Shown here: in pieces, positions 1 to 64,000 of the stretch
How positions within the stretch are numbered: position 1 is the stretch's first letter
How the letters are laid out: each line of letters starts with the position of its first letter
Source: Patescibacteria group bacterium
Lineage (GTDB): Bacteria > Patescibacteriota > Patescibacteriia > Veblenbacterales > UBA10138
Reading direction: 5' to 3'
Length of the DNA stretch: 64,000 bases
NCBI GenBank assembly: GCA_041648575.1
Contig: JBAZOT010000006.1
Span: 11,893-75,892, forward strand
Translations under genes and position numbers: made by a program
The notes under the pieces: model-generated
The model's database searches: none
What the model saw: the letters and a program-made list of their open reading frames with translations, nothing else
Told to the model about the DNA's origin: nothing

Positions 1-795
1 ACCATTTAGGAGTGCAATAGGCGCCCCAACAAAATCCTTCGGCAGTGGATTAGTTAAATCGTAAAAACCAGTAACTGTATCGGAGTGCTTAATTAATGAA
101 GTAGTATTTTTGATTACGCCAACGTTATCATGCGAGGTAATTTTATTTTCTAAAACTGTCCGCCGGGTGCTTTGGGTAGTGGCTGCTAAAACTACAGCTG
201 TATCGCCAATATTTACTTCTGAAAATCTGGCAAATGCCGCTGACGTTAAATTGCTGGCTGATATTTTTAAATAAACAAAAGCAGTTGATGGATCTTTAAT
301 TAACGCTTCTACCTCGTACATTGCTCCATCGGATACTGCCACTAGATATTTTTTCGTTAAGTCATTAACAACTTCAGTGGTACTCACTAACCAGCCGTCG
401 CTAGATAATACTACACCATGCCCCAAAGCTTTGGTTATTAAATAACTCTGCTGCCAAGTTGGGCTTTTTACCGTAGGGCTCTGTTTGGCAAATATTACCA
501 CCGATGTTGGCGATAATTTTTCAACCACCCCTGCTAATGAATTCTCTGGCATAACTAATACTGGACGCACCTTGCTTATTGGCGTACTAGAAATTAATGG
601 GCTAAACCAGCTAATCACAATTAGTGTTGTGGAAATACTAGCAGCTATCGACACTATCATACATAGTATATAACTAAGCAAGAAACCATAATTATGGTTT
701 TTCTTTTTTGGAATAAGCATCTTGGCATTCCTTTCCTGATAAATTTCCCTTATTTCGTGATCAAAACTTATATTTTTTTTATTATTATCTGACAT
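1..795 (-). CDS. Trypsin-like (HtrA/S1-like) serine protease, membrane-anchored. The 5' part is at 795 and the gene runs off the window start (partial).
   Basis: My own translation of the minus strand from ATG at 795: MSDNNKKNISFDHEIREIYQ...one TM helix...GHGVVLSSDGWLVST...ALIKDPSTAFVYLKI...IGDTAVVLAAT. No stop before position 1, so it is absent from the ORF track. Motif-level resemblance to Do/HtrA proteases only. Confidence 0.45.
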   Translation of the reverse strand, partial: MSDNNKKNISFDHEIREIYQERNAKMLIPKKKNHNYGFLLSYILCMIVSIAASISTTLIVISWFSPLISSTPISKVRPVLVMPENSLAGVVEKLSPTSVVIFAKQSPTVKSPTWQQSYLITKALGHGVVLSSDGWLVSTTEVVNDLTKKYLVAVSDGAMYEVEALIKDPSTAFVYLKISASNLTSAAFARFSEVNIGDTAVVLAATTQSTRRTVLENKITSHDNVGVIKNTTSLIKHSDTVTGFYDLTNPLPKDFVGAPIALLNG

Positions 796-796
796 A

Positions 797-1537
797 TTAA
801 AACCACCTGCTAGTAGCGATTAGTATTATTGATAATGTACCGATCCATAATAAATAATGGGTTAAACTGCGTTTGGTTAAAACCACGCCCGTGTCGTATC
901 TGGTAAATAAAAAAATGACCAGAAAAATTGTGGCTTGCAACCAGCCAAGTAAATAAAAACTGGTTGGCCACCAACTAAAAACCACATAGGACTGAATAAT
1001 CATTACCCATGCCACTGCGTAATACGCCCAGTGATGTAATAGTGTCCAGCCCGCTAACCAACCCACCGACAGTAAAACCAGGGTGGTAATAATGACATAT
1101 AGAAAAAATAATAACCACCAACCAAAGCCTAAAAAAACCAACCAGCTTACATTATTAACTGTACTAAGGAAAAAAATTATCCAAGCCAGGCCAAGAGATA
1201 AAGGTAAGCTAGGGCCACGGTTTATTTCTACTGTTTGCCAACTATACACATACCACCAACTGACTACTGCTATTATTATAATGAACATCAAGCGAAAATA
1301 ATTCTGCTCTAAAAATAGGAAAAAAAACAATGAACTCAACCAAAAAATTACCAGCAACATCCATGGCCACAGTGCCCGCCCCAATCTTCTGGGCTCCCAC
1401 ATAAACCACAAAAAAGCTGCGGCTAACAATAATAAATAAACCCCAGCGTACATGATAACCGCCGGCCAACGCCAAACTATAATTACAGGCAAAGCCGACG
1501 CAATACCAATTAAATATGGCGCTAACAAAGTCAACAT
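797..1537 (-). CDS. Polytopic integral membrane protein of unknown function
   Basis: 246 aa, almost entirely hydrophobic, W/F/Y-rich helices. No recognisable catalytic motif. Confidence 0.4.
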   Translation of the reverse strand: MLTLLAPYLIGIASALPVIIVWRWPAVIMYAGVYLLLLAAAFLWFMWEPRRLGRALWPWMLLVIFWLSSLFFFLFLEQNYFRLMFIIIIAVVSWWYVYSWQTVEINRGPSLPLSLGLAWIIFFLSTVNNVSWLVFLGFGWWLLFFLYVIITTLVLLSVGWLAGWTLLHHWAYYAVAWVMIIQSYVVFSWWPTSFYLLGWLQATIFLVIFLFTRYDTGVVLTKRSLTHYLLWIGTLSIILIATSRWF

Positions 1538-1540
1538 AAA

Positions 1541-2017
1541 TTAATTATACTTGCTTACACCAACTGCAGGTAATTTTGCTTGCTCTTGTAATTTTGTAAA
1601 TTCTTCAACCAGTGCTGTTAAGTCTTTTTGCAACGATGCCACCGAAGTATCAGCCACAAGGTTTTTACTATTTAATAAATCTTCCAGCTGCGATAATTTG
1701 ATTACTAATGACAAATGAAAATCCTGATACCCTACAGGCACTCGTAATTTCAACAACTGATCTTTAATTTTTACTAATTCAGCAGTGTCGGCAATTGTTA
1801 ATTTTTTATCTAGATATGGTTTTAATATTTCCAATTCATTGCCAGCGCCCTGAAAATAGTTACTCAATTGCTGTTCATGATTATCAATCAAGGAGCTAAT
1901 AGTAATAGCTTGATAGGTCGAGGAATTACTAATAATAATTAAAAATGCAGACAAACCAGCAATGACTAATAAGATAACAACAATCCAAATTTTCTTAATA
2001 AATGTCATATCAATCAT
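1541..2017 (-). CDS. Membrane-anchored hypothetical protein
   Basis: 158 aa, N-terminal TM (IWIVVILLVIAGLSAFLIII), remainder coiled-coil-like. The 4-bp gap to the upstream ORF suggests an operon. Confidence 0.4.
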   Translation of the reverse strand: MIDMTFIKKIWIVVILLVIAGLSAFLIIISNSSTYQAITISSLIDNHEQQLSNYFQGAGNELEILKPYLDKKLTIADTAELVKIKDQLLKLRVPVGYQDFHLSLVIKLSQLEDLLNSKNLVADTSVASLQKDLTALVEEFTKLQEQAKLPAVGVSKYN

Positions 2018-2022
2018 TTGGG

Positions 2023-2205
2023 TTAATTATTTTTATCACACCATGGCCAGTGCCAACTACTAGTCCGCTTTTTTGATACTAACGACACTCCAAGCGCTAT
2101 AATAAGTAATGGCCAAATAATTCCCCAAGCATCGCCAGATATAAATCCCAAATTTTTAAACAAAAACACTAAACCCAAAATAATCAACAAAAAAGCACCA
2201 AACAT
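2023..2205 (-). CDS. Small membrane protein (60 aa)
   Basis: Two hydrophobic helices, tightly packed with neighbours. It could be spurious. Confidence 0.25.
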   Translation of the reverse strand: MFGAFLLIILGLVFLFKNLGFISGDAWGIIWPLLIIALGVSLVSKKRTSSWHWPWCDKNN

Positions 2206-2263
2206 AAAATATAATTAATAATAAACTTATTTAGTTAAATTATACCACAAAAGAGCAAAAAAA

Positions 2264-2590
2264 TTAATCACTAAATGCGCTAGCTTTAACCTCTTGCCAA
2301 TCCCCTTCCACCTCGTTCCAGTTATAAGCATGGAAGGTCAAGGTTTGTTCTTTATCATCATAAACATACTCTACCGCGGTAGATGAACCAATGCGTTTGG
2401 AATAAAAAGTTTTTTTATCTAACACTACCGGACGCTTTATTAATTCTAATTTCATTCTACCCTGTGGGCCTTGAAATTCCACAAACTCTCGCTCCCCTGG
2501 CCTCTCGGGCAATGGCTCTCGCCCTTCAGCTAAAACCGTAAACTGGCTTTTTACTTTATTCACAATGTCTTGCCAGCGTTCATGCGTCAT
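2264..2590 (-). CDS. Hypothetical protein
   Basis: 108-aa ORF with no recognisable motif. Confidence 0.35.
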   Translation of the reverse strand: MTHERWQDIVNKVKSQFTVLAEGREPLPERPGEREFVEFQGPQGRMKLELIKRPVVLDKKTFYSKRIGSSTAVEYVYDDKEQTLTFHAYNWNEVEGDWQEVKASAFSD

Positions 2591-2687
2591 ATATTAATAT
2601 TGTACCACGCCCACTAATCTATTGACAGAACGCGCATTTAGAGCAATAATATGCTAAACTCAAATTATAATCATTAAAATTTTATTT

Positions 2688-3038
2688 ATGGCAGAACATT
2701 TTAATCAACCAACTGAATTTGAACCAGGTTCACCAGAAGATATTGCTGATAAACTAGTTACTAAATGGGAAGCCAGCGCAGTTTTTGATGATCAGACTGA
2801 TAATGAAATGAAAGGCATAGAAAATGATAACAAATCATTAGGACGATCTATTTTAGATTGTCTAGAGCAAGAGCGTCCTCGACGCAATGAAAAAGAAATG
2901 TTGGAATTAATAAGGGCAATGACAGACGGTTTAAATAAAATAATAATCAGAGGCGATAAAGTGCGGGCAGAAGTTGATGAAGCGCTTAAAAGATTAAACG
3001 AACAATTTGATCAATATAAATCTATTGAACAGATATAA
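2688..3038 (+). CDS. Hypothetical acidic protein
   Basis: 116-aa ORF, A-rich region plus AGGA-like spacer upstream. No motif. Confidence 0.35.
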   Translation: MAEHFNQPTEFEPGSPEDIADKLVTKWEASAVFDDQTDNEMKGIENDNKSLGRSILDCLEQERPRRNEKEMLELIRAMTDGLNKIIIRGDKVRAEVDEALKRLNEQFDQYKSIEQI

Positions 3039-3085
3039 CCTGAGGACTAAAGGAATAATAGCAAGCCTCAACTTATAATTAACTT

Positions 3086-3850
3086 ATGAATCATATGCAT
3101 CCAGAATCTATGGAAATGGAGCAGATAGCTCGTCAGGAAGAAGAAAAAATGCTTGAGACACGTTTACAACAGCTTCCGTTTTTTAATGAAAAAATACCAG
3201 GCGCTAATCTAGAAAAATTTAGAATCTCACCTCTGGACTGGCGACGTACTATCACTTCCCCTGATTCAGAAAGTGCCTTGACTAAAGCGATACAAAACAC
3301 TTTAGAACACATGCAACACCGAAATGAAGACCCGGCGGATGAAAAAATTCGCGAGCGTGACCTACGAAGTACATTGGAAACTTTAATGGTTACCGATAAT
3401 CCCTCAGACAAAGCGGAACCACATCTGTCTAGTAATTTTGTACAAAGGGCAGAATCATTAAACGGCCTAAAACAAGAAGCTTTTATACGCGGTTATGCCG
3501 ATTTTCGTTATGGTAGGAGTGGCGCTTCACAGAATTTACTAACGGATATACGCGACGGCAGCATTGATGCCAAAAATCTACCTGAGGCTTGGGTAGAAAT
3601 GGCTGAAGGCGATTTAATAAGAACCTTAGAAGATGCTTCCGTTTGGGGTAGAACAGCGGAATTAACAGTCAAATTAATTAAAGATGTGGAACAGAAAACT
3701 GGTGTTGATATTATCAGCCGTTGTCGAGATAGTATAGAACGTTATTTACAGAATGACGAGAATTATAAAAAAGAGCATGGTGAATATATTAAACCACAAC
3801 CTAGCTGGGATTTAGAACGTGAACTAAAACAGGGGTTAGATAAGCAATAG
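3086..3850 (+). CDS. Hypothetical protein
   Basis: 254-aa ORF following the previous plus-strand gene. No motif. Confidence 0.4.
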   Translation: MNHMHPESMEMEQIARQEEEKMLETRLQQLPFFNEKIPGANLEKFRISPLDWRRTITSPDSESALTKAIQNTLEHMQHRNEDPADEKIRERDLRSTLETLMVTDNPSDKAEPHLSSNFVQRAESLNGLKQEAFIRGYADFRYGRSGASQNLLTDIRDGSIDAKNLPEAWVEMAEGDLIRTLEDASVWGRTAELTVKLIKDVEQKTGVDIISRCRDSIERYLQNDENYKKEHGEYIKPQPSWDLERELKQGLDKQ

Positions 3851-4025
3851 CTGCTAACAAAAACTTTCTAATTAAGTACCAAAACGACACCGGCGCAGAG
3901 AGAGTAATATCCACATACAAACAAATGGATGGCGGTTTTTAAAAATGGCTGTAGTAGGCTATTCCTTAATTTTTAGATTGCTTTATGTTTGTATCAATGT
4001 GTTAACACATTGATACAAGGAAAGA

Positions 4026-4709
4026 TTAGGTGCCAAAGCGACGCTCACGAGAGGAAAACCAATTAAGCGCCTCATCTAAATCAGCTTTAGAAAAATCGGG
4101 AAACAGTAGGTGAGTAAAATACAATTCAGCATAAGCAATTTCCCAAAGTAAAAAATTTGAGATTCTTTGTTCGCCCGAAGTTCTAATCATCAAATCAACT
4201 GGCGGCAAACCGCCTGTAGACAGTGATAATTTTAATTGCTCCAATGTTAGTTTGGTTAAATCTGAACCCTCCCTAGCCAACTTTTGCACACCTTCTACAA
4301 TTTCCTGCTGTCCGCCATAATTAATACAAGCCACCATTGTACCTTTGGTACCGCTGGCGGTTTTTTCTTCTGCCTCAGCCATTAAATCCCTAGTGCTTTG
4401 ACGCAGTTCTTGGCGACTGCCGGCAAATTGCATTTTAATACCATCTCGAACAAAATCCTCAACATCTTTTTTTAACCCTTGATCTAACAAATCAAATAAA
4501 TAAGCCACTTCCTCTTTTGATCTAGACCAGTTCTCGCGGGAAAATAAATAAAAACTAGCCCAAGGAATACCCCTGGCAAAAATCCAGCGCGCTAATTCTT
4601 TAACACGTTTATAACCGGCCTTATGACCATCTAAAGAAGGTAAATTATGCTCCTTAGCCCACCTCCGGTTACCATCAACTATTATTGCTATGTGTTTAAT
4701 ATCTGACAT
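4026..4709 (-). CDS. uppS: Undecaprenyl-diphosphate synthase (cis-isoprenyl transferase)
   Basis: N-terminal HIAIIVDGNRRWAK substrate-binding motif plus ARGIPWASFYLFSRENWSRS. Length 227 aa is typical. Confidence 0.9.
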   Translation of the reverse strand: MSDIKHIAIIVDGNRRWAKEHNLPSLDGHKAGYKRVKELARWIFARGIPWASFYLFSRENWSRSKEEVAYLFDLLDQGLKKDVEDFVRDGIKMQFAGSRQELRQSTRDLMAEAEEKTASGTKGTMVACINYGGQQEIVEGVQKLAREGSDLTKLTLEQLKLSLSTGGLPPVDLMIRTSGEQRISNFLLWEIAYAELYFTHLLFPDFSKADLDEALNWFSSRERRFGT

Positions 4710-4728
4710 ATATTAATACTTGAATCAT

Positions 4729-4799
4729 TCGGGCTGCTGGGAATTGAACCCAGTCTTCGCGCACCCGAAGCGCGCGTACTACCGGTATACTACAGCCCG
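4729..4799 (-). tRNA. tRNA-Pro (anticodon CGG), no encoded CCA
   Basis: Minus-strand cloverleaf: acceptor CGGGCTG/CAGCCCG, D-stem GTAT/GTAC, anticodon stem CGCGC/GCGCG, loop TTCGGGT (G37), T-arm CTGGG-TTCAATT-CCCAG. Confidence 0.8.
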
Positions 4800-4851
4800 T
4801 AATAAATTACTTTATCAAAAAAAATTATAATTGTCTATATATCATTTTCAA

Positions 4852-6780
4852 TTAATCATTAATTAAATTTAAATTTATCAATAACTCCTTTATTTCATCT
4901 GAATACTTTCCATTATTTAAATTTAGATATTTTGTAAATTTATCTTTGGCTCCTGGCAGGTCGCCTATACTGTACATCACTTTACCCCATGCTAAATAAA
5001 ATTCTGGTTTATTAGCTAACGACCTCTCCCCTTTGGCAAATAAATTTAGCAAAACTGGTAGTTGGGCATTATCAACACTAGACCAAATACTAAGCAAAGT
5101 TATCATTTCCTGATAATAAACAGGGTCAGCTAATCCTTGAGTACGACTTTTGTTATACCATTGAGCACTAGCCCATAATCCATTAACATCCTGCGTGCTC
5201 ATGGCCTTTATTAGTTTAGTTTTCCCAACAGCCGCTGAATAGTTGGGTTCATTACCATTTAAATTTGTTACTTTTATAAAATAACTTTCAGCTTGATCAA
5301 TTTTATTTGATAATAAACTAACTTCTCCTTTTTTTTCAGAAATATCTGCACGCCAAATATTAATATTATGAATCACTGGCCATAAAAAAATTATTAATAT
5401 AATAATCATAGCCCATATTTTTTTTAAATAATTATATGAATAATTATTATTAGTATCAATTTCAAATCTAAAAAATATGGCGATTAATAAGAATAAAAAT
5501 ACTAAACTAACTATATTATCAAAATTAAAAAACCCCATTAATAAATAACTAATCAGACTGGCAATTATACTCAAATAAAAAAAGAATTGATTGCCTGTTG
5601 AAGTTTTTAATTTTTGATATAATTGCTTAATAAATAAAATAATAATTAGTAAAAAGCCTAGTAGCAATAAACTGCCGCCAGTGACCATAAAATCAAGATA
5701 AATGTTGTGGGATCGGTCAAAAAGATTGGGTTCAATTACAAAAGGCGAAGGGTGATTTTGCGATAAAATATAAAATGTTTCCGGACCAAACCCCAACACT
5801 GGCCTTTGCTGCCAGGCATCAATAGCTATTTGCCACACCCACAATCTTACCCCCAAGCTATTGTTTTGTAAGTCTAGAGAATTATTTAAACGACTGCTAA
5901 CCCCTACCCAGTTCACGCTAAAAAATATCATGATTACCAACAATAATATTAGTAATAATTTTTTTATTGACAATTTATTAAATATAAATTTGTAACCATG
6001 CTTTATTGCTATTACCACTACTGTAAATACCACGACCGCTATTAGTGCTAACCACGCACTACGCGCTAAAGTAAAAACAATTGCTATAACTGAAACCATA
6101 CTACCAACTACCACCAACGATTTACTCCACAGGGATTTATAATTAGTAAAAGAATAAACAATCAATGGCAATACCATGACTAAATACATTCCTAAAAAAT
6201 TAGGATGGCCTAAAGTTGAAAACGACCGAATGGAGAAATCGCTAGTGGCTACCCGATAACCACGCTCAAAACCAGGCAAATCAACGCCCCAATGCTGTAA
6301 CATAGCATAACCGGCAACTATGGTTGTAACTATGGTTAAACCTAATAATAATTTACGAATTATGTTTCTATCAAATAAAATAAAACATAAATAATAAAAA
6401 ATATAAATATGCAGCCAAGTAAATAAGCCCTGCCATCTTTCATATAATCCCCAAATACTAACCGGCCTAAAAATTGAAAAATAAGTAGCTAATATTTGAA
6501 CAACCATCATAAAAGTAACAGCTAAATTTATCGGCTGTTTAAAAAAAGCTGTTAAATCTCGCTGACATAATTTTATGGTATTGTTTTGAAATAGCTTATA
6601 CAGTAAATATAAAATTAATGCCAGTTCCACACCCAAATTAAGGCAAGACACTTTAACAACTTCAAAAACATTATAAGTCCTAATATCAAATATTAACGGC
6701 AACAATAAAACAGTTGCCAATAAGCACCAAATTGACAATTTCTCAAAATTCAATCTGATTTTTTTAAAATAATTTACCAT
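4852..6780 (-). CDS. O-antigen ligase (Wzy_C)-like polytopic membrane protein with C-terminal TPR-like soluble domain
   Basis: 642 aa with >10 TM helices and a long loop typical of WaaL/O-antigen polymerase-like proteins. C-terminal ~170 aa hydrophilic TPR-like. Family assignment from architecture only. Confidence 0.5.
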   Translation of the reverse strand: MVNYFKKIRLNFEKLSIWCLLATVLLLPLIFDIRTYNVFEVVKVSCLNLGVELALILYLLYKLFQNNTIKLCQRDLTAFFKQPINLAVTFMMVVQILATYFSIFRPVSIWGLYERWQGLFTWLHIYIFYYLCFILFDRNIIRKLLLGLTIVTTIVAGYAMLQHWGVDLPGFERGYRVATSDFSIRSFSTLGHPNFLGMYLVMVLPLIVYSFTNYKSLWSKSLVVVGSMVSVIAIVFTLARSAWLALIAVVVFTVVVIAIKHGYKFIFNKLSIKKLLLILLLVIMIFFSVNWVGVSSRLNNSLDLQNNSLGVRLWVWQIAIDAWQQRPVLGFGPETFYILSQNHPSPFVIEPNLFDRSHNIYLDFMVTGGSLLLLGFLLIIILFIKQLYQKLKTSTGNQFFFYLSIIASLISYLLMGFFNFDNIVSLVFLFLLIAIFFRFEIDTNNNYSYNYLKKIWAMIIILIIFLWPVIHNINIWRADISEKKGEVSLLSNKIDQAESYFIKVTNLNGNEPNYSAAVGKTKLIKAMSTQDVNGLWASAQWYNKSRTQGLADPVYYQEMITLLSIWSSVDNAQLPVLLNLFAKGERSLANKPEFYLAWGKVMYSIGDLPGAKDKFTKYLNLNNGKYSDEIKELLINLNLIND

Positions 6781-6830
6781 TCAAATCATTGTCAAAAACA
6801 TAGGCTTCTATGCCTATGTTTTTGTTTTAA

Positions 6831-8048
6831 CTATTGAGTTCTAGGAAGATCTTTAGGCGGCGGAGGTGGTGGAGTACTGGTACCCCATTTTCTTTCTACG
6901 GTATTTAATTCGGTATTCCCTTTGTCATCAGACACCCTAACAATATAATACATTCCAGCAGTAGCCGGTCGTGATATTAAATACTTCATAACTTTTGTCG
7001 CCCAAATAGCACCCGGAACATCCCAGCTTATCCAAATCGGATTATTAAAGTTATAACTATAAGAGTGACTAGAATCTGACATGGGATACACCGATTCAAA
7101 TAACATGTACTTAACCGGGGTATTGTAGGAAATTTGCCCAGAGCCAATTAAATCAACTGCCGAGGAGAATTCAAAATTAGCATACCGAATATTAGGATTT
7201 GCTGGTTGTGGATACCAGGTTCCGCTGGCACTGCTAATTTTTGAATCAAAGGCGTTAATTTGGGATCCGGTTCCATACTGAATTGTTGTTTCCACAGCAA
7301 AATTTGTTTGAAGATGATTTGCTATCAATGCACTGGCAGACACTAAATGTTTCAAGCCGTCAGTGCCAATATAATAATAACTGGTTTGTCCTGAATATTT
7401 GATTAAAGTACCGGCTGGATATTTATTAGTAGTTATGGTAGAACCGATTTTATAATTTACAAAAAAAGGCGCTGGAATGTCAACTACTCTATTCTGCCAG
7501 TTATTACCATATAAAGTGGAGATTCTAATTTCACTATCCAACGCTCGCAAAGCACCACCAGGTTCAGTAGCATATACAGTTGGATTATTAGTTGCTTTAA
7601 CCAACCAAGTGCCTGGCCTAATAGTGATATTACCACCAATCGGATACTTATAAAGCTCGCTAGGAATGACCATTTCTACTTTTGAGAAATCAGCATACCA
7701 TGACTTATAAGTAATCTCGTTAGGAAAGACATATCTACTAACTCCATCAAAATAATACACAGCAGAGTTACCTGCTATCTTCGACAATCTGCCATTTGTT
7801 ACTGGATTAGCGGCTGGTACCACTTTGGATAAACCAGCAAACCGCGGGGGCGTACCATCGCCTAGCACCTTTCTAAACACATCGCTATCCTGTAGTTTTG
7901 AAACTGGTGCGATAATAGCCGCTATTGCCCCGCCTAAAAATAAGGTAGCAACTATAAGATACATCGCTGTAGCACTGACAGTTTTGGTAAGAGTAGCTGT
8001 AGCCAGTGGGTATTTCACCGGTTCATCGGAAAGATTATTCGTAACCAT
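6831..8048 (-). CDS. Secreted/surface protein with N-terminal signal anchor and proline-rich C-terminus (PPPPPPK)
   Basis: 405 aa, N-terminal TM (LIVATLFLGGAIAAIIA), Y/N/T/S-rich beta-like body, C-terminal poly-Pro. Confidence 0.4.
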   Translation of the reverse strand: MVTNNLSDEPVKYPLATATLTKTVSATAMYLIVATLFLGGAIAAIIAPVSKLQDSDVFRKVLGDGTPPRFAGLSKVVPAANPVTNGRLSKIAGNSAVYYFDGVSRYVFPNEITYKSWYADFSKVEMVIPSELYKYPIGGNITIRPGTWLVKATNNPTVYATEPGGALRALDSEIRISTLYGNNWQNRVVDIPAPFFVNYKIGSTITTNKYPAGTLIKYSGQTSYYYIGTDGLKHLVSASALIANHLQTNFAVETTIQYGTGSQINAFDSKISSASGTWYPQPANPNIRYANFEFSSAVDLIGSGQISYNTPVKYMLFESVYPMSDSSHSYSYNFNNPIWISWDVPGAIWATKVMKYLISRPATAGMYYIVRVSDDKGNTELNTVERKWGTSTPPPPPPKDLPRTQ

Positions 8049-8085
8049 ATAGTTGATTGATTAATAATTAATTATTTAAGTTTAA

Positions 8086-9189
8086 TTAAATTTTAATATG
8101 AGTCCACTCACTAATAATTTTCTTTACATCATCTACATCCACCACAGTCATACCCAAGCCTTCTAGTTCCTGCTCATATTTTTCACGCTCAGCTATTAGC
8201 TTCGGCCGCGCTGCAATTTCTGTTTGTAAAATATTTTTGTCTATTTGCTGTATTTTAGTCCATAGTTCTGCTAAAGCTTTATTTTTGTCACGCGCCGCAC
8301 CATGCAAAGCCCCCACCACCACTTGATTAATATGCGATACTTTTACCATTGCTGCTGCCTCATCTATAACATCAATGGCTTTATCGGGCATATGCCTATT
8401 TTTTATATATTTGTCAGCCAACTGCGCTGCTGCCACAATCGCGCCATCGGTAAATTCTACTTTGTGATAAGATTTATATTTATCTTTAACGCCTTGTAAA
8501 ATTTTTATAGTATCATCTACTGACGGTTCTAATATCTCAACCATTTGAAAACGGCGCTCTAAACTTTCGTCTGGTTTAATATACTGTTCATATTCATTAG
8601 TAGTGGTAGCGCCAATCAGCTGCAAATCACCGTGCGCTAGGGCTGGTTTTAAAATATCAGAAAAATTTACCGCGCCCTCGGTTCCTCTAGACTGCATCAC
8701 CGTATGTATTTCATCAATAAATAAAATTATCTGCCTGGCAGTAGATGAAATTTCTTGTACCAATCTTTTAGCTCGCTCTTCAAATTCACCTCGGTATTTT
8801 GTTCCAGCCAAAAGTGACGCAACTTGCAGGGATAATACCCGCTTGTGCTGTAAAACTTCTGGTACGCTATTTTGAGTTATGCGCTGGGCTAAGCCCTCTA
8901 CAATAGCAGTTTTGCCCACTCCAGGAGCGCCCACCAATAACACGTTATTTTTGGTACGCCGCGATAATACTTGGGCCAAGCGTAATACCTCCTCTTCTCT
9001 GCCAATTACTGGATCGATCTTCCCATCACGGGCTAATTTCGTGAAATCAACAGAATATAAATCCAATACTGGCGTTCCGGTTTTTGATGTCCAAGACATA
9101 TTACTACCATTCTTCTGTTTCTGCCAATAATAATAAATTGCCCCTAAAATTATAAATATCAACACAATCGCCAGGGTGGATAAACTCAT
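8086..9189 (-). CDS. Membrane-anchored AAA+ ATPase of Clp/Hsp100 type, first (D1) nucleotide-binding module only
   Basis: N-terminal TM helix. Then [63 protein letters not shown] (ClpA/B/C D1 signature and Walker A), [11 protein letters not shown] (Walker B) and GATT sensor. Only 367 aa, with no D2 module and no ClpP-binding loop visible. Confidence 0.75.
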
Positions 9190-9290
9190 ATATTAATTAT
9201 ATAACACAATAAATTATTATTATATAAGCTGCTAAAATCGGTTGATGATAATGCTAATTTTGCATTTATCATCACAGGAAGGCCAATTAA

Positions 9291-12200
9291 TTAATCCACC
9301 ATGGGTAATTTAGGCGGCGGTTCAGCTTTATTATGCACCACTACCCCTCCAGCAATATAAGTATGATAGGAGTTAACCTCTAGGTTATAAACCTGAACTA
9401 CTTTTTTAACTATTTCTATAGAAGTAATCTTTTCCGGTTTACCTTGGAAATTAAGTAGTTTGTCTCCCATCTTTAACTGGCCTATCTCTACCCATTGGCC
9501 ATCTGAATAAACAAGGTGATTGGCAGTTACCTCTAACTGACCATTGATAATTAAGTATTGATCGGTAGTATGTTTAAAAACCTTTCCTACCTTATCTGGT
9601 TTCAACTCTTTGGTGATTTCACTAAAGGCTAGTATAGTATCGCCTACCTGTACTTGTTCAATTGGTTTAGTGGTGCCATCAACCATTAAAATAGGGGTAC
9701 TAGAAAGGAAACAGGTATATCCTTTAGCTACAGAAATGGTTATAGTTTGAGAGCTTGCGCTACCTGCATTATCCGTGGCATTAAAAATAACAGAATATTT
9801 TCCAGCAGTAGTTGGCGTCCAAGTAAAGGTACGGACAATAGAATCAGTTCCACTAATAGGCTCAGATAAAGTAGCACCAGGAGGAAGTTGGGAAGTGGTA
9901 ATTTGTATAAGTTTACCTGGAAACTCTGCCCTTACATCAAAATTCAGACCTTCCCGTTCGGTTGTTGACTTATTACCAATAGGGTAAAAGTATAGCTGAT
10001 TAAGGACATTAATAGTAACATTTTGACTAGTATGATTTCCATAACTATCCGTTACTGAGAAAATTAGGTCATGCAGTCCAATGTCAGTACTAGTGGGACG
10101 CCAACTAAATATATGAGTAGCGGAGTTAAAACTTGCTCCCGGGGGTAATAAATCTACTGAATAGGTTAAAGCATCACCTTCTGGGTCGCTGGCATTTACA
10201 GTTATGGATAAGGTATCACCAAAATTAATGGATTTGTCACTTATTAGTGTGATGTAAGGCGATTGATTCCCTGGAAGCTCACTGAAATAAATATCCCAGT
10301 TGCCATTACGATTATCCTGCCAGACAATACCATAAGGAGAAATAGCCGGGTACGTTTCAGCATTCCAAGGGGGACCAAAAGTAACTTGTTGTTCTTGACC
10401 AGTGGCTAAATCATAAACATAAATATCCCAGCTGCCATTACGATTATCCTGCCAGACAATCCTGTTTCCTAAAATTACAGGATCGGTTTGGGCTTTGGTA
10501 TTAATAGTAATCTGCTGTTCAGTATCAGTTGCAATATCATACATATAAATATCTGCGTTACAGTCTGTGTCGCTCCATGGTGGCGAATAACACTCTCCAT
10601 TGCTATCATTACGAAGATCGCCCCAAACAACTCGTTGCTCAGAAGTAGAAACACCTTTACCACGGCCACTTTTATAAGGCTTAGCTCCTGATGCAATTTG
10701 TCGTTCCATATTGTTAGTAAGATTATAAATACCAAGTCGAGATTCGCTTAATGCATCAATATATTCTCTAAAAACAATAAATTTCTCCGAAACATCAGCA
10801 TGGAATATTGATCCGGGAACAGATTTGATTAGCCGTGACTTATCGTTGAGGTGATCGTAAAGATACAGATCCCTCTGTGCTGATATGCCACCATTATAAG
10901 TTAAATTATCACCTAAAACAGCTACAGAAGGATAACCCGGGTTAAATACATGTTCGACAAGTTGAGTAGCGAGATTATAAATCTTAATGGTATTATTTTC
11001 ATACCATGCAGCAATCTTATCCGAAATAGCGGGTGGATAGAGAGAAGTAGAGTCTGAAATAGTTTGTATTTTTTTCGAAAGAAGATCGTATAAATAAAAA
11101 TAACCTACAGAGTTGGTTGTAAACTCCGCAAAGACAATTTTCCCTAGAGAGGAAATTTTAGGAAATTGTTGATGTCTTGTGTTGGAGGTTATCCGGATAC
11201 TATCATCAAAGTAAAGAGTTTTGATGTCCTGAAACTGGTAACCGTCCTGTGTAGTAACCACTAATTTTATGACGTACTCTCCGGGAAGCAAGGCCTCTAT
11301 ATTCCAGTTGTTTACCAATATACCATTATTTACCGGAGTAAATATCGGATCATTAATGGGTAACCAATCTACCGGTGCCTTGCCTGCACCCCAAAAAAGT
11401 TGGTAATTTAAAAAGGTACTGCCAAAGGCATTTCCGCGAATTGGTAAAGAGGTTACATCGCTTTTCATCAGGATGGATTCAGAGATAGGGCTGGAGATAC
11501 TGGCATAAGATACTTGATTTAGGCCTAGTGCCCTTGATAGATTAATTAATCCCCCGCCGGTATATACGTCAAAGCCAGGAGTAGCTAAATCATCAGCTGA
11601 GCCACGCAACACCTGCCGAATATCCTCATTGGTAAAAGAGGATTTCTGGACTAAAATTAAAGCCGCTGCTCCTGCCACATGAGGAGCGGCCATACTAGTA
11701 CCACTGGACCGGTAGTATTGAGCATTGACATCAAACGCCGGTACGAAATTTGCTCCATTTGTATAACCACGAGCTCCTTTATACATATCGGTGCCAGCTG
11801 CTCTTAAAGAGAGAATTTGCACTCCGGGTGCCGCCACATCAATTTTATCTCCCCAATTTGAAAAATAGGCGCGGGCATTTTCGTTGTCTGTTGCAGCTAC
11901 AGTTATCACTTGTGGCAGCTTTGCCGGAAAGAAATAATTAACATCCAAATTACTGTTTCCAGCCGCCGCAACTAAAATTACGCCTTGTGAGTAAGCATAC
12001 TCAACTGCCGCAGCAATCAACTGGGAATTACCTTGCCCGCCCCAGCTCATATTGATAACATCTGCCCCGTTATCAGCCGCATAAGTAATTGTCTCGGCAA
12101 GGGCATTATCATATCCACTACCACTACCATCTAATCCCTTTACCGGCATTATCTTGCAGCCAGGACATACACCCGCAACGCCTAGGTTATTATCGGTTTT

Positions 12201-13187
12201 TGCAGCAATAGTTCCAGCTACGTGAGTACCATGGCCATTATCATCCATTGGATTGTTACTGTTGTTAACAAAATTATAACCGCTAATATCATCAACATAG
12301 CCATTACCATCATCATCAATATTATTATCAGGGACTTCCCCAAGATTATTCCAAATATTATCCTGTATATCCGGATGATTATAATCAACACCTGTATCAG
12401 AGACGGCTACGATAATATTAGAACCGCCACTAGTGACAGCCCAGGCTTCTTCCATTTTAATCTTCTCTAATCCCCAAAGATTAGAATAAGATTGCCCCCA
12501 AGCACCGGCTAACCAAGTTCCTTTTTGATTTGGGTCTACATAGGTATCATTAGGCAACGTAAATACAGTAGCTATATAATTAGGTTCACAATACTCTACA
12601 TTAGGATCTTTTTTATATTCCTCACAGATAGCCTGTATATCGGCACTCTTGTCTTCTAATTCCAACTTATAAATATTTGTCAAATTGGGAACCTTGGCAT
12701 TTTTAGGAGCACGCTTAGCTCTTTGAGAAAAATTAGCTTTGGTTTCAGTAAAAAGCTGTTTATAAGACTTATTAGTTTGCAGCTGTTTGTCTTTCAGTTC
12801 TTTAAATACTGGGGCTATATCTTTAACCTTATATTTAACATTGAGGGTATTAACAGATGACAAGCCAGTGCGACTGGGGCTTAGTTTCATAGTTTGAGAA
12901 TTTAGATTACGATCAATTGAAGCAGCATTCTTCTCTTTAAATTTAATAATGATTTCTCCTGGAACATTAGTAGCTTTATCCTGCGAGGTGTAAGTGCTAT
13001 CCACAAACGGTCCGGCATATACTAAAGAGTTAACTGGGATTCCGGCACGGGGAAGAATATTACTTAATTTTGTTACTACTAAAGTAGCAGCCAAAGCAGT
13101 GCTAACCAAAAAAACCATGACTGCTACGGCCACTACGGTATGGGTATCAATTTTTGTAGCAACTTTTTGAGGAGTTATGGTTATCAT
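9291..13187 (-). CDS. Giant surface protein: S8 subtilisin-like peptidase + PD40/TolB-like beta-propeller repeats + two Ig/cadherin-like domains + C-terminal Hint (bacterial intein-like) domain
   Basis: Signal anchor. S8 triad motifs VAVSDTGVDYNHPDI / HGTHVAGTIAA / GTSMAAPHVAGAAALI. Repeats IVWQDNRNGSWDIYVYDLATGQEQQVT. C-terminus CFLSSTPILMVDG...TANHLVY...YNLEVNSYHTYIAGGVVVHN, i.e. Hint N-terminal Cys block and terminal HN, followed by only 12 aa. Confidence 0.8.
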   Translation of the reverse strand: MITITPQKVATKIDTHTVVAVAVMVFLVSTALAATLVVTKLSNILPRAGIPVNSLVYAGPFVDSTYTSQDKATNVPGEIIIKFKEKNAASIDRNLNSQTMKLSPSRTGLSSVNTLNVKYKVKDIAPVFKELKDKQLQTNKSYKQLFTETKANFSQRAKRAPKNAKVPNLTNIYKLELEDKSADIQAICEEYKKDPNVEYCEPNYIATVFTLPNDTYVDPNQKGTWLAGAWGQSYSNLWGLEKIKMEEAWAVTSGGSNIIVAVSDTGVDYNHPDIQDNIWNNLGEVPDNNIDDDGNGYVDDISGYNFVNNSNNPMDDNGHGTHVAGTIAAKTDNNLGVAGVCPGCKIMPVKGLDGSGSGYDNALAETITYAADNGADVINMSWGGQGNSQLIAAAVEYAYSQGVILVAAAGNSNLDVNYFFPAKLPQVITVAATDNENARAYFSNWGDKIDVAAPGVQILSLRAAGTDMYKGARGYTNGANFVPAFDVNAQYYRSSGTSMAAPHVAGAAALILVQKSSFTNEDIRQVLRGSADDLATPGFDVYTGGGLINLSRALGLNQVSYASISSPISESILMKSDVTSLPIRGNAFGSTFLNYQLFWGAGKAPVDWLPINDPIFTPVNNGILVNNWNIEALLPGEYVIKLVVTTQDGYQFQDIKTLYFDDSIRITSNTRHQQFPKISSLGKIVFAEFTTNSVGYFYLYDLLSKKIQTISDSTSLYPPAISDKIAAWYENNTIKIYNLATQLVEHVFNPGYPSVAVLGDNLTYNGGISAQRDLYLYDHLNDKSRLIKSVPGSIFHADVSEKFIVFREYIDALSESRLGIYNLTNNMERQIASGAKPYKSGRGKGVSTSEQRVVWGDLRNDSNGECYSPPWSDTDCNADIYMYDIATDTEQQITINTKAQTDPVILGNRIVWQDNRNGSWDIYVYDLATGQEQQVTFGPPWNAETYPAISPYGIVWQDNRNGNWDIYFSELPGNQSPYITLISDKSINFGDTLSITVNASDPEGDALTYSVDLLPPGASFNSATHIFSWRPTSTDIGLHDLIFSVTDSYGNHTSQNVTINVLNQLYFYPIGNKSTTEREGLNFDVRAEFPGKLIQITTSQLPPGATLSEPISGTDSIVRTFTWTPTTAGKYSVIFNATDNAGSASSQTITISVAKGYTCFLSSTPILMVDGTTKPIEQVQVGDTILAFSEITKELKPDKVGKVFKHTTDQYLIINGQLEVTANHLVYSDGQWVEIGQLKMGDKLLNFQGKPEKITSIEIVKKVVQVYNLEVNSYHTYIAGGVVVHNKAEPPPKLPMVD

Positions 13188-13360
13188 ACATTTAATTAAT
13201 AGTAATTAAACAGATTATATTAAATTTTAACTAATATGATATTAATAATAACATAAAATTACACTTTTTGCAAGTTTACGGTTTATTTGTAAAAAAATAA
13301 TAATTTTATCAAACTAAAAAACCCACGAATGAAACCATTCACTTGCTCTAAAGGCCATCA

Positions 13361-14140
13361 CTACCCCCACCACACTACTGTATTATTTAACCTTTTAATA
13401 CCTACAACTATACCTATTAATATAGCTATGCCAATTAATAAAGCCAGGCTGTAGCTAATAAGCGGAGCAAAAAAATTAAGCGCGCCAGCCAGCCAATTGG
13501 TTATTATTCCACCCAGTGATTGCCCAACCAATTCTGCACCAAAAACAATTAATATCACCAGCAAACTCATAGCAGTTAACCCGGCTGCAGTGTGACCTAA
13601 ATCATGATTAGACGGCGCCAAATGAGCGCCAATGGCTATGGCTAAATATAAAAACAGCCAAGTCTGCCAAGCGGTAAATGCTAAAGCTTGCCAAAATAAA
13701 ACTACAAAACTCCACCAAGCAGTAAAATAATTAAGGCTGATCGTTAAAAAATTAACGTCTGGTGCAATTAATACCGACGGAGCCTCAAGAGGAATTGCCG
13801 GGACCAACAATATTGCCAATACCCATAAAATAAACGATCCGCCTAAAAAAGGAAAAATTGAAATTAATACCAGCGTTGCAGGATTGCCAGTTGCTTTATG
13901 AATTACCGAACCCAAAACACTTCCACCACTGGCAGTTTTAGGCAACAAACTAAAACCAGTAACTTTGGTAAAAGTTAGTAGCGCACCTAATAAATGTGAT
14001 AATTCATGAATCACAACTCCTGGCCACAGCAATATTTGATACCAGCGTTGAGAAAGAATAAAAGACAACCAATAATTAACCAAGCGGGATAATAATAAAA
14101 CGCCTAATAACATTATTAAAAACGAGAGCAACAAAATCAT
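13361..14140 (-). CDS. Polytopic membrane protein with HExxH motif (putative intramembrane metallopeptidase)
   Basis: 259 aa, about 7 TM helices, VVIHELSHLLGALL inside a helix. FPFLGG occupies the position of the S2P LDGG motif but lacks the Asp. Low confidence. Confidence 0.4.
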   Translation of the reverse strand: MILLLSFLIMLLGVLLLSRLVNYWLSFILSQRWYQILLWPGVVIHELSHLLGALLTFTKVTGFSLLPKTASGGSVLGSVIHKATGNPATLVLISIFPFLGGSFILWVLAILLVPAIPLEAPSVLIAPDVNFLTISLNYFTAWWSFVVLFWQALAFTAWQTWLFLYLAIAIGAHLAPSNHDLGHTAAGLTAMSLLVILIVFGAELVGQSLGGIITNWLAGALNFFAPLISYSLALLIGIAILIGIVVGIKRLNNTVVWWG

Positions 14141-14148
14141 AAAAAATT

Positions 14149-15135
14149 TTATTGGTTAAAAATTAACTTGGCCTCATTCCATAAACTATCATCACCCAGT
14201 ACTTTGGCCTGATACCACCACTCTACTCCCCACAAGTAAGCCTCGCGTAATCCGGTGCCGCGAAAAAATTCAATATTATCACGAAAACGTTTAAGATCAA
14301 AAGATTGTTGTGCTACCTCAAGCGACATTTTATCTAAACCAACTGGTCCCCAAGGCTCCATTTGTAATTCTGAAATAATTGTATAATCTACAAACGGCGA
14401 AATTAAGGCTGATTTAAAACGATAAATCCAGCGCGGTATTGGATAATACCAATAACCATAACCATCATTCCATGTAACTTGATACAAAGTTACTCCTTGA
14501 ATATCTGCCAATCCCGCAGTTTCCCACCAAGAAGACAATTCGCCCGAATCAGTAATTAATACTGGACGGGAATCAAGCGACTTAAGCATAGCCAATTCTT
14601 TTTGTAAAAAATGCAAATTGAGTTTGGTACAATCACCAAAAGCAAACAGCGGTTCGTTTTCCAACTGCCAGCGCTTAATAGTAGAATTTTCTTTAAAATT
14701 CAAGATCGTCGCCTGCAACATATCGAGCACCCGGTCTTCAATTTCCCAAACGGGTAAACTTGCCGCCCAATTTGGAATATGACATTCTGGCCAACGCGGT
14801 AATTTTTTTCCTATTGCCAAAGTTACTGTTACGTCGCGCTTATCTGCCTCGGCAATTTGCCAGTCGATATCAGTAAAATTATATACTCCTGATTGTGGTT
14901 CAATTTCATTCCAATTAGCCTGTAACCTTAAATTTTTAACTTGCAAATCGTCCAAGATCGCCAAATAAACTTCTTGCCAATTTAAATTTAAAGATTCTGC
15001 CTGACTCTTGGTAAAACTTACCCCCAAGTTTGGTTCGCTAACAAACGGTACTCTAGGTAACAGCAACCATCCGGCAATAGCTACAATCACCCAAAATGAT
15101 ATAAAAATATATAACCACTTCATATTATTAAACAA
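14149..15135 (-). CDS. Membrane-anchored glycoside hydrolase, clan GH-A (GH5-like) candidate
   Basis: N-terminal TM. WQLENEP (acid/base NEP motif) and later ISELQMEPWG as a possible nucleophile. Aromatic-rich TIM-barrel-like pattern. Motif-level only. Confidence 0.45.
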   Translation of the reverse strand: MFNNMKWLYIFISFWVIVAIAGWLLLPRVPFVSEPNLGVSFTKSQAESLNLNWQEVYLAILDDLQVKNLRLQANWNEIEPQSGVYNFTDIDWQIAEADKRDVTVTLAIGKKLPRWPECHIPNWAASLPVWEIEDRVLDMLQATILNFKENSTIKRWQLENEPLFAFGDCTKLNLHFLQKELAMLKSLDSRPVLITDSGELSSWWETAGLADIQGVTLYQVTWNDGYGYWYYPIPRWIYRFKSALISPFVDYTIISELQMEPWGPVGLDKMSLEVAQQSFDLKRFRDNIEFFRGTGLREAYLWGVEWWYQAKVLGDDSLWNEAKLIFNQ

Positions 15136-16012
15136 AAGCTAAAATACTTAAACCACCGCCAATAAATATAATGGCTGTTAGCTTGCGCGCCAACACTGAT
15201 CCGGAAAATTCTTCTGATAACAATTTAGGCCACTTCCAGGAAAACATCATTACTAAAAATAATAAAAATACATACTGCAAACCCTGCAAGGCGTTGACTA
15301 AACTAACGCTACCCAAAGAAATGGCATAATTTACTACTAAGGCAGATAAAGCAGCAGATATCTGACCACAGACAAAGGCAAATTTCGCTGCTGGCTTAGT
15401 AGAAAAACTTTGTTTAATTGCCGGAATGGTAGAGGGAATAAATAATAAAGGAAGAGCAAAAGCAAAAGCTGCTATTCTAATCCAAATTAGTCCATTGATA
15501 AATTCGGTAACGGCAAAAACTTGCTTGCTTAATGTATAAAACAAGGCAAAACTCAAAGCCGACGCCAAGGCGGTGTACTTGGCGTGATTGGATAAGCCAC
15601 CACGGCCGCTAACAATTAAAAAACCGCCCAAAACCAAAAAAGCAAAAGCCATGATTTCATAACGACTTAAAGACTCATTAATTAAAAAATAAGACGCGAT
15701 TAATACAAAAATTGGACTCCAGGCGCCAATAAATGAAGTAACGCGCGAAGCCTCGCCTTTTTGTAAAGAAATAAATAACAACCACAAAGCAATGGTAAAG
15801 CATAATCCTGCGGCTAGACTTAAAAACCATGGCCATACTCCTGGAAAATAAAATCCCCAAGGTGCTAGAATAAAAACCAACAAACCCAAGGTGCAAATAG
15901 TAATAACATAAGCCGCTGGTTTAGTTACGGTTTTGGTATAAAACAAAGACTTATCAATTAATACCGCTATGGCATTAAAAAAATAAGCAATTACTGTCCA
16001 AATAAGCCACAT
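15128..16012 (-). CDS. DMT/EamA-family transporter
   Basis: 294 aa, about 10 TM helices in a 5+5 arrangement. Overlaps the upstream gene by 8 bp. Confidence 0.5.
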   Translation of the reverse strand: MWLIWTVIAYFFNAIAVLIDKSLFYTKTVTKPAAYVITICTLGLLVFILAPWGFYFPGVWPWFLSLAAGLCFTIALWLLFISLQKGEASRVTSFIGAWSPIFVLIASYFLINESLSRYEIMAFAFLVLGGFLIVSGRGGLSNHAKYTALASALSFALFYTLSKQVFAVTEFINGLIWIRIAAFAFALPLLFIPSTIPAIKQSFSTKPAAKFAFVCGQISAALSALVVNYAISLGSVSLVNALQGLQYVFLLFLVMMFSWKWPKLLSEEFSGSVLARKLTAIIFIGGGLSILAFV

Positions 16013-16015
16013 AAA

Positions 16016-16945
16016 TTAATAAAAAATTTGTAAGCTAACAAATATCAAATAAATAATTAACAAAATAATTCCTTCTTTAACTGATAAAACCGCTTTAGTT
16101 CTAATAAAAATATTAAATAACAATATTAAGGTAAATAAAAAAACTGCTGCTAATAAAACTACTCCACGATCAGTTAACCAATAATTACTACCAATACCTA
16201 CTACACCAAGAATAAAAGTGTTGGCGGCGGCGCTACCTAGTAAATCGCCCAGAACCAACTTTTGCGCTCCGGTTTTTCTAGCTTTAATTACCAAGCTTAT
16301 TTCGGGCAAGTTTGTACCAATACCTAAAACCAAAACGCCCAAAATTATGGGTGTGACGCCTAATTGTTGAGCAATATCAACACTTACTTTTACAATATAG
16401 TGAGACGCTGCCAACAAACCAATTAATCCCAATCCGCCACCAAGTATCAAATGTTTTAAAGTCCAGCGCTTTTCGTCTAACGTTCTCAACACCACTTCTA
16501 CGCGATAACGATACAAATACAACAAATATGATAAATATAAAATTACCAATAGCCAGCCTTCTAACTTTGAAAAATGACCATCAAGCAACAAAAAAACCGG
16601 CGCTGCTATCAACACGCTGCCGATTATTAAATCACGTGATCTTAATGAGTGGCTTAAAAAAATTCCCCGCTGCACTACCGCTGCCAAACCAACAATCAAT
16701 GATAATAATACTAAACTAGCGCCTAGTAAATTACCGATAGACAATCCCGGCGTCTGATTGATAAGTGAATTAATAGCTACTGAAAGTTCAGGTAAAGAAG
16801 TGGCGAAACCAATAATTACAAAACCTAAAACAAATTCAGAAATATTAAATCTCCGTCCCAACTCCACAAAAGAGCGTATCACCCACTCGGCGGCGTAACT
16901 TAAAACAAATAACAGTAATAACAATAATACAATCTGGTCCCACAT
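16016..16945 (-). CDS. Ca2+/cation antiporter, CaCA family (YrbG-like)
   Basis: Two alpha-repeat signatures GFATSLPELSVAINS and GIGTNLPEISLVI. 309 aa polytopic. Confidence 0.7.
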   Translation of the reverse strand: MWDQIVLLLLLLFVLSYAAEWVIRSFVELGRRFNISEFVLGFVIIGFATSLPELSVAINSLINQTPGLSIGNLLGASLVLLSLIVGLAAVVQRGIFLSHSLRSRDLIIGSVLIAAPVFLLLDGHFSKLEGWLLVILYLSYLLYLYRYRVEVVLRTLDEKRWTLKHLILGGGLGLIGLLAASHYIVKVSVDIAQQLGVTPIILGVLVLGIGTNLPEISLVIKARKTGAQKLVLGDLLGSAAANTFILGVVGIGSNYWLTDRGVVLLAAVFLFTLILLFNIFIRTKAVLSVKEGIILLIIYLIFVSLQIFY

Positions 16946-16947
16946 AA

Positions 16948-18066
16948 TTACTTTGCTTTAGAAAAAATTAATGAATTTAATAATTGTTCAAATTGTTCAG
17001 TTGGCAATTCAGGATTTTGTTCAAAAATATAATACTGGTTGGCCTGCTCCTTATTTTTAATAACTGTGATTCGATGTTCTAAATTACACCAATTAGGTCG
17101 CATAGGTAATGCATCAACCTCACGTATTTTAACCTGATAATTAACACTCTCTTGCCCAGCATAATTAGCCTCGTTTTGTTCTAATACTTCAAACCTGCTA
17201 GGCACTTGAAAATTATCTGCTACTAACAGATAAATTAATATTTGTGACCGCTCTAACCCTGAACCATTACCTTGTAAGGAAAACAAATTTAGTAATTTTT
17301 CTTGTGGCAAATATTCCGCCTGCCAAAAAGCCGGATATTTAAATGACAATTTAAAATCAACCTCCTGCTCGAGTGGTGTAAGTGTTAATTCCCCCAACGC
17401 TGATGTTGGAAAATTGTATTTTTGAAAAAAATCAGTAGGATTCAACCAATTAACTAACTGCTCTGGTTTTGATACTTCCACACTCAAATTTATATCACTG
17501 CCTTGATATATACCAAAATGCAAATGACGATGCTGATTATCAGTATCATAAGAATAATCAGCCCCCAACATACCAATAATTTCTCCTTTGGCTATGGTAT
17601 CGCCAGTATTTTTAGCAATCGACGCTAGACGCAAATGGCCATAAATAGTTTTTAGCTCGCTTTGATCAATGAAATGTTTAATAACCACCAAACCACCATA
17701 ATTAGTAGTCCACTTTTTATAAATTATTTCACCATCAGCCACAGCCATTACTGAAATATCTCCTTTTTGCGATGCGTCTACTTCAATGTCATCACTAGTA
17801 TTATAACCCAGTTCTGGCTCGGTAACATATTGACCAAACACCTGCTTAGTTCGATTAGTAGCATAATTAGCTATCGGCAAAACCACTTCCGTTACCGGTA
17901 ATTCGCTGACCAGGACTGACTCCTGATTAGTGCCGTCATTATTATTGGTAGCAGCTATTTTTACTAATTGTGATTTATTAATCCAAGCAACAACCAGCAG
18001 TAAAGGAATAATTATGATGACTAATAAATTGGAAAGTTTAAACCATTTTTTTGTGTTGAATAGCAT
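16948..18066 (-). CDS. M23 family metallopeptidase (LytM-like)
   Basis: N-terminal TM. GGLVVIKH...YGHL...GDTIAKGEIIGMLG...HRHLHFGIYQG (HxxxD / HxH M23 signatures). Confidence 0.8.
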   Translation of the reverse strand: MLFNTKKWFKLSNLLVIIIIPLLLVVAWINKSQLVKIAATNNNDGTNQESVLVSELPVTEVVLPIANYATNRTKQVFGQYVTEPELGYNTSDDIEVDASQKGDISVMAVADGEIIYKKWTTNYGGLVVIKHFIDQSELKTIYGHLRLASIAKNTGDTIAKGEIIGMLGADYSYDTDNQHRHLHFGIYQGSDINLSVEVSKPEQLVNWLNPTDFFQKYNFPTSALGELTLTPLEQEVDFKLSFKYPAFWQAEYLPQEKLLNLFSLQGNGSGLERSQILIYLLVADNFQVPSRFEVLEQNEANYAGQESVNYQVKIREVDALPMRPNWCNLEHRITVIKNKEQANQYYIFEQNPELPTEQFEQLLNSLIFSKAK

Positions 18067-18076
18067 AACTTATCAA

Positions 18077-19681
18077 CTAAAAAATCTCCTCTTTTTTTTC
18101 CCGCAAAAAGGCAAACCACTTGTCTAAAAATTTAAGAATGACTTTAAATGGTAATTCAATAAAAAAATCTAATAAGACTACGAAAATATTAATCTTATCA
18201 AAAGTAGTAGACAGCCAACGCCCAAACCAAACCATAGGTAAACTAATAACATCTAAAATAAAGGTAAAAATATTAGTTTTGCCAGGCACCACTTTTAAAG
18301 TATTTACCTGCTGTCTTAAACTAACTCCAAAAAAACTAACTAAACTTACAAAGAAGACAAATAATGCTCCGCTTAAAATATTAAAATCCAACTTATGCAA
18401 AACAAAAACAATTAAACCAAATGAAGCAATAAAAGTGACCACTGAAAGTATGCCAAATCCGATCTTTGCCAACATTACAGAGGCATGTTTACGGGGAAAC
18501 GGAATTTTTAAAAATATCTGCTCTTCGGACCCATATAAAATCTCTTTCATCCCTTTTACTAATTTTTCAATACTTTGCCTTCCTGGTGAAGTAATAAATA
18601 TAGTTATTAGCAACATTAATAAAGGTGGCACTAGTAAATTAATAATCAATGCCACTTTATTAATTGAGCCCAAAACATATTTTTCATAAGGTAATTCAAC
18701 AACAATAGCTAACACCATTTTGGTAAGAAAAATGTAAGCCATAGCGTGCAAACCTTTGCGCCTTATTTTCATTCTTAATTTAGTATAATAATCACTATAA
18801 GACTCCTGAGTTTGTCTGCTAATTCTCTCCGGATTAGTTAACAACTCTCCTAAATCCTGATAACCATGACTTCTGATTACATTTCTTAAAACAATAAATG
18901 GTACAAGTGCTTTTCTGGCAATAGATTGCAGACGGGAAGCTAATGGGTAGGATAATTGTTTTTGAATATCCTGATAACACTGCAACCACTGATTTGTTGA
19001 TAATTTAATATCAACCGGGCCTCTAAACCAATCTGAAAACAAGTGTTTAACTAAATGATAAGATAAAATATCAGCATCAGCTTTTTCTAAAATCCGCTGA
19101 ATAGCTATTACTAATTGACGCCGATACACCTGATCATTAGGTTCACGGCTAACTTGCTTAAAAACCGGCTGCAACAATTTATAAGCGTAAGCAGTTAAAG
19201 GATGTCTAATATGATCATCTACTAAGGAGTGTTCAATCTCCACTGCCTCAATGCCCAAAATCCATTTACGCATATCCGAGGTAAAACTGGCCTGACTTTT
19301 TAACTCTTGTATCAACTCACGATATTTACGAATCACTTTAGCAATCTCATCTGCTTTGGTTGTTGGCACTGTATTATTCGACAAATAACGCGATAACACT
19401 AATTCACGCAATAAATCCTGGGCATTGGTTTCGTCCTTAACTACCCCACTCAACATGGCCCACTGTCTTAACAAGCGCTTAATAGCATTCTTTCTTAATA
19501 ACACATCATCTTTATAATCAACAAGATTACGTAATTTCTCATACGCAAAAGCAGCAAATCCTACAAATTCATTTACCTGCAATTTATGTTTTGGTTCTTC
19601 TTGTTGTTGTTCTTTTTGCCAGGACAATTCCAAGCTACCTAAAAAATCCATTGCCTCCTCGCGTAAAATCGCTTTGGACAT
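18077..19681 (-). CDS. Hypothetical protein with soluble N-terminal half and C-terminal multi-TM domain
   Basis: 534 aa, first gene of a tightly packed minus-strand cluster 19681->13361. No motif recognised. Confidence 0.4.
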   Translation of the reverse strand: MSKAILREEAMDFLGSLELSWQKEQQQEEPKHKLQVNEFVGFAAFAYEKLRNLVDYKDDVLLRKNAIKRLLRQWAMLSGVVKDETNAQDLLRELVLSRYLSNNTVPTTKADEIAKVIRKYRELIQELKSQASFTSDMRKWILGIEAVEIEHSLVDDHIRHPLTAYAYKLLQPVFKQVSREPNDQVYRRQLVIAIQRILEKADADILSYHLVKHLFSDWFRGPVDIKLSTNQWLQCYQDIQKQLSYPLASRLQSIARKALVPFIVLRNVIRSHGYQDLGELLTNPERISRQTQESYSDYYTKLRMKIRRKGLHAMAYIFLTKMVLAIVVELPYEKYVLGSINKVALIINLLVPPLLMLLITIFITSPGRQSIEKLVKGMKEILYGSEEQIFLKIPFPRKHASVMLAKIGFGILSVVTFIASFGLIVFVLHKLDFNILSGALFVFFVSLVSFFGVSLRQQVNTLKVVPGKTNIFTFILDVISLPMVWFGRWLSTTFDKINIFVVLLDFFIELPFKVILKFLDKWFAFLREKKEEIF

Positions 19682-19993
19682 ATATCAAATTTATAAATAA
19701 AGAAAGTATTATAAAAGGCCTATTAATAATTCAGTAAAGAGTAATTAGGCCACAAACTAATTCTAGCAGAAAATGACTAAAAAATAAAGCCTTTAGGATT
19801 ATCATTATTTGGTAAATATTAACCACTACAACAGGATAAATTACTTGTCCTATCGTATATATCATCGGCGAAATCCCTGCCTACGGCAAGCAAGCGCTGA
19901 AGTCCCAACTTGTCGGGACGAAGGAGAATAAAACTCCATCTTACTGCTTAATGAACGAGCTTTGATAGCTGATGGTTGATAATTATCTGATAA

Positions 19994-20266
19994 TCACTTA
20001 ATTCTGATTCCCCTGCCATAAATTATCCCTTGAGCTATTTTTTGATAAGCTGACGATAAAATTCTTTGAAAAGTACTTTGGGAAGTTTTCATTTTATAAG
20101 CTGCTTGTGTTTGCTCCAATCCCAAAATATTTTTTAAACGAATTGCCTCTGCTTCTTCTCGCGTTATTTCCACCATATTAAAAAAACCTACACGTTTACC
20201 GTATGGCGCAAACACTGTAACTCGTGGCGAAAAAAGTATGCGTCGCCATTTTTTTGGCCTAGCCAT
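19994..20266 (-). CDS. DUF134/UPF0251-type small DNA-binding protein
   Basis: Characteristic N-terminus MARPKKWRRI..F.P...F.P.G followed by an HTH-like region. 90 aa. Confidence 0.55.
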   Translation of the reverse strand: MARPKKWRRILFSPRVTVFAPYGKRVGFFNMVEITREEAEAIRLKNILGLEQTQAAYKMKTSQSTFQRILSSAYQKIAQGIIYGRGIRIK

Positions 20267-20589
20267 ATTTTGATTTTAGATTTTTATCTTGGTGTATTAA
20301 GTCAGCAAGCTTCTAATGTGCGATTTTGAGACTATAATTCTTCTTACCTTTAGGGTTGCGCCAAAAAACCGAACAATCTATTGGTTGAATAGTTGGTTGA
20401 ACTATAGTTGTTTCATTATTATTACGACCGCTGACAAAATTTCGTTTAAAGTTACTATTGCTGCTATAGAAGGAAAAACTACGAAACTTAATATTATTAA
20501 TATATGACATATACTTCCCTGTGGATAAAGTTAAATACCTATTATGAATATATACCCATAACTAAATTCTGTCAAATATCAACAAAAAC

Positions 20590-20705
20590 CATAATGAAAC
20601 TCCACGCCCTTACGGACGTGGTTTCTTTATATTTCAAGCTTCGCTTGTCCAATAGTTTTAACTATTGAAGGTGCCACTTTATCCACGCCTTAACAGGCGT
20701 GGTTT
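20590..20705 (+). ncRNA. Two tandem stem-loops each followed by a T-run (candidate small RNA 3' end or tandem plus-strand terminators)
   Basis: AACTCCACGCCCTTACGGACGTGGTTTCTTT and ATCCACGCCTTAACAGGCGTGGTTTTAG, both with the T-run on the plus strand. No plus-strand CDS upstream except implausible 63-65 aa overlapping ORFs. Confidence 0.3.
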
Positions 20706-20732
20706 TAGTTAAGGTATTGAAGGCATATAAAA

Positions 20733-20771
20733 AATCACCCCGATCCGCCATTGGCGGATATCGGGGTGATT
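20733..20771 (-). terminator. Rho-independent terminator of hup
   Basis: Inverted repeat AATCACCCCGAT CCGCC ATT GGCGG ATATCGGGGTGATT (17-bp stem) followed on the minus strand by TTTTTTATA, 20 bp past the hup stop. Confidence 0.7.
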
Positions 20772-20791
20772 AAGTCTAAATATTCTAAAAT

Positions 20792-21076
20792 TTAGAGAAT
20801 TGCGTCTTTGGCTTGTTTAGACATTCTGAACTTAACTACTGTTTTTGCTGGAATCTGAATAGTGGCTCCAGTTGCTGGATTGCGACCTTGTCTGGCAGCG
20901 CGATTCTTTTTAACTAGCTTACCCAAACCTGGGAGGGTAAATTCACCCGACTTTTTAGTCTCGCTATATGCGAGCGTTACTATAGCATCAATCATATCTG
21001 ATGCCTCTTTACGAGTCTTGCCCATTTTTTCAGCAAGAGCTTGTAAAACTTGTGATTTTGTCATGCCTTTGGCCAT
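20792..21076 (-). CDS. hup: HU/IHF-family nucleoid DNA-binding protein
   Basis: 94 aa, MAKGMTKSQVLQALAEK...FTLPGLGKL...RNPATGATIQIPAKTVVKFR (arm and body signatures of HU). Confidence 0.9.
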   Translation of the reverse strand: MAKGMTKSQVLQALAEKMGKTRKEASDMIDAIVTLAYSETKKSGEFTLPGLGKLVKKNRAARQGRNPATGATIQIPAKTVVKFRMSKQAKDAIL

Positions 21077-21258
21077 ATTTTTTTCTCCTGTTTAATGATT
21101 AATTATTAAGATTATCAAGGATTTTTGTTATCCCCATTACATCAATATAGCACAAAACCCTTATTTATGTGTAGAAAATTAACACCAATATGTACTGGGG
21201 ATATGTAAATATGGATAATTTTAGCTAAAATTAGCAAAATTTATTATTAAGTACTCTT

Positions 21259-21891
21259 TTATTTAAATCCCAAATATTTCTTTATAAACCCCCATAACCG
21301 CAGACGATAATCTTTGTCTTTTACTACATGAATAAAGGTCGGTAATAAAGAAGTCAGAATAATTAGAATAATAATGGGCCATAAATACCGATCAATGCCA
21401 GGAACAATACTGCCTAAAAAATAACCAACCAACGTTACTCCAATGGCCCACAAAATCCCGCCAATTATATTGTACGACAAAAAATAACTATACTTCATTT
21501 TACCCACCCCAGCTAAAATAGGAGCAAAAGTACGAATAATAGGAATAAAACGGGCAATAATGATCGTTTTACCTCCATGCTCATCAAAAAAATGTTTGGC
21601 GCGTTCCAATTGCTCAGGATGAAATAAAAATGATTTCGGCCGATTGAAAATTCTTGGTCCAATCCGATAACCAAAGGCATAACCCACGCTATCCCCCACT
21701 ACTGCGGCAATAAATGTACCAGTAATCAACAACCAAATATTTAACCAACCTTGCGATGCTAATAATCCGGCAGTAAATAATAAACTATCTCCTGGCAGGA
21801 AAAAACCAAAAAACAATCCTGATTCAGCAAAAATAATACCAAATAATCCAGCGTAACCAACGGTTTTTATAATCATTACTAAATCAAACAT
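21259..21891 (-). CDS. DedA/SNARE-associated family membrane protein
   Basis: GLFGIIFAESGLFFGFFLPGDSLLFTAGLLA DedA signature. 210 aa. Confidence 0.8.
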   Translation of the reverse strand: MFDLVMIIKTVGYAGLFGIIFAESGLFFGFFLPGDSLLFTAGLLASQGWLNIWLLITGTFIAAVVGDSVGYAFGYRIGPRIFNRPKSFLFHPEQLERAKHFFDEHGGKTIIIARFIPIIRTFAPILAGVGKMKYSYFLSYNIIGGILWAIGVTLVGYFLGSIVPGIDRYLWPIIILIILTSLLPTFIHVVKDKDYRLRLWGFIKKYLGFK

Positions 21892-21968
21892 AATTAAATA
21901 TATGGTAACACTTACTAGGTAAAAAAGGTAATCTGAAAAATACTAGACACAAAAATTAATCATCACTT

Positions 21969-22102
21969 GTCATTGCGAGCCTGCCTGCCGGTAGGCAGGG
22001 ATTCCCGTCTAACAGGTCGACGAAGCAATCCCGAAGGTTGCAAGCTTAAGCGAAGCAATCTCCAGAGATTGCCACGCTTCACTTCGTTTCGCTCGCAATG
22101 AC
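21969..22102. mobile_element. MITE-like structured element with 12-bp terminal inverted repeats GTCATTGCGAGC/GCTCGCAATGAC
   Basis: 134 bp. Contains the 21-bp CCTGCCTGCCGGTAGGCAGGG hairpin and a perfect GCAATCT-CCAG-AGATTGC hairpin (its partner GAAGCAATC..TTGC is imperfect). Partial copy of the same TIR at about 46990-47005. Confidence 0.5.
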
Positions 22103-22172
22103 ACGATCAACTAGCCAATGCACTCTTTCTAGTGGTATATTTTAACTATCTAACAAATTAACAAAATTATCT

Positions 22173-22538
22173 ATGGCCTGTTTTTTAGCGCCCACTACAG
22201 CGGCAATCATTGTTACTATATTTAAGAAAAAAATTGCTGCCAAATTTAACATTAAGTGGCTACAGATTATGCTTTGGGGAGGAGTAGCTTGGTTAATACC
22301 AGAACATATTTATCATGGTGAAATTATTTTTTACCCTCCTTTTTTTACTGCTGGTTTCACTGAAATAATATCTGAAGTTATCAGGGTAGGAATACCTATG
22401 GTAATGGCCACGGTCACAGTTTGGGTGATTATGACTATGTTTTCTGTTTTGTTTCAAAAAAACAAGCTTCGAGCAAATTCATTTTATCTTTTTATCTCCG
22501 GCGCTGTGATTATGGTTTTGATTGATAGAATATTGTGA
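22173..22538 (+). CDS. Small polytopic membrane protein
   Basis: 121 aa, 3-4 TM helices, plus strand facing divergent dedA. Confidence 0.35.
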   Translation: MACFLAPTTAAIIVTIFKKKIAAKFNIKWLQIMLWGGVAWLIPEHIYHGEIIFYPPFFTAGFTEIISEVIRVGIPMVMATVTVWVIMTMFSVLFQKNKLRANSFYLFISGAVIMVLIDRIL

Positions 22539-22637
22539 AGATAAACATTTAGGCAAAGTTTTTAAAAATCATAATACTATAGCTAAAAATTTTATCCACT
22601 AAACGATAAAATTATTATAACTTATATAGTTTATAAA

Positions 22638-24815
22638 TTATTTAGCGCGGTATATACGTAAGCTATTTGATACAACAGATACGCTAGAAGCAGCCATAGC
22701 AGCAGCTGCTACCATAGGATTAAGAAAACCAAAGGCCGCTAATGGTATGGCTGCCACATTATAAGCAAAAGCCCAAAATAAATTCTGTTGAATGGTTCGA
22801 AATGTTCGACGAGATAATTGAATTGCCTCAGCCGCTTTTATGGGATTTGATTGCATCAGTACAATACTACCCGCCTCCATGGCTACATCCGTACCATTTC
22901 CCATTGCGATCCCTAAGTCAGCCTGAGCTAGGGCGGGTGCGTCATTTATACCATCACCAACAAAAGCAACTTTACTACCTTGAGCTTGCAACTCTTTAAC
23001 TTTAATTGCCTTATCCTGTGGTAATACTTCAGCCACTACCTGTTTAATTCCAAGTTCGTGAGCAACCGCTTCAGCGGTTCGTGTATTATCACCTGACAAC
23101 ATCACGGTTCTAATACCAAGTCTGGTAAGCTCAATAATTGCTTGCCTGGCTTCTGGTTTTACAGCATCTGCTACTGAAATCACACCAGCTGGTTTATCGT
23201 TAATGCTTATACCAAATGCTGTTTCTCCCTTTTTTTGTCTTTCCTCAACCTCTGTTGTTAGTGGATCAATTTTAACACCTAGTTGTTTTAAAAATGACAG
23301 TGTGCCAATTGCTACAACCTGCTTATTAACAACCCCTTTCACACCACCACCAGGTATAGCAGCAAAACCACTAACCGGCATAAACTTGAGCTTATGTTCG
23401 TTTGCCACATAACGTGCTACGGCTTGAGCTAAGGGATGCTCTGAAGCGTGCTCAACACTACCTGCTAAGGTTAATAAGTAATTTTCACTAATATCAGATG
23501 TGGACCAGACATAACGAACTGCCGGTCGCCCTTGAGTCAGGGTTCCGGTTTTATCAAATACTACTACATCAATTTTTTTGGCCCGCTCAAATGCTTCACC
23601 ATTCTTAACCAAAATACCCCGTTTAGCTCCTAAACCTGTACCAACCATAATTGCTGTCGGAGTTGCCAGTCCCAAAGCACAAGGACAGGCAATTACTAGT
23701 ACTGCCACTGCTGGTATAATAGCCTGTGTTATATCACCAGTTGTTAAATACCAACAGACTACTGTTATTACAGCAATAGCTAATACTATAGGCACAAAAA
23801 TACCTGCTACACGATCGGCTAATTTTTGTATTGGCGCCTTCTTGGTTTGGGCATCAGCTACTAGTTTAACAATCTGTGCTAAGATTGTTCCTTCGCCCAC
23901 ACGCTCAATACGTACTTTAATAAAACCATTAATATTAAGTGTCGCGCCATATACCCGATCACCCGATTGCTTATCAACTGGAATAGATTCTCCAGTCAAC
24001 ATAGATTCGTCCATAGCTGCCACTCCTTCAATAATTACTCCATCGCTAGGAACTTTTTCACCAGGTCGCACCATTACCACATCTCCAAGTTTAAGCTCCT
24101 CAATTGTCACCTCTACTTCTGAACCATTTTTATACAACCGCGCTTTTTTAGCTCCTAATTCCATAAGTTTCATTATAGCTGCGCTGGCCTGCCCAGTACT
24201 TCTGACTTCGAAGTATTTACCTAATAAAATTAAGGCAGTAATAATAGCACCAGTCTCAAAGTACACATGTTGCTCACCCGCAAAAATACTCCAAATACTA
24301 AACACTAAGGCGGCTAATGTACCTAAAGAAACCAGACTATCCATACCAGGACGTAAACGTTTAAGTTCTTTTATCAACCCAACATGAAACTTCCATCCAA
24401 ACACCATAATAACGAAGGTACTTGTAGCGGCAACCAACCACATAGATAACAGCACGCCACCTATCGCTGGTCCAAATGAAAAACCAGACATACTAAATGC
24501 CGCCACTGGTAAAGCAAATACTAATGCCCAGACAGCACGACGGCTAATTGATTTGAGCCCGACACTAAGGTGGGTTGTATGATCAGATCCATCATGTTCT
24601 GAATTAGGTTTAGAGACATCATAACCAGCTCGACGCACTGCTTGATGTAAACTATATTCAGTAGCGTTCTTTTCATCAAACGTTACAGTGGCCTGTTTCA
24701 ACACAAAATTAACTGAAGCATCAACCACTCCTGGAACCTCTTTGAGTGAATCCTCATTCAACACTACACAACTAGCGCAATGCATACCGGATATTGGAAA
24801 TGTTATAGTTTTCAT
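22638..24815 (-). CDS. copA: Copper-translocating P1B-type ATPase
   Basis: N-terminal HMA (GMHCASCV), CPC motif [30 protein letters not shown] dipeptide (SEHPLA). Confidence 0.9.
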
Positions 24816-24821
24816 ATAAAA

Positions 24822-26255
24822 TTAAATGCAACTTGCTTTAGTAGGATCACAATCGCTGACGGTATTATCCGGTAATGGAACTCCCGCTGGAATCGGACGC
24901 TTAGCAGCCGGGAGTATTGTAAAACTACCAGTATACATTCCCATAGGACAACGAAAAATGTATTGCCCAGTTCCACGAGGTGTAAATTCAACAACATTGA
25001 GTCCTTGTTTAACAGATTGAATAATATTAAAATCTGGTAACTCAATAATGCTCTGACAACCGTAAGTATTAACTCCGGTAATTTCCCAACGTACCGGCAG
25101 ACCGGCGTGTATAGTAAAATGATTCGGCGAGTACCCGCGTGCCACTACATTCATTTTTACCACCTGCACACCATCTACTACAGTTACGTTTGGATCCTGT
25201 ACTTCAACGACTTGCCGACTAGCAACATTCATTACATTCTCACGTGCTTGTATCAACTCAGTACTCAACCCCGTAAGATTGGCTCCATAATTAATATTAA
25301 TTAATCCCAGCGCAACCACCGCAGCGCCAGCCACAGTTGCCACTACTTTTTGCCATCTACCTTTTATAAAACTTGTAATTGCTCCTAAACTCATTAAAGC
25401 TGGCAATGTACCCAGGCTAAATACAAACATGGTGACTGCGCCTATACTTGCATCACCCCGAGTTAATACATAAAGTTGTAATGCTTGCGTAAATCCACAT
25501 GGCAAGAAAAACGTACCCGCACCCATGAGAAACGGCGCCCAAGCACGGGTATTACCTGCTGAATCATGTAAACGGTGAGCAATAAACTTAGGCGGCTGAA
25601 TAGTAAATCGTGAAAACCAAGGAAAAATGTTAAGGAGCCTAAGACCTAATAATATCATAGTTAAACTAGCGGCTAGCGTAACAATACCACTTCCCATTGA
25701 TGAAAGCGCCAAGACAGAACCCAAGGCACCTACGGCTGCACCCAATAAAGTGTACGAAACAATACGACCAAGATTAAAAAAAATATGAGGACGAAATTTT
25801 TGTCGACTTGTGGCTTCCGGGTGAGCCTGAGTATATGCCGTAGACACCGCCACAAGTAAACCACCAGTCACTGCTATACAACTAGATATTGCTGCCACTA
25901 ACCCCATTACAAACACTACACTAAGAGATAATTCCTCGCCGTTGACTAAATTAGGCGCTAGATTAAACCTACGGAACAACACGTAAACCGCTGCTATCAT
26001 GAGAATCACACCACCAATCCGCTTAAAACTAACTTTATCAGTTCTTGTTCCAGAAAGTATGCGATAGCCATGGATACCAATATGCCCATTCACAACCGTT
26101 AAATTGGGCTCATTATCACTCCAAATTTTAACCCATCCAGCTTGATTTGCTTTAACATTAGAAACGCCGGGCAATTTACGAACAGCACGTTCAATTATCA
26201 CCTCGCACGAAGCGCAATGCATTCCTTCTACATTATATTTGCGTTGTTGAGCCAT
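24822..26255 (-). CDS. HMA-domain membrane permease with C-terminal cupredoxin-like/metal-binding beta domain
   Basis: N-terminal heavy-metal-associated fold (EGMHCASCEV), 7-8 TM helices, C-terminal beta-rich domain with Cys/Met/His cluster (FRCPMGMYTG, TYGCQ). Stop is 3 bp from the copA start. Confidence 0.55.
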   Translation of the reverse strand: MAQQRKYNVEGMHCASCEVIIERAVRKLPGVSNVKANQAGWVKIWSDNEPNLTVVNGHIGIHGYRILSGTRTDKVSFKRIGGVILMIAAVYVLFRRFNLAPNLVNGEELSLSVVFVMGLVAAISSCIAVTGGLLVAVSTAYTQAHPEATSRQKFRPHIFFNLGRIVSYTLLGAAVGALGSVLALSSMGSGIVTLAASLTMILLGLRLLNIFPWFSRFTIQPPKFIAHRLHDSAGNTRAWAPFLMGAGTFFLPCGFTQALQLYVLTRGDASIGAVTMFVFSLGTLPALMSLGAITSFIKGRWQKVVATVAGAAVVALGLININYGANLTGLSTELIQARENVMNVASRQVVEVQDPNVTVVDGVQVVKMNVVARGYSPNHFTIHAGLPVRWEITGVNTYGCQSIIELPDFNIIQSVKQGLNVVEFTPRGTGQYIFRCPMGMYTGSFTILPAAKRPIPAGVPLPDNTVSDCDPTKASCI

Positions 26256-26257
26256 AA

Positions 26258-26710
26258 TTATGTCTTATGAAATAAATTCCGGCACCCGCTCCCACAAAAA
26301 AAATAGTTTTTTCCATCGCGCACTAAACTAGTTGCAGCTGAAGCCGGAGTCAATCTCATTCTACACACTGGATCAACGACTACCGTTAATTGTTCTGCTG
26401 CACGAGTAATTTTTTTTCCTAATCTTTCAAATAATACCTCGCGTACCAGATCTGCTGCTTTGGTAAAATTTTTATGCTTTATATGATAATATATTTCTTT
26501 ACCCCGCCTTTTCGTCTCTACTACTTTAAATTGTCGTAATACCATAAGGTGCTGTGACAGATTAGCCTGGGGCAAACCAAGCATTTTGACCATTTCACTA
26601 ACACTTAAACTTTGACCGCGTAACAGCTGCATTATCTCCAATCTTTTAGAGTTAGATAGGGCTTTTAGAAGCTTGGCATGTTGCTGAAAAATCTTTTGAT
26701 ACATATTCAA
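26258..26710 (-). CDS. ArsR/SmtB-family metalloregulator fused to a C-terminal YHS/TRASH metal-binding domain
   Basis: wHTH: LSNSKRLEIMQLL...LSVSEMVKMLGLPQANLSQHLMVLR. C-terminal VDPVCRM...YFFCGSGCRNLF (YHS-type Cys motif). First gene of the copper operon. Confidence 0.75.
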   Translation of the reverse strand: MNMYQKIFQQHAKLLKALSNSKRLEIMQLLRGQSLSVSEMVKMLGLPQANLSQHLMVLRQFKVVETKRRGKEIYYHIKHKNFTKAADLVREVLFERLGKKITRAAEQLTVVVDPVCRMRLTPASAATSLVRDGKNYFFCGSGCRNLFHKT

Positions 26711-26761
26711 TTATTAGAATATATCATGGCATAAAATATGTCAAGCAGCCCTTTCTAAAAC

Positions 26762-26825
26762 CAAAAACCACCCGATGAGGGTGGTTAAAGAGTACTGGTA
26801 GGGGCTGTGGAACGATGTTCGAACA
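26762..26825 (-). repeat. Cassette-array repeat R1 (terminator hairpin ACCACCCGATGAGGGTGGT + degenerate tRNA-Trp 3'-end-like module)
   Basis: CTGGTAGGGGCTGTGGAACGATGTTCGAAC aligns with the B-module of R2-R7. Abuts the stop codon of the PIN-like gene. Confidence 0.55.
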
Positions 26826-26828
26826 ATC

Positions 26829-27431
26829 TTAACTGACCAATTGGTTTGCATCTTGAGGGGCAGAATCTAATGGACTATGACCTGCTTCAGATAAATTTGA
26901 AGCTGTCTTGGAATAGTTTACATTTTTACCGACAAAAATAAAGTTAATTCCAAACTCCATACAGGCTATTTCAATCATAATGTCACCCGTACAAATTAAT
27001 ACATTTTTAGCAAATCTTTCTTTAAGCACTAAAGCGAGTGATACTAAACTCTTGTCAGCGCCACTATTACTTAACCAAAATAATCGTTTATCGTGAATTC
27101 TCTTCATATTTTCCGGAAAGAAATAAAGGATATCTCCGTTATCTAAATCAAACCCCTCAGAGAGTTTTTTCTCTTTATACCGTTGCATAAAACTAGTGGA
27201 AAAAATATCTGCGTTATCTTTGGTTGGACTAGTCACGGCTTTGGTATGTTTAACTGTATCTATTTCTAATAAAACATCGGGAATAAAAACAAACAGTTTT
27301 TTAATATTTGTATCACCACCCGGCCCAAATGCAGAATAATATTCTCGCCACTCTGGCTCATATAAAATAGCTGAAGTATCAATGATACATATTAAATCAA
27401 CCAAGAACCGGTTAATGTTCTCAAAATTCAT
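26829..27431 (-). CDS. PIN-like domain protein (putative nuclease), cassette 1
   Basis: N-terminal LICIIDTSAILYE (PIN strand-1 Asp), later acidic positions (LLEID, LDNGD, CTGD). 200 aa. Motif-level only. Confidence 0.4.
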   Translation of the reverse strand: MNFENINRFLVDLICIIDTSAILYEPEWREYYSAFGPGGDTNIKKLFVFIPDVLLEIDTVKHTKAVTSPTKDNADIFSTSFMQRYKEKKLSEGFDLDNGDILYFFPENMKRIHDKRLFWLSNSGADKSLVSLALVLKERFAKNVLICTGDIMIEIACMEFGINFIFVGKNVNYSKTASNLSEAGHSPLDSAPQDANQLVS

Positions 27432-27448
27432 GGATGCACAATTAATAA

Positions 27449-28162
27449 CTAAATTTTTATTCCCTTACTTTTTGCAAAATCAATAATATCTTTTATAGGA
27501 ACCCATATTGAAATTGCTACCCTAAATATATCTCCCTTATTAGGCTCTGATTGATTTAGAGTTTGTTCAACAACACGCCTTTGAACAATTGAGGCGTTGT
27601 GCATTCCAAACACCTTACCATTTCTAAGAAATCCCGGACTACCACTGGCTCCTGGATACATTAGAGCATCTGTCTCATAAGAATAAAAATTCTGATCGAC
27701 AAGTATAGTATTTTGGTAGCCAGATATACTTGCTCCTTGAAATCTTTCAAATAGATTAAATACGCCTGTATTTGGATGGATAGATGACAAAGGAAAACCC
27801 AACGATCCACAAGTGGTTCCAATGGGAATTTTATTCAGATAAAAGCTAACTACCTTCTTTGATCTAGGTTTTTCTATACGAATTAAAGCAATATCTCTTA
27901 CAAGATCTTCGCCGATATAAGTACACGACTCCATTTTTTTTCCAACATCACTCGCTAGAATTGCTTGAAAGTTAGTATACCTAGATTTTGTTCTATCACC
28001 TTGGATATGCACTACGTGTGCGGGAGTCACTAAGACACCTGGTGCAATCATAAAACCCGTTCCGGTGGTGGCAGTATATCCTTGGTTCAGTTGTGAAAAT
28101 GCCTTGATCCCATACAAGGACCTTCGTATTCTTGAACATGCCCATGGAAAAGTGTAAAACAT
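27449..28162 (-). CDS. Trypsin-like (S1/PA clan) serine peptidase, cassette 2
   Basis: GTGFMIAPGVLVTPAHVV (His), DIALIRI (Asp), PGASGSPGF (Ser, GDSGGP-like). 237 aa, no signal peptide evident. Confidence 0.65.
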   Translation of the reverse strand: MFYTFPWACSRIRRSLYGIKAFSQLNQGYTATTGTGFMIAPGVLVTPAHVVHIQGDRTKSRYTNFQAILASDVGKKMESCTYIGEDLVRDIALIRIEKPRSKKVVSFYLNKIPIGTTCGSLGFPLSSIHPNTGVFNLFERFQGASISGYQNTILVDQNFYSYETDALMYPGASGSPGFLRNGKVFGMHNASIVQRRVVEQTLNQSEPNKGDIFRVAISIWVPIKDIIDFAKSKGIKI

Positions 28163-28241
28163 AGTATTTATTAATAAGGTTTATATAAACCAAGTATAAC
28201 CATCTTAGGATTTTCGTCAAACCATATGAATAACAAACACT

Positions 28242-28736
28242 TCAATTTACATTCGTAGTATACTTACATTTCGGATAATTAGTGCATCCGTAAAACGAGC
28301 CAAATTTACCTTTTTTTTCCATTAAAGTACCGCCACAAGTAGGGCACACGCGAGGAGTAATGGGTGTGTTTATTTGAGAAATATCTTTTTCGGTCATCCG
28401 TATGTACTTGATTAATTGAAAACCATCAACGAGCTCAATTGGTTTGTCTTCAACAAACCTTTGGGCTTCTAATGTAAACTTATTTGTAGTAATGAAATAA
28501 CCCTTACCATTAGCAAGATTATTAGCCAGAGCACCATAAAAATCTCGCATGGCACCGAGTGTAACCTCTCTGGTAATAAACTTTTTACACTGAATATAAC
28601 TCGTTACCCCATCTTTTTGGATTACAACATCAATTCCGCCATCGTGCGATTTTCCAACGGCCTGTGTTTTATATCCGAGTTTAGAAAAAAGGTGAGCGAT
28701 ATAATTTTCAAACTCCGACGGTTTCATATTTTGCAA
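28242..28736 (-). CDS. Mrr-type restriction endonuclease catalytic domain fused to C-terminal topoisomerase-type C4 zinc ribbon, cassette 3
   Basis: FENYIAHLFSKLGY...SHDGGIDVVIQKDG...IQCKK (Mrr_cat D-(D/E)xK pattern). C-terminal CPTCGGTLMEKKGKFGSFYGCTNYPKCKY. Confidence 0.7.
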   Translation of the reverse strand: MQNMKPSEFENYIAHLFSKLGYKTQAVGKSHDGGIDVVIQKDGVTSYIQCKKFITREVTLGAMRDFYGALANNLANGKGYFITTNKFTLEAQRFVEDKPIELVDGFQLIKYIRMTEKDISQINTPITPRVCPTCGGTLMEKKGKFGSFYGCTNYPKCKYTTNVN

Positions 28737-29067
28737 CCATTGTAAAAGTTGCTGGTCAGAACGCCACTTAGCCCCTTCGGCAAAACGATTATCAGTTCGC
28801 CAACGATTAAATAAAATTGGTCCAAACTCGGAAAGTATCCATAAAACGAGAAGCCCTAACCAAAGTGGCCACCATGATAAAAAAATTCTTAGGAGACCTT
28901 AGTAAAGGCTTTGATTAAAGTCAATCATAGAATTTGTGTGTTTTAAAGATAAACACAAAGCCCTTGTCCAGCCAGGCCTTGCGACCCCATACCCCTTTCG
29001 AGATATGACCAACGGATGATGACTGTAGTTCAAACAACCATACCATTTGATGTATTCAACTCCTAAA

Positions 29068-29215
29068 ACTGGCAGTTTTGCCGTTTGGCAGGGTATCGTA
29101 GAGGATGTTAGAACCGCAATCCAGCAACAACAAGGGCATATTTACATACCTGATTTAAGACTAGAAACAATAAAGGTATAATCTACCCCACCCTGCTACT
29201 CACTATTGTTTTAGA
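29068..29215 (-). repeat. Cassette-array repeat R2
   Basis: TTGGCAGGGTATCGTAGAGGATGTTAGAACC (B), ACCTGATTTAAGAC (D), TACCCCACCCTGCTACTCACTATTGTTTTAG (E). Confidence 0.55.
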
Positions 29216-29305
29216 TGGGATTGAGCTTGACTTTTTGAGCTATTCAAGTAAAATTTAACTAATTAAATTGAACCTTGAAAACTGAATATTAGAAAGGGTA
29301 AAAAA

Positions 29306-29938
29306 GTGAACATCAAACTAACAGGACTTCGTGTGCTGAAGTTAATTATGTATACCATTATTTGGGTGATAGGTTTGATAGTATTGTTACTTTTCATCGG
29401 CTTTCTGAACTATAATCTACATTTTGGTAAAACCACTAACCTATACGTTGGAATCATTGCGGTCGGTGGGTATATCACGCTAACCGTATACAGCTTGAGC
29501 AAGATAGGCAAAATAGGAGTAATGATTTACTACGTATTGTGGGTTATCGCCTTACCCATCATTCTCCAAAATGTTCATACCTACTGCATCGAACACAATA
29601 TACGATATGGTAAGAATGATTTAATAATCGTTATTACGTTCCTAGTGTACATTGCCACTACAACAATACTGCCACTAATCTTGTGGCCGGGAAGGAAGTA
29701 TGACATGTACACAACTGAAGCTATAGCTAAAATAGCAGCCGGTGGGATATTTAGTCTCCCATACTACGCTTTTGTGGGTATCGGCCAAGGTATTCTTATG
29801 TTATTAAGGTTTTTAGGCCTTATCATTGCTGGTGTATTTGAATTAGCGATAATAATATTAAGTATAATAGGTAGTATTATTGGTTGGAGTATAGCCATAA
29901 TGTTCATTATTATCGTAATAGGCATAATATGTCACTAA
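29306..29938 (+). CDS. Polytopic membrane protein, cassette 4 (plus strand)
   Basis: 210 aa, 6 TM helices. Own hairpin+T-run terminator at 29947-29978 (AATCCCAGCTT..AAGTTGGGATTTTTT). Confidence 0.4.
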   Translation: MNIKLTGLRVLKLIMYTIIWVIGLIVLLLFIGFLNYNLHFGKTTNLYVGIIAVGGYITLTVYSLSKIGKIGVMIYYVLWVIALPIILQNVHTYCIEHNIRYGKNDLIIVITFLVYIATTTILPLILWPGRKYDMYTTEAIAKIAAGGIFSLPYYAFVGIGQGILMLLRFLGLIIAGVFELAIIILSIIGSIIGWSIAIMFIIIVIGIICH

Positions 29939-29984
29939 TATAATCTAATCCCAGCTTAAAAATAAGTTGGGATTTTTTATTCAC

Positions 29985-30158
29985 CAAAAACCACCCTCAT
30001 CCCTCATCGGGTGGTTGAAAGTTGCCTTCAGGGCATCGTAGAGCCTGCCTGCCGGTAGGCAGGGATGTTAGAACTAGGATTAGAGAAGCGGGAGTGGTAT
30101 ATATACCTGACTTAAGGACTTAAAACTTACCCCACCCTGCTACTCACTATTGTTTTGT
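29985..30158 (-). repeat. Cassette-array repeat R3 (carries a 21-bp REP-like hairpin insertion)
   Basis: Modules A (ACCACCCTCATCCCTCATCGGGTGGT), B (TTGCCTTCAGGGCATCGTAGAG[CCTGCCTGCCGGTAGGCAGGG]ATGTTAGAAC), D (ACCTGACTTAAGGAC), E (TACCCCACCCTGCTACTCACTATTGTTTTG). Confidence 0.6.
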
Positions 30159-30206
30159 TATGGCAACACTGAAGAAGTGATAAAATCATATTAATTGTTC
30201 TTAATA

Positions 30207-31217
30207 TTAATTATTCGGAATTAGTACGTTTTCGTAAGCGATAAACTTCGGTTTTATATCTTCTTCATAATTCCAAGTATCAGATTGCACATCAACATTT
30301 CTATCTGAAACTATTATAGGATAGCCACTTTGTGTTTTCGTTTTGTCATATATCCCAATTATAATCTGATTACCATTTACTTTTATATTATACTCAGCAT
30401 TTTGTCCCATTCCGAATGTTATATTGGAAATCAACCATTGGTTTTCCTTAACCACAAAAAGATTATTTTTAGAATCAGTTTCTAAATTAATAATATATAC
30501 ACCATTCATATCCCATTTAATTAATCTTTTACCATCCGCAAGAATCTTGTAGCTATCACTAGCCCAACCACGATATAAATCATACGTTGCAATAAAATTA
30601 CTCACAGCTAGCTCTTTTATTGTTAAATTAGATAAATCTAGACTATAAATTGCATTAATTCCCGAATATGGCACGTCGCTTTCCAAGTGATAAGCAGTTT
30701 TGAAATATAAATATTTTCCATCAGATGGAGCAGAAAACAGTTCTATATACATTGCACAACTGGGTTTCTCTTTTTCACCAGAGGAAATTAATTGTAATAA
30801 ACTAGGAATTAAAATTTCAGTTTTATTTTTTACCAGTTTCGTGTCCTCAGCGTCACTCCAATAATCTTCATAACAAGATTTATCTAGTTGATTATAGATC
30901 GGGGATTGTTTCAATGGATAATTGATTAAGGAATAATCTTTTAGATTAATATCACTTACATTATTACATTTTTCCTCCCAAACCCTTAAACACTTCTGTT
31001 TTTGTTCACACCAAGAATAACCAGCTGAGCCAATACAGCCATGTTCATCCTCATTATTACCAACTAATGGTTGATTTGTATTGGAGCTAACATTAACTGA
31101 AGTATTATTATCATTTTGTTTAACTGGCTTTTGTTGAGTTGGTGTTTTAGAGCAACTAGCCCCAAGCAACATAACACCGAGTAGTAATATACTGAAGGTT
31201 ACTATTGATTTTTTCAT
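30207..31217 (-). CDS. Lipoprotein of unknown function, cassette 5
   Basis: Signal peptide with lipobox LLGASC. 336 aa, N/S/T-rich. Confidence 0.4.
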   Translation of the reverse strand: MKKSIVTFSILLLGVMLLGASCSKTPTQQKPVKQNDNNTSVNVSSNTNQPLVGNNEDEHGCIGSAGYSWCEQKQKCLRVWEEKCNNVSDINLKDYSLINYPLKQSPIYNQLDKSCYEDYWSDAEDTKLVKNKTEILIPSLLQLISSGEKEKPSCAMYIELFSAPSDGKYLYFKTAYHLESDVPYSGINAIYSLDLSNLTIKELAVSNFIATYDLYRGWASDSYKILADGKRLIKWDMNGVYIINLETDSKNNLFVVKENQWLISNITFGMGQNAEYNIKVNGNQIIIGIYDKTKTQSGYPIIVSDRNVDVQSDTWNYEEDIKPKFIAYENVLIPNN

Positions 31218-31267
31218 AACAAATATAGAATTATTATTTAATACTTTAATTATACCCCTTACTATAA

Positions 31268-31455
31268 CTAAAAACCACCCCCATCGGATGGTTTAAAAGG
31301 TGCCTTCAGGGGCTAGTGGAGGACGTTAGAACCAGGATTGTGGCCAAAGAGATAGCCTTAGCTTAGTTACCCCACCCCTCGAACCACTATTGTTTTAGGA
31401 ATAAAAAAGAGAACACTATCAATTAGTGACAATGCCCTCTGAATTGTTTGTTAAA
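31268..31455 (-). repeat. Cassette-array repeat R4
   Basis: Modules A, B (GTGCCTTCAGGGGCTAGTGGAGGACGTTAGAACC), E (TACCCCACCCCTCGAACCACTATTGTTTTAGG), F (AATAAAAAAGAGAACACTATCAATTAGTGACAATGCCCTCTGAATTGTTTGTT). Confidence 0.6.
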
Positions 31456-31481
31456 GAATAATTGTTACAAAACCGCTCGTT

Positions 31482-32321
31482 CTATTTAAGAAAACGAGGT
31501 ACTGCTATTGGTTCATCTTCTGAACTTCTGGCCACAAGGAATATAAGTGAGGCGTTAGCGGCACCAAGGTTGGGAAGAAGTATTAGTTCGTTTCTTTCAC
31601 CAAGTCCACTTCCACCAAGTAGTAGGTACGCATGACATGTACTATTGAAGGATTTATCCATGCCTATCCTCAAGGCTTGATAACCAGCAATAAAGACAAC
31701 TGGAACATGGCTGTCATGCATCCGTTGCTGCCACTTAGGAAAGTATGATGCTGCCCAAAGTACTGCCGAGCTTGGAACTATAGAGGGATCCATTGCTTCC
31801 AAGGGATCTACGCCCCAATTGTCTAGTCGGGTGTTATTTGCGGGATCATAGAACGAAGCCATCGCGTTTATTATTTTACTCAGCTTTTCAGGTTCTTCAG
31901 ATACACTGACATCACCTTGATTCCACATGTGTGCGAGATCAATAATCCGCCAGCTCAACCCACGGCGGTGGGTAAGCCCAGGCCGTAAGCGCAGGTGAGA
32001 CTTGTCGAATGACAACTCGGGCTGGCGGTAATACTTCGGCTGTACCGCCGCGGCAAAAAGGCTTGCCTCCTCAACCGTCTCCCGCACATTGTCCAACATC
32101 ACATCAAGCACTACCGCAGCCAGCATACCAGGTACGTGTGGCCATGGTGGTGGCGCCCCCAGTGCTTTGAAATCTGCCTCAGTGAAACCCCAACCACGTT
32201 CACGGTTTCGTTCTCGCACGATATACAGCTGTACCTCTTGTGGGGTTATATTCGGAAAGTTGTCAGTTGGTACCAACAGCGCCTGCCGCTCCTCATTTAT
32301 GTTGTGTTCATACTTTTTCAT
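31482..32321 (-). CDS. Hypothetical protein, cassette 6 (visibly GC-richer than its surroundings)
   Basis: 279-aa ORF, R/P/W-rich composition atypical for this genome. No motif recognised. Confidence 0.35.
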   Translation of the reverse strand: MKKYEHNINEERQALLVPTDNFPNITPQEVQLYIVRERNRERGWGFTEADFKALGAPPPWPHVPGMLAAVVLDVMLDNVRETVEEASLFAAAVQPKYYRQPELSFDKSHLRLRPGLTHRRGLSWRIIDLAHMWNQGDVSVSEEPEKLSKIINAMASFYDPANNTRLDNWGVDPLEAMDPSIVPSSAVLWAASYFPKWQQRMHDSHVPVVFIAGYQALRIGMDKSFNSTCHAYLLLGGSGLGERNELILLPNLGAANASLIFLVARSSEDEPIAVPRFLK

Positions 32322-32526
32322 GATTTTACCTCTTTATTTTTTGTTACATTATGATATAAGCCAACAAAAACAAGCAAATAGTCTGCTTGTGACTGTTTGT
32401 AAAAGAGCTACTTCCTTTGTATTACAGTTTACACTATCTTACCACCGAATGGCGGTTTGTCAATGTCTTGAAACCACATACAAATAAAATGATTCGTAAA
32501 CCAAAAATCACTCAAACGAACGGTTA

Positions 32527-32722
32527 AAAGATAATGGCTCCGCATCGTGCCTGCCCGCCTTGGGTGGGGACGACGTTAGAACCAAGATTATGGAAGCTGG
32601 GGAGGTTTATATGCCTGATTTAAGGACATACTTCCAGTTTGTAGTCTACCCCACCCCATGAACCACTATTGTTTTAGGAATAAAAAAGAGGACACTATCA
32701 ATTGGTGACAATGTCCTCCGAA
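32527..32722 (-). repeat. Cassette-array repeat R5
   Basis: B (CCTTGGGTGGGGACGACGTTAGAACC), D (CCTGATTTAAGGAC), E (TACCCCACCCCATGAACCACTATTGTTTTAGG), F (AATAAAAAAGAGGACACTATCAATTGGTGACAATGTCCTCCGAATTGTTTGTTG). Confidence 0.6.
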
Positions 32723-32743
32723 TTGTTTGTTGTTTATTTACTA

Positions 32744-33427
32744 TCAATTGGCAAGCTTAACGGCAACGAAAAGAGTATTACGATACCACCGACTCTTATC
32801 ATTAATCTTTTCCAAACCAATATAACGCCTTGTAGTAGTTGCCCACAAAAAGCAGACGCGTTTCGAACCATCTTGCTGCCGCGACATTGTGCCAAGCCCG
32901 GCTACGGAGTATCCCCTTTGAATATCGGGAAATCTTGCTCCAAAGGCCAGAAGTTCCGGCAGTTCTGCAGGACGAAGATTACGTTTTACCAGCTCAGCAA
33001 TAACATCTTTAATGGTTGGAAATAACGACGGGTCATTAAAAAGAACGGGAATAATATACACCTCGGCCTTACCTTGACGTGTGGCAGGGAAATTTTCATC
33101 TGTGATAGTAGGGTCTACGCCGTCATATTTTCCCGCCAAGACTGCCTCTGCTGTAGATAGATCGTAGTTTACTGATACGGTTACTCCTGTTTCGGCTATC
33201 TGTTTTGCTTTTCGTAATCCTTCCTCCTGAAGCGCCCGCCCCTGATCTATACCCTCTTGGATTTTTCGCGTTTTACCCGCATCGTCAACCATTTTTGATA
33301 TTGCCATTACCAACAATAGGATTACGAATAGCCCCCTTCCCCAATCCGTACTGAGTATGGCGATAATTATCATAAGTGCCATGTATCCAAAAAATGCTAT
33401 CAGCAAAGCTATGACTATAATCTCCAT
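32744..33427 (-). CDS. Hypothetical protein with two N-terminal TM helices, cassette 7 (GC-richer)
   Basis: 227 aa. No motif recognised. Confidence 0.35.
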   Translation of the reverse strand: MEIIVIALLIAFFGYMALMIIIAILSTDWGRGLFVILLLVMAISKMVDDAGKTRKIQEGIDQGRALQEEGLRKAKQIAETGVTVSVNYDLSTAEAVLAGKYDGVDPTITDENFPATRQGKAEVYIIPVLFNDPSLFPTIKDVIAELVKRNLRPAELPELLAFGARFPDIQRGYSVAGLGTMSRQQDGSKRVCFLWATTTRRYIGLEKINDKSRWYRNTLFVAVKLAN

Positions 33428-33552
33428 GACGCTACTCCTTTCTATTAAGGTACTGTTATTTTATATTGGTATTTACCTAATTTATATTTAGGTTGATTTT
33501 AATTCTGCTTTATCATTAGCATAATATCCATAATTTGTCCATAGCATCATAT

Positions 33553-33710
33553 ACCAAAAACCACCTTCATCAGGTGGTTTAAAAGTGCCTTCAGGGCATC
33601 GTGGAGGATGTTAGAACTGTAATTCGGGGACAAAAGAGGTGTATTTATGTCCCTGATTTGAGACTGGATCGGAATATACAAACTTGGAATTTAGATTAAG
33701 GGGGGTGGCT
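33553..33710 (-). repeat. Cassette-array repeat R6
   Basis: A (ACCACCTTCATCAGGTGGT, perfect), B (GTGCCTTCAGGGCATCGTGGAGGATGTTAGAAC), D-like (CCCTGATTTGAGAC), inverted E-like (AAGGGGGGTGG). Confidence 0.6.
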
Positions 33711-33809
33711 TATTCTTGACAGAACAGTTATGAAGTATTAAGGTTATCACAAACAAACTAAAGTTATTTTAATGAACCCGTCCACGAGGATTCGTGGTAA
33801 AAAAGATTT

Positions 33810-34184
33810 TTGAAAGGAAGTAATATGGCAAAAAGTCAAGATGCTACTGAGCGTGAAGATAGGTTTATGAAGTTATTTGAAATGGTTCAGCCGGCTTTAA
33901 TTCCGCCACAAAATATGCAGACTAAGCAACTTATTGAAAAGACCTATGATATTATACAGAAGCTCCAACGCAGACTTCAATGTGTCTTTAACATTTCACA
34001 AGAAAAAAATGAACAAATTTTTCTTGCTTGGTATATCGGAGAACTACAACGGCTTAATTTGGAGATGAAGAAGAACAAATATGCGATATACAAAGCTTTT
34101 CCTTTCTGCGCCGCCTTGAGCCAAGCAATTAAGATTTACGAAGACGCATTCAAAGTTGATGAATATACTGAAGAGCCCACCTAA
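33810..34184 (+). CDS. Hypothetical protein, cassette 8 (plus strand)
   Basis: 124-aa ORF preceded by AGGAAG-like RBS. Confidence 0.3.
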   Translation: MKGSNMAKSQDATEREDRFMKLFEMVQPALIPPQNMQTKQLIEKTYDIIQKLQRRLQCVFNISQEKNEQIFLAWYIGELQRLNLEMKKNKYAIYKAFPFCAALSQAIKIYEDAFKVDEYTEEPT

Positions 34185-34257
34185 TGGCGCAAATAATTTC
34201 CTTTTTGTTCCCAAATAAAGCTCATTAACAACAATAAGTTAATGAGCTTTTCTTTAT

Positions 34258-34325
34258 CCAAAAACCGCCCTCATCGGATGGTTTAAAAGGTGCCTTCAGG
34301 GGCGGTAGGAATCCTTTTCCCCCAA
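34258..34325 (-). repeat. Cassette-array repeat R7 (near-perfect 17-nt copy of the tRNA-Trp 3' end; att-like)
   Basis: CAGGGGCGGTAGGAATC at 34297-34313 is identical to tRNA-Trp gene positions 34484-34500. Preceded by the A-type hairpin ACCGCCCTCATCGGATGGT. Confidence 0.65.
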
Positions 34326-34479
34326 AATTTAGCAACGCTTTGGCGTAAGCTAAATTTTTCCTCCAAAGCCCGGGTGTTCAAAAACGTAAAGCAGTTTACA
34401 TTTTTGAACTACCCTTCGATTCCTACCTCCGCCACAAACAAGAAAAGAGCATTCCCGAAAAATCGGAACTGCTCTTTTC

Positions 34480-34553
34480 TGGCAGGGGCGGTAGGAATCG
34501 AACCCACGCTAGAGGTTTTGGAGACCCCTGTACTACCATTATACGACGCCCCC
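34480..34553 (-). tRNA. tRNA-Trp (anticodon CCA), CCA encoded
   Basis: Acceptor GGGGGCG/CGCCCCT, anticodon stem GGGGT/ACCTC, loop CTCCAAA, T-arm GTGGG-TTCGATT-CCTAC, 74 nt. Confidence 0.85.
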
Positions 34554-34578
34554 ACAATCCGCCCGGGGCGGATTTAAG

Positions 34579-34734
34579 CTACTTGGTTTCTTTGTGCGGT
34601 GTATGTTTTTTACACCACTTGCAGTGTTTCTTGGTTTCTAATCTAGTCTTTACTTTCTTCTTGTTCCGATAAGTATGATGCGTAATTTGATGACATTCAC
34701 TGCACTCAAGTTTGATTAAGTTATCTTGTGACAT
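34579..34734 (-). CDS. rpmG: 50S ribosomal protein L33
   Basis: MSQDNLIKLECSECHQITHHTYRNKKKVKTRLETKKHCKWCKKHTPHKETK: C4 zinc-ribbon spacing and the HKE.K ending of L33. Start taken at the internal ATG (34734) rather than the ORF-track ATG at 34809. Confidence 0.85.
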   Translation of the reverse strand: MSQDNLIKLECSECHQITHHTYRNKKKVKTRLETKKHCKWCKKHTPHKETK

Positions 34735-34817
34735 ATATTTAGAGTCTAGAATTAAGAATAATGAATTATGAATTTTTTGCTGGCCGGTCACGTAGCGTGG
34801 CGATAGCAAATTTTATG

Positions 34818-34892
34818 TGGAGCCACCTCTCGGATTTGAACCGAGGACCTACAGTTTACAAAACTGTTGCTCTACCACTGAGCTAAGGTGGC
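34818..34892 (-). tRNA. tRNA-Thr (anticodon TGT), CCA encoded
   Basis: Acceptor GCCACCT/AGGTGGC, D GCTC/GAGC, anticodon stem ACAGT/ACTGT, loop TTTGTAA, T-arm CTCGG-TTCAAAT-CCGAG. Confidence 0.85.
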
Positions 34893-34945
34893 GCTGATAA
34901 TTAAAGAGGGTGGCATACCAAAACTGTAGAGAAGCATCTAGTTTA

Positions 34946-35031
34946 TGGTGGGTGGAGTAGGATTCGAACCTACGAAGGCCGGAGCCAGCAGATTTACAGT
35001 CTGCCCCGTTTGACCGCTTCGGTATCCACCC
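34946..35031 (-). tRNA. tRNA-Tyr (anticodon GTA), long variable arm, CCA encoded
   Basis: Acceptor GGGTGGA/TCCACCC, anticodon stem GCAGA/TCTGC, loop CTGTAAA, variable arm TGGCTCCGGCCTTCG, T-arm GTAGG-TTCGAAT-CCTAC. Confidence 0.85.
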
Positions 35032-35045
35032 ATATTTTATAAAAA

Positions 35046-35282
35046 CTATATTAATTTTTTAAATGCCTCGCCTCCTTTATATGATTTGATCTGCAACTCT
35101 CTTTTATAGGCTTCTGATTTTGAATTAAATTTTTCAATGTATATTACTCGCCACGGAATTCCACTTTTAGTCGATCTAACTAATCCTTTATTATGTCTAG
35201 ACAATCTTTGCTCTAAATTTTCTGTATGACCAATATAGTACTTTTGGTTAGTTTGACTCTGCAATATGTAAGTAATATACAT
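35046..35282 (-). CDS. Small stand-alone GIY-YIG nuclease domain protein
   Basis: MYITYILQSQTNQKYYIGHTENLEQRLSRHN...(GIY-YIG ... R ... E core). Start placed at the internal Met because the ORF-track N-terminal extension (to 35348) is translated from a tRNA-derived fragment. Confidence 0.7.
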   Translation of the reverse strand: MYITYILQSQTNQKYYIGHTENLEQRLSRHNKGLVRSTKSGIPWRVIYIEKFNSKSEAYKRELQIKSYKGGEAFKKLI

Positions 35283-35321
35283 AATCCAACTACGGAGATT
35301 TATGCCGCCTCTGGCGGGGTG

Positions 35322-35379
35322 GCAGTCTGCCCCAGCTTGTCCCGCCACCGGCGGGATTTGACCGCTTCGGTATCCACCC
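35322..35379 (-). pseudogene. Duplicated 5' half of tRNA-Tyr (positions about 1-34) with a 24-nt hairpin insertion
   Basis: 35357-35379 is identical to 35009-35031 (tRNA-Tyr 5' 23 nt). CAGTCTGCCCC repeated at 35323-35333 and 34998-35008. The copy diverges exactly at anticodon position 34/35. Confidence 0.5.
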
Positions 35380-35671
35380 GTGAACTAATCACTCGCTTCG
35401 CTCGTTCTAATTCACGGCACGCCTAAACTGCAAGTGAGGCTGCGCCATGTACCCGAACGAAGTGAGTGGTACGTGGAGCTGTTACACGCCTGTCCGCCTT
35501 TAGCGGAGATTTGAACCCTGAACCAGACGTCGCTACACTCCATCGGTACAGGGCGGACCGCGGACCCTTTGCCCAGTACTGTGCTTTGCTCTAGTACTGG
35601 GTACTCCTTACCCCAGAAGCAGTCCGCCTTAGGCGGACGCTACTGGGCAAACATGGAGTTCATCTGCCCGG

Positions 35672-35744
35672 AGCCGTTGCGCGGATTTGAACCGCGGACC
35701 TACTCCTTACCATGGAGTTGCTCTACCAACTGAGCTACAACGGC
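35672..35744 (-). tRNA. tRNA-Thr (anticodon GGT), no encoded CCA
   Basis: Acceptor GCCGTTG/CAACGGC, D GCTC/GAGC, anticodon stem ACTCC/GGAGT, loop ATGGTAA, T-arm CGCGG-TTCAAAT-CCGCG. Confidence 0.85.
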
Positions 35745-36028
35745 TCTAGGCAGACGTATCATCCGAATGCTGGAGTTGCTCCCTGCCCCGTATGTAAATG
35801 AGCAAAGCGAATTCTACTGCGGGGTACCAACTGAGCCCTGCCTACCGGCAGGCAGGTACAACGGCCCAACTACGCTTGGATTTATTCCCAAGCTACGATG
35901 GGCGAGTGTACTTTTATACTATTTTTCTCGCCCTCCATAGCTTGAGTGTAACGAAAGTGGCAGAAGGAGCTACATCTACCATGGACAGACGTATCATCCG
36001 TATACCAGAGTTGCTTCTTTTAAATTAA

Positions 36029-37006
36029 TTATTTGGTAACGGTTCTTTTTTTCTTTACTATCCGAGCTATTGGCTGTCCCATAATTTGCTTTAACGAAGA
36101 ACTAATATGGCGTCTGGGTCGTAACTTTTCTACCAATTCTCTAATATTTTTATCAAATTGTGATATCTTATTATTTTGCGGATTTACTTCCCTTAAGACA
36201 TCCAGAGCGCTTTGGGCGTCTGTTGGACGCTCATTTACTATACTGATTTCAATAAAAAAGTCAAGCATACGAGGATTGGTTGGCTCCAGTACCCGCGCTC
36301 GATTAACCGCTTCCCAAGCTTCATTAATTTGCCCCAAGTCTTTATATAATTGTGCTAAATCAAAATAAACTTGACTAGTCCCAGTAGGCTCTTTTTCCAA
36401 ATAATTCAAATATTCTATCTTGGCTGCTTCCAATTGCCCCTGCCCTAATAAAGCCTGAGCCAAACCAATGTGATATAGTGGTTTAGTTTGGTAATGGCTA
36501 ACCAAGTATGTATAAAGCTCTTGCGCTGATTCGTAATCATTATTAGCTAAATAAAGTTTACCCAGCCCTTCGTAGGCTTTGGTTTCTTTGGGCGACTGTC
36601 GAATAATCTCCAAATATAATCTTTCCGCATCATCAAAATTTTCTTTAGTAAGCGCCTCACTGGCTTGCTGATATAAATCGTCCAGTGGTTTTGAACCTTC
36701 AGTTTTGGAAATTATTTTCTGTTTTACCTCATCTTCTAATTCTTTTACCTTTTGCCCTAGCTGGTGGCTATATTTTTTAAATATTTCCTTCAACGGACTA
36801 ATCGCCGTTTGTAAAATAACCTTGAATCCAGAAAACTTACGAATCAACCGCGCTTCAGTTAAATCGGTCTTGACTTGTTGTTGTTTAATATTTACCAAAC
36901 GCTCGGTATCTATCATTTTTAAAACCGGAAATTTTTTAACAAACATCCAAATAATACCTACCAACGAGATTACAGCAATGATTCCTAATATAACATCAAT
37001 GATCAT
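36029..37006 (-). CDS. Membrane-anchored TPR-repeat protein
   Basis: N-terminal TM (ILGIIAVISLVGIIWMFV), several TPR-like A/Y/L-periodic repeats (AYEGLGKLYLANNDYESAQELY...). Confidence 0.55.
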   Translation of the reverse strand: MIIDVILGIIAVISLVGIIWMFVKKFPVLKMIDTERLVNIKQQQVKTDLTEARLIRKFSGFKVILQTAISPLKEIFKKYSHQLGQKVKELEDEVKQKIISKTEGSKPLDDLYQQASEALTKENFDDAERLYLEIIRQSPKETKAYEGLGKLYLANNDYESAQELYTYLVSHYQTKPLYHIGLAQALLGQGQLEAAKIEYLNYLEKEPTGTSQVYFDLAQLYKDLGQINEAWEAVNRARVLEPTNPRMLDFFIEISIVNERPTDAQSALDVLREVNPQNNKISQFDKNIRELVEKLRPRRHISSSLKQIMGQPIARIVKKKRTVTK

Positions 37007-37020
37007 AGACGGTAATAATG

Positions 37021-37797
37021 TTAATCAGCTAATTTTTTTATAATAGAAACAAACCGGCGAGCATCTAAAGACGCGCTACCCACCAATACCCCAGAAACTA
37101 TTTTACTTGGTAAAAAATCAGTAATATTACTGGCGTCCACACTACCGCCGTAAATTATTCTTACTTGATTACTGACCACTGACGGAGACCACATATCATA
37201 TAAAGCCTGAAGAATTACTTGTGCCGTATGCTCGGCCTCTTGCCCAGTAACTGCCTGGCCCGAACCAATCACCCAAACCGGCTCGTAGGCAATAACTAAT
37301 TTGGCTGCTACTTCCAATTGAACACCAGACAAACCATGTTTAACCTGCTGACTAATTATTAAATCTTTATTTCCTTGCTGACGCTCGCTAAAAGTCTCCC
37401 CCACGCACAAAATCGGGGTAAGGCCAGCTGATAAGGCCGACATTACTTTATAATTAATCATTTGATTGGTCTCTTTTAAATAATTGCGCCGTTCGCTGTG
37501 CCCAACAATCACATACTTCACGCCCAATTCTTGCAGCATCACTGCAGATACTTCACCAGTATAAGGACCAGTTGATTTCCAAAATACATCTTGCGCGCCC
37601 AGAGCAATTCCCTGCCCCTTAATTAAATCTCTGGTATTTTTTAAAGCCACAAATGAGGGACAAATCGCAATCTCAAAATCCTTAAGGTAACTACTGGTTC
37701 CTTTGATTAACTCTTTAACTAATTTATCATTTTCAGCCAAAGATAAATTCATTTTCCAATTAGCTAAAATTATTGGCTGCTTATTAAATTTTGGCAT
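37021..37797 (-). CDS. tpiA: Triose-phosphate isomerase
   Basis: ILANWKMN, GAQDVFW..GPYTGEVS, GHSERR, ILCVGET, VIAYEPVWVIGSG. Start placed at MPKFNKQP (37797) to avoid the 30-bp overlap with scpB implied by the ORF-track start. Confidence 0.9.
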   Translation of the reverse strand: MPKFNKQPIILANWKMNLSLAENDKLVKELIKGTSSYLKDFEIAICPSFVALKNTRDLIKGQGIALGAQDVFWKSTGPYTGEVSAVMLQELGVKYVIVGHSERRNYLKETNQMINYKVMSALSAGLTPILCVGETFSERQQGNKDLIISQQVKHGLSGVQLEVAAKLVIAYEPVWVIGSGQAVTGQEAEHTAQVILQALYDMWSPSVVSNQVRIIYGGSVDASNITDFLPSKIVSGVLVGSASLDARRFVSIIKKLAD

Positions 37798-37816
37798 AAG
37801 TTTATTAATTAATGTA

Positions 37817-38389
37817 TTAAGTATTTTGTTCACCAGTCGTTGCTTCACCGGTTGGCATTCTTTGTTCTAATAATTGTTCCAGACTCTCGGGTGTATGCAA
37901 ACGATCATAATCTGGTAATTTTTTAATATCAGTCAAACCCAGGAAACGCAAAAAATCTACAGTTACTTGGTAAATCGGCACTACCCCGTTTTCTAACTGT
38001 TCCACTAAACCGCGAATCTGCAGGTTACGTAATATTAAGCTGCAGTTTACTCCCCTAATCTGCTCTAATTCTGATTTAGCAATCGGCCCGCGATAAGCAA
38101 TAACTGATAACGCCTCTAACTGCGGCCGGGTTAACTCACTTAATTCTTCTTTTTTTAAAAAATCGCGAATTAATTTAGTGTGTTCCGGACTAGTTACCAG
38201 CTCCACTTCTTGACCCTGCTGTACTATTTTTAATCCACTCCCCTCACCAAAACGCTGTATTAACTCATCTAAAGCTTGCTTCACCTGTTCTACCTCGCAG
38301 GTTATAATTTCTGCCAACTTTTTAATTGACAAGGGTTTGGCAGCAGCAAATAAAATACTTTCTAATTGTCCGGTGATGTTAGTTTTCAT
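37817..38389 (-). CDS. scpB: Segregation and condensation protein B
   Basis: LESILFAAAKPLSIKKLAEI ... LSELTRPQLEALSVIAYRGPIAKSELEQIRGV..ILRNL (tandem winged-helix ScpB signatures). Confidence 0.85.
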   Translation of the reverse strand: MKTNITGQLESILFAAAKPLSIKKLAEIITCEVEQVKQALDELIQRFGEGSGLKIVQQGQEVELVTSPEHTKLIRDFLKKEELSELTRPQLEALSVIAYRGPIAKSELEQIRGVNCSLILRNLQIRGLVEQLENGVVPIYQVTVDFLRFLGLTDIKKLPDYDRLHTPESLEQLLEQRMPTGEATTGEQNT

Positions 38390-39089
38390 GGTGTAACGAA
38401 GTTATGCTTATATCTTGAAATAATTCAGCTTGTTTAACAATTATTTCCCGCTGTTTAACCAATTCCAATAAAGCAAGAAATGACACTATTAATTCTGTTT
38501 TATCTTTGGCTTCAGCCACAAAAGTATACCAATTTAAATGCGCTTTAGCTAGTATTTTCCTTTTTAAATCCTGAATTTTTTCATTAATTGAAATGGCCTT
38601 GGTCAAGGTAATTTGAGGCAATTTAATAATCGGCTCTAATTTCTTTAATACCACTTCCCAAACCTGCTTAAGCGTAGCACTGGTTAAACCGTGGGGCGGA
38701 GTAAATTTCGGCTCGTCTTTTAAAATTAATGGTTTGTCGCGGCCATACATCACCTGCTGGCGATTCCACATACGATTTACAACCTTAGATGCTTCTAAAA
38801 ATTCTTTGTATATCTTTAACTGCCGCTCCAGTTCTTGCTCTTCCTCTTCACCGCCCAAATGCAGCATTGGCAGCAGCACGCGCGATTTGATTAATAATAA
38901 TTTTGATGCCACTACTAAAAAATCCGCCACTTCATCAGGATTTAAATCAGTAGCTTGCTGAAAATACTTAATGTATTGTTCCGTTACCTGCGCCAAACTC
39001 ACTTCGGTAATATCAAGCTTTTCCTGCTCAATTAATTGCAGCAGAACGTCAAGAGGCCCTTGAAATTTTTCTATATTAATTTCGTGCAC
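38379..39089 (-). CDS. scpA: Segregation and condensation protein A (kleisin)
   Basis: FQGPLDVLLQLIEQEKLDITEVSLAQVTEQYI N-terminal ScpA motif. Overlaps scpB by 11 bp as is typical. Confidence 0.85.
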   Translation of the reverse strand: MHEINIEKFQGPLDVLLQLIEQEKLDITEVSLAQVTEQYIKYFQQATDLNPDEVADFLVVASKLLLIKSRVLLPMLHLGGEEEEQELERQLKIYKEFLEASKVVNRMWNRQQVMYGRDKPLILKDEPKFTPPHGLTSATLKQVWEVVLKKLEPIIKLPQITLTKAISINEKIQDLKRKILAKAHLNWYTFVAEAKDKTELIVSFLALLELVKQREIIVKQAELFQDISITSLHHEN

Positions 39090-39182
39090 AATAAAAATTT
39101 AAAATTAAAAAACTTATTACCTTTCATACCGCTATCGCGGAATAATATTAAAAATACAAAAAAGCGTAGCAGGAGTGGGGTT

Positions 39183-39231
39183 GTTAGGGGTAGGGGACGG
39201 CCTTCGCAATTCTAAGTCCTCTACCCCTAAC
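39183..39231. repeat. Palindromic element GTTAGGGGTAG...CTACCCCTAAC (copy 1 of 2)
   Basis: 11-bp perfect stem with a 27-nt loop containing TTCGCAA. Second copy at 62439-62486 with the loop containing TTGCGAA. Confidence 0.5.
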
Positions 39232-39242
39232 AAAAAAGAAAA

Positions 39243-39710
39243 TTATTTCTTCTTCGCAAAATTAACCAACTTCCCTCCCACTGCTTTAACCAAATCTTTG
39301 GCTTTTAAATGCAGTGACTCTTCAAAACTGCCAGCTTGTGCTACCACTTTTTGCGTTTTTAAAACTGCCTTATCTACATAAACTGGAATTTTGTGCAATG
39401 GCCCGTGCATGGCAGAAATCGCACCCGGTTTAACTTTAAATAACTTGGTCATTATATTTTCCTTATCAATCTCAACCTTCTTGGCGCCAGTTTCCTTTTT
39501 CAAAGCTTTAAAATCAACTTGGTGCGACGCTGGCAATAAAACAATTGCATGTTCTTTATCGGTCTTAACCACCAATGCTTTTACCACTTCATTTAATTTC
39601 TTTTTTAAAGTCTGCGCTAAATCATAAGCTGTATAAACGGTTTTGTGTTTAACTACGTCGTATTTAATTTTATTTTTGTTTAGGAAATTTTTGACTTTAG
39701 CTGGAATCAT
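39243..39710 (-). CDS. YbaK/ProX-like aminoacyl-tRNA deacylase-domain protein
   Basis: 155 aa, K-rich, ...VVKTDKEHAIVLLPASHQVDFKALKK...GAISAMHGPLHKIPVYVDKAVL consistent with the YbaK fold pattern. Moderate confidence. Confidence 0.5.
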   Translation of the reverse strand: MIPAKVKNFLNKNKIKYDVVKHKTVYTAYDLAQTLKKKLNEVVKALVVKTDKEHAIVLLPASHQVDFKALKKETGAKKVEIDKENIMTKLFKVKPGAISAMHGPLHKIPVYVDKAVLKTQKVVAQAGSFEESLHLKAKDLVKAVGGKLVNFAKKK

Positions 39711-39743
39711 ATGATTTTGAATTAAGAATTAATACATTAAAAT

Positions 39744-39830
39744 TTATTTTGGATTTTGATTTAAATTTTGCATTATTATCGCTTCTTTCCCCTCCTTATT
39801 TATAGCTTCATTAATAAAAATACGGTTCAT
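39744..39830 (-). CDS. 28-aa upstream ORF that is a copy of the aspS N-terminus (MNRIFINEAINKEGKEAIIMQNLNQNPK), ending 34 bp before ybaK-like
   Basis: Nucleotide block CCTTATTTATAGCTTCATTAATAAAAATACGGTTCAT matches the true aspS start at 44191-44227. It falls in the intergenic gap between the ybaK-like gene and the lipoprotein gene at 39834. Confidence 0.4.
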   Translation of the reverse strand: MNRIFINEAINKEGKEAIIMQNLNQNPK

Positions 39831-39833
39831 AAA

Positions 39834-40886
39834 TTATTTATCAAAAAATTTAATATCTCTTGCTATCTCATCGACTATTGCTTCATATTCTTTACTACCA
39901 AACCACGAAACTCCATAGACATAACTATCTTGGAAAATATAAATTATGCCTCTGGTATAATCATAAAAATTATCCCAAGTAATCCTATATGCCTCGTGAT
40001 TATCAATAGGGCTTAGGCTCACTCTTTCCTTGACGGTTGGCATCGGCGGAACACTATCCTTTTCCTCAGCAGAAATATCTCCCTCTATTTCTTTCATTAT
40101 AAAATTATCAACCGACAAACCAATTCTATCAATTACTCCGAAATTCAAAGATGGCTGCCACAATTCGTTATCTACAAATTCTTGTTCACAAACTCTAACT
40201 GACATTAAAGCACTACCCCAACCTCCGGGACCACAATCTAAAAACTTTGTTGGGTATTTTAATTCAAACCCATATTCCTCATTCCGATAAGTTTTCCAGG
40301 TGGGGATATCGATTATTGATGTCAAACTCGGCTCAATGAATTTGAAGGTGGAGAGGATTTGATTAAAAATGTCATCATACTTTCTATCAAGTCTGAAACC
40401 AAAATATAAAGTTGCTTTATAGTCACCTTGCACGATGTAGGCTAAATACTGCTCAGAACCGGGCGCACGCGTCTGCACCACCACCTCACCATTTTTTGTA
40501 CTAACCGTTCGAAGAGTTTCGTAAGTAAACCAAACAGGAAGAGACGACGCCGACTCCTTTTGATTCTTATAATTAATGACAAAAATAGTAATGCCGCCTT
40601 CTATGGGTATTTGTAATTCTGGTTGGAGAGAAGGAGCTAAATAAACTCCGTTATTTATTAATTTCAGATACCACAGCGAGGGATACTCAAACTCAAACCC
40701 ATATTGCTCATTACGGTAGGTTTGCCAAGTGGCGGTATCAAGGGTATTATCGGTTATAATCGGCTGTTCAATAATTTGATTCTGCTTTTCCAAAAGCACA
40801 CTACAGCCCGCAGTTATAAACAAAACAAACAATATAGCAATAATTGTAATGATTGATGAATTGAGATAATGATTTTTCATATTCAT
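39834..40886 (-). CDS. Lipoprotein, YRNEQYGF-repeat family (paralog 1, two repeats)
   Basis: Signal peptide plus lipobox ITAGCS. WQTYRNEQYGFEFEYPSLW and WKTYRNEEYGFELKYPTKF modules. Confidence 0.5.
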   Translation of the reverse strand: MNMKNHYLNSSIITIIAILFVLFITAGCSVLLEKQNQIIEQPIITDNTLDTATWQTYRNEQYGFEFEYPSLWYLKLINNGVYLAPSLQPELQIPIEGGITIFVINYKNQKESASSLPVWFTYETLRTVSTKNGEVVVQTRAPGSEQYLAYIVQGDYKATLYFGFRLDRKYDDIFNQILSTFKFIEPSLTSIIDIPTWKTYRNEEYGFELKYPTKFLDCGPGGWGSALMSVRVCEQEFVDNELWQPSLNFGVIDRIGLSVDNFIMKEIEGDISAEEKDSVPPMPTVKERVSLSPIDNHEAYRITWDNFYDYTRGIIYIFQDSYVYGVSWFGSKEYEAIVDEIARDIKFFDK

Positions 40887-40942
40887 AGTTTTCTATTTAG
40901 GCAAGTAAGAAAGTAGTTAACGAATGCAAGCGCTCGAACCAC

Positions 40943-41266
40943 TTAATTTTTCATTTTAGATTTTGAATTTATTTTAAACGGTAATGCTTGCTGCTCACCT
41001 AACAATTTGCGCGCAACGCGCCGGCCTTTGGCTGTTAATTTTACTTCTTTAATATACCATTTATGCGTTGTCCTTTCACCAAAACCAACCATCAACTCTT
41101 TATCAATTAAACTTTCTAAACTTTTAGTTATAATACTTACAATATCATCTTTTTTAGGTCTTTTCTTTTGAACATCATAAAATCGCGTGAAACCTTTACG
41201 GCTAACCTTAGGTTGTCGGGAGTAACATGTACGCAGGATGTATTTTTGTAATGGAGAAAGTCTCAT
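40943..41266 (-). CDS. Small basic hypothetical protein
   Basis: 107-aa K/R-rich ORF. No motif recognised. Confidence 0.3.
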   Translation of the reverse strand: MRLSPLQKYILRTCYSRQPKVSRKGFTRFYDVQKKRPKKDDIVSIITKSLESLIDKELMVGFGERTTHKWYIKEVKLTAKGRRVARKLLGEQQALPFKINSKSKMKN

Positions 41267-41483
41267 AGTTAGTTCCTAGTTCCTCGTTCCTGGCCATTAG
41301 CCAAACTTTGGCCTAGTTTATTTAACATTCTCATATTTAAAATATAAAGTATTCAGACTTGCCGCTATTACGAAGGGTTAGTGCGGCATATCCACCCACC
41401 GGCTCGCCTCGCTGCGAAGCAGGTAGGCAGATTAAATTTTGCATTATTACGGCTTCTTTAATATAAACACGTTTCATATTTTT

Positions 41484-41759
41484 TTATTCGCGCGAATTAG
41501 AAATGGTCGGAAGTAGTAATTTAACTACTAATGGGAGAGAATCGGAAAGGTGATAGTACACAGTCAAGCTTTCTTGGCGCCGATCAATGATATCAAGGTT
41601 ATGTAAAAGACTAAGGTGTTTGGAGGTAGAGGTAAACGACAGACGAATGTGGTCAGCGATACTGGCAACTGGCAACTCCTTGTGGCGAGTAAGTAGCTTA
41701 ATAATCGCCAGCCTCCGACGATTTGCTAACCCTTTTAATATTCTTTCTAATTGTTTCAT
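41484..41759 (-). CDS. ArsR-family winged-helix transcriptional regulator
   Basis: LANRRRLAIIKLL...PVASIADHIRLSFTSTSKHLSLLHNLDII. Flanked on both sides by the palindrome TTCTAATTCGCGCGAATTAGAA (about 41493-41512 and 41790-41812). Confidence 0.7.
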   Translation of the reverse strand: MKQLERILKGLANRRRLAIIKLLTRHKELPVASIADHIRLSFTSTSKHLSLLHNLDIIDRRQESLTVYYHLSDSLPLVVKLLLPTISNSRE

Positions 41760-41832
41760 AAATACTGCTAATATTATATCATACTTTCTAATTCGCGCGA
41801 ATTAGAAAGTATACTTGTATAATAATAATTCT

Positions 41833-41910
41833 GTCACACATACACCCAACCTTTGAGCAAAATTTCTTTGCTCTTTTTATTTATAGCTTCGTTAATAAAA
41901 ATACGGTTCA
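41833..41910 (-). CDS. 25-aa ORF copying the aspS N-terminus (MNRIFINEAINKKSKEILLKGWVYV)
   Basis: Same conserved nucleotide block, in the gap between the lipoprotein paralog 2 stop and the ArsR-like gene. Confidence 0.35.
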
Positions 41911-41919
41911 TAATGAATG

Positions 41920-42687
41920 TTAATTATTTTGACAATCTTCAGGACAATTAAGAGGGCCGCAGTCGGTAGTGGCTATACCGCCACCAACATTCGAGGGAAC
42001 GCATCTTTCGTAATCTTCACAAACGTCATCACCGCAAACCGCGCATTGTTCTGTTATAACACCATTGCGCTCATAGTTGCCACAACGACTATCTGAGCTA
42101 TTACTCGGCTCAATGAATTTGAAGGTGGAGAGAAAAATTTTAAATTCATCTTCAATGCCCGTATCATAACCACTAGCAAAAATAAAATATTGGTTAGTAC
42201 CTTGATTTACTTGCGCTTCCAAATAAATTCGCCCCCGATTATACTCTTCTGTACTCTTTGCAGAGGTTAAGACCACCTTAATACCACCAACTTCAATCTG
42301 TTCAGGCAACTTATATTGAACTGACTCTTCTTGGGGCCCGTTAACCATAATGGGATTAATATTAATACCGAAGAAGGTGTCGGTATTAGAAAGACCAATG
42401 GGGTGCCAAAAAATACTATCATTCTCATCAAAATCCTTTACAAAACTATTCGGATACTTCACCTTAAATCCATACTGCTCATTACGGTAAGTTTTCCAAT
42501 CCGTTGTATCAGTTGAACTAATTGGATTGAGTTGATTCCGTTGATTTAAATCTACTTGCTTTTGCAAAATCACCGCACAACCAGCAGCTATGAGCAAAAC
42601 AAAGACTATGGTTATGGTGGCAATAAAGGATGAAGTAAAGAGATATTTTCTTAGATTCATATAATTAGCGCTCTTTCTGGTTGTCAT
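41920..42687 (-). CDS. Lipoprotein, YRNEQYGF-repeat family (paralog 2) with Cys-rich C-terminus
   Basis: Lipobox IAAGCA, WKTYRNEQYGFKVKYPNSF module, C-terminal CAVCGDDVCEDYERCV...CPEDCQNN. Confidence 0.5.
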   Translation of the reverse strand: MTTRKSANYMNLRKYLFTSSFIATITIVFVLLIAAGCAVILQKQVDLNQRNQLNPISSTDTTDWKTYRNEQYGFKVKYPNSFVKDFDENDSIFWHPIGLSNTDTFFGININPIMVNGPQEESVQYKLPEQIEVGGIKVVLTSAKSTEEYNRGRIYLEAQVNQGTNQYFIFASGYDTGIEDEFKIFLSTFKFIEPSNSSDSRCGNYERNGVITEQCAVCGDDVCEDYERCVPSNVGGGIATTDCGPLNCPEDCQNN

Positions 42688-42750
42688 TCCGGATTTAGTC
42701 CGGAATCTAGAAATTTTTTCTAGATCTTGAAACCAGTTCAGGATGACAAT
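42682..42750. mobile_element. MITE-like element with TGTCATTCC...GGATGACA inverted ends, between aspS and lipoprotein paralog 2
   Basis: Nested hairpins TTCCGGA-TTTAG-TCCGGAA and TCTAGAAA-TTTT-TTCTAGA. Homologous copy at 46881-46960 between asnS and paralog 3. Confidence 0.5.
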
Positions 42751-42796
42751 CCAATTATAAATTTAAATGTAAAAATCAAAATTAAAAATTAATTTT

Positions 42797-44227
42797 TCAT
42801 TTTGTTTTTTGATTTTTTAATTCTAGCCCCAATTCATCTAATTGCCCCTGAGTTACTTCTGACGGTGCACCCATTAAAGGGTCACGGACATCGCCAGTTA
42901 AGGGAAAGGCAATTACTTCGCGAATATTTTTCTCCCCTACTAAAACCGCTATCAGGCGATCCAAACCTGGAGCAACCCCCCCATGTGGCGGCACGCCGTA
43001 TCGGAACGCTTCAATTAAATGGCTGAATTGCTGTTTTTGCTCAACTGTAAAACCAATTAAATCCCAAATTTTTTCCTGAACCAGAGAATCGTGAATTCTA
43101 ATACTACCGCCACCCACCTCATAACCATTAAGCACTAAATCATGCTGATACGAATGTGCTTTTCCCGGATCAGAATCCAACAGCGGCAAATCCTCTTCTT
43201 TGGGCGCAGTAAACATATGATGCGACGGCGCCCACTGACTTTTTCCAGAACCATGAAAAAAATCTTCCTGAGTTTGTTTAGTAAACAATGGAAAATCAAC
43301 TACCCAGGTAAAAGCCAACTCGCTAGGATCGTTTTTATCTTTTCTTAAATCCGGCTTATCTGTGTCATACTTAGTCATTACTTCATCCCATTTTAACCGC
43401 GGCCACGGTGTAAAAGTAATTTTTTTATCTGGCAATAATTTTTTAACTAACGAAGTAAACATTTCTTCTGTCAGCTGTAAAATTTCCTCTTGGGTAACAA
43501 ACGACATTTCCATATCAATTTGATAAAATTCGCCTGGGGATCGGTCCGCTCGCGCATCTTCGTCTCTAAAGCACGGCGCAATTTGAAAATATCTTTCTAT
43601 ACCCGCCACCATTAATAATTGTTTGTATTGTTGGGGGCTTTGAGGTAAGGCAAAAAACTTTCCCTGATGCACTCGTGATGGTACTAAATAATCGCGCGCA
43701 CCCTCGGGTGTAGATTTAGATAACATCGGGGTTTGGATATATGTAAAACCGCGGTCGGTTAAATAATCAATTACATATTTAATTACATTGGAACGTAATT
43801 TTATATTGCATGCCATGCGCTGGTGGCGCAAATCAAGATAACGATATTTAAGCCGCAGTTCTTCTGAAGCTTGCCTTTCTTCATTATCAATTTCAAATGG
43901 TGGGGTTTCAGATTCGCTGATAATTTCAACAGATGAAGCCAATACTTCTACTTTACCACTTGGTAAATTAGGATTTTCATTGCCCTTTTTCCTAACTTGT
44001 ACTTTTCCTTTTATCGCCAAAACAAACTCGGGGCGAATTTTGGGCATAGCTTCACGACCCACATCATCCAATTCTGCTGGAGCTAACACCACTTGCATCA
44101 AGCCCGTCATATCGCGCAAATCAATAAAGGCAATTTTACCCATATTCCGTCGAGCGTTCACCCAGCCTTTAAGTAAAATCTCTTTACCCTCCTTATTTAT
44201 AGCGTCGTTAATAAAAATTCGGTTCAT
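42797..44227 (-). CDS. aspS: Aspartyl-tRNA synthetase
   Basis: Class II aaRS: N-terminal OB (KEILLKGWVNARRNMGKIAFIDLRD), motif 2 FRDEDARADRSPGEFYQIDMEMSF, motif 3 GGGSIRIHD...GVAPGLDRL. 476 aa (short, non-discriminating-type length). Confidence 0.9.
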   Translation of the reverse strand: MNRIFINDAINKEGKEILLKGWVNARRNMGKIAFIDLRDMTGLMQVVLAPAELDDVGREAMPKIRPEFVLAIKGKVQVRKKGNENPNLPSGKVEVLASSVEIISESETPPFEIDNEERQASEELRLKYRYLDLRHQRMACNIKLRSNVIKYVIDYLTDRGFTYIQTPMLSKSTPEGARDYLVPSRVHQGKFFALPQSPQQYKQLLMVAGIERYFQIAPCFRDEDARADRSPGEFYQIDMEMSFVTQEEILQLTEEMFTSLVKKLLPDKKITFTPWPRLKWDEVMTKYDTDKPDLRKDKNDPSELAFTWVVDFPLFTKQTQEDFFHGSGKSQWAPSHHMFTAPKEEDLPLLDSDPGKAHSYQHDLVLNGYEVGGGSIRIHDSLVQEKIWDLIGFTVEQKQQFSHLIEAFRYGVPPHGGVAPGLDRLIAVLVGEKNIREVIAFPLTGDVRDPLMGAPSEVTQGQLDELGLELKNQKTK

Positions 44228-44232
44228 AAATA

Positions 44233-44721
44233 TTATTTAGTTATGGAACTACTTATTCTTCTTCGTTTCCCATACCAACCTATAACAGCAGTACCTGCAA
44301 GTACACCCACGCCAACTAGACTATAAAGTATTGTATTAGACCTTGTACTTTGGGTAGGGCCATTTCCCGACGGACAATATTGTGGCCTTCCTTCACGGGG
44401 TTTACACGTGTAGTTCAAAGTAACCTCTTTATAACCCGAAGGACACTTTTGGCTATCAGTAGATTTCCACGTCCATGGTTTATCGCACTGAGTACATTCA
44501 TCTCCTTCAGAAAACCAGGCACACTCTTTTGTTAAATTATTAACAATATACTGAATTTGTGCAGTAGTACCATATGTTATCCGCGGAATAATTAACAATG
44601 ACGAAACCAGAACGGCAAAAGAAATGAATTTACATATGCGCGACTGACCCTTATTTATAGCTTCGGTAATAAAAATACGATTCATAAATAGTTTAATAAA
44701 GTTTAATCCAATACTTGACAA
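44233..44721 (-). CDS. Cys-rich membrane/secreted protein whose 5' end contains an in-frame copy of the aspS N-terminus (MNRIFITEAINKGQSR)
   Basis: Internal Met at 44685 starts the aspS-like block, followed by a signal-like helix (ICKFISFAVLVSSLLIIP), 8 Cys and a C-terminal TM (LVGVGVLAGTAVIGWYG). Confidence 0.4.
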   Translation of the reverse strand: MSSIGLNFIKLFMNRIFITEAINKGQSRICKFISFAVLVSSLLIIPRITYGTTAQIQYIVNNLTKECAWFSEGDECTQCDKPWTWKSTDSQKCPSGYKEVTLNYTCKPREGRPQYCPSGNGPTQSTRSNTILYSLVGVGVLAGTAVIGWYGKRRRISSSITK

Positions 44722-44775
44722 CCCTATACACTATGCTACTATATTAGTATCACTATGAAAAAGACCCTGATAAGG

Positions 44776-45282
44776 TTAGTCCTTATTGGGGGCTTTTTCT
44801 ATTACTTTCCGAATTTCTAGTTTAGCACGCTGGGTGGCAAGATATACTATCGGGATATTAAGTTTACGCAGCAAAAAAGAGCATTTCATATTAGGCGATA
44901 CCAAACAACGAAATGTACCGCGCTCTTTAAGAAACTTTACCAACCCAGCATAATCCCCATCGCTTGATACTAATACTGCTTGCTCAAATCGTTTCTCATA
45001 AAAATCCGTCGTAACTTTAAGCACCAACTCAGCATCACAATTGCCTTTTACTCTGCCAGCACCATCATAAGTTACCTCTTTATACACCAAAGTATAGCCA
45101 GCTTCTTGTAAACTAGTGTACAAATCTTTATTCTGTGAAATTAATCCAATAAACAAATAAACCGTGTCTACGCCGTATTTATCATTGAGCCAGACTCTAA
45201 AACGCGCATAATCCAAACCCCAACCAAGGTCATGAACACCTTTGTGCAAATTAGCAGCGTCTATGTAAGCGTTTACTTTCAT
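44776..45282 (-). CDS. NYN/LabA-like domain protein (putative RNase)
   Basis: MKVNAYIDAANLHKG...VYLFIG...VLVSSDGDYAGLV (NYN acidic residues pattern). 168 aa. Confidence 0.65.
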   Translation of the reverse strand: MKVNAYIDAANLHKGVHDLGWGLDYARFRVWLNDKYGVDTVYLFIGLISQNKDLYTSLQEAGYTLVYKEVTYDGAGRVKGNCDAELVLKVTTDFYEKRFEQAVLVSSDGDYAGLVKFLKERGTFRCLVSPNMKCSFLLRKLNIPIVYLATQRAKLEIRKVIEKAPNKD

Positions 45283-45288
45283 AATTAA

Positions 45289-45369
45289 TTAACTTGCATT
45301 CACCCAGCCCTTGAGTAAAGCCTCTTTCCCTTCCTTATTTATAGCTTCGTTAATAAAAATGCGTTTCAT
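45289..45369 (-). CDS. 26-aa upstream ORF copying the aspS N-terminus (MKRIFINEAINKEGKEALLKGWVNAS), ending 7 bp before the NYN gene
   Basis: Conserved block CCTTATTTATAGCTTCGTTAATAAAAATGCGTTTCAT. Confidence 0.4.
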   Translation of the reverse strand: MKRIFINEAINKEGKEALLKGWVNAS

Positions 45370-45377
45370 AAATAATG

Positions 45378-46811
45378 TTAGTTAGCTGGTGACCGGACTG
45401 GCTTAAATATTGGCTCTACTAATTTTACTAGTGGCGCGTTTTGCAGTTTACAAATCCATCCTAACTCTTGTCCTTGAGGTGTACTCACAACGACACCATA
45501 AGCTGGACCTCCTGGCATATAAATGGACGAATACGATAACCCCAGCGAGTCTAGCCATACCCGAGCAGAAGCTTCAGTAGTTCCGTCTTTAAATGAAACC
45601 TGTAGCTTACCTGGCTCGTATACTTTCGTAAAGCCATCAGGTGTTGTAACGTCAAAATTGACATACCGTTTTTTCCATTCATTTATACAGGCCGATATAT
45701 CTGGAGTAGAAGAGTTAGAGCTCGTTTCATCAATAAATTGGACAATTTTACAAGCACCTACAGCACATTTAGTGGGAAAGTACTGAATACAGCTCTCCGC
45801 AGTCGGGGGCGGTAACTCCGGACATGCGACTCCTGGGGTTAGCTGTTTTTTGAGTTGCACCTGCTTGGCGCGCTCTTGATTATAAGCTGGCAGGTAACTT
45901 CGATTAATTGCATTAGTTGGACAATTATTTTGGCACACATCGTTGAGTGCGTAAACCGCCGTGCAGTCACTGTCCTGTGTACACTGATACCAGCCTGCAT
46001 TGCTGGCACTTGTAAGTGGCTCAATAAATTTGAAGGTGGAGAGGATTTGGTTATAAATTTTTTGATATTTCTCAAGTTCATTTCCTGAGGGACCACTTCC
46101 ATATGTGCTAGAAAGTTTCCCATCAATATAATTTCTTGTACCTCCGTCGAAAATGATCGAATATTGTTTCCCATTTTTTACAAAGCTGGTTTGAGTGCAT
46201 TCTTCTGACCAACAACCAATACTCAAGTCTCCCTTAAGTTTATATTGGGACGCTTGTTCTCCTGCCACTGAAAGTATTTTTTCAGCACTAGCTAGCGTTC
46301 CGTATTGCCATCCAGGATTATCTATTACAACAGATACGTTATAAAAATATTTGTTCGTAACTTTAGAGTTGGGAATGGCCACCCCAGCTGTTTCCGCGCT
46401 CTCAAACTCGGCATATATATCTCCAGAATCAGAATTGATAATTTTCCATTCAGATGGATACTTCACCTCAAACCCATACTGCTCATTGCGGTAGGTTTGC
46501 CAGATGGAAGTATCAACATCGGCATTTTCTTCCATTGGCTGCCATCCACTCCTAAAACCCCTACCACACACCTCTTCAAAAGTTTTACCCTCTGGAATAA
46601 CATCACACATAGCAATACCACATGACTTACCGGTTGCCTGCTCACACTCTTCCTGAGATAAATATGTTTGCGGTGCTATACGCACGGCGTCGGGTGACTC
46701 TTTATTTTGATACTGCTTTTCCAAAAGCACGCTACAGCCAGCGGCTATGAATAAAATAAACAACACAGCAATAACTGTGATGACTGATGAATTGAGATAA
46801 TGGTTTTTCAT
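45378..46811 (-). CDS. Lipoprotein, YRNEQYGF-repeat family (paralog 3), Cys-rich
   Basis: Lipobox IAAGCS, WQTYRNEQYGFEVKYPSEW, more than 20 Cys. 477 aa. Confidence 0.5.
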   Translation of the reverse strand: MKNHYLNSSVITVIAVLFILFIAAGCSVLLEKQYQNKESPDAVRIAPQTYLSQEECEQATGKSCGIAMCDVIPEGKTFEEVCGRGFRSGWQPMEENADVDTSIWQTYRNEQYGFEVKYPSEWKIINSDSGDIYAEFESAETAGVAIPNSKVTNKYFYNVSVVIDNPGWQYGTLASAEKILSVAGEQASQYKLKGDLSIGCWSEECTQTSFVKNGKQYSIIFDGGTRNYIDGKLSSTYGSGPSGNELEKYQKIYNQILSTFKFIEPLTSASNAGWYQCTQDSDCTAVYALNDVCQNNCPTNAINRSYLPAYNQERAKQVQLKKQLTPGVACPELPPPTAESCIQYFPTKCAVGACKIVQFIDETSSNSSTPDISACINEWKKRYVNFDVTTPDGFTKVYEPGKLQVSFKDGTTEASARVWLDSLGLSYSSIYMPGGPAYGVVVSTPQGQELGWICKLQNAPLVKLVEPIFKPVRSPAN

Positions 46812-46880
46812 ATTGATAGTTTCCTATTTAGGCAAGTAAGAAAGTATTTTATTACTATTTGTTAAGAGTTGTCTTTTTGG

Positions 46881-46960
46881 TGTCATTCCGAATTTATTTC
46901 GGAATCTTGAAAAAATTATCTGGTTTGTTTCTAGATCCTGAAACAAGTTCAGGATGACAG
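46881..46960. mobile_element. MITE-like element (second copy), followed at about 46985-47005 by a partial GCTCGCAATGAC-type TIR
   Basis: TGTCATTCCGAATTTATTTCGGAA...GTTCAGGATGACA. Same position relative to an aaRS gene as copy 1. Confidence 0.5.
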
Positions 46961-47019
46961 TGAAACGAGATTGCTTCGTCTCCGCCGGTTGGCGGATCCT
47001 CGCAATGACAATTTAATAA

Positions 47020-48309
47020 TTATGGTCTTAATCTATTTAATAATCTTGGGAAAGGGATGGTTTCACGAACATGAGCTAGTCCGCAGATCCATGCTACCAC
47101 ACGTTCCAAGCCAACACCAAAACCCGAATGCGGCACGCTGCCATATTTTCTTAAATCCAAATACCACTGAAATGGCTCTATGGGTAATTTGTGTTCTTTC
47201 ATGCGTTTTAGCAACTCATCATAATCATCTTCACGCTGGCTACCACCAATAATTTCGCCATAACCTTCGGGCGCTAATAAATCAGCGTTTAAAACGCGCG
47301 TAGGATCTTTAGGATCGCGCTTCATATAAAAAGCTTTAACTTCGCTTGGATATTTTTCCACAAAAATTGGTTTGTCGTACATTTTAGTTAAAATAGTTTC
47401 ATCATCTGCGCCTAAATCATCATTATCTTTAATATCACTCCCCTGCTCGCGTAATTTCTTAATAGCTTCAGTATGAGTAATTCTATAAAACGGCGGTTTG
47501 ATATTTTGCAAAGGTTTAAGATCACGCTCTAAAATTTCCAGCTCTTTTTTATTATCAGTCAAAACTTTGTTAACTATAAAACTGATTAAATTTTCCTGAA
47601 TAATTAAATTTTCTTCGTGCTCCACAAAAGCCGCTTCGGCATCCATCATCCAAAATTCCGTTAAATGCCTGCGAGTCTTGGATTTTTCTGCACGAAAAGT
47701 AGGACCAAAATCAAACACCCGTCCAAATGAAGCAATAGCTGCTTCTAAATAAAGCTGGCCTGATTGGGTAAGGTAAGCTGGTTCGTCAAAATAATCAATC
47801 TTGAAAAGTGTGGTAGTGCCTTCGCAAGAAGTGGGTGTTAAAATCGGCGAATCAATTTTAATAAAACCTTCACTATTTAAATGTTCATAAATTGCATTGA
47901 TAATAGTATTGCGGACGCGTTGAATTGCCCATTGTTTAGGCGACCTAAGCCACAAATGGCGATGATCCAACAAAAAATCAGGCCCGTGCTCTTTTTTACC
48001 AATAGGATATTCCCCGGCTTTTTGTACTAAAGTCAGACTTTTGGCTTGCAATTCGTATTCATCTTTTTTAGGATGTTTAGAAATTACTCCGGAAACTATG
48101 ATAGATGATTCTAAAGTTATACTTTGGGCTATTTGCCAGGATTTTTTATCTACTTCTTGCTCACTGACCACCACCTGCACCCAACCTTGGCCGTCACGCA
48201 ACTCAATAAAGTAAATTTTACCAGAGGAGCGGACATTGCTAGCCCAACCGCGTAAAGCCACTTCCTGCCCTGTAAAATCCTTTAAATTATCAGTAAAAAT
48301 ATATTTCAT
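47020..48309 (-). CDS. asnS: Asparaginyl-tRNA synthetase
   Basis: Class IIb aaRS: N-terminal OB (VALRGWASNVRSSGKIYFIELRDG), motif 2 FGPTFRAEKSKTRRHLTEFWMMDAE, motif 3 GSVPHSGFGVGLERVV. 429 aa. Confidence 0.9.
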   Translation of the reverse strand: MKYIFTDNLKDFTGQEVALRGWASNVRSSGKIYFIELRDGQGWVQVVVSEQEVDKKSWQIAQSITLESSIIVSGVISKHPKKDEYELQAKSLTLVQKAGEYPIGKKEHGPDFLLDHRHLWLRSPKQWAIQRVRNTIINAIYEHLNSEGFIKIDSPILTPTSCEGTTTLFKIDYFDEPAYLTQSGQLYLEAAIASFGRVFDFGPTFRAEKSKTRRHLTEFWMMDAEAAFVEHEENLIIQENLISFIVNKVLTDNKKELEILERDLKPLQNIKPPFYRITHTEAIKKLREQGSDIKDNDDLGADDETILTKMYDKPIFVEKYPSEVKAFYMKRDPKDPTRVLNADLLAPEGYGEIIGGSQREDDYDELLKRMKEHKLPIEPFQWYLDLRKYGSVPHSGFGVGLERVVAWICGLAHVRETIPFPRLLNRLRP

Positions 48310-48428
48310 GGTGAATATAATTTACCATTTTTTAACTGTTTTGGCAAAATAAAAAAACCTTCCACTAATCAGTTAATTATAAAACTATTAGTACTAAAGT
48401 GCTAACGGTCAAACGATAAAAGTAATAG

Positions 48429-49853
48429 CTATTTTACCTCCTGCCATGACAACAGTTCATATTGGTCGCTGGTTAAAGGAAAGCTGGGCGGCGGTCCATA
48501 CAACAAGTTGGTGTCATAATTAATGTTACGTGTCTGATAACCAGTGCCGTCAGTATAAGCAAAACCATAACGCTGGTTGGTGGCAATCATCCCGTTCAAA
48601 GTAATGACTTGCCTGACATAATAAGACCCGCAATTTGATGCGTAGTAGTAACGGCCCACCCGGCCGTTCTTAGCCACTAAAGCACCATCAATCTGTAAAT
48701 TATCTTCGCTACGCAAACCCACATTAATATTCTTTTGAGCTAACAACGCTAGGGTTTCTTGGCCATCATAAGTAGTATAAAGTATGTCGTCATTAACTGT
48801 AATACTGGTATTGGTAGTGGGGTTTTCCGGAAAACGAGCAGAAGTAATGGTTAATCTAGCAGTCTGCAAATTGCCAGACACCCAGACATTATCTTCCACG
48901 AAAATTAAACCATTGGCTGGCAAAGGGTTGTTGCTTTGCCAAGTCTCACTTCTAATACTCCAAGTACCCCAGCCGTCTTGGCTGGATGAACAGCCGCCAG
49001 CGGGACTGTATAATTGGGTAACAAGATATAAATCAAAAGTATCGCTAGTTTGTAGAACAATATGGTAACCTAAACTGCCTGAGTTGGTAAGATAAATACC
49101 ACTACTTTGGGCGTCAGTTTTAATCTGAGCTAAATCAGCTGATAGTCCAGGAAAATCTACTGCTGGCATGGGAAATTGACGGCCAGCCGCAAACACATCA
49201 GGGCGACTGGGTACAGCCGCTGGCGGCAAAGGGTCAACCAGGGAAACGTGCGTATGCACACCAAATTCGTTAGCGCCCGTATGGTCAGGGTCATTATAAT
49301 TTTCTTTAGCGCTGGTAATTAAATTATGGATTAAACCGTCAAAACGAATGCCACCATTAGAATGTACTGGCCCAAAGACTTCCGTACCCGAACCAAAACG
49401 CATATCAGCATTAGCGACCACCGCATATTTAGCCAATGAGGGAACTGCCATCTTTACCCTAATAACTCGTTTATGTTCTAAATAGGCAATAGTGGAGCCG
49501 GTGGAGGTAATGGTTACTAAAGTGGTGCCAACTGGCGGCGGAACGATCTCCAAACTGAATTGCCCAATCACATTGCCGTCTTTATCATAAAATGGATGCG
49601 CATAAGGACCTGGCTGGCCAGTACCGTCCTGATAATCTTGGGGGCTATGCGCTAAATGCCAACGATAATAATTAACTCCAGCTTCCGCAATTTGAAAAGC
49701 CAGCTCGCTGGCATGTTTATAACGCACCAATTTTAGATTAGCAATTGACCAATTAGCCAAACCGCTAATTAACAAAGCGCCAATGGCACCAAAAACCAAA
49801 GTTAGTATTAAAATTGCTCCTTGAGGACGATAGTTAATAGCGTTCCGCTTCAT
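48429..49853 (-). CDS. Pilus-associated protein with N-terminal TM (PilX-like/minor pilin-like), large beta-rich body
   Basis: N-terminal GAILILTLVFGAIGALLISGLA hydrophobic segment, T/S/G/N-rich body. Overlaps the next pilin-like gene by 4 bp. Confidence 0.4.
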   Translation of the reverse strand: MKRNAINYRPQGAILILTLVFGAIGALLISGLANWSIANLKLVRYKHASELAFQIAEAGVNYYRWHLAHSPQDYQDGTGQPGPYAHPFYDKDGNVIGQFSLEIVPPPVGTTLVTITSTGSTIAYLEHKRVIRVKMAVPSLAKYAVVANADMRFGSGTEVFGPVHSNGGIRFDGLIHNLITSAKENYNDPDHTGANEFGVHTHVSLVDPLPPAAVPSRPDVFAAGRQFPMPAVDFPGLSADLAQIKTDAQSSGIYLTNSGSLGYHIVLQTSDTFDLYLVTQLYSPAGGCSSSQDGWGTWSIRSETWQSNNPLPANGLIFVEDNVWVSGNLQTARLTITSARFPENPTTNTSITVNDDILYTTYDGQETLALLAQKNINVGLRSEDNLQIDGALVAKNGRVGRYYYASNCGSYYVRQVITLNGMIATNQRYGFAYTDGTGYQTRNINYDTNLLYGPPPSFPLTSDQYELLSWQEVK

Positions 49854-50473
49854 AAATTATCTTTTAAATTTCGCAAATTAGCCTTAGTTGTTAAAATGAA
49901 GGCCGCTGGAGGTAAATTAAGATAACGATCCACTTCTAACTTAATTTGCACCAATCTGACGGCACTTATGTTCACGGGAAAAGTTAAAGGGTTACCGGTG
50001 CCTTGGTAGTTCTGATCAAAATAACTAAAAATGTCAGCGTTACGAACATAAGCCACAGCATCGCTGATCTGCTCATTAACCGGATTATAAGTTAAAGGAT
50101 TGCCGCTGGGTTTAAGCACTGCCCGCTTTAAAGTGGTACCAGCTAAAAAATACCTTAAACGTTCTACTAAGCTATCACTGTCAATATTACTATAAAAAGT
50201 AAGGGAGGTAGCTTGGGCTTCAGCTAAAGAATAAGCGCCAACACTGGAAATAGCAGCAGTGCGTAATTCATTAACCAATCCCGATACCGTTCGTTTGGTA
50301 TCTTGCGCCTGAATTAAAGAGGTTGACATCTCTCGATTGCTCTTGAAAACATCGGTGGTAAAATTGCCCACGGCTATTATTAACAAAGAAAAAATGGATA
50401 TGGTAATAACTAGTTCCAAAAGATTGAAACCTAGGGCAGAAAAAATAGAATTTTTATTGGTAAAACTAACCAT
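49850..50473 (-). CDS. Type IV prepilin-like protein (minor pilin/pseudopilin)
   Basis: Class III signal: ...SALGFNLLELVITISIFSLLIIAVG (G|F-x-x-x-E). Confidence 0.55.
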   Translation of the reverse strand: MVSFTNKNSIFSALGFNLLELVITISIFSLLIIAVGNFTTDVFKSNREMSTSLIQAQDTKRTVSGLVNELRTAAISSVGAYSLAEAQATSLTFYSNIDSDSLVERLRYFLAGTTLKRAVLKPSGNPLTYNPVNEQISDAVAYVRNADIFSYFDQNYQGTGNPLTFPVNISAVRLVQIKLEVDRYLNLPPAAFILTTKANLRNLKDNL

Positions 50474-50476
50474 AGT

Positions 50477-52285
50477 TTATTCGGGTAACAACCGAACTTC
50501 CCAAGATACCCAATTAGGTGTTAAATCAACCTGAGCAGTAGCTATTTCATAACCAGCTAAAGAAATTTCCAGGTCGTAAACCGCACTAGACAAACCTGTA
50601 AAATAAGCTTGTCCGGGCGGAACACAGCCAGAAACAAAAGTAACAGCTAATTCAGATAAATTAGGCGTATAGCCATCATCATCAGTAGTAAGTGATACTT
50701 TATAACGCAAATAACGGTCGTTACTATGTACTGAACTGACTGGTTGACCGCTGGTAGTATAATAAGTACCTGCCGTGCCATCAGGACCAACAAAATTCCA
50801 AATGATATTATCATTATTAGTCGCTAATTGAAATTTTATCGGCGTGGCCCCAGTTTCTGATGGCTGGTCGCCCGGTTGCCACTCAATAGTAGTAAAATTA
50901 CTAACAGCTCCTGTATCAAAAGTTGAGGAGATTAATTCGCCGTTAATCTCGTAAGTATTGCCGTGCTTTGCTAATTTTAATTCACCCACCGGGTTACTGG
51001 TTTCTATATTACCATCATCACTAAAATATTTGCTATCATCAATAAAATCTTCCTGACCACTACCGCCTTGCCAAGTGGTCTGCCGCAAATAACCACGTCC
51101 GGTAAGTTTAATCTCATCAAAGCCGGGTTTGGTCACATGTACACTGGCGCCGCTTAAGGGTAATTGGGTAGCGGTGTCGCGTACTATAACATGCAAGCTG
51201 TGGGGATTGGCATTCTGTACCACCAGTGTTAAATCCTGACTAGAATCAGGTGCTAAATTAAGCGGCAGTAAAGGAATGGTGCCCAGTAAGTCATAGGTAT
51301 CACCCAAAAGGGAGGCATAATAAGAATCCCAATCCAAATTACTAACCGTAAGATTGCCAACAGCATTGGTAATTAAATCTTGGTCATACTTTAAAACATC
51401 AGGCTCGGTACCAATCAGCTTGCTGCCTTTAAGATTAAAATCAACATAACCAACACCCACACAGGTTAAACTAAGAGAAGTTACTTCCAACTGACTAAGC
51501 CGGTCAATGGTCAAGGTTACTTGAGTTACTTGCCCACTTACTACAGTGGCATCGGGTTGGTTGGGGTTGGGGTTACTAGGATCTTGAGGTGGATAAGTTT
51601 GGTCTTGGGTATAACCAGTTTTAATAGCCACTATATGATAGCTTTCAACGGCTGGCGGCACATCTACCAATTGCAGCATACCGTCATTGTTAGAGGTGTC
51701 ATCAATTGTCAATGCTGGTATTAAAATATTATTTTCCACATGAATATTAGCTCCCGGCACTGGCTGGCCATTAGCATTAACCACCTGAATAAATAAAGCG
51801 CCATTATTACCAGTAGTTTCCAAAAACTTAGGTGTTACTTGAGTAGAGAGTTGCTGTGTGACAAGATAAGAATAAGTGGGACAGCTTACCTCCACAACCA
51901 CCAACTTATAATCAGCCGGTGCAGTATCATTAGGCGTGCCGCCAATAACCCCATCAAAAGGGTCGTCAATATTACGTATCACATAGCGCACTTGCCAATC
52001 TATATCACCACGACTGATAGTTTGCAACGCCGGCAAAACCCCAACTGGTAAACCTCCCTGAATACCAACTTGGTCATAAGGCAAGTTGCGAGCTATTTCC
52101 AGATACTCACTGCTAATGGCTGTAGCTTGCGCGCGCATGCGGGAATTTAGACTAATTTTAAATAATTGAAGGAAAGCGCTATAAATAGCAATAGCGATAA
52201 CGGCAAAAATCACTATACCTACCAACACTTCCATTAAAGTAAAGCCTCTTATTAACATTTTTCTTTGTAGAAATTTACCTGGCAT
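50477..52285 (-). CDS. Large type IV prepilin-like protein (pilin N-terminus + ~570 aa beta-rich adhesin-like body)
   Basis: MLIRGFTLMEVLVGIVIFAVIAIAIYSAF (G|FTLxE prepilin signature). Confidence 0.55.
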   Translation of the reverse strand: MPGKFLQRKMLIRGFTLMEVLVGIVIFAVIAIAIYSAFLQLFKISLNSRMRAQATAISSEYLEIARNLPYDQVGIQGGLPVGVLPALQTISRGDIDWQVRYVIRNIDDPFDGVIGGTPNDTAPADYKLVVVEVSCPTYSYLVTQQLSTQVTPKFLETTGNNGALFIQVVNANGQPVPGANIHVENNILIPALTIDDTSNNDGMLQLVDVPPAVESYHIVAIKTGYTQDQTYPPQDPSNPNPNQPDATVVSGQVTQVTLTIDRLSQLEVTSLSLTCVGVGYVDFNLKGSKLIGTEPDVLKYDQDLITNAVGNLTVSNLDWDSYYASLLGDTYDLLGTIPLLPLNLAPDSSQDLTLVVQNANPHSLHVIVRDTATQLPLSGASVHVTKPGFDEIKLTGRGYLRQTTWQGGSGQEDFIDDSKYFSDDGNIETSNPVGELKLAKHGNTYEINGELISSTFDTGAVSNFTTIEWQPGDQPSETGATPIKFQLATNNDNIIWNFVGPDGTAGTYYTTSGQPVSSVHSNDRYLRYKVSLTTDDDGYTPNLSELAVTFVSGCVPPGQAYFTGLSSAVYDLEISLAGYEIATAQVDLTPNWVSWEVRLLPE

Positions 52286-52368
52286 AGCCTCTATCTCTAA
52301 TAATTAGTATAACATAATAAAGGGCTGCTCTTAATAGAGCAGTTCTATAACTAAACTGATAATAATTC

Positions 52369-53229
52369 TTAATCTATTTCGTACCGCAAATTAACAGTGA
52401 CTACAATCTCCTGCGATCCAGCTTCAATTGCTGGAGCAACAACGTCATCACCCATACCTTTAGCCTCTAATCCCCCACCCATACCATAACTATAATAAGG
52501 CGTAGGCACACCACCCTCTTCAATAGACAAAAGATCACCAAGTTTAAACCCACCGGCTTTAGCCACTTCTCGGGCTTTGGCTTTGGCTTTTTGAATTGCT
52601 TCGGCTCGTGCTTGATTTTCTAAAGCTGTAGGATCGTCCACTGTAAAACGCAAATCAGATACTTGATTAGCTCCATTTTGCACTACTCCCGACATTAAAT
52701 CACCAACTTTGGCAAAATCGCGAACTTTTACCAAAACCGTTTGAGAAACAGTGTAACCAGTAATCTCGGGTGGCGGACAAACGCCATCTTGGCGACAGTT
52801 AAAATAGCGGTAACGGGGTTGGAGATTATACTGCTGGGTTTTAATATCTTTAGCTTCGATGCTATTGGATTTTACATACTCAATCGCTTTATTCATTTTA
52901 TCAGTGTTCTGCTGCTGCAAATTACCAATCTGCGGCCCGCCATCGGTAATCACGCTAAAACTGAATTCGGCAATATCTGGTACCGCCATCACTTTGCCTT
53001 CGGCAGTAACACCAAAACTGCGGAAAGATGACGGCTCGGTGGTTTCAGCATAAGACGATACATAAACCACAGTCGAATAAGCCAAGATCAACAGCACCAA
53101 AATAATCACCCAACCTAAGTACGTTTTAAGTTTATCATTCATAAATTTATGACAGTTAATAATTAGCCTAATAATTATATCATAAAAAAATATATTAGTT
53201 GAATCTACATTAGCCTTGACAAAATCCAA
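52369..53229 (-). CDS. SIMPL/DUF541-family secreted protein
   Basis: N-terminal TM, ...ENQARAEAIQKAKAKAREVAKAGGFKLGDLLSIEE (SIMPL core). Confidence 0.65.
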   Translation of the reverse strand: MDFVKANVDSTNIFFYDIIIRLIINCHKFMNDKLKTYLGWVIILVLLILAYSTVVYVSSYAETTEPSSFRSFGVTAEGKVMAVPDIAEFSFSVITDGGPQIGNLQQQNTDKMNKAIEYVKSNSIEAKDIKTQQYNLQPRYRYFNCRQDGVCPPPEITGYTVSQTVLVKVRDFAKVGDLMSGVVQNGANQVSDLRFTVDDPTALENQARAEAIQKAKAKAREVAKAGGFKLGDLLSIEEGGVPTPYYSYGMGGGLEAKGMGDDVVAPAIEAGSQEIVVTVNLRYEID

Positions 53230-53400
53230 TCAAACTATTAAGCTGTAATGTTCTTTAACATTCCAATACCTTCCAATAGTTGCTGATTTACCAAGTCGTT
53301 AACTATTGGAAGGGGGTACTCAAAAAATAAGTACCTAAGCCCCAGGGAGTTAGTCGCCCTGGTGCCGACTCTTCCCGTTTATTATTAATGCTAAAAACTT

Positions 53401-53562
53401 ATGTTTAAAGCATTTTCGGGAGCCTTGGCACTAGCTCTAACTTTATTGGTGCTTAATTGGTTCCTTCCTGAATTGGTGAAAGCAGTGGTCGAGGTAGTGC
53501 TTAAAATCCTCCACCTGGTAAGCAACATTATCGACTCGCTGCCTGATACACCAGTTCAATAA
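53401..53562 (+). CDS. 53-aa small membrane protein (below the ORF-track length cut-off)
   Basis: MFKAFSGALALALTLLVLNWFLPELVKAVVEVVLKILHLVSNIIDSLPDTPVQ. Followed by hairpin GAAGCCTACAAGACAAATCTTGTGGGCTTC+TTTCTATT (terminator at about 53571-53608). Preceded by a 13-bp-stem hairpin at about 53268-53312. Confidence 0.3.
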   Translation: MFKAFSGALALALTLLVLNWFLPELVKAVVEVVLKILHLVSNIIDSLPDTPVQ

Positions 53563-53685
53563 CGAAATTGAAGCCTACAAGACAAATCTTGTGGGCTTCT
53601 TTCTATTATTAATAATAAGAAATCATGCTTGACTTAAATAATTTTATCTACTAAATTTAAATCACTTATTATTAATTATAACTTT

Positions 53686-53892
53686 ATGGCTAAAGAACTA
53701 GAGTTTGATCCAACAATGGGATCGTTTGAAGACCATCTTAAAGTGTTGGAACAAAGAATTAGTAGTGTTGAAGCTGAACTTGAAGCGGCAAAAACAAATA
53801 ATAATGCGGAATTAATAACAGAAGCTGAAGAAAGATTAGTAAAATTAAACGAGGAAAAGGAAAATTTTATAAAACAAAATCAGGCTGCATAA
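53686..53892 (+). CDS. Small coiled-coil protein (68 aa)
   Basis: E/A/L/K-rich heptads, own promoter-like AT-rich upstream. Confidence 0.3.
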   Translation: MAKELEFDPTMGSFEDHLKVLEQRISSVEAELEAAKTNNNAELITEAEERLVKLNEEKENFIKQNQAA

Positions 53893-53984
53893 TAAGGCCA
53901 AACAGCTTAATTAGCTTTTTTTATTAGCGCACTATAACACACGCCTAACTTTTTGATAAAAAAATTGCTCTCTACCTATCTCCC

Positions 53985-54176
53985 GAGCTCTGGGGGTGGA
54001 CTCGAACCCTGAACCAGATGTCGCTTCGCTCTATCGGTACAGGGCAAAGCCAGCAACATTCCTGCCTATGCCAAGCAGATGTATTAATACCGTACAAATC
54101 CTCTCGGGGGAGGATTCGAACCTCCAACATCCCTGCCTGCGGCAGACAGGTGCATTAACCCATCTACCTCGACAAG
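53985..54176 (-). pseudogene. Two tandem tRNA-Asn 3'-end-like fragments (att-like scars). The middle one has a perfect T-arm and acceptor 3' strand but no matching 5' acceptor strand.
   Basis: Plus-strand CTCTGGGGGTGGACTCGAACCC (53987-) and CTCTCGGGGGAGGATTCGAACCTCC (54091-) versus the tRNA-Asn 3' end CTCTGGGGGCTGGGATCGAACC (54177-). Confidence 0.45.
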
Positions 54177-54249
54177 CTCTGGGGGCTGGGATCGAACCAG
54201 CGACCTCTCCGTTAACAGCGGAGCGTTCTACCAATTGAACTACCCCAGA
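54177..54249 (-). tRNA. tRNA-Asn (anticodon GTT), no encoded CCA
   Basis: Acceptor TCTGGGG/CCCCAGA, D GTTC/GAAC, anticodon stem CTCCG/CGGAG, loop CTGTTAA, T-arm GCTGG-TTCGATC-CCAGC. Confidence 0.8.
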
Positions 54250-54313
54250 GCTCGAGAGATAGATTTGTATTTTTCTCACGATCGTTATAAAAATACAAAT
54301 GGATTATTAATCA

Positions 54314-54346
54314 AAAAAACCGGTCGCTTTATGGGACCGGTTTTTA
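54314..54346 (-). terminator. Hairpin terminator (bidirectional-looking) downstream of the 54499-54906 gene
   Basis: AAAAAAACCGGTCGCTTTATGGGACCGGTTTTT. Confidence 0.55.
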
Positions 54347-54498
54347 AATATGTAAAAATACCAGTCCCTAGTGCCGGTTATTATTGTTCTGTAGAGAAAC
54401 TTTTATCATACAATTTAATTGTAGCGCTGATTTAGATTTTTGTCAAATAAAAAACCTGACGAGTTTTTGCCAGGCTTATTTACAAACTTCATTTTTTA

Positions 54499-54906
54499 TC
54501 AATCAATAATAAGTGCTTCTGTAACAATATATTCTAAGTCACTAAACTCCCAACCACCGCGATCATTGTTGCGTTTTATTTTTTTTAATGATAAACGCTG
54601 TATTATATCCTGTTTACAGTAATCGCCCATTCCCGGCGGACAGATAACAATAATTGGAAATTGAGTATCAACTTTTCTGACTGCTTCTAAAAATTTTAAA
54701 TCGTCTGAACCTAATGGAAACAATCTATTGGCCTCGTATATAAAAAATTTATAGCCCTTACCTAATATTGGATATATCGCATATGGCTCATCCCCTTTCC
54801 TTTCTTCCGCTGGTTCACAACCTAAATTATACAAACATTTTTTCAATTCATGCAAAAAATGTGGTTCACTGTCAAACCCAAAAATGGCGACCTTGTATTG
54901 ATTCAT
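54499..54906 (-). CDS. Hypothetical protein
   Basis: 135-aa ORF. No motif recognised (not a canonical receiver domain). Confidence 0.35.
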   Translation of the reverse strand: MNQYKVAIFGFDSEPHFLHELKKCLYNLGCEPAEERKGDEPYAIYPILGKGYKFFIYEANRLFPLGSDDLKFLEAVRKVDTQFPIIVICPPGMGDYCKQDIIQRLSLKKIKRNNDRGGWEFSDLEYIVTEALIID

Positions 54907-55004
54907 GATTCCCTCACTGATTTATTGGTTGATAAATAATTTAAAGAACAAAATTATGGGTATACCTTATACCATATATAAATTAGTGTCAACAGATTCC
55001 AAAA

Positions 55005-55541
55005 TTAAATAGTAGGATTCTGGTTTTGAATTTTATACGTGAAATTCTTGCCTAATATTCGCTTGATCCACCAACCAACAATCAAAGCTACTAAAAAAAT
55101 TGCTGCACCAATAAAGCACGGGGTAATAAAAGGATTAGTTACTAATTGACCAGAACAACCAATAGTCGGTTCTCCATGGCTCAACCAAAATTTATACAAG
55201 GTATAACTAAAATTCCCCCAAGCAAATAAAGTGCTGGCTATTAACAGCCAGACCAAACGCTTCTGCTGTATTTTTTTCTTATCATCTAAAAATTTAATAA
55301 TATATAGCGACCAAATAAAACCAATCAAAAACGCGAACGCACCATAAAAACACGGCGTGGTAACTGGATTAGGGATGATACAATCCTGAACTTTAAACAA
55401 TGTCCCCTCTACTGCATAAAAACGAGCAAAATCAACATATACCGTATACCAGGCAAATATTGTTCCAATTAATAAAACAACTGACTGAAGCTGAAATAAT
55501 TTTTTCATATGTGATTCACTATAAATCGAAAAAAGGTTCAA
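55005..55541 (-). CDS. Membrane protein with internal duplication (NPVTTPCFYGAFAFLIGF / NPFITPCFIGAAIFLVAL)
   Basis: 178 aa, 4 TM helices, two homologous halves each with a conserved Cys. Confidence 0.4.
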   Translation of the reverse strand: MNLFSIYSESHMKKLFQLQSVVLLIGTIFAWYTVYVDFARFYAVEGTLFKVQDCIIPNPVTTPCFYGAFAFLIGFIWSLYIIKFLDDKKKIQQKRLVWLLIASTLFAWGNFSYTLYKFWLSHGEPTIGCSGQLVTNPFITPCFIGAAIFLVALIVGWWIKRILGKNFTYKIQNQNPTI

Positions 55542-55548
55542 GTCAATG

Positions 55549-58275
55549 CTACTCTGTTTTTAAACTGGACCGCATGAAAAAATGTTTAACCGCTTCTACT
55601 AATATCACTAATAACCCAGCCACAGAAATAATCAATAGCCAATCAAAAAATTTCAGCGCTGTGGTATGTAATACTTGCTGAAAAAATGGCGTATAAATCG
55701 CCACCAACTGCAATAAAAATGCCGCTACTATAGCCATTACTAAATAACGATTGTTCCAACTGCGTTTATGCCAAAAATGATATTTTAATTGCTTACAACT
55801 GATAGCATAAAGCAGCGAGCTTACCACCATCATAGTAAATATAATAGTACGAGCGTGCTCGGGACTATCAGTTATGCGTAACATATATAAAAATAAAAAT
55901 AGTGCTCCTAAACCCCGAATTACACTCATAAAGCCAATTAAAAATTTGCGTTGAAAATTTAATATTGGCTCCGTAAGTTTGATTGGTTTTTCTGTCATAA
56001 TTTCAGAACCAGTAGGATCTATGGTAAAAGTTAAAGCAGGAAAACTATCAGTTACTAAATTAATCCATAAAATCTGTGTGGCTAATATGGGCAAAGGAAT
56101 CTCGCGAACTAATAAGGCACCGATAATAAAAGAACCAAATACTAGCACCATTTCCGAAAAACCATCAGACATTAAATATAAAACTAATTTTCTAATATTA
56201 TGAAAAATTACCCGGCCCTCTTCCACGGCTGATACAATAGTTTTAAAATTATTATCCAATAAAACAATATCAGCCGTTTCTTTAGCCACATCCGAGCCCG
56301 AGCCCAATGCCACTCCAATATCAGAACTTTTTAAGGCTGGCGCGTCGTTAACGCCGTCGCCAGTCATAGCTACCACTTCACCGTGCGACTGCCAAGCATC
56401 AACAATTCGTGGTTTGTCATGTGGAGTAGTGCGCGCAAAAACAGTAATTCCGTAAATTCGCTGCCGTAAGGCTGCATCATCCAAACTGGCCAGTTCCTGA
56501 CCATCCAAAATATTTTCTGGCTCAGCCGGCATACCCAATTCCCTAGCAATAGCCTGAGCTGTGCGTTTATGATCCCCAGTTATCATTACCACCTTAATTC
56601 CCGCTGCCCTAGCCTGCTCCAGTGTTTGTTTTACCCCCTCGCGCAATGGGTCTTTAATACCAACAAATCCCAAAAAAGAAAATTGTGATTGCCAATCTGA
56701 AATTTTTGAAATTTGAGTAAATTTTTTATTTATTTTTCGCGAAGCTAAAGCTAACAACCGTAAACCTTGACTGCTGGATTGCTCAATTTTTTTTGCTATT
56801 TTTTTTCTAGTGAGTGCAGATAAATGATGTTGTTTACCATGAGTATGATAAAAATTACAAAACTCCAACACAATTTCTGGCGCGCCTTTTAAATATAACT
56901 CGTGTTCGCTTTTGGGAATCTGGTGCAGCGTCATCATATACTTAGTTGAAGAGGAAAAAGGAATTTCGTCTAATCGCTTATATTGATGTCGCAATTCCAC
57001 AATTGGTATGCCAGCTTGCACCCCAGCTAATACCAAAGCGCGCTCAGTTGGATTGCCAATTACCCGCCAATTGGTTAATTCGTCATGGGGATTTTCTATA
57101 TAAGCATCACTAGCTAATACGCCAACTTTGAGTAGGGCTAGAGCCGAGCTGCCATCTTGAATTTTTGCTAATTGAGATTCTGACTCTTGATCTTCGGTAT
57201 ACAGCCAAGCAACCTGCATTTCGCCAGTAGTTAAAGTGCCGGTTTTGTCGGTACAAATAACCGTGGTAGAACCCAAGGTTTCAGCTGCTAATAATTCCCG
57301 CACTAAGGCCTGCTTTTTTAAAATGCGCCGCATGCCTAAAGCCAAAATTACTGTGACTGCTACTACCATGCCCTCGGGCACTGCCGCCACAGCTATAGCA
57401 ATTGCGGTGGTAAACATTTGTACCGGGGCAAAGCCCAATAAAATTCCAAACAAGAAAATAATCAAACACGATGACAACACCACCAAACTAATCAACCGCC
57501 CTAAGTGACTTAATTTTTTTTGCAAAGGTGTTGCCTCTCTTTTTGTTTCGGTTAATAACTTAGCAATTTTTCCCATTTCTGTTCCCAACCCAGTAGCCAC
57601 TACCACTGCCCTGGCACCGCCAGCCACTACCGATGTTCCCATATAAACCATATTTAATCTTTCGGCAATTACTGTTCCAGGCAGTAATTCTTTAACTTGT
57701 TTAGTTAAAGGTGCAGATTCACCTGTTAACACTGCCTCGTTGGTTTCCAAATTATAAGCAGTAATTAAATGAGCATCAGCTGGCACGCGGTCGCCATCTT
57801 GCAATTCAATAACATCGCCAACGGCCAACTGGGAAGCTAGAATAGTGCGCTCTTCTCCGCTCCTAATTACCTTGGCTTGATAGCTAACAATTTTTTTTAA
57901 TTCCGACAGCGCCTTTTCCGCTTTACGTTCCTGAAAAAATCCCACCACCACATTAATTACCACAGCAGCCAAAATTACCCCGGCGTCAGTATGCTCGCCT
58001 AATAAAAATGTAATCACTGCGGCTACTACCAAGATATTAATTAGCACTCCGGAAAATTGTCTAATTAATATTTTATATAGCGGCGTCTGAGGAGTTGATG
58101 GTAATTCATTGGGGCCGAATCTGGATAAACGAAGAGTCGCTGCTTCTGGTTTTAAACCTTGAGGGCTAGTTTCTAATAATTTAAAAATCTTAGTCAAGCT
58201 TAAAACGTGCCACAAAGGTTCAGTTAAATTTGGTGCCAGATGAGCCATATAATTACTTATAATTATACCAAACAA
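55549..58275 (-). CDS. P2-type cation-transporting ATPase (Ca2+/Mg2+-type)
   Basis: TGES (LTGESAPL), ICTDKTGTLT, PEGMVVAVTV (PEGL-like), VAMTGDGVNDAPAL. N-terminal LSRFGPNEL. 908 aa, 10 TM helices. Confidence 0.85.
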   Translation of the reverse strand: MFGIIISNYMAHLAPNLTEPLWHVLSLTKIFKLLETSPQGLKPEAATLRLSRFGPNELPSTPQTPLYKILIRQFSGVLINILVVAAVITFLLGEHTDAGVILAAVVINVVVGFFQERKAEKALSELKKIVSYQAKVIRSGEERTILASQLAVGDVIELQDGDRVPADAHLITAYNLETNEAVLTGESAPLTKQVKELLPGTVIAERLNMVYMGTSVVAGGARAVVVATGLGTEMGKIAKLLTETKREATPLQKKLSHLGRLISLVVLSSCLIIFLFGILLGFAPVQMFTTAIAIAVAAVPEGMVVAVTVILALGMRRILKKQALVRELLAAETLGSTTVICTDKTGTLTTGEMQVAWLYTEDQESESQLAKIQDGSSALALLKVGVLASDAYIENPHDELTNWRVIGNPTERALVLAGVQAGIPIVELRHQYKRLDEIPFSSSTKYMMTLHQIPKSEHELYLKGAPEIVLEFCNFYHTHGKQHHLSALTRKKIAKKIEQSSSQGLRLLALASRKINKKFTQISKISDWQSQFSFLGFVGIKDPLREGVKQTLEQARAAGIKVVMITGDHKRTAQAIARELGMPAEPENILDGQELASLDDAALRQRIYGITVFARTTPHDKPRIVDAWQSHGEVVAMTGDGVNDAPALKSSDIGVALGSGSDVAKETADIVLLDNNFKTIVSAVEEGRVIFHNIRKLVLYLMSDGFSEMVLVFGSFIIGALLVREIPLPILATQILWINLVTDSFPALTFTIDPTGSEIMTEKPIKLTEPILNFQRKFLIGFMSVIRGLGALFLFLYMLRITDSPEHARTIIFTMMVVSSLLYAISCKQLKYHFWHKRSWNNRYLVMAIVAAFLLQLVAIYTPFFQQVLHTTALKFFDWLLIISVAGLLVILVEAVKHFFMRSSLKTE

Positions 58276-58331
58276 TCATCATCTTAGAAATTGTAATCAA
58301 CTGGAGTTAACTAACTGTTTGTTGCAGAAAG

Positions 58332-59327
58332 TTGACAAATTATTGTATACTAAAATCAAACAACTTCTTATTTATGCTAACTTATTTTCTTTTTGTCATT
58401 GGTTTTGTAATCTTAATTAAGGGCGCGGATTGGTTAGTAGACGGCGCTTCATCAGTTGCTAAAAAATTTGGTATTTCCACGCTGGTAATTGGTTTAACAG
58501 TGGTAGCTTTTGGCACTTCGGCACCCGAATTAATTGTAAACATCTTGGCTAGCATTAACGGGAATTCTGACATTGCTATTGGTAATATTTTAGGCAGCAA
58601 TATTTGTAATATCTTGCTAATCTTAGGTATAGCGGCAATCATCTATCCGCTAACAGTCAAGCGAGGTACAGTTTGGAAAGAAATACCCCTAGCATTGCTG
58701 GCTGTTATCGCAGTAGCTTTAATGGCTAATGATATTTTTATTGAAGGAGGTGGCTGGTCGGGCTTAACTCGGATTGACGGCTTAATATTATTAGCATTTT
58801 TCCTAATCTTTTTGTATTATGTTTTTGAAATCAGCAAAACCGGCCAGTCAAACGATACAAAAATAAAAAATTATTCACTTCTGATCTCGTTAAGTATGAT
58901 AGCAGGTGGATTAGTCAGTCTTACCCTGGGCGGTAAATGGGTAGTAGATGGGGCAGTGGCTATTGCTCAGACTTTTAATATTAGTGAGGCGCTAATTGGT
59001 TTAACTATCGTGGCTATTGGCACCAGTTTACCTGAACTAGCTACTTCAGCAGTAGCTGCTTATAAACATAACTCGGACATTGCCGTAGGAAATATTGTTG
59101 GTTCAAATATTTTTAATATTTTTTGGATCTTAGGTTTAAGCGCTGTCATTAGGCCGCTGCCATTTTCGGAAGCATTAAATACCGATGTTCTGGTAACTAT
59201 GATTGCTACCATACTTTTATTCATGGTAATGTTCGTTGGAAAAAAACACACGCTTGAACGCTGGCAAGGCGTAACGTTTGTAATAATCTATATTATTTAT
59301 ATTGTTTACTTAATTTACCGCGGCTGA
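58332..59327 (+). CDS. Ca2+/cation antiporter, CaCA family (second paralog)
   Basis: Alpha-repeats GTSAPELIVNI and GTSLPELATS. 331 aa. Divergent from the P-type ATPase, a plausible Ca2+ homeostasis pair. Confidence 0.75.
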   Translation: MTNYCILKSNNFLFMLTYFLFVIGFVILIKGADWLVDGASSVAKKFGISTLVIGLTVVAFGTSAPELIVNILASINGNSDIAIGNILGSNICNILLILGIAAIIYPLTVKRGTVWKEIPLALLAVIAVALMANDIFIEGGGWSGLTRIDGLILLAFFLIFLYYVFEISKTGQSNDTKIKNYSLLISLSMIAGGLVSLTLGGKWVVDGAVAIAQTFNISEALIGLTIVAIGTSLPELATSAVAAYKHNSDIAVGNIVGSNIFNIFWILGLSAVIRPLPFSEALNTDVLVTMIATILLFMVMFVGKKHTLERWQGVTFVIIYIIYIVYLIYRG

Positions 59328-59489
59328 AAAAAACCGAATTTTTAGGCTCGGCCAATATTTGTTCTGTGGCCGCGACCTGGTGGATGATACGGAGCGTTAA
59401 TTTGCCGCTTGGTGTTTTCTGATTTTCTAACCTTAAAAGCCGACGGCGTCCTATACCGCGTCATTTGTTTATTTGATTTACCTGCATAA

Positions 59490-59921
59490 TTACGCATTGA
59501 ATTTTTCCTTTAGCAATCGTGTTAATTTATTAAAAATCTCTTGATTAACTTCATTTACTTTATCTAACTCTGGCGCAACAGGCCAACCAGCATCTTTAAA
59601 TACCGTGCCAGCGAATTCTTTACTTTCCGAATAACGCGGTATTACATGAAAGTGAACCTCGGGATCTACCATCATTAACATTAAATAATTAATTTTTTCG
59701 TAACTAAAAAGTTCCTTTATCTTTGTTTCAATTTCTGGAATTATCTGATTTAATTCACAAAACGCCTTTGACGAAATATCTGACCAGTTATTAACCCCTT
59801 CGCGACAAATTAAAATCAATGAACCCAGTGTTACTTGCTTGGGTCTAACCAAAACCCGCCAATGTTTATATTCTTTAACCAAAGTCTCCGGATAGCCAAA
59901 TTTTTTAAGTGTTACTAACAT
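59490..59921 (-). CDS. HIT-family (histidine triad) hydrolase/transferase
   Basis: HFHVIPR histidine-triad motif. Start placed at internal MMLVTL because the upstream 13 codons of the ORF-track model are translated from a tRNA-Lys 3'-end-like scar. Confidence 0.6.
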   Translation of the reverse strand: MLVTLKKFGYPETLVKEYKHWRVLVRPKQVTLGSLILICREGVNNWSDISSKAFCELNQIIPEIETKIKELFSYEKINYLMLMMVDPEVHFHVIPRYSESKEFAGTVFKDAGWPVAPELDKVNEVNQEIFNKLTRLLKEKFNA

Positions 59922-59945
59922 CATATATATAAATGGTGGATCTGG

Positions 59946-59972
59946 AGGGAATTGAACCATTTTAAGGCAAAA
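59946..59972 (-). repeat. Degenerate copy of the tRNA-Lys 3' end (att-like scar), 1.7 kb downstream of tRNA-Lys
   Basis: TGGTGGATCTGGAGGGAATTGAACCA versus tRNA-Lys TGGTGGGTCTGGAGGGAATCGAACCC (24/26). Confidence 0.55.
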
Positions 59973-60233
59973 TGGTAATCTCCAATAAACACGAGATAAA
60001 TTGCTAATGGTAGCTGAAAAACAGATTCTCAGTTACTATCAGCTCTAATCAGATTTTATCACATTTCATCACTTCTTGGGCAACCGGTGGGCAACACTGG
60101 GGAAGTGGTGAGGTGGTACTAAAAACAAAAACGATCCCCTTTTAGTATTAAGGTCTATGGGATACCGTGCTGGAGTTTTGTGGTTGGTTTGAAAAATTTA
60201 GACAACAGCCCAGCAACACTGGGGAGGTGATGA

Positions 60234-60605
60234 TTAATTCGTGATGCAAATTTCTGACATTCTGGCAACTAAATAGACCATTATAACAACTAGAGCAAGA
60301 TTTACTAATTGATAGAAGCCCGTTAGCCATAGATTAATTCGATCAAACTTTCCATTAGGAGCTTTTTCATATCGCGCTTTTAACCTTCCTCTAAAGTCCT
60401 TAATAGCATGCCTAAATACAAGCCCGACACACGAATATAAGAAAATTGTTAAAAATATTTGTAGTTGCCCCCCTTGGAAAACAAAAGCAAATATTAGAAG
60501 GATAGTAGCAATAAAAAAAAGTATAAAATAAGGAGGCTCTTTAAGAAGAGCAACTAGATAATCCATAAATTTATTGAGCCAACCTTGATTTTGTATTGTT
60601 TCCAT
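60234..60605 (-). CDS. Small membrane protein (in the tRNA-Lys islet)
   Basis: 123 aa, 3 TM helices. Flanked by AACACTGGGG(A/G)(A/G)GTG direct repeats at about 60096, 60213 and 60667. Confidence 0.35.
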   Translation of the reverse strand: METIQNQGWLNKFMDYLVALLKEPPYFILFFIATILLIFAFVFQGGQLQIFLTIFLYSCVGLVFRHAIKDFRGRLKARYEKAPNGKFDRINLWLTGFYQLVNLALVVIMVYLVARMSEICITN

Positions 60606-60700
60606 ATCTTCGTATTACACCCAAAAAGGGAATTAGTAAAGGTTAATAAAAAACCAACTAGTAACACTGGGGGGTGGTTGTAATAAGTTTCCAATATTAT

Positions 60701-61456
60701 TTATGTTTTCACTTCACCAATCTTCGTTTCTTTTCGTTTTTGGTAGTCATCTATTAGCTCCGGATAGTGTATTGGGGCGGGTATTCTTGTTGTAGTAAGG
60801 TCTGGGTAAATTTGGTTCATAACAAATAATTTATTATTTTCATTGTAGGAAATCAATATTTGACCTTCGTTTTGTAAATTCAATTTAACAAGCGAATCGT
60901 GTAACTCCTCAAAATTAACATCTGATATGTCACCGCCAGTTTGAAGAGTTATCAATAGATTTATATGACCTAATTTATTACCATAATGATGCATTTTTTT
61001 CTTTATAAATGTGAGTAGTTCGACGGTGTCGATTTTTTCTCTATATCTCTTAAGTTGAAACAACCTAATCTCGCCTTGTGATATGATGCCAAAGTCGATG
61101 GGTGTTTTCTTTTCCAAAATACTAAGTAAATCTTCAATGGTGTTAATTTTATATTTATTAAGATTAATACTATTTTTTATTTCCAGGCAAATTTTTCCAG
61201 CATCGTCATAATACTTTAGATAAATATAAAAAGCGACAAATAGCTCCGTTTCATCATTATTTATTTGCAACATGTCCGAAATTGCACCAGAAAATTCTAT
61301 CATTTTTTGTTTATCATCGGATAAATCATTAAGGCTGAGTCCCCGTTTTTTTAATGCGGCATCCAATAATATAAATGCCTTTTGTCGAAATAATACCTCA
61401 TATTCACTTTTACTAATGCAAATAAAATTTTTATCTAACGATTTTAAAGAATACAT
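60701..61456 (-). CDS. Hypothetical protein (in the tRNA-Lys islet)
   Basis: 251-aa ORF. No motif recognised. Confidence 0.35.
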   Translation of the reverse strand: MYSLKSLDKNFICISKSEYEVLFRQKAFILLDAALKKRGLSLNDLSDDKQKMIEFSGAISDMLQINNDETELFVAFYIYLKYYDDAGKICLEIKNSINLNKYKINTIEDLLSILEKKTPIDFGIISQGEIRLFQLKRYREKIDTVELLTFIKKKMHHYGNKLGHINLLITLQTGGDISDVNFEELHDSLVKLNLQNEGQILISYNENNKLFVMNQIYPDLTTTRIPAPIHYPELIDDYQKRKETKIGEVKT

Positions 61457-61688
61457 AGCTTATTTTCTCAATTCTAGACATATTATTTTCCCGCCATAAA
61501 AATCTTCCCTCGGACGAAGCCTAATTACTTTATTGTTTTCATCTACTTGGATATTCATCTCTGACATGCAATTATTCTAGCATATTCGGAATAAAACCAC
61601 CCTCATCAGGTGGTCAGCACCCTTTCACCACCATAATTGATAAATTAAAAATCAGCCCATTAATATTGGGCAGAATAATTATCTCTAG

Positions 61689-61763
61689 TGGTGGGTCTGG
61701 AGGGAATCGAACCCTCGACGCTCGGCTTAAAAGGCCGACGCTCTACCTCTGAGCTACAGACCC
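61689..61763 (-). tRNA. tRNA-Lys (anticodon TTT), CCA encoded
   Basis: Acceptor GGGTCTG/CAGACCC, D GCTC/GAGC, anticodon stem TCGGC/GCCGA, loop CTTTTAA, T-arm GAGGG-TTCGATT-CCCTC. Confidence 0.85.
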
Positions 61764-61833
61764 CTATTAATTAATAGCTAATGATATATAAGCCACCTGC
61801 ATTTATGAATCCTAGCGGTTTTTAATTATTTTT

Positions 61834-62367
61834 TCAAGCCCGCTTACTGATGGGTAAATCCAATAAAGTAAACAATAATTGTCTGGTAACATCCACATCA
61901 GCCATGGCGCGGTGGGCTTTGGGTTGAGGTATGTTAAAATGACGCGCTAAATAAGCCAAACTATAGCTCGCTACAGCCACTTTGCTTCTAGCTAATTCTA
62001 ATGTATCTAATGTCGAATTAGCCACCCTCGGCAATCCTAAATCTTTTAAATGTTTATTAATAAATCCTAAATCAAAACCAATATTATGAGCCACTAAAGT
62101 TGCGCCAGTTGAGAACAAAATAAACGCCGGAATCACTTCAATTAATAGTTTACCTTGTTCAGCCACCACTTTATTGGAAATACCATGCACTGCTTCAGCT
62201 TCTTTATCTATTTTTACGCCCGGATTTACAATAGTCTCAAACACATCAACAATCTGGCGAGAATGAATCCGCTGGGCTGCTAACTCCACAATGGCATGGC
62301 CTTCATCTGGTTTCATACCAGTGGTTTCTACATCAAATATTACATAATCAGTATCATCATTAAACAT
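61834..62367 (-). CDS. DnaQ-like 3'-5' exonuclease (DEDDh family)
   Basis: YVIFDVETTGMKP (Exo I), ...VAHNIGFDLGFI (Exo II), ...HRAMADVDVT (Exo III with His). 177 aa. Confidence 0.7.
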   Translation of the reverse strand: MFNDDTDYVIFDVETTGMKPDEGHAIVELAAQRIHSRQIVDVFETIVNPGVKIDKEAEAVHGISNKVVAEQGKLLIEVIPAFILFSTGATLVAHNIGFDLGFINKHLKDLGLPRVANSTLDTLELARSKVAVASYSLAYLARHFNIPQPKAHRAMADVDVTRQLLFTLLDLPISKRA

Positions 62368-62438
62368 GATTTGACGGTAGCGGATTTTTTGATAGTTGTC
62401 TAGTTTTTTGTGGTAGTTATTTATAATTTTTATTTTTG

Positions 62439-62486
62439 TTAGGGGTAGAGGGCTCGGAGTTGCGAAGCCCGCCCTCTACCCCTAAC
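62439..62486. repeat. Palindromic element GTTAGGGGTAGAGGG...CCCTCTACCCCTAAC (copy 2)
   Basis: 15-bp stem, loop CTCGGAGTTGCGAAGCCCG. See copy 1 at 39183-39231. Confidence 0.5.
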
Positions 62487-62489
62487 TAC

Positions 62490-62760
62490 CCCACACCCGG
62501 CACGCTTTTTAGGGAACGCCAAAGCGCGGACAAACGGACGTGCTATGCAAAGATTACAACAACACGCACGTTCTGAGGCCCGCGCAATGGCGTTTATTAA
62601 TTTAAAATATGCCACCATAGCGAGGGTAAGCTAACGGCGTGGAACCGGAGCAAGCAAAATAGTAGCCGCGTGTCGTGCCCTTGCAGCATAGCGGCTACCG
62701 TGAGCTACGGTAACGCCGTCTTGCTCGAAGCTCTAGGTGGCGATTTTTCCCACCACTTTT
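62490..62760 (+). ncRNA. GC-rich, highly structured ~270-nt segment upstream of dnaB ending in a hairpin+T-run. Candidate ncRNA or leader of unknown class.
   Basis: Perfect helices GTAGCCGC/GCGGCTAC, CCGT-GAGCT-ACGG, AACGGCGT/ACGCCGT and GAGCAAGC/GCTTGCTC in a crossing (pseudoknot-like) arrangement. Terminal GGTGGCGATTTTTCCCACC+ACTTTTTC. No RNase P, SRP or 6S signature recognised by eye. Confidence 0.35.
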
Positions 62761-62870
62761 TCTAAAAAAGTGGTGAAAAGTATTGTGGACAAAACGTGTG
62801 AAAAAGGTGTATTTAATCACCCTTGCTTTTAAACTTTCAAAAAGTTAAACTAAATCCACTTGCTTACTAT

Positions 62871-64000
62871 ATGCTCAATATAACCGAAAAACTACCGCCC
62901 CAGAACTTAGAAGCTGAAGCCTCAACTTTGGGTTCTTTATTAATAGATAAAGACGCTATTGTAAAAGTGGCTGACATTTTGGAGCCAGTAGATTTTTATA
63001 ATGATAACAATGGGCAAATTTATCAATCAATGGTGGAATTGTATGAGGATCGTACACCAATTGATGTTTTAAGCTTGGGTAGTAAGCTTTCAGAAAAGGG
63101 AATTTTAGAAGCCATTGGTGGTCACACTTATTTAACCGAGTTAACCAACTCTGTGCCTACTGCCAGCAATGTGGTGCATTATGCTAAAATTGTTCAACGC
63201 AAAAGCACGCTTAGAAAATTATTACGTTCGGCCAGTGAAATTTCTTCTTTAGCTTACCAAGAAAGCGATGATGTGGAAGAAGTGCTAGACAAAGCCGAAA
63301 GCAAATTGTTCAGTGTTTCACAAAAATTCTATAAACAAGTATTTATTCCCATTAAATCTGTTTTAACCGATGCTTTTGACCGTATAGATGACTTGCATAA
63401 AGGAAGTGGGAAACTTAGGGGTATAGCCACTGGTTTTACAGACTTAGATAATTTGTTAGCAGGTTTGCAAAGATCAGATTTTGTTGTACTAGCCGCCCGA
63501 CCTTCAGTTGGTAAAACCACCTTGGCTCTTGATATTGCTCGCCATGTGGCTATAAAAAATAAAATTCCCGTAGGTATATTTAGCTTAGAAATGTCCAAAG
63601 AGCAATTAGTGGATAGATTATTATGCTCTGAAGCGAATGTTGATTTATGGCGCATGCGCACTGGTAAACTATCTGACAAGGAAGATGATTTTCCGCGCAT
63701 CGGCCATGCCATGGGCGTACTTTCTGAAGCGCCGATTTTCATTGATGATTCAGCTACGGCCAATATTATGGAAATTCGCACTAAAGCCAGGCGACTGCAA
63801 TCTGAACACGGTGTCGGGCTCTTATTAATAGATTATCTACAGTTATTAGAAGGACGGAATACTGATAATCGCGTACAAGAAGTTTCAGAAATAACCAGGG
63901 GTTTAAAAGCTATTGCCCGCGAACTTAATGTGCCGGTGCTAGCTTTATCACAACTGGCGCGTGCTGTAGAAATGAGTAAACCAGCTATACCAAAACTCTC
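62871..64000 (+). CDS. dnaB: Replicative DNA helicase DnaB (N-terminal ~376 codons; continues past the window end)
   Basis: My own translation from ATG 62871: MLNITEKLPPQNLEAEASTLGSLLIDKDAI (DnaB N-domain) ... ARPSVGKTTLALDIARHVA (Walker A) ... GLLLIDYLQL (Walker B). No stop in the window, hence absent from the ORF track. Confidence 0.9.
   Translation, partial: MLNITEKLPPQNLEAEASTLGSLLIDKDAIVKVADILEPVDFYNDNNGQIYQSMVELYEDRTPIDVLSLGSKLSEKGILEAIGGHTYLTELTNSVPTASNVVHYAKIVQRKSTLRKLLRSASEISSLAYQESDDVEEVLDKAESKLFSVSQKFYKQVFIPIKSVLTDAFDRIDDLHKGSGKLRGIATGFTDLDNLLAGLQRSDFVVLAARPSVGKTTLALDIARHVAIKNKIPVGIFSLEMSKEQLVDRLLCSEANVDLWRMRTGKLSDKEDDFPRIGHAMGVLSEAPIFIDDSATANIMEIRTKARRLQSEHGVGLLLIDYLQLLEGRNTDNRVQEVSEITRGLKAIARELNVPVLALSQLARAVEMSKPAIPKL

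Follow-up and report, generated by a model that had tools for sequence, protein, structure and literature searches.

The window analysed here, a 64-kb stretch of Patescibacteria DNA (64,000 nt), carries on its minus strand a small GIY-YIG nuclease gene enclosed between a hairpin-interrupted partial copy of tRNA-Tyr and the complete tRNA-Tyr gene. This unit is probably, though far from certainly, a selfish, homing-type cassette residing in class-II tRNA genes (those with a long variable arm), in which the full tRNA is regenerated by partial duplication of the target. The reading is carried by the anatomy of the locus, its linkage to Tyr and Ser tRNA genes, the match of the partial copies to their own tRNA, the covariation of the hairpin stems, the purifying selection on the ORF, a patchy distribution that is discordant with the flanking genes, and the occurrence of tandem arrays. 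A previous inspection of the DNA made without database searches (the sequence-only reading) had considered a mobile GIY-YIG element with a replacement tRNA-Tyr as one of two options, and this option is broadly supported, the unit recurring at Tyr, Ser and occasionally Thr tRNAs. Searches of the literature returned no description of an association of such GIY-YIG proteins (UPF0213/YhbQ/COG2827) with tRNA-Tyr, tRNA-Ser or partial tRNAs. Taken together, the evidence points to a tRNA-Tyr/tRNA-Ser-linked nuclease cassette that is a widespread selfish element, apparently undescribed in the literature searched.

Organization of the tRNA-Tyr unit

Read along the minus strand, the unit begins with a partial tRNA-Tyr copy in two segments, both recovered by the repeat search. 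The first (nt 1-23; 35357..35379) is identical at 23 of 23 positions to 35009-35031 of the complete gene, and the second (nt about 24-34, GGGGCAGACTG; 35323..35333) at 11 of 11 positions to 34997-35007; a 23-nt exact repeat inside 350 nt cannot be due to chance. The two segments are separated by a single GC hairpin of 23 nt inserted in the D-loop of the copy (TCCCGCCggtgGCGGGAcaagct; 35334..35356; TCCCGCC and GCGGGA enclosing ggtg, followed by caagct), which is 23/23 identical in locus L003, near-identical in L001 and L004, and similar to the inserts of a hairpin plus YAAR seen at many other loci. A further GC hairpin of 20 nt (CCACCCCGCCagaGGCGGCA; 35303..35322; CCAC, then CCCGCC-aga-GGCGG, then CA) is inserted at anticodon position 34/35, past which the tRNA sequence resumes with nt 35-41 (TAAATCT, segment B; 35296..35302). 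Position 34/35 is thus an insertion site and not, as had been claimed, the exact end of the copy. A linker of 13 nt (CCGTAGTTGGATT; 35283..35295) leads from the resumed tRNA sequence to the ATG of the stand-alone GIY-YIG nuclease gene (35046..35282; Pfam PF01541, 68.2 bits against a cutoff of 22.6), which encodes a bare catalytic core of 78 aa and is the sole ORF inside the unit. A spacer of 14 nt (35032..35045) separates its stop codon from nt 1 of the complete tRNA-Tyr(GTA) with encoded CCA (34946..35031; ARAGORN; Rfam RF00005, 60.5 bits against a cutoff of 29), which is the working copy, regenerated or retained 3' of the cassette. All these features lie on the minus strand.

The position of the GIY-YIG gene between an intact tRNA-Tyr and a partial 5' copy, first noticed in the sequence-only reading, is confirmed by ARAGORN, Rfam, the two exact repeats and PF01541. 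The distance of 290 bp given there holds for the gap between the two copies, which are 348 nt apart from start to start. Neither a tyrosine/serine recombinase gene nor a direct repeat of the tRNA 3' end is present in the unit, the repeat being of the 5' part. At the position of the 20-nt insert, L003, L001 and L004 retain CCACCGCC..GGCGGGG and TGCCGCC..GGCGGCA, and by this comparison the insert of the window is a reduced form of the double-hairpin module of the family, with hairpin A lost.

The GC content at 35290-35900 is 55-63%, against 38% in the window. Part of this region is occupied by an intact tRNA-Thr(GGT) gene (35670..35744, minus strand; ARAGORN; Rfam, 70.5 bits), the first of a tRNA cluster, and by two ORF-less tRNA-Thr(GGT) copies on the same strand, recognized by sequence reading and repeats. 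The copy immediately downstream of the intact gene (35473..35660) covers nt about 27-76 with three or four inserted hairpins; it shares the style of the element, the nuclease gene is missing, and L003 and L087 have tandem repeats of homologous arrangements. The other copy (35772..35865), located 27 nt upstream of the intact gene, covers nt 1-31 and has two inserts, one a 20-nt hairpin (CCTGCCTGCCGGTAGGCAGG) behind nt 9 and the other 43 nt long, behind nt 21, the latter being conserved in L003 and L004. Within the window, seven CCGCC..GGCGG hairpins were counted, four of them in the tRNA-fragment region and one adjoining tRNA-Trp.

Properties of the GIY-YIG protein

The public record of the window protein (P0001) has 78 aa and 100% identity, and homologues share its start Met. 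The length of 79 aa reported before is therefore corrected to 78, and the supposedly annotated N-terminal extension translated from the tRNA fragment was found to be merely a mechanical ORF, a 100-aa version starting from the GTG at 35348. Residues Y5, Y16, G18, R26, H30, N31 and E62 are invariant among 51 homologues. The AlphaFold2 model of the protein has a pLDDT of 96.2, and its nearest structures are those of the UPF0213 protein BH0048 and of the SLX1 nuclease domain (Foldseek top match 1zg2; SLX1 chains with TM 0.70-0.74 and 30-33% identity); the sequence matches were 1ywl and 1zg2 (E = 1.1e-4 and 1.5e-4, respectively). Pfam, the AlphaFold2 model and Foldseek revealed no additional DNA-binding domain, the catalytic core filling all 78 residues.

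Compared with L003 and L004, the window ORF shows dN/dS values of 0.04-0.11 at dS of 1.4-2.4, demonstrating strong purifying selection. As dS is saturated even against the closest homologues, recent horizontal transfer of the window's copy is not demonstrable. The nuclease family comprises 822 clusters at 50% identity (E<=1e-10); the viral contigs scanned for it yielded one weak match only, with 43% identity, and it is therefore not a phage family.

Linkage of the nuclease family to tRNA genes

Linkage was assessed in 79 loci with a full-length homologue of the nuclease, 70 of which have a tRNA-Tyr, tRNA-Ser or, rarely, tRNA-Thr gene at most 70 nt from the ORF. A same-strand tRNA starts within 70 nt past the ORF end in 62 of the 79 loci, and a tRNA ends within 70 nt before the ORF in 11. 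The linked genes, downstream and upstream respectively, are tRNA-Tyr (25 and 3) and tRNA-Ser (34 and 8), with three cases of tRNA-Thr and none of tRNA-Leu. At the 62 loci with a downstream tRNA, the distance between the ORF stop and tRNA position +1 is mostly 1-25 nt, with few tRNAs located farther away and some ORFs reading into the tRNA. Linked loci come from Patescibacteria, Ignavibacteria, Bacteroidota and others, and one genome has copies at different tRNAs (L026 and L032). Far from occupying unrelated sites free of tRNA fragments, which the sequence-only reading had named, together with a missing intron core, as evidence against itself, relatives in dozens of lineages carry the nuclease gene at tRNA loci with tRNA fragments; the first-named sign, lack of a detectable intron core, does apply.

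Partial tRNA copies and the double-hairpin module

Exact copies, at least 10 nt long, of the locus's own downstream tRNA were found in the 350 nt upstream of the ORF at 53 of the 62 loci, and when tRNAs are compared with the partial copy, that of the locus itself ranks first or ties for first at 22 of 26 Tyr loci and 27 of 34 Ser loci. Across 23 Tyr loci, the partial copy is 96.9% identical to the resident tRNA left of the module and 54% identical right of it; TAAAT(C) stands directly past the module in all 23, and only beyond it does the identity fall to 54%. Among the loci grouped with the window, only two tRNA states underlie the co-variation between partial copy and resident tRNA. The partial copies of L010 and L043 differ from their own resident tRNA and look foreign to it.

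The module is a pair of neighbouring GC hairpins of 7 bp each, with a bulged A in the first. The two-hairpin fold with covariation was found in 35 modules, the stems showing compensatory changes (CG27/TA6 and GC11/TA9/CG11). These folds were obtained with a split-and-fold script instead of RNAalifold, which on the MAFFT alignment of the modules settled on a wrong register, all four strands being CCGCC/GGCGG-like. At the loci read, the module sits in a tRNA loop, either the D-loop after nt 14 or 21, or the anticodon loop after nt 34-36; in mirror-image loci it is found in the T-loop, and the ORF precedes both module and partial tRNA. The distance from module to ATG, roughly 10-25 nt in related loci inspected by eye, is roughly constant in whichever tRNA loop the module lies, and the end of the partial copy shifts with the module position. 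Nested insertions of one hairpin in another occur in L009, L036 and L051.

Three other ideas were rejected. The module junction read by eye, CUG / U(G) / (CA)UAAA, is not the CUGANGA / GAAA of a hammerhead, and no Rfam match to this or another small ribozyme was obtained. An origin as P-nucleotide-like palindromes from hairpin-capped breaks does not agree with a module whose sequence is conserved from locus to locus and bears no relation to the tRNA bases beside it. Finally, a -35/-10-like site in the window suggested a promoter in the 3' end of the ORF, but TAnnnT at -8 to -16, scored in a spacer that is AT-rich, is present in only 22 of 62 loci.

Distribution among relatives and tandem arrays

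Syntenic relatives were gathered by protein search and contig look-ups; a metagenome scan with the neighbouring TPR protein as a query gave one match, which was unrelated. The element is missing from the window's nearest syntenic relatives, L087, L088 and L089 (53-59% TIM and 52-61% TPR identity), and the uninterrupted tRNA-Tyr site that the sequence-only reading had proposed to seek in relatives is found among them, e.g., in L088. A different ORF occupies the same slot in L086 (75% TIM and 73% TPR identity). The element is carried by L001, L003 and L004, with 78-88% identity of the nuclease, though these loci are distant from the window (51-55% TIM and 38-41% TPR identity). Occupancy by the element (present in the window, L001, L003 and L004; absent from L087, L088 and L089) is thus discordant with the similarity of the flanks.

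In L017, from Melioribacter, the element forms an array with a perfect 360-nt tandem unit, which repeats the hairpin-broken partial copy and the ORF, not the complete tRNA; arrays are also present in L008, L020, L029, L045, L046, L061 and L082. The carrier of the perfect array, Melioribacter sp. OK-6-Me, appears to be represented by a non-MAG, presumably cultured, genome, and experiments may therefore be feasible.

A proposed homing-type cassette with portable tRNA arms

These arrangements suggest the following mechanism, in which we infer where and how specifically the nuclease cuts, its homing, the function of the hairpins and a joint transcription with the tRNA. The cassette comprises, in order, tRNA nt 1-34 with the hairpin inserts, a few tRNA bases, the ATG and ORF, the 14-nt spacer and the complete tRNA. 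Its nuclease would cut a loop of an unoccupied cognate tRNA gene, and the occupied allele would serve as the template for break repair. The two tRNA portions flanking the cassette would act as portable homology arms, making homing independent of species-specific flanks. Since the tRNA part that the cassette displaces, usually 5' but 3' in mirror-image forms, would be carried along with it, the full tRNA would be regenerated with no loss to the host. The hairpin module would mark the junction and interrupt the partial copy, tandem arrays may arise when the regenerated tRNA is cut again or recombines unequally, and ORF-less hairpin-bearing tRNA fragments may be left by deletion. Transcripts of the tRNA operon probably include the ORF, RNase P freeing the tRNA just past the stop codon.

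Several points sit uneasily with homing. The 78-aa protein has no DNA-binding domain that would explain sequence-specific recognition of a tRNA gene; structure-specific recognition of hairpin or cloverleaf DNA is a candidate answer to how so bare a core might find its site. The regenerated full tRNA would retain the presumed target, and the homing reading therefore leaves self-cleavage unexplained. At the loci grouped with the window, the D-loop hairpin falls within the arm matching the resident tRNA, a position that simple one-step homing does not predict and that calls for gene conversion or selection at a later stage. For the confinement to Tyr and Ser (rarely Thr, never Leu), the only explanation that can be offered is a resemblance between the D-arm sequences of these tRNAs.

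If the homing-type cassette is real, it represents a third solution that lets a homing nuclease gene inhabit an essential gene harmlessly: introns make good the damage in the RNA and inteins in the protein, and the cassette would do so in the DNA via partial target duplication. Homology arms internal to the tRNA would permit movement between distantly related genomes, which would explain the spread of the element in Patescibacteria, Ignavibacteria, Bacteroidota and other groups. Such a cassette would also account for many of the tRNA fragments, tracts of GC hairpins and GIY-YIG gene calls of excessive length that are puzzling in metagenome-assembled genomes.

Alternative explanations

The locus might owe its appearance to unrelated coincidences, namely a tandem tRNA duplication, a nuclease placed in the spacer by chance, and independent MITE-like GC palindromes, akin to mitochondrial GC clusters and double-hairpin elements, accumulating in any dispensable DNA, dead tRNA copies included, an account that we consider unlikely. 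It is consistent with the GC palindromes found in the window away from tRNAs (at 20745, 21985, 30049 and 46982), with the ORF-less hairpin-bearing tRNA-Thr fragments, and with the nested insertions in L009, L036 and L051, which resemble the double-hairpin elements of Allomyces, some of them reportedly nested in one another. However, the bulged-A two-hairpin module recurs beside this one ORF family across phyla, its distance to the ATG is near-constant in any tRNA loop while the end of the partial copy moves with it, the partial copies remain identical to their own tRNA and show no decay, and a Tyr, Ser or Thr tRNA adjoins 70 of the 79 ORFs.

Improbable, too, is an RNA-scaffolded or RNA-guided nuclease, in which a stable leader RNA composed of the tRNA 5' half and the two hairpins would bind the GIY-YIG protein and perform targeting or regulation. 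Omega-RNAs and bridge RNAs are encoded beside their nucleases or recombinases, and the order of a target-identical segment, conserved covarying hairpins and then the ORF fits such a system, as do a leader conserved despite saturated synonymous divergence, a protein without any DNA-binding domain, and a segment left of the module that tracks the resident tRNA (96.9%). Against this, mirror-image loci have the module and partial tRNA 3' of the ORF, so that the module goes with the partial copy rather than with a 5' leader, and the occurrence of tRNA sequence on both sides of the module indicates an insertion, not a guide-plus-scaffold. Furthermore, the supposed guide would match an essential tRNA gene of the cell itself, single-sequence folds of the leader are not significantly more stable than those of shuffled sequences (z of -0.65 to -2.05), no Rfam match to such an RNA was obtained at the locus, and we know of no RNA-guided GIY-YIG enzyme. 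A related and quite doubtful variant is a minimal nucleic-acid-programmed nuclease, in which the module, as RNA or as extruded DNA, would recruit the GIY-YIG core and the tRNA-identical segment would direct it to the cognate gene; if true, no smaller programmable homing system would be known, nor an earlier one with the GIY-YIG fold.

We give little credence to a host-beneficial or domesticated unit that would amplify or repair tRNA-Tyr and tRNA-Ser under attack by toxins or defence systems, or would provide a partial-tRNA decoy or regulator. There is a precedent in phages, where amplification of tRNA-Tyr driven by SegB counters the Septu defence, which cuts tRNA-Tyr in its variable loop (PMC13096335). 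Both the ORF and the leader of the present unit are under strong purifying selection, and the tandem arrays include a tRNA part. On the other hand, the L017 array amplifies the hairpin-broken copy with the ORF and not a complete tRNA, the element is absent from the closest relatives at an otherwise identical locus, and an active selfish nuclease is also expected to be under purifying selection.

The second option of the sequence-only reading, a decayed group I intron or intron-containing tRNA-Tyr paralog with the fragment as exon 1 and the ORF as a remnant of an intron-encoded endonuclease, is scarcely credible: bacterial tRNA group I introns do sit in the anticodon loop, where the copy is broken, and the nuclease matches TIGR01453 'group I intron endonuclease' weakly and below threshold (E = 1.8e-4; 21.6 bits, the cutoff being 56), but an Rfam search of both strands of 34900-36050 at E<=10 for group I or II introns, ribozymes and known leaders gave only tRNAs and noise, and one of the whole window at the gathering threshold gave no intron family, so that no intron core is detectable; the insert at 34/35 is a hairpin of 20 nt (35-45 nt in relatives), the module lies in the D-loop or T-loop at other loci, a complete tRNA and not a separate 3' exon follows the ORF, and the fragment, which is identical to the resident tRNA at 34 of 34 positions despite the saturated dS of the ORF (1.4-2.4), is conserved and not decaying.

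Comparison with known systems

Returning to the homing-type cassette, its closest known relative is the phage protein SegB, a GIY-YIG homing endonuclease encoded in tRNA clusters of T-even phages, which recognises the tRNA T-psi-C motif (PMC2330249). SegB drives recombination-dependent tandem amplification of a unit of tRNA-Tyr and segB, its homologues are enriched near tRNAs, and the toxicity of overexpressed SegB is abolished by truncation of the C-terminus (PMC13096335). Both systems have a GIY-YIG gene among tRNA genes, which can adjoin tRNA-Tyr, and the cassette likewise shows tandem arrays and a patchy distribution. Compared with the Seg type, the cassette protein possesses the GIY-YIG domain and the catalytic residues and lacks the extra DNA-binding domain, and presence/absence polymorphism at a conserved locus is observed among relatives. 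SegB is, however, larger than the 78-aa bare core, which is nearest to UPF0213 and SLX1 and not to I-TevI-type enzymes; it is a phage gene with no preference for a tRNA isotype, whereas the cassette family belongs to chromosomes and is nearly confined to tRNA-Tyr and tRNA-Ser. A stable partial tRNA copy with a double-hairpin module is a feature of the cassette that is not reported for SegB in PMC2330249 or PMC13096335.

The best sequence and fold matches of the cassette protein are to UPF0213/YhbQ-like proteins, which likewise consist of a single GIY-YIG domain of about 80-100 aa. To our knowledge, no function is known for UPF0213 proteins. SLX1 is a structure-specific nuclease that requires SLX4 and carries a RING/PHD domain. 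No report linking UPF0213 or SLX1 to tRNA genes or hairpin modules was found in the literature searched.

Fungal mitochondria offer further parallels, and the atp6 gene of Allomyces is said to be a hybrid with a leftover duplicate fragment. As cited in PMC3787672, endonuclease ORFs that are mobile insert at the end of a host gene and bring along a replacement piece of it, giving rise to gene hybrids (Beaudet 2013). Likewise, PMC2800124 cites GC-rich elements of two stem-loops in AT-rich genomes (Paquin, Laforest and Lang 2000) and GC palindromes that flank Neurospora mitochondrial tRNA genes (Yin et al. 1981). The module of the cassette shares with the double-hairpin or GC-cluster type the two GC stem-loops in an AT-rich genome and the nested copies. 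The fungal hybrids and hairpins are organellar, concern protein-coding genes, have their hairpins dispersed genome-wide and show no sequence relationship to the cassette, whereas the latter has bacterial tRNA genes as hosts and a module tied to the nuclease cassette.

Integrase-driven islands and prophages resemble the cassette in entering a tRNA gene with a replacement part and leaving a partial tRNA direct repeat. They duplicate the tRNA 3' end, span kilobases and encode a tyrosine/serine recombinase, while the cassette, of about 0.35 kb and with no recombinase, usually duplicates the 5' part and bears hairpin inserts in the tRNA loops.

Organization of the tRNA-Tyr locus

The window derives from a Patescibacteria (CPR) MAG with a GC content of 38%, and a conserved bacterial tRNA cluster occupies the minus strand of the region. 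It consists of an intact tRNA-Thr(GGT) (35670-35744), tRNA-Tyr(GTA) (34946-35031), tRNA-Thr(TGT) (34818-34892), rpmG (34579-34809) and tRNA-Trp (34480-34553), all on the minus strand, with an ORF for a GIY-YIG protein of 78 aa (35046-35282, minus strand; PF01541, 68.2 bits) placed between tRNA-Thr(GGT) and tRNA-Tyr. Ahead of this ORF, the minus strand carries tRNA-Tyr nt 1-23 (GGGTGGATACCGAAGCGGTCAAA, 35379-35357, 23/23 identical), a 23-nt GC hairpin insert (35356-35334), a second tRNA-Tyr piece ending with G34 (GGGGCAGACTG, 35333-35323, 11/11 identical), a 20-nt GC hairpin insert (35322-35303) and TAAATCT, i.e. tRNA-Tyr nt 35-41 (35302-35296), followed after 13 nt by the ATG. This minus-strand reading confirms the sequence-only observation of a GIY-YIG gene bracketed by an intact tRNA-Tyr and a copy of its 5' part. 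The break noted at 34/35 is a real position but not the end of the copy: the second hairpin is inserted there and the tRNA sequence then resumes. The N-terminal extension ascribed to the tRNA fragment (a 100-aa ORF) is mechanical only; the public protein (P0001) has 78 aa, and all close homologues begin at the Met of the 78-aa version. Public databases give lengths of 100-130 aa for many family members, whose GIY-YIG match begins at residue 20-50; such entries are probably start-codon miscalls reading through the GC-rich leader of partial tRNA and hairpins, like the 100-aa ORF of the window.

Hairpin-bearing tRNA pieces devoid of an ORF flank the intact tRNA-Thr(GGT) on both sides: a copy of its nt 1-31 with two inserts upstream (35772-35865, minus strand), and a copy of nt ~27-76 with 3-4 inserts, one of them again at anticodon position 34/35, downstream (35473-35660, minus strand). 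An older copy of the tRNA-Thr(GGT) leader and first 13 nt lies further upstream (35967-36015, minus strand), and the stretch 35290-36028 is non-coding throughout, with a GC content of 55-63% against 38% for the genome. Leader and trailer sequences on either side of tRNA-Thr(GGT) (35663-35679 and 35738-35754) are complementary over 17 nt (88%), lengthening the acceptor stem; the syntenic locus L088 has a still longer flanking stem. This pairing may serve in tRNA-precursor processing. Three copies of a 20-nt GC palindrome, CCTGCCTGCCGGTAGGCAGG, are present in the window (~21980-22000, 30045-30065 and 35837-35856), the last within the tRNA-Thr 5' fragment; the syntenic locus L087 has it at the same tRNA-Thr position, and it resembles a short repeat dispersed in the window genome. 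Just downstream of tRNA-Asn (54176-54249), a tRNA-like 3' part (GGAGGTTCGAATCCTCC) with an acceptor-like tail (~54090-54175, minus strand), preceded by the GC hairpin CTGTCTGCCGCAGGCAGG, receives no ARAGORN call and may be another hairpin-bearing partial tRNA lacking a nuclease gene.

Conservation of the leader among close relatives

The closest homologues of the window protein, P0002, P0003 and P0004 (88, 81 and 78% identity, respectively), are encoded in syntenic loci with the order ScpB-TIM-TPR / tRNA-Thr / GIY-YIG / tRNA-Tyr / tRNA-Thr / L33, and their leaders are built alike: tRNA-Tyr nt 1-23, the same D-loop hairpin, nt 24-34, a two-hairpin insert, TAAATCTCC and ATG. The tRNA-Tyr 5' half of these relatives differs from that of the window at ~8 positions, and each partial copy has the variant bases of its own tRNA-Tyr. 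In the window, the partial copy is 34/34 identical to the adjoining tRNA-Tyr, and the D-loop hairpin, situated within the arm matching the resident tRNA, is 23/23 identical to that of locus L003. Among the window and the closest loci, the ORF has reached saturation at synonymous sites (dS 1.4-2.4; dN/dS 0.04-0.11). At such dS values, 34 nt evolving neutrally would have gathered many changes; the leader has therefore been kept by selection, gene conversion or both; judged from these comparisons, it is not a decaying pseudogene, and the proposal of a decayed tRNA-Tyr paralog is not borne out. The intron version of that proposal was rejected, the Rfam search (E<=10) of both strands of 34900-36050 having returned two tRNAs and noise, with no group I or II intron or small ribozyme.

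Family-wide architecture

One genome per species was scanned, the query being an alignment of 51 homologues. This gave 80 loci, 79 of them with a full-length match, from hosts including many Patescibacteria classes, Ignavibacteria/Melioribacter, Bacteroidota, Chlorobiota and Armatimonadota, among others. A same-strand tRNA starts <=70 nt from the ORF end in 62 of the 79 loci, such a tRNA ends <=70 nt before the ORF start in 11, and 70 have one or the other. The linked tRNAs (after and before the ORF, respectively) are Tyr (25 and 3), Ser (34 and 8, all four isoacceptors being represented) and Thr (3); in no locus of the 79 does tRNA-Leu directly abut the ORF. Both tRNA-Tyr and tRNA-Ser belong to class II, whose variable arm is long. 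In 53/62 loci, the 350 nt ahead of the ORF contain stretches of at least 10 nt that exactly repeat the 5' part of the downstream tRNA of the same locus, and the own tRNA was the best or tied match for the partial copy in 22/26 Tyr loci (25 distinct tRNA sequences) and 27/34 Ser loci (27 distinct tRNA sequences). The canonical unit consists of a tRNA 5' segment, the GC hairpin module, 6-20 further tRNA bases, ATG and ORF, <=25 nt, and the complete tRNA; seeming exceptions are arrays, mirror forms or contig ends. Overall, the family comprises 822 clusters at 50% identity (E<=1e-10) and is nearly absent from viral contigs. At several loci (L009, L014, L043, L084) no ORF stop codon precedes the tRNA and the reading frame enters it; the stop of L009, which was checked, is a TAA made by the tRNA-Tyr anticodon loop (G-TA-A).

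The mirror layout, i.e. full tRNA, ORF and hairpin-bearing copy of the tRNA 3' part, was found at 10 loci, and repeats of [partial+module]-ORF precede the full tRNA at six (L008, L029, L045, L046, L061, L082). The locus of Melioribacter sp. OK-6-Me (L017; an NZ_ record bearing no MAG label) contains a perfect 360-nt tandem repeat (1384-2143), each unit with a 41-nt leader, tRNA-Ser(GCT) nt 1-21, the double-hairpin module, nt 22-40 and the GIY-YIG ORF. A third, decayed ORF precedes the array and a complete tRNA-Ser closes it; from its sequence, this array looks recently amplified. In the mirror locus L010, ARAGORN calls a 97-nt 'tRNA-Ser(TGA)' (1752-1848), but the sequence is in fact that of a partial tRNA-Tyr interrupted at 34/35 by the hairpin module. 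The complete tRNA-Tyr of mirror loci L010 (1406-1491) and L020 (1404-1487) has an unusual T-loop, GG-TGCAAAT-CC (G at position 55), in place of the standard GG-TTCGAAT-CC, which is retained in the L010 partial copy; this may be either a lineage trait or a nuclease-resistance change.

The hairpin module

In the 35 cases parsed, the module consists of two adjacent 7-bp GC hairpins, A being CC(A)CCGCC-loop-GGCGGGG, with a bulged A, and B being YSCCGCC-loop-GGCGGSR. Compensatory changes affect one pair of hairpin A (CG 27, TA 6) and one of hairpin B (GC 11, TA 9, CG 11). In the loci read, the module interrupts one of the partial-tRNA loops: it follows nt 14 or 21 where it is in the D-loop and nt 34-36 where it is in the anticodon loop, and mirror forms have it in the T-loop. 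By eye, the ATG follows ~10-25 nt past the module whichever loop is used, and the end of the partial copy therefore shifts with the module. A single-hairpin variant (CCCGCC-N4-GGCGGG with YAAR) is often also present in the D-loop, the window included; the window anticodon-loop module has lost hairpin A relative to L001, L003 and L004, and hairpins are nested within loops of other hairpins in L009, L036 and L051. Left of the module, 96.9% of positions (753/777) in 23 Tyr loci agree between the copy and the resident tRNA; on the right, past the universal TAAATC, agreement is 54% (97/181), so that the module marks a sharp boundary. The conserved hairpins could protect the junction, block recombination between repeats, be what the nuclease cuts or work as an element of an RNA.

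Occupancy of the tRNA-Tyr slot

The syntenic locus was sampled independently of the nuclease, via homologues of the neighbouring TPR protein, and TIM and TPR identities are given relative to the window. An uninterrupted site, which the sequence-only reading had proposed to look for, was found in L087, L088 and L089 (TIM 53-59%, TPR 52-61%), where tRNA-Thr, a spacer and tRNA-Tyr follow one another; the tRNA-Tyr of L088 is nearly the same as that of the window. The cassette, with a protein 78-88% identical, is present in L001, L003 and L004 (TIM 51-55%, TPR 38-41%). In the closest relative, L086 (TIM 75%, TPR 73%; 4866-5675), the slot holds a different, 204-aa ORF ending 3 nt before a tRNA-Tyr of very different sequence type, with a badly decayed window-type tRNA-Tyr remnant upstream; its product carries an HTH at the N-terminus, contains the motif 'YWAEGSK...VDFANSDP' and weakly matches a PHROG "HNH endonuclease". 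The slot 5' of tRNA-Tyr seems to draw more than one kind of nuclease gene. Elsewhere, the L010 partial copy has an acceptor and T-arm unlike the resident tRNA-Tyr, that of L043 differs from its resident tRNA and fits the tRNA of its sister element in L024, and one MAG has copies at both tRNA-Tyr and tRNA-Ser (L026, L032). Together with the states of the slot given above, these cases speak for mobility of the element. The neighbour-joining protein tree roughly tracks tRNA type and module position, with a few switches. Another small ORF family using tRNA-flanking slots, the '23S rRNA intervening sequence protein' (PF05635), occurs upstream of tRNA-Trp, ~30-115 nt away, in relatives (L003 5106-5474, L089 5183-5461, L002 879-1265); the corresponding gap of the window (34554-34578, 25 nt) contains a GC hairpin only.

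The nuclease and a proposed mechanism

The AlphaFold2 model of the 78-aa protein (pLDDT 96.2) is a bare GIY-YIG core, nearest by sequence and fold to the stand-alone UPF0213 proteins (1ywl, 1zg2) and the SLX1 nuclease domain (TM 0.70-0.74, identity 30-33%), and more distant from the I-TevI catalytic domain. A sub-threshold hit on TIGR01453, 'group I intron endonuclease' (21.6 bits; cut-off 56), is explained by the shared GIY-YIG motif alone. SLX1 is a structure-specific endonuclease. The protein has no DNA-binding domain, so that recognition of DNA structure (hairpins, cruciforms, cloverleaf-like folds) is a reasonable guess, with which the loop position of every insertion read is consistent.

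Most likely, we infer, the unit is a selfish, homing-type cassette; in its main lines, the earlier idea of a mobile GIY-YIG element that brings a replacement for part of the tRNA is supported, and it now covers a large family. The nuclease would break an unoccupied cognate tRNA gene within a loop, the broken left end would pair with the partial copy of the occupied allele and the right end with its complete tRNA, and repair synthesis would copy module, ORF and replacement 5' part, giving the observed layout with an intact tRNA. As both homology arms would lie within the tRNA, the cassette would be independent of species-specific flanks and its spread limited by tRNA sequence similarity, which could account for the use of Tyr and Ser and for the occasional switch. 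Arrays would arise when the regenerated tRNA is broken again or the repeats recombine unequally, and deletion would leave behind ORF-less pieces. The short distance between ORF and tRNA points to co-transcription from the tRNA operon and to release of the tRNA by RNase P. There is a small chance that the unit is something more novel, a structure- or RNA-programmed minimal nuclease.

Comparison with known systems

Integrase-driven islands restore the tRNA 3' end and require a recombinase; compared with the cassette, they duplicate the other tRNA end. We rate the family, with its conserved hairpin module, among tRNA-associated free-standing GIY-YIG homing genes. No account of a GIY-YIG association with tRNA-Tyr/Ser turned up in the literature searched, which takes in only a minority of subscription-journal papers; this negative is no more than a lack of evidence. 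Among known systems, phage SegB comes closest. This free-standing GIY-YIG homing endonuclease of the T4/T6 tRNA cluster recognises the T-psi-C motif of tRNA (PMC2330249) and, through recombination, amplifies a 718-bp unit of tRNA-Tyr and segB (PMC13096335). Unlike SegB, the cassette protein has 78 aa with no extra domain and belongs to the UPF0213/SLX1 branch, and the family is chromosomal, confined to tRNA-Tyr/Ser (Thr at 3 loci) and endowed with a stable structure of partial tRNA and double hairpin. Further parallels come from fungal mitochondria, in which mobile endonuclease ORFs produce gene hybrids (PMC3787672) and GC-rich double-hairpin elements and GC palindromes flank mitochondrial tRNA genes (cited in PMC2800124).

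Follow-up and report, generated by a model that had tools for sequence, protein, structure and literature searches.

Copies of the aspS start as probable relics of gene gain between asnS and ybaK in a CPR lineage

The aspS gene of the window, by which we mean the whole 64-kb stretch of DNA analysed, lies in a variable locus bordered by an asnS-like gene and a ybaK-like gene. The start of aspS (its first 37 to 84 nt) is present five times at this locus, the functional gene included, and always on the minus strand. Read along that strand, the features are as follows.

47020-48309, minus: asnS-like class IIb synthetase, the conserved left border; it shares 77-88% identity with the gene that lies 5′ of the variable region in related genomes L164, L167, L168, L163 and L003
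46874-46959, minus: hairpin-rich element 5′ of lipoprotein 3, repeated 5′ of lipoprotein 2 (42675-42748); repeat families D11/D12 (82-91%), inverted repeats I2/I6
45378-46811, minus: lipoprotein paralog 3, PsbP_2-like
45289-45369, minus: relic c5, aspS codons 1-25 then a stop; 8 nt past the lipoprotein 3 stop
44776-45282, minus: NYN-domain gene, cargo (Pfam NYN, E = 7e-12); 89% identical to the NYN of L164, L165 and L166; a terminator-like hairpin (44765-44791) lies at its 3′ side
44686-44775, minus: spacer orthologous to the NYN-aspS intergenic region of L164/L166, compared side by side, and thus the ancestral aspS upstream region
44649-44685, minus: relic c4, aspS codons 1-12, now the start of the Cys-rich gene; the site of the intact aspS start in L164 and L166
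44233-44648, minus: body of a Cys-rich secreted or membrane protein, lacking a start codon of its own and in frame with c4 (joint ORF 44233-44685, 150 aa)
42797-44227, minus: functional aspS (c3), 476 aa, Pfam tRNA_anti-codon and tRNA-synt_2; homologs 76-89% identical; its first 84 nt (44144-44227) are the repeat template
41920-42660, minus: lipoprotein paralog 2, PsbP_2-like, Cys-rich C-terminus
41828-41911, minus: relic c2, aspS codons 1-28, with TGA at codon 26
41476-41812, minus: region of an ArsR-type HTH gene (41484-41759; Pfam HTH_5), 85% identical to the ArsR directly 5′ of aspS in L165; the palindrome TTTCTAATTCGCGCGAATTAGAAA (inverted repeat I4) lies on either side of the gene
41337-41477, minus: relic c6, a degraded mini-aspS with head joined to tail, 46-codon ORF; the site where aspS follows ArsR in L165 and L172
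40943-41266, minus: orf107, a conserved gene 3′ of aspS in relatives; 65-81% identical in L164, L165, L163, L167-L169, L003 and L083
39834-40886, minus: lipoprotein paralog 1, PsbP_2-like, two domain repeats
39744-39830, minus: relic c1, a mini-aspS with codons 1-16 in frame with sequence resembling the 3′ end of aspS and the spacer that follows it
39243-39710, minus: ybaK-like tRNA_edit gene, the conserved right border

A 37-nt pattern taken from the aspS start, with up to three mismatches allowed, matches the window exactly five times, with ATGs at 39830, 41911, 44227, 44685 and 45369. It has no match in 100 shuffles, and the chance expectation is 0, confirming the five copies reported in the first-pass annotation. 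A sixth copy, c6, is degraded and begins at 41477 (MKRVYIKEAVIMQNL...) with 65% identity. All are direct repeats in a single orientation, with cargo in between. The earlier descriptions of the short reading frames hold with small corrections. The c2 frame (25 codons) occupies 41834-41911, its previous coordinates having been off by one, and c1 is a 28-codon frame at 39744-39830 that ends 33 nt, not 34, before the ybaK-like ATG. The 26 codons of c5 (45289-45369), stopping 7 nt short of NYN, and the in-frame fusion of c4 to the Cys-rich protein, with Met at 44685, are just as described. The c2 stop is a CGA to TGA change at codon 26 within the homologous stretch, so the copies are not all intact. 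Alignment for a shared unit yields a common beginning but no common end: homology starts ~5-15 nt 5′ of the ATG in all copies and runs to +37 in c4, +49 in c1, about +75 in c5 and +84 in c2. Two further assemblies show this arrangement at 100% identity, which rules out an assembly artefact. No gene besides aspS has start-only duplicates in the 64-kb window, and such duplicates are rare at other genes in a scan of 1624 ORFs.

Across related genomes, aspS, asnS and ybaK are conserved; the genes between them differ in each of 14 genomes. Relics of the aspS start occur in seven of the 14 genomes of this Veblenbacteria-like clade, the window counted, and close relatives carry up to four (two in L164, one in L165, one in L167, four in L168, two in L170 and two in L172). 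All five relics in the window and all 12 across these six relatives lie on the aspS strand. Among ~150 more distant CPR loci, relics were found at three: L006 (two relics; the cargo is an AbrB-like/PIN pair), L007 and L111. Toxin-antitoxin pairs, NYN, ArsR, PsbP-like lipoproteins and RuBisCO are among the cargo.

The gene that precedes each relic is, in some relative, the direct upstream neighbour of an intact aspS (NYN, ArsR, Cys-rich or lipoprotein). For example, the NYN-spacer-aspS segment of L164/L166 aligns with NYN-spacer-c4 of the window as far as aspS +37, and the ArsR-operator-aspS segment of L165/L172 aligns with ArsR-operator-c6. In these relatives, the intermediate state, a junction with the anchor still intact, can be seen directly. 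Similarly, the lipoprotein 2 C-terminus, which c2 follows, is homologous to a 113-aa protein that lies directly 5′ of intact aspS in L083, and also to the 457-aa protein preceding relic 6090 in L168. In L164, the relic-NYN pair comes after a 512-aa protein with which the C-terminal 109 aa of lipoprotein 3 share 60% identity. This pair recurs in L164 (9308) and L165 (288), and the relic-operator-ArsR layout of c2 recurs in L172 (relic 6693). The order of Cys-rich gene then aspS is also found in L003, where a distant Cys-rich homolog with its own N-terminus lies directly 5′ of aspS. The c4-Cys-rich fusion protein itself has no counterpart in a database of 5.8 billion proteins.

Some of the copies have arisen through duplication. 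Relics c1, c2 and c5 each lie 3-8 nt past the stop of one of the three paralogous PsbP-like lipoprotein genes, whose promoter and signal-peptide ends are repeated as well (147 nt at 88%; 74-86 nt at 82-91%). The lipoprotein 3 promoter and signal-peptide region (46703-46849), for instance, is 88% identical to that of lipoprotein 1. The tail of c1 aligns to the aspS 3′ end with a score of 37 (shuffles 20.4 +/- 3.7), a relic tail in L170 also matches the aspS 3′ end and downstream spacer, and the c1 junction (EAIIMQNL) is found in L170 (627) and L168 (7734). Judged from sequence, c1 and c6 are aspS copies with the middle deleted. L168 has a tandem-duplication junction, where relic 6090 (+87) is followed by the asnS tail with 176 nt of downstream sequence (96.6% identity). 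Consequently, duplication followed by deletion forms part of the history of the locus. Segmental duplication of the aspS region followed by deletion, proposed earlier as the observation that would undo the idea of a short unit, accordingly applies only to part of the array: to the relics that end repeated lipoprotein units, and to the internally deleted c1 and c6. The c4-Cys and c5-NYN joints lack the tandem-duplication signature of homologous flanks with the end of one unit joined to the beginning of the next.

The differences between relics and their resident aspS retain the imprint of coding sequence. They fall at codon positions 1, 2 and 3 in the ratio 60/34/162, a 63% share for third positions (p = 1e-22), where neutral drift of the relics would yield roughly 44% on a rough estimate. 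In-frame stops are present in 3 of 19 relics. Together, the third-position excess and the stops indicate decaying fragments of diverged alleles, not maintained peptides. By direct count on the c5, c3 and L164 aspS start sequences, c5 is 95% identical to the intact L164 start and 86% identical to its own c3. Likewise, the L165 relic is 97% identical to the first L164 relic (R1) over 36 nt, between genomes that are saturated at synonymous sites. The relics therefore appear to come from diverged alleles, that is, from horizontal input, rather than from the resident gene. The first-pass annotation took the mostly conservative changes to mean that the copies are maintained, not decaying. This was too strong, given the stops, and because derivation from different functional aspS alleles explains the excess of conservative changes. 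One caveat applies: orthologous relics are 80-91% identical, as against synonymous sites near saturation between genomes (pS 0.5-0.8), suggesting that relics are under constraint, undergo conversion by the resident start, or pass from genome to genome.

We consider it probable that the copies are what remains of earlier aspS 5′ ends, and for two of them of an entire aspS copy, and that they have piled up at an asnS-aspS-ybaK gene-gain hotspot of this CPR lineage. DNA from a related strain or a sister chromosome would pair with the conserved body of aspS, and its other end would be joined to the resident gene within ~100 nt of the start, illegitimately or by way of a relic already there. An incoming piece made up of a cargo gene and its own aspS start would thus restore an intact essential gene, and the old start would remain upstream as a stub. 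Repeated rounds would build the series X-relic-Y-relic-Z-aspS. Relics and the conserved lipoprotein signal-peptide ends, acting as direct repeats, may then promote further unequal crossing-over, duplication and deletion, and such crossing-over could generate whole extra aspS copies, later shrunk to the head-tail stubs c1 and c6. As a side effect, a relic would hand the aspS promoter and start codon to an inserted gene, as in the c4-Cys-rich fusion. We infer this serial displacement from its end products, no recombination step having been observed. Three relics lie 3′ of the functional aspS, where simple upstream stacking does not explain them, so an additional history of duplication and deletion is assumed. 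Natural competence has been demonstrated in CPR Saccharibacteria (PMC10633639).

Expression offers another reason for keeping such copies. The aspS promoter, start and first codons might be selected in front of cargo genes to supply transcription and translation starts or translational coupling. A Shine-Dalgarno-like motif precedes just 7 of 58 genes, many ATGs have TATAAT ~6-8 nt upstream, and host mRNAs are probably leaderless. Relic c4, 3′ of the ancestral aspS spacer, offers the Cys-rich gene its only plausible start codon and is co-opted as the predicted start of that gene. Some relic frames end close to the next gene (7 nt for c5 and 2 nt for L164 R2), L164 R1 overlaps it as ATGA, and the conservation of orthologous relics beyond synonymous sites would suit selection. 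However, the internal stops count against this explanation, gaps from relic frame to next gene range from 2 to >100 nt, and most relics lie 3-8 nt past the upstream gene, not behind a promoter. Leader-like conservation in front of the same gene has a single exception in its favour, the relic before NYN, which is kept in three genomes (the window and both relatives in which that region is assembled, L164 and L165). Before ybaK, a relic is absent from all 13 other clade genomes. At best, selection on expression would explain retention and not origin, and we regard it as unlikely. A portable initiation or leader-peptide module, one of three explanations offered by the first-pass annotation, is not supported as the reason for the copies, given the missing ybaK relics, the stops, and the irregular frame lengths and gaps. 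The aspS-start copies are probably recombination scars, not a designed leader module.

Of those three, the evidence supports the hotspot for recombination in the 5′ end of aspS. The remaining one, in which an inserting element duplicates its target, describes the outcome correctly, with new genes between old and new aspS starts; no element with its own recombinase is seen, and breakpoints spread from +33 to +99. In its fullest form, this option would have an integrase encoded elsewhere act on an attB in the aspS 5′ end, with integrase-less cassettes, each carrying a substitute aspS start, integrating in tandem. Such cassettes would leave direct repeats in one orientation around cargo, and the cargo (toxin-antitoxin pairs, PIN/NYN nucleases) is typical of mobile elements. 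Relic-NYN, relic-TA, relic-ArsR and relic-lipoprotein junctions recur across genomes with differing upstream neighbours. Stub ends form loose clusters (+33, 36-39, 45-49, 63-69, 75-78, 84-87 and 99), of which those near +36 and +78-87 extend to distant L006; ends near +36 and +84 turn up in unrelated lineages, a hint of greater site specificity. Yet a fixed core predicts one end point, not a spread, one junction (L168) is plainly a tandem duplication, and two relics are internally deleted whole genes. Pfam searches found no tyrosine or serine recombinase in the cargo or in 10 neighbouring proteins within ~15 kb, a scan that leaves outside it ~35 more distant window genes, and the precomputed gene tables of 10 related loci contain none. 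We therefore find site-specific cassettes quite unlikely. For the reading as relics of former aspS ends, the breakpoints carry a cost of their own: every head-only relic stops between +33 and +99 of the 1431-nt gene, where random breakpoints would not be so confined, and one has to assume in addition either that longer AspRS fragments are selected against or that breakpoints prefer this stretch.

A purely local history, in which a lipoprotein-aspS segment was tandemly duplicated in one lineage and then eroded by deletion, with no horizontal input and nothing special about the aspS start, would suit the three relics that end lipoprotein units, the L168 joint and the head-tail deletions in c1 and c6, but is very unlikely in view of the third-position excess, the closer match of c5 to another genome's aspS than to its own, the near-identity of the L165 relic and L164 R1 despite synonymous saturation, the c5-NYN and c4-Cys junctions with no duplicated cargo on the other side, and the independent toxin-antitoxin cases in distant phyla.

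Gene-end repeats at insertion hotspots are known from other systems. Tandem islands bounded by partial tRNA or tmRNA copies, and SCC in rlmH, target 3′ ends, require a recombinase and carry repeats of constant length. As at aspS, direct gene-end repeats border successive insertions at one hotspot; here, in contrast, the 5′ end is used, no recombinase was found and lengths vary. An integron was also considered and seems unlikely, as no integrase was found and the repeated unit is the start of a coding gene without palindromic symmetry. Islands at the dusA 5′ end (Farrugia et al. 2015, PMC4482086) likewise insert inside a conserved gene start that the inserted DNA restores, and displaced and restored ends form direct repeats around cargo; those islands use a dedicated tyrosine integrase and one crossover site, whereas no integrase was found here and end points vary. 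The serial displacement proposed here mirrors the Rhs/CDI/T6SS effector-immunity displacement arrays, for which the suggested route is homology-facilitated illegitimate recombination (Kirchberger et al. 2017, PMC5361080, with the studies of Rhs C-terminal displacement that it cites). In these orphan-module arrays, too, a conserved gene segment serves as homologous anchor beside a variable region, the displaced end stays adjacent with a piece of the anchor gene in the same orientation, serial horizontal events are recorded, and no integrase is involved. The aspS locus is their mirror image, with the anchor downstream and 5′ stubs accumulating upstream; its anchor is an essential housekeeping gene, not a polymorphic toxin, its cargo is unrelated to anchor function, and its stubs are very short (33-99 nt). 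Experiments on naturally transformable bacteria of other phyla have demonstrated homology-facilitated illegitimate recombination (de Vries and Wackernagel 2002; Prudhomme et al. 2002; both as cited in PMC5361080). There, as proposed for aspS, a homologous anchor and a nearby illegitimate joint integrate foreign DNA, which fits the irregular left junctions, the in-frame c4-Cys fusion included. Unlike the process as described, joints at aspS are confined to the first ~100 nt of the anchor, and the mechanism is read from sequence.

The locus thus represents a readable record, in which each aspS stub would mark one gain event beside an essential gene with no visible mobile-element machinery. The genomes of CPR bacteria (Patescibacteria) are tiny and tightly packed, and how they gain genes is poorly understood. 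Our results suggest that, in several CPR lineages, recombination can end repeatedly at the start of a housekeeping gene, and that a stub can be reused to begin a new gene. A core gene with start-only duplicates is a simple sequence signature for finding similar hotspots, and the pattern suggests a gene-insertion design for the few transformable CPR bacteria. We speculate, tentatively, that the stub might even act as a portable left homology arm, with aspS as the right arm, of an integrase-free CPR cassette system. If so, a relic-cargo unit taken up by natural transformation could enter any related genome at aspS, where a housekeeping promoter and a leaderless start codon would automatically precede its cargo. 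Such a system would account for the recurrence of relic-cargo junctions in varied contexts, for relic similarity above neutral, and for the repeated breakpoints.

The host is a small uncultivated CPR bacterium, and the cargo at the hotspot comprises surface lipoproteins, toxin-antitoxin pairs, nucleases, regulators and RuBisCO.

Pattern search recovered the 37-nt block that opens aspS five times in the window, with at most two mismatches and on the minus strand each time, and none of 100 shuffled sequences held a match to it. The five copies of the aspS start described in the first-pass annotation are thus borne out, as are, by translation, the ORFs that it had drawn. Repeat finding added a sixth, weaker copy (c6, 65% identity). 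The host is a CPR bacterium near Candidatus Veblenbacteria, and two further public assemblies carry the identical arrangement. All genes at the locus lie on the minus strand. Below, c3 is the intact start, the other copies are termed relics, and nucleotides (+) are counted from the aspS ATG.

Gene order at the aspS locus, 5' to 3' on the minus strand
asnS, 47020-48309, minus
lipoprotein 3, minus
relic c5, 45369, minus, similarity ending at about +75
NYN gene, minus
relic c4, 44685, minus, similarity ending at +37, fused to a Cys-rich protein
aspS, 42797-44227, minus, intact start c3 at 44227
lipoprotein 2, minus
relic c2, 41911, minus, similarity ending at +84
ArsR gene, minus
relic c6, 41477
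orf107, minus
lipoprotein 1, minus
relic c1, 39830, minus, similarity ending at +49
ybaK, scpA, scpB and tpiA, minus

Aligning the copies together with their flanks, as had been proposed, showed similarity setting in only 5-15 nt before each ATG and ending at a different point in each relic. The c2 ORF ends through a CGA to TGA change within the homologous part. Start-only duplicates of genes other than aspS were absent from the whole window, where the remaining internal similarities are those of ordinary paralogs. The three lipoproteins are PsbP_2-like paralogs with repeated promoter and signal-peptide ends and different bodies. The aspS gene is a short form of 476 aa that lacks the large insertion domain usual in bacterial AspRS, and stands in tandem with the paralogous asnS-like gene (about 26% identity between them).

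We gathered 160 aspS loci from genomes and metagenomes, and ten closer ones via a protein database (L-numbers). The frame asnS ... aspS ... ybaK-scpA-scpB-tpiA is kept in all of them, and the intervening genes vary by genome. The earlier suggestion of a recombination hotspot in the aspS 5' end is supported. Among close relatives, each locus was queried with its own aspS N-terminus.

Relics in close relatives, with aspS identity to the window
L164, 86%, two relics
L165, 88%, one relic
L167, 82%, one relic
L168, 82%, four relics
L170, 77%, two relics
L172, 76%, two relics

No relics were found in L003, L083, L163, L166, L169 or L171, some of which have little assembled upstream sequence. Three of about 150 more distant CPR loci carry them. 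In L006 (Doudnabacteria) there are two, and a toxin-antitoxin pair (AbrB-like and PIN) separates relic from aspS; in L007 there is one, its cargo (the accessory genes of the locus) being an AT-rich 82-codon ORF; and in L111 a single 13-codon stub stands 70 nt 5' of aspS. Bar aspS/asnS paralog cross-hits, other start-only duplicates are almost absent among the 1624 ORFs of these loci, a scan in which L007 aspS was lost to a longer shadow ORF (the locus is GC-rich), making the counts lower bounds and the enrichment rough.

The variable interval also holds other genes. L168 has a full RuBisCO large-subunit gene (7842-9314) as cargo between asnS and aspS, and L163 a 148-aa RuBisCO N-terminal fragment (9558-10004) directly before aspS. 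A unit of two overlapping genes (74 aa, DUF6290-like; 87-90 aa, RelE/ParE/HigB-like) with its own TTGACA/TATAAT promoter lies at L168 9511-10004, L170 132-616 and L172 3769-4253, and its nucleotide identity across these loci (80-82%) is above that of their aspS genes (71-74%). In L166, which at 89% aspS identity is the closest relative, the slot 3' of aspS (2217-6094) encodes a 667-aa protein, then bAvd, then a reverse transcriptase; these make up a diversity-generating retroelement within the variable locus.

Compared with the resident aspS start, the 19 relics show 60, 34 and 162 differences at first, second and third codon positions. The third-position share is 63% (p = 1e-22), against about 44% expected, by our own estimate, had each relic arisen in place and then drifted. 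This excess indicates that the two sequences diverged mostly while each belonged to a working gene, which argues that relic and resident start are different alleles brought together. An allelic origin is consistent with the similarity of c5 to the intact aspS start of L164 (95%, against 86% to the window's own, counted by hand). It is likewise consistent with the relic of L165, which is 35/36 identical to R1, one of the L164 relics, even though synonymous divergence among these genomes approaches saturation (pS 0.5-0.8). L083 and L003, the nearest sequenced relatives, were rejected as sources of the relics on identity: relics are 81-89% identical to the window's own aspS and 65-84% to theirs. 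Between window and L164, dS is about 0.9 for asnS and NYN, and 1.7 to saturated for aspS, orf107 and ybaK, a contrast that may point to a recombination boundary close to the start of aspS.

The first-pass annotation had also considered a maintained leader module. This is not supported, as three of the 19 relics have in-frame stops and the divergence pattern is that of different alleles; judged by their sequences, the relics do not appear to be maintained peptides. Orthologous relics are nevertheless 80-91% identical, a conservation well beyond that expected of neutral sites, which calls for an explanation by gene conversion from the resident start, by exchange among genomes, or by a function of the relics.

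The gene preceding each window copy is the direct upstream neighbour of intact aspS in some relative. For example, the terminator and spacer 3' of NYN match the NYN-aspS spacer of L164 and L166 base for base. Because this alignment spans the ATG and reaches +37, where the Cys-rich sequence takes over, c4 is an old aspS start. A piece with most of the Cys-rich gene and a new aspS start would have been inserted at +37. The Cys-rich homolog in L003 possesses an N-terminus of its own and is the immediate upstream neighbour of aspS; the window gene is without a start of its own and uses the ATG of c4, behind the ancestral aspS upstream spacer. A homolog search with the fusion protein returned that protein alone. 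Similarly, ArsR and its flanking palindrome are followed by c6 in the window and by aspS in L165 and L172. The relic-palindrome-ArsR layout is common to c2 and L172 (relic 6693), and the C-terminus of lipoprotein 2, with c2 after it, has counterparts in L083, a 113-aa protein ahead of intact aspS, and in L168, a 457-aa protein ahead of relic 6090. The relic-NYN pair of c5 is common to the window, L164 and L165, and the relic-toxin-antitoxin units of L168, L170 and L172 have one common junction, relic then TTGACA promoter. Relics c1 and c6 share a junction after codon 16 (EA[I/V]IMQNL) with a 37-codon ORF just upstream of aspS in L170 and with L168 relic 7734. Past this junction the sequence is similar to the 3' end of aspS with its downstream spacer: the c1 tail aligns to the aspS 3' end with a score of 37 (shuffles, 20.4 +/- 3.7), and the L170 tail matches the window's aspS downstream spacer clearly by eye. 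We conclude that c1 and c6 are complete aspS copies from which almost all of the gene has been deleted in frame.

We consider serial displacement at an anchor gene the simplest account of the relics. The conserved aspS body would pair with incoming or sister DNA that brings cargo and its own aspS start, and the far end of this DNA would join within the first ~100 nt of resident aspS. This would leave aspS intact and strand the old start upstream. The irregular left junctions, one fused in frame into the Cys-rich gene, are compatible with an illegitimate joint. Natural competence is documented in CPR Saccharibacteria (PMC10633639). Type IV pilus/pseudopilin genes (PilX_N, N_methyl; window 48429-52285) adjoin the variable locus immediately upstream of asnS, a circumstantial pointer to competence here. 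Once formed, relic and aspS could act as two homology arms, and the relic-cargo-aspS unit could enter other genomes via ordinary recombination. Such transfer would explain identical relic-cargo junctions with differing upstream neighbours.

Local events contribute too. L168 relic 6090 (+87) runs directly into the final 40 nt of asnS plus a further 136 nt, with 96.6% identity to the real asnS end, and marks a tandem-duplication joint; L164 R1 is followed by a lipoprotein start 98% identical to that of the neighbouring lipoprotein. Lipoprotein signal-peptide ends and relics look like two fixed arms for swapping variable lipoprotein bodies. Head-only relics without exception stop within +33 to +99 of the 1431-nt aspS, in loose clusters near +36 and +78-87, distant L006 included; this could reflect a preferred joint region, erosion, or selection against AspRS N-domain fragments of greater length. 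Three relics downstream of functional aspS occur in the window only, and require at least one extra aspS copy, later reduced.

Among known systems, the displacement arrays at Rhs, CDI and T6SS loci come closest, and we rate the aspS stack a variant of these: it is mirrored, at an essential synthetase gene, and has unrelated cargo. Islands of the dusA type share a 5'-end target and a restored gene start, but need an integrase and a fixed site, neither of which was found at the aspS locus. Neither the cargo nor the scanned neighbours within about 15 kb include a recombinase, and a search of published work turned up no relevant account of aspS as an integration site. A Xer/dif-like or palindromic recombination site within the repeat was set aside because, judged from the sequence, the symmetry is weak. 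A known RNA was ruled out by an Rfam scan of 38500-48500 (E <= 1), where the sole match was a spurious miRNA-precursor on a hairpin element.

Only 7 of 58 window genes have a Shine-Dalgarno-like motif upstream, and many have a TATAAT-like box ending about 6-8 nt before the ATG, making leaderless or coupled translation likely in this host; the many boxes suggest widespread leaderless mRNAs. Sigma-70-like sites showed no excess in the promoter/terminator scan (24 found, 27 expected), and the repeat itself had no called site on the gene strand. A TATAAAT inside the repeat was accordingly dropped as a conserved promoter; neither L164 R1 nor the L165 relic retains it. Some relic ORFs stop 2-7 nt before the next start or overlap it, and the supply of starts by relics is plausible as a secondary use, not as the cause of the pattern.

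The small ArsR-type gene stands between two copies of a perfect palindrome, TTTCTAATTCGCGCGAATTAGAAA (window 41476-41503 and 41785-41812), which recurs beside aspS starts in L165 (about 2530-2555), L172 (about 6775-6800 and 7100-7120) and L168 (about 3575-3600), in the last even without an ArsR gene. It is probably the ArsR operator, and aspS or neighbouring cargo would then be ArsR-controlled. A hairpin-rich element of about 85 nt lies upstream of lipoprotein genes (window 42675-42748 and 46874-46959), with nested palindromes TGTCATCC...GGAATGACA, TCTAGAAA...TTTCTAGA and TTCCGGA...TCCGGAA; L165 has a comparable sequence (about 1180-1260). The element could act as a terminator or small RNA, or be a miniature repeat element. 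In this otherwise 38% GC region, GC-rich hairpin-like stretches occur at window 41380-41430 and about 46965-47010 (CTGCCTACCTGCTTCGCAGCGAGGCGAGCCGGTGGG, 3' of c6, and GTCATTGCGAGGATCCGCCAACCGGCGGAGACGAAGCAATC, 3' of asnS), and resemble dispersed repeat elements of CPR genomes.

Follow-up and report, generated by a model that had tools for sequence, protein, structure and literature searches.

Split, tandem and displaced tRNA copies interrupted by GC-rich hairpins in a Patescibacteria contig

Why are several tRNA genes of a patescibacterial genome flanked by partial copies of themselves, and what is the additional sequence that two of these flanks share? We addressed this question in a 64,000-nucleotide stretch of a contig from a metagenome-assembled genome (hereinafter, the window) of a Parcubacteria-type member of the Patescibacteria, within the candidate phyla radiation (CPR). 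The sequence-only reading of this DNA had attributed the copies at tRNA-Asn, tRNA-Lys and tRNA-Thr(GGT) to one family of integrating elements. The presence of partial cognate copies next to several tRNA genes is borne out, and the sequences on which that reading relied are real, although the coordinates given for them were slightly off. ARAGORN and Rfam identify seven intact tRNA genes in the window, each of them on the minus strand, and confirm those for Asn, Lys and Thr(GGT) (Table 1). Partial tRNA copies are frequent in this clade and absent at the control loci, which are labelled Saccharibacteria or come from outside the CPR; the relatives compared here are only a handful, all metagenome assemblies.

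Table 1. Coordinates of tRNA genes, tRNA-derived segments and associated features in the window
Feature	Positions	Strand	Remarks
tRNA-Trp-associated unit	34290-34436	-	inverted copy of T-loop and T-stem 3' strand (GTAGGAATCGAA), two hairpins, direct copy of tRNA-Trp 3' end (GATTCCTACCGCCCCTG)
Intact tRNA-Tyr	34946-35031	-	
GIY-YIG gene (78 aa)	35046-35282	-	between dead tRNA-Tyr 5' part and intact tRNA-Tyr
Dead tRNA-Tyr, 5' part	35290-35379	-	positions 1-23 (exact), hairpin 35334-35356, positions 25-35, hairpin 35303-35322, TAAATCT
Older tRNA-Thr(GGT), 3' part	35475-35669	-	split by i3 (35613-35651), i4 (35567-35601), i5 (35513-35554), i6 (35490-35502); decayed acceptor strand
i5, copy 1	35513-35554		between positions 54 and 52 of the dead tRNA-Thr(GGT) 3' part; GGT on both sides
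Intact tRNA-Thr(GGT)	35670-35744	-	ARAGORN, Rfam
Older tRNA-Thr(GGT), 5' part	35771-35865	-	split by i1 (35837-35856) and i2 (35782-35824)
Further scrambled tRNA-Thr(GGT) layer	35967-36015	-	positions 23-30, 29-37, 6-13; second leader copy CGGATGATACGTCTG
Unit 3, decayed tRNA-Asn	53985-54090	-	paralogue of unit 2
i5, copy 2	54004-54045		in unit 3, between T-stem 5' strand (GCTGG) and T-loop (TTCGAGT); GG repeated at both junctions
Unit 2, decayed tRNA-Asn	54091-54175	-	abuts the intact gene directly
Intact tRNA-Asn(GTT)	54176-54249	-	ARAGORN, Rfam
Displaced tRNA-Lys 3' end	59934-59958	-	T-loop to CCA, direct orientation, 23/25 identical
Lys islet	59959-61688	-	between tRNA-Lys and displaced copy
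AACACTGGGG repeats	60093, 60215, 60663		three copies in the islet
123-aa ORF	60234-60605		membrane-like; in the islet
251-aa ORF	60701-61456		in the islet; homologue elsewhere follows a DNA methyltransferase
Intact tRNA-Lys(TTT)	61689-61763	-	ARAGORN, Rfam

Split, tandem and displaced copies of tRNA genes

At tRNA-Thr(GGT), an older tRNA-Thr gene is split into two parts that enclose the working one. Exact, colinear pieces of the tRNA tile the locus in the order 1-9, 10-21, 22-32, intact gene, 26-34, 34-44, 45-54 and 52-61, with hairpins between the pieces. The presumed island scar near position 35507 is GGTTCAAATCtCCGC at 35504-35517 of the minus strand; it corresponds to tRNA positions 52-64 with one extra base and belongs to one half of the split gene, not to an island. 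A leader/trailer inverted repeat, CGTCTGCC (35749-35756) and GGCAGATG (35661-35668), closes in the intact gene.

The dead 5' part of tRNA-Tyr continues into the start codon of a gene for a protein that consists of a GIY-YIG nuclease domain only (Pfam E = 8e-19) and weakly matches families of phage homing endonucleases. Orthologues with 78-88% identity occupy the same site in three relatives (L180, L182 and L183), where the two upstream hairpins are likewise at the same positions. The contigs L180 and L088 are 100% identical over 2905 nt up to approximately position 23 of tRNA-Tyr; past this switch point, L180 contains the dead Tyr piece, the GIY-YIG gene and a new tRNA-Tyr, and identity to L088 falls to only ~95% downstream. 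The design of the unit associated with tRNA-Trp recurs at the Trp, Asn and Lys genes of relatives.

The two tandem degenerate copies previously noticed at tRNA-Asn are present (a copy of the 3' end lies at 53987-54010, within unit 3) but are more than copies of the 3' end: they are two tandem, near full-length, decayed tRNA-Asn genes. The T-arm found in unit 2 is the one that relatives have in their working tRNA-Asn: the 3' 31 nt of the unit (GATGTTGGAGGTTCGAATCCTCCCCCGAGAG) match those of L007, L008 and L044 in 30 of 31 positions. Unit 2 scores a sub-threshold 18.5 bits with the Rfam tRNA model (cut-off 29), has lost the D-arm and contains a CCTG.C...G.CAGG hairpin (54132-54150) after the anticodon stem. 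In unit 3, a hairpin (54061-54078) occupies the same position, and the T-arm additionally holds a 42-nt palindrome. The intact tRNA-Asn of the window diverges from its counterparts in relatives from the anticodon stem onward. The two units come close to ordinary tRNA duplicates, the alternative that the sequence-only reading had itself named, but neither forms a complete cloverleaf.

The tRNA-Lys locus alone has the look of a classic tRNA-bounded islet, one that no longer contains a recombinase. The displaced copy ~1.7 kb from the gene, previously placed at 59946-59972 with 24/26 identity, is indeed there at the position given in Table 1. Compared with L005, L007 and L008, which lack the 1.7 kb of cargo, the islet is an insertion, so that island anatomy is substantiated at this locus; no integrase is encoded in the islet. 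The AACACTGGGG direct repeats are exact, all located within 60093-60672, with no other exact copy in the 64 kb; when one mismatch is allowed, there are 8 matches compared to 2.7 expected, a number reached in none of 100 shuffles. The proposal that the HIT gene takes its N-terminus from the Lys copy also holds: the longest ORF starts with the ATG at 59960-59958, and the first 8 codons after it cross the copy. The public gene call for the identical contig uses the same start (156 aa), and the HIT domain proper begins only ~25 residues further on.

The sequence common to the Asn and Thr loci

The similarity between 54004-54045 and 35513-35554 is real and far above chance, with 90.5% identity over 42 nt (E = 1e-8 in a self-BLAST of the window). 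It had been described as the non-tRNA end of an element; tRNA sequence, however, lies on both sides, namely positions 45-54 and 52-61 at Thr and, at Asn, the variable loop with the 5' strand of the T-stem, opposite TTCGAGTCC...CCCCAGAGC. This segment (i5) is a self-contained imperfect palindrome that separates T-stem from T-loop in each of two different dead tRNAs, and the two copies differ mostly in the hairpin loop. The flanks are contiguous in tRNA coordinates, and in L088/L180 the dead 3' part is a single unbroken GGTAAGGAGTAGGTCCGCGGTTCAAATCCGCGCAACGGCTCCA where the window has i4, i5 and i6. Because tRNA sequence flanks i5 on both sides and an empty site exists, i5 is an insertion into tRNA-like sequence rather than the edge of an island; the idea that it marks the end shared by islands of which only the termini survive is not supported. 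A Kerfeldbacteria metagenome assembly (L183) has a homologue whose arms are the same (CCCYGAACCAGA...TCGGTACAGGGC); it occupies another site, the variable loop in a dead copy of tRNA-Thr, and has the opposite orientation.

Altogether, at least 10 GC-rich hairpins of 13-43 nt are inserted in dead tRNA copies, and every insert folds as a hairpin. Two families have dispersed copies in the window, i5 with two and i1 (CCTGCCTGCCGGTAGGCAGG) with three; relatives of i1 are found in a dead tRNA-Trp of L078. Filled and empty sites are also seen for i3, which is absent in L080. The insert positions repeat, with 21/22 and 34/35 used in dead Thr and dead Tyr alike.

Recurrence in relatives and rival explanations

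The nested arrangement at tRNA-Thr(GGT) recurs in L076, L078/80/81, L084, L088/L180, L182 and L183, and at tRNA-Thr(TGT) in L182/L183, and is shared by relatives whose TpiA is only 55-59% identical. The inner copy and the outer one represent distinct alleles: in L080, GCCGATG/CATCGGC lies within GCCGTTG/CAACGGC, and in L183, GCCGATG lies within GCCACCT/AGGTGGC. The i2 hairpin is ~84% identical between genomes with 57% TpiA identity, and the flanks of i3 are identical in the window and L088. This conservation of dead pieces and some hairpins is far above what would be expected of neutral DNA and points to either function or recent horizontal spread.

The explanation that we favor, and hold to be slightly better than even in probability, is that the working tRNA has been repeatedly replaced, the old gene being left behind as dead pieces in which palindromes accumulate. 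A new tRNA copy would land inside or right beside the resident gene, with breakpoints in the anticodon arm, T-loop or D-loop; the old gene would remain as a 5' piece upstream and a 3' piece downstream, or as whole decayed tandem copies. GC-rich imperfect palindromes of 13-43 nt would then build up in the dead copies, mostly at loop and junction positions of the cloverleaf, i5 being one that apparently inserted at the same T-stem/T-loop boundary in two dead tRNAs.

The competing account by integrase-driven islands at tRNA-Asn, -Thr and -Lys, reduced to their ends and with the 42 nt as a common end next to attR (reading CCCTGAACCAGAYGTCGC...ATCGGTACAGGGC in the attR-proximal end), appears highly unlikely. 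It draws on the displaced, direct-orientation 3' fragments that are the hallmark of tRNA-targeted islands (PMC4383910, PMC9897764), on fragments starting at the anticodon arm or T-loop, which are known crossover subsites, on the fit of the Lys islet, and on a ~50-nt hairpin (GGGCGCGAGAAAGAGCC...GAGTGTAGCGCCC) that in relatives adjoins Trp fragments (L084, L082) and an Asn fragment (L008). Against a single element family stand, apart from the placement of i5 within tRNA sequence, the distance of just 0-26 nt between the intact tRNA and the supposed scar at Thr and Asn and the 5' fragments upstream, which create the nested layout. Furthermore, no integrase, transposase or recombinase domain was detected in the 50 of 56 long ORFs searched in the window and no integrase in the loci of relatives, and scans of viral contigs for the shared sequences yielded chance matches only. 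Even less credible, to the point of being very improbable, are multi-intron tRNA genes (with archaeal-type bulge-helix-bulge or group I introns) or assembly artefacts. The pieces do tile a complete tRNA, and one insert, between positions 34 and 35, occupies the site of the cyanobacterial tRNA-Leu group I intron. Nevertheless, the tiling encloses a complete, working tRNA, the junctions lack bulge-helix-bulge geometry by inspection, inserts of 13-43 nt are below the size of a group I core and yield nothing in Rfam, and the host is bacterial (class II tRNA-Tyr, type IV pilin motifs); the same structures occur in independent ENA, JGI and GenBank assemblies, which speaks against an artefact.

The split outer copies, hairpins and stems might instead form a conserved, functional precursor RNA, either a processing scaffold or a two-piece tRNA-like RNA released by RNase P and RNase Z; we regard this as distinctly unlikely. 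Such a role would fit the conservation of the layout, i2, the leader and the i3 flanks at 55-59% TpiA identity, the compensatory changes in 7 of the 15 pairs of i3, and the inverted repeat that always encloses the intact tRNA-Thr(GGT) with lineage-specific sequence (CGTCTGCC/GGCAGATG, TCTGTTCA/TGAGCAGA, CCCCGCCACCTC/GAGGTGGCGGGG, ATCCGCCGTC/GACGGCGGAT); the 5' and 3' acceptor strands of the outer copy correspond to one another, not to the inner tRNA, in L080 and L183, and the tRNA-like pieces follow each genome's own tRNA-Tyr. Yet the anticodon is interrupted, the outer acceptor 3' strand of the window is decayed (GCGtgtAACaGCTCC), the layout is partial or missing in relatives (none in L082, only the 5' part in L084, no i3 in L080), L182 has the units in 2.5 tandem copies, i5-type hairpins vary in site and orientation, and no Rfam family matches at E <= 10; moreover, palindromes pair by construction, and apparent covariation can result from hairpin replacement. 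Of equally low probability is replacement homing, whereby the GIY-YIG protein would cut cognate tRNA genes that lack the cassette, repair would copy in a cassette with the nuclease gene and a fresh tRNA so that the old gene ends up split, and the hairpins in its pieces would destroy the leftover cleavage sites. The location of the gene between dead and live tRNA-Tyr, the phage homing-endonuclease matches and the orthologues at the same site are consistent with this scheme, as is the presence or absence of the gene in contigs identical upstream, where the switch inside tRNA-Tyr and the ~5% diverged flank resemble a co-conversion tract; phage T4 SegB is a GIY-YIG homing enzyme that acts in a tRNA gene cluster (PMC2330249). 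The protein is, however, a catalytic domain without a DNA-binding domain, its cutting is only predicted, and the GIY-YIG family is very widespread; no such gene accompanies the Asn, Lys, Trp or Thr(GGT) copies, and the nuclease would be expected to attack the intact inner tRNA as well, unless it also recognizes flanking sequence.

For repeated tRNA replacement, the favored explanation, we rank first, at somewhat below an even chance, recombination at conserved tRNA loops, either with incoming diverged DNA or with small circular cassettes. Local tandem duplication with gene conversion would come second, as an unlikely route, followed by double-strand breaks made by the resident GIY-YIG nuclease and then repaired, which seems a little less likely again. 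The hairpins would be mobile as DNA, through a mechanism directed by structure, as suggested by analogy with yeast mitochondrial GC clusters and REP/MITE elements. No enzyme was identified for either tRNA replacement or hairpin insertion. As counterpoints to the dead-copy view, i3 and the stems around the intact tRNA retain their pairing by way of compensatory changes, as functional RNA would; the target duplications of the hairpins are just 1-3 nt and ambiguous; and recurring insert positions are not predicted by random colonization.

Comparison with known systems

Tandem fragments and fragments that start at the anticodon arm or T-loop, next to an intact tRNA gene of which they are direct repeats, are also known from tRNA-targeted islands (Reiter 1989; Williams 2002; Islander database, PMC4383910), and the Lys islet fits this pattern, integrase aside. 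The other loci depart from it: there is no integrase, little or no island separates gene and fragment at Thr, Asn and Tyr, the new gene lies between the two halves of the old one, and hairpins break the fragments. Fragments of the 5' side, in turn, are known from such islands as well, albeit rarely (159 of 3919 islands).

Like phage T4 SegB (PMC2330249), the GIY-YIG gene of the window is embedded in a tRNA gene cluster and, like free-standing GIY-YIG homing endonucleases, it is present or absent in near-identical genomes with one side diverged; unlike SegB, it encodes a lone catalytic domain, a putative nuclease known from sequence, and lies inside a duplicated tRNA-Tyr, not between genes. The multi-intron, split and permuted tRNAs of archaea and red algae (PMC3218864, PMC4033280, PMC3978253) likewise combine short exact tRNA pieces, GC-rich inserts at several positions and halves with complementary flanks. 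The host of the window, in contrast, is bacterial, no bulge-helix-bulge motif is seen and decay is evident in several copies; with a complete, redundant tRNA lying inside it, the split copy is dispensable for decoding.

The hairpins recall yeast mitochondrial GC clusters, e.g. GC42 (PMC4478555), which are GC-rich imperfect hairpins of ~20-45 nt in an AT-rich, reduced genome. Shared traits include dispersed copies, filled and empty sites, substitutions mostly in the loop, and a junction repeat of 2-3 nt (AG for GC42, GG(T) for i5). Bacterial REP/BIME sequences, MITEs and Rickettsia palindromic elements are further analogues of mobile palindromes. The hairpins of the window differ from all of these in the small size of their families so far (2-3 copies in 64 kb), in their concentration in tRNA-derived sequence, at loop and junction positions of the cloverleaf, and in the sharing of homologous hairpins across genera.

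Dead tRNA copies in tandem and nested arrangements

Downstream of the intact tRNA-Asn gene of the window, and joined to it head to tail without a spacer, lie two decayed tRNA-Asn copies, units 2 and 3 (see the table for coordinates). The final 31 nt of unit 2 are identical at 30 of 31 positions to the working tRNA-Asn of three relatives (loci L007, L008 and L044), whereas the working gene of the window differs from that of these relatives from the anticodon stem onward; unit 2 is thus the displaced gene of the ancestral type. Unit 2 has lost the D-arm and carries a CCTG...CAGG hairpin 3' of the anticodon stem. Unit 3 is its paralogue, with a hairpin at the same position and, additionally, the 42-nt palindrome i5, which is preceded by the variable loop and the 5' strand of the T-stem (AATGTTGCTGG) and followed by TTCGAGTCCACCCCCAGAGC, that is, at the T-stem/T-loop boundary, as in the dead tRNA-Thr. 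Outside the tRNA-like ends, the tandem Asn units of L044 have no demonstrable homology to units 2 and 3.

In the 750 nt around tRNA-Thr(GGT), read on the minus strand, exact pieces of the same tRNA occur in colinear order, separated by the GC-rich inserts i1 to i6 (13-43 nt), of which i1-i5, the five that were folded, each form a hairpin. The intact gene has a 26-nt leader that pairs with a 9-nt trailer, and the colinear pieces on both of its sides indicate that it lies, together with leader and trailer, within the split remains of an older copy. Further upstream, a third layer of scrambled pieces includes the leader a second time. The sequence-only reading had taken the 3'-end copies at Asn and Thr for scars of one family of tRNA-targeted islands that were later deleted down to their ends. 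Both copies are indeed present, but those at Asn belong to the decayed tandem units, and GGAGATTTGAACCC at Thr represents the T-loop segment of the older gene. Formally, the Thr 3' part and Asn unit 3 each combine an intact tDNA with a direct cognate fragment, the interval between the two being 0-26 nt at both loci. None of the 3'-end copies is a complete cloverleaf; the best of them, unit 2, scores 18.5 bits against the Rfam gathering score of 29. The intact tRNAs, for which confirmation with a gene finder had been proposed, number seven, all on the minus strand and all called by both ARAGORN and Rfam. We conclude that the Asn features are dead tRNA copies in tandem and that the Thr features are dead copies in a nested arrangement.

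The window has a G+C content of 38%, and its class II tRNA-Tyr and type IV pilin motifs indicate a bacterial source. Portions of it are matched at 100% identity by two ENA contigs of a single sample, and proteins identical to those of the window are also encoded on an NCBI MAG contig; exact-protein look-ups with the exonuclease and the GIY-YIG protein led back to the same organism alone, in a single ENA sample, and those with TpiA (GTG start) and L33 gave no match. The relatives centred on DnaB are Patescibacteria MAGs labelled Parcubacteria, Veblenbacteria, Uhrbacteria and Kerfeldbacteria, the closest of which (L002-L004 and L009) are on contigs too short or non-syntenic to show the Lys and Asn loci. 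Relatives found with TpiA (55-59% identity) retain the order tpiA, TPR gene, tRNA-Thr(GGT), tRNA-Tyr, tRNA-Thr(TGT), L33 gene, tRNA-Trp.

Split older copies surround the working tRNA-Thr(GGT) in the relatives' loci L076, L078/L080/L081, L084, L088/L180, L182 and L183. In L182 and L183, tRNA-Thr(TGT) is likewise nested, with the break within the anticodon at 35/36 and the order outer 5' half (to position 35), leader, inner tRNA, trailer, outer 3' half (from position 36); the inner tRNA is complete and of another allele, the trailer pairs with the leader, and L183 shows three layers. In L080 and L183, the inner and outer copies are differing alleles, each with its own matching 5' and 3' acceptor strands, and in L182 the downstream dead unit is present in 2.5 tandem copies. 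An inverted repeat of variable sequence encloses tRNA-Thr(GGT) in the window, L088/L180, L080/L078/L081 and L182/L183; L082 and L084 have no convincing equivalent. The i3 helix is maintained by compensatory changes (7 of 15 pairs across five sequences). A simple exact-match survey detected partial cognate copies near many tRNAs of the clade and none at Saccharibacteria-labelled and non-CPR loci. The nested tRNA layout is a property of the lineage.

At tRNA-Tyr, a gene for a 78-aa GIY-YIG protein (PF01541, E = 8.4e-19) lies between the intact tRNA and a dead 5' part that consists of positions 1-23 (exact), a hairpin, positions 25-35, another hairpin and then TAAATCT. Orthologues of the protein, at 78-88% identity, occupy the same location in L180, L182 and L183, where the two hairpin positions of the window (21/22 and 34/35) are also found, and in each genome that carries the gene, the tRNA-like pieces match its own tRNA-Tyr. 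The module is absent from L088, which is 100% identical to L180 over 2905 nt until position ~23 of tRNA-Tyr and ~95% identical past it; one JGI sample contains the two variants. The GIY-YIG module is a clean presence/absence polymorphism with the switch point within a tRNA gene. No second, DNA-binding or targeting domain was found in the 78-aa protein. Another small gene gained or lost in this tRNA cluster encodes a PF05635 '23S rRNA intervening sequence protein', a small four-helix bundle, which several relatives carry between the L33 gene and tRNA-Trp, flanked by AGCTATTAGC-type repeats; the window lacks it.

Downstream of tRNA-Trp, a unit comprises an inverted copy of the T-loop and the 3' strand of the T-stem, two hairpins and the tRNA 3' end copied in direct orientation. 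Units of the same design occur at Trp (L082, L084 and L088), Asn (L008) and Lys (L005), with a left arm that varies to match the local tRNA, GGGC...GCCC as the first hairpin and an exact 3'-end copy that includes CCA where it is gene-encoded. By eye, the first hairpins of L084 and L082 (Trp) and of L008 (Asn) are clearly similar.

Coordinates of features in the window and in loci of relatives
Feature	Locus	Coordinates or tRNA positions	Strand
Intact tRNA-Asn	window	54176-54249	-
Decayed tRNA-Asn, unit 2	window	54091-54175	
Decayed tRNA-Asn, unit 3	window	53985-54090	
tRNA-Asn 3'-end copies	window	53987-54010; within 54091-54175	
Old tRNA-Thr(GGT) pieces, upstream of intact gene	window	positions 1-9, 10-21, 22-32	
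Old tRNA-Thr(GGT) pieces, downstream	window	positions 26-34, 34-44, 45-54, 52-61 + decayed acceptor strand	
tRNA-Thr 3'-end copy	window	about 35504-35517	
Shared 42 nt, Asn and Thr	window	54004-54045; 35513-35554	
i1 copies	window	21980-21999; 30044-30063; 35837-35856	
CCTGCCTGCCGGTAGGCAGG hairpin, two further copies	window	within 21969-22105; 30044-30063	
Nested tRNA-Thr(TGT)	L182; L183	3540-3790; 3690-4010	
GIY-YIG gene	window	35046-35282	-
PF05635 gene	L082; L088; L180; L182	6570-6930; 5925-6290; 3700-4080; 4106-4474	
tRNA-Trp unit	window	34290-34436	-
Trp-type unit	L084; L082; L088	6138-6250; 8036-8176; 6444-6622	
Trp-type unit at Asn	L008	3600-3700	-
Trp-type unit at Lys	L005	2085-2205	-
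Terminator-like hairpins	window	26766-26786; 29989-30016; 31270-31313; 33556-33617; 34260-34303	
~75-nt repeat	window	62439-62510; 39159-39246	opposite
YbaK-like gene	window	39243-39710	
Intact tRNA-Lys	window	61689-61763	-
Lys islet	window	59959-61688	
tRNA-Lys 3'-end copy	window	59934-59958	-
251-aa islet protein	window	60701-61456	-
Locus of the 251-aa protein's homologue	L186	2990-4747	
HIT gene	window	59490-59960	-
Na/Ca exchanger	window	58332-59327	
Two small ORFs	window	54499-55541	
PsbP-like paralogues, region	window	39834-46811	
Repeated DNA in PsbP-like region (89%)	window	46706-46846; 40775-40915	
Class II aminoacyl-tRNA synthetase paralogues	window	42797-44227; 47020-48309	
Mrr-type fusion gene	window	28242-28736	-
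PIN-domain protein gene	window	26829-27431	
Subtilase gene	window	9291-13187	-

GC-rich hairpin inserts

The non-tRNA sequence reported to be shared by the Asn and Thr loci was recovered (42 nt, 90.5% identity, E = 1e-8), and at Thr it coincides with insert i5. Its interpretation as a common island end does not hold: tRNA sequence is present on both flanks, and the site is empty in L088/L180. These two loci have the nested Thr arrangement of the window, and their downstream dead part is continuous after i3, reading GGTAAGGAGTAGGTCCGCGGTTCAAATCCGCGCAACGGCTCCA, so that the i4, i5 and i6 sites are empty there; in L080, the i3 site is empty. L183 has an i5-type hairpin with the asymmetric arms CCCYGAACCAGA / TCGGTACAGGGC kept and a different centre, at the variable-loop position of the dead tRNA-Thr and in reversed orientation to the tRNA. 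At Thr, GGT flanks i5 on both sides because i5 sits between positions 54 and 52; at Asn the junction is GG, and the remaining inserts show 0-1 nt of junction ambiguity. The shared 42 nt are a short palindrome that was inserted, and do not mark the end of an island.

Nine inserts were folded, with z-scores from -0.8 to -5.4, most at or below -2.7. In the 64-kb window, i5 is present in two copies and i1 in three, and close variants of i1 interrupt dead tRNA-Trp in L078 and L082. Only 13 perfect GC-rich hairpins occur in the window, of which the 750-nt Thr/Tyr region holds three and a further two are i1 copies. Inserts i2, i3, i4 and i5 have CCCNG(T/A)A... ends in common; a pattern scan of ~2 Mb of fetched DNA found 18 palindromes of this type, 13 of which are in or beside the tRNA-Thr nests of the clade. 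Viral contigs scanned for the 42-nt palindrome, i2 and the Trp/Asn hairpin gave 24 matches, all without extended similarity and hence attributable to chance.

Several other palindromes were observed in the window. The first of the two further copies of the CCTGCCTGCCGGTAGGCAGG hairpin lies inside a larger palindrome, GTCATTGCGAG...CTCGCAATGAC, between two genes, so that palindromes here nest in one another. A ~75-nt repeat (84% identity), with one copy in the gap upstream of the exonuclease gene and the other beside a YbaK-like gene, has as its core an extended GC-rich palindrome, GTTAGGGGTAGAGG...CCTCTACCCCTAAC, with a T-run after it, and has no Rfam match. A family of terminator-like hairpins, AACCACCC..GGGTGGTT / CCGCCCTCATCGGATGG with T-runs, is found 3' of several genes.

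Some RNA classes were considered and set aside. Bulge-helix-bulge introns were rejected on inspection of the junctions, the inserts being simple hairpins without that geometry; a group I or intron-bearing tRNA was rejected given inserts of 13-43 nt and no such match in Rfam scans at E <= 10 of the scanned loci. The candidates tmRNA, RNase P RNA, group II intron domain V and GOLLD/ROOL-type RNA were discarded after the Rfam scans, which at the gathering threshold detected nothing in the whole window except the seven tRNAs and, at E <= 10 on 35000-35800, 53850-54350 and 62300-63400, only tRNAs, a sub-threshold match to unit 2 and noise.

The tRNA-Lys islet and its surroundings

In relatives, the Lys locus consists of an exonuclease gene, tRNA-Lys, a spacer of 200-330 nt (L005, L007 and L008), a 51-aa gene and a P-type ATPase gene. 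The window has 2.2 kb extra, namely two ORFs, the Lys copy and the HIT gene, and L044 has a different 1.6 kb instead; L005, L007 and L008 lack the islet, as the proposed synteny check shows. An interval that is absent from relatives was found at Lys only. The copy of the tRNA-Lys 3' end (23/25 identity), which is in direct orientation on the strand of the tRNA, lies 12-14 nt from where the sequence-only reading had placed it; the three AACACTGGGG direct repeats are present and restricted to the islet, and the longest HIT ORF begins within the Lys copy, in agreement with that reading.

Pfam, PHROG and NCBIfam searches with the ORFs of the 1.7-kb interval between tRNA-Lys and the copy revealed no recombinase, and these databases and PDB gave no sequence match of any kind to the islet proteins; across the window, 50 of the 56 long ORFs yielded neither an integrase nor a transposase. 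For the 251-aa islet protein, no more than seven homologues exist among 5.8 billion sequences. One of these (L186) is encoded directly 3' of an N6/N4 DNA methyltransferase gene, between two tRNA-Ser genes, and another is 76 nt from tRNA-Arg; no methyltransferase adjoins the 251-aa gene in the window, and no displaced tRNA fragments were found at the loci of the homologues. It is a reasonable guess from this gene context that the protein is a putative restriction-endonuclease-like cargo. The Lys feature as such is a recombinase-less islet.

Relatives lack the HIT gene, the Na/Ca exchanger gene and two small ORFs in the syntenic region, and tRNA-Asn, which precedes the SIMPL gene in the window, follows it in relatives; the entire DnaB-to-Asn stretch is remodelled in the window. 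Elsewhere, several PsbP-like secreted paralogues with repeated DNA are interspersed with class II aminoacyl-tRNA synthetase paralogues and an NYN-domain protein, a fusion of an Mrr-type restriction endonuclease domain with a topoisomerase-type zinc ribbon adjoins a PIN-domain protein gene, and a 1298-aa subtilase has Ig-like domains and a C-terminal Hint/pretoxin-HINT region.

Proposed turnover of tRNA genes and comparison with known elements

Displaced tRNA fragments are usually taken as footprints of integrase islands and are used in island mapping. Most of the fragments described here seem, instead, to be remnants of serial replacement of tRNA genes. In the scenario that we favour, new tRNA copies would enter repeatedly via recombination at conserved tRNA loops, and mobile palindromes would then colonise the dead copies. 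Alternatively, the split copies and their hairpins may constitute a functional RNA, as suggested by the unexpected conservation of dead pieces, the pairing-preserving changes and the fact that inserts occupy positions 21/22 and 34/35 in each of two different tRNAs; the same three observations also sustain mobility of hairpins into loops. A split copy as the sole source of a tRNA was discarded, given that every disrupted copy encloses or adjoins a complete tRNA of the same anticodon.

A more radical and, in our estimate, rather unlikely possibility is that tRNA genes themselves are self-rescuing mobile cassettes, with the GC-rich palindromes as non-coding passengers of the same hairpin-into-loop process. 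A complete tRNA, enclosed by an inverted repeat defined by structure and not by sequence, would enter the anticodon, D or T loop of the resident cognate gene, which would be split and its function replaced by the incomer. In a related and similarly unlikely version, the split halves would re-pair via the flanking stem into a two-piece tRNA-like RNA with a function of its own. If nesting is an active process, it would represent a new mode of essential-gene turnover or spread and offer a handle on DNA exchange among CPR bacteria. Such loci will mislead tRNA annotation, island finders and gene callers, the start of the HIT gene being an example.

Among known systems, the Lys islet matches the classic tRNA-bounded island (PMC4383910) and differs from it in having no integrase, whereas the 42 nt shared by Asn and Thr does not provide the inner-side non-tRNA DNA at an island end that the Islander criteria include. 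The GIY-YIG module resembles free-standing GIY-YIG homing endonucleases in its catalytic domain and in the existence of an allele without the gene (L088 versus L180). With mobile palindromic mini-elements (GC clusters, REPs and MITEs), the inserts share the hairpin fold, dispersed copies and filled and empty sites; they differ in that no cognate transposase for the palindromes, of the RAYT or IS200-type TnpA-like kind, was found in 50 of the 56 long ORFs of the window. In this reduced and AT-rich bacterial genome, dead tRNA copies appear to be favoured landing sites of very small GC-rich palindromes, a situation until now reported mainly from organelles. The closest described analogue of the inserts is GC42 of yeast mitochondria, a 42-nt GC-rich hairpin with a 2-nt target duplication and substitutions concentrated in loops (PMC4478555); the i5 copies, too, differ mainly in the loop.
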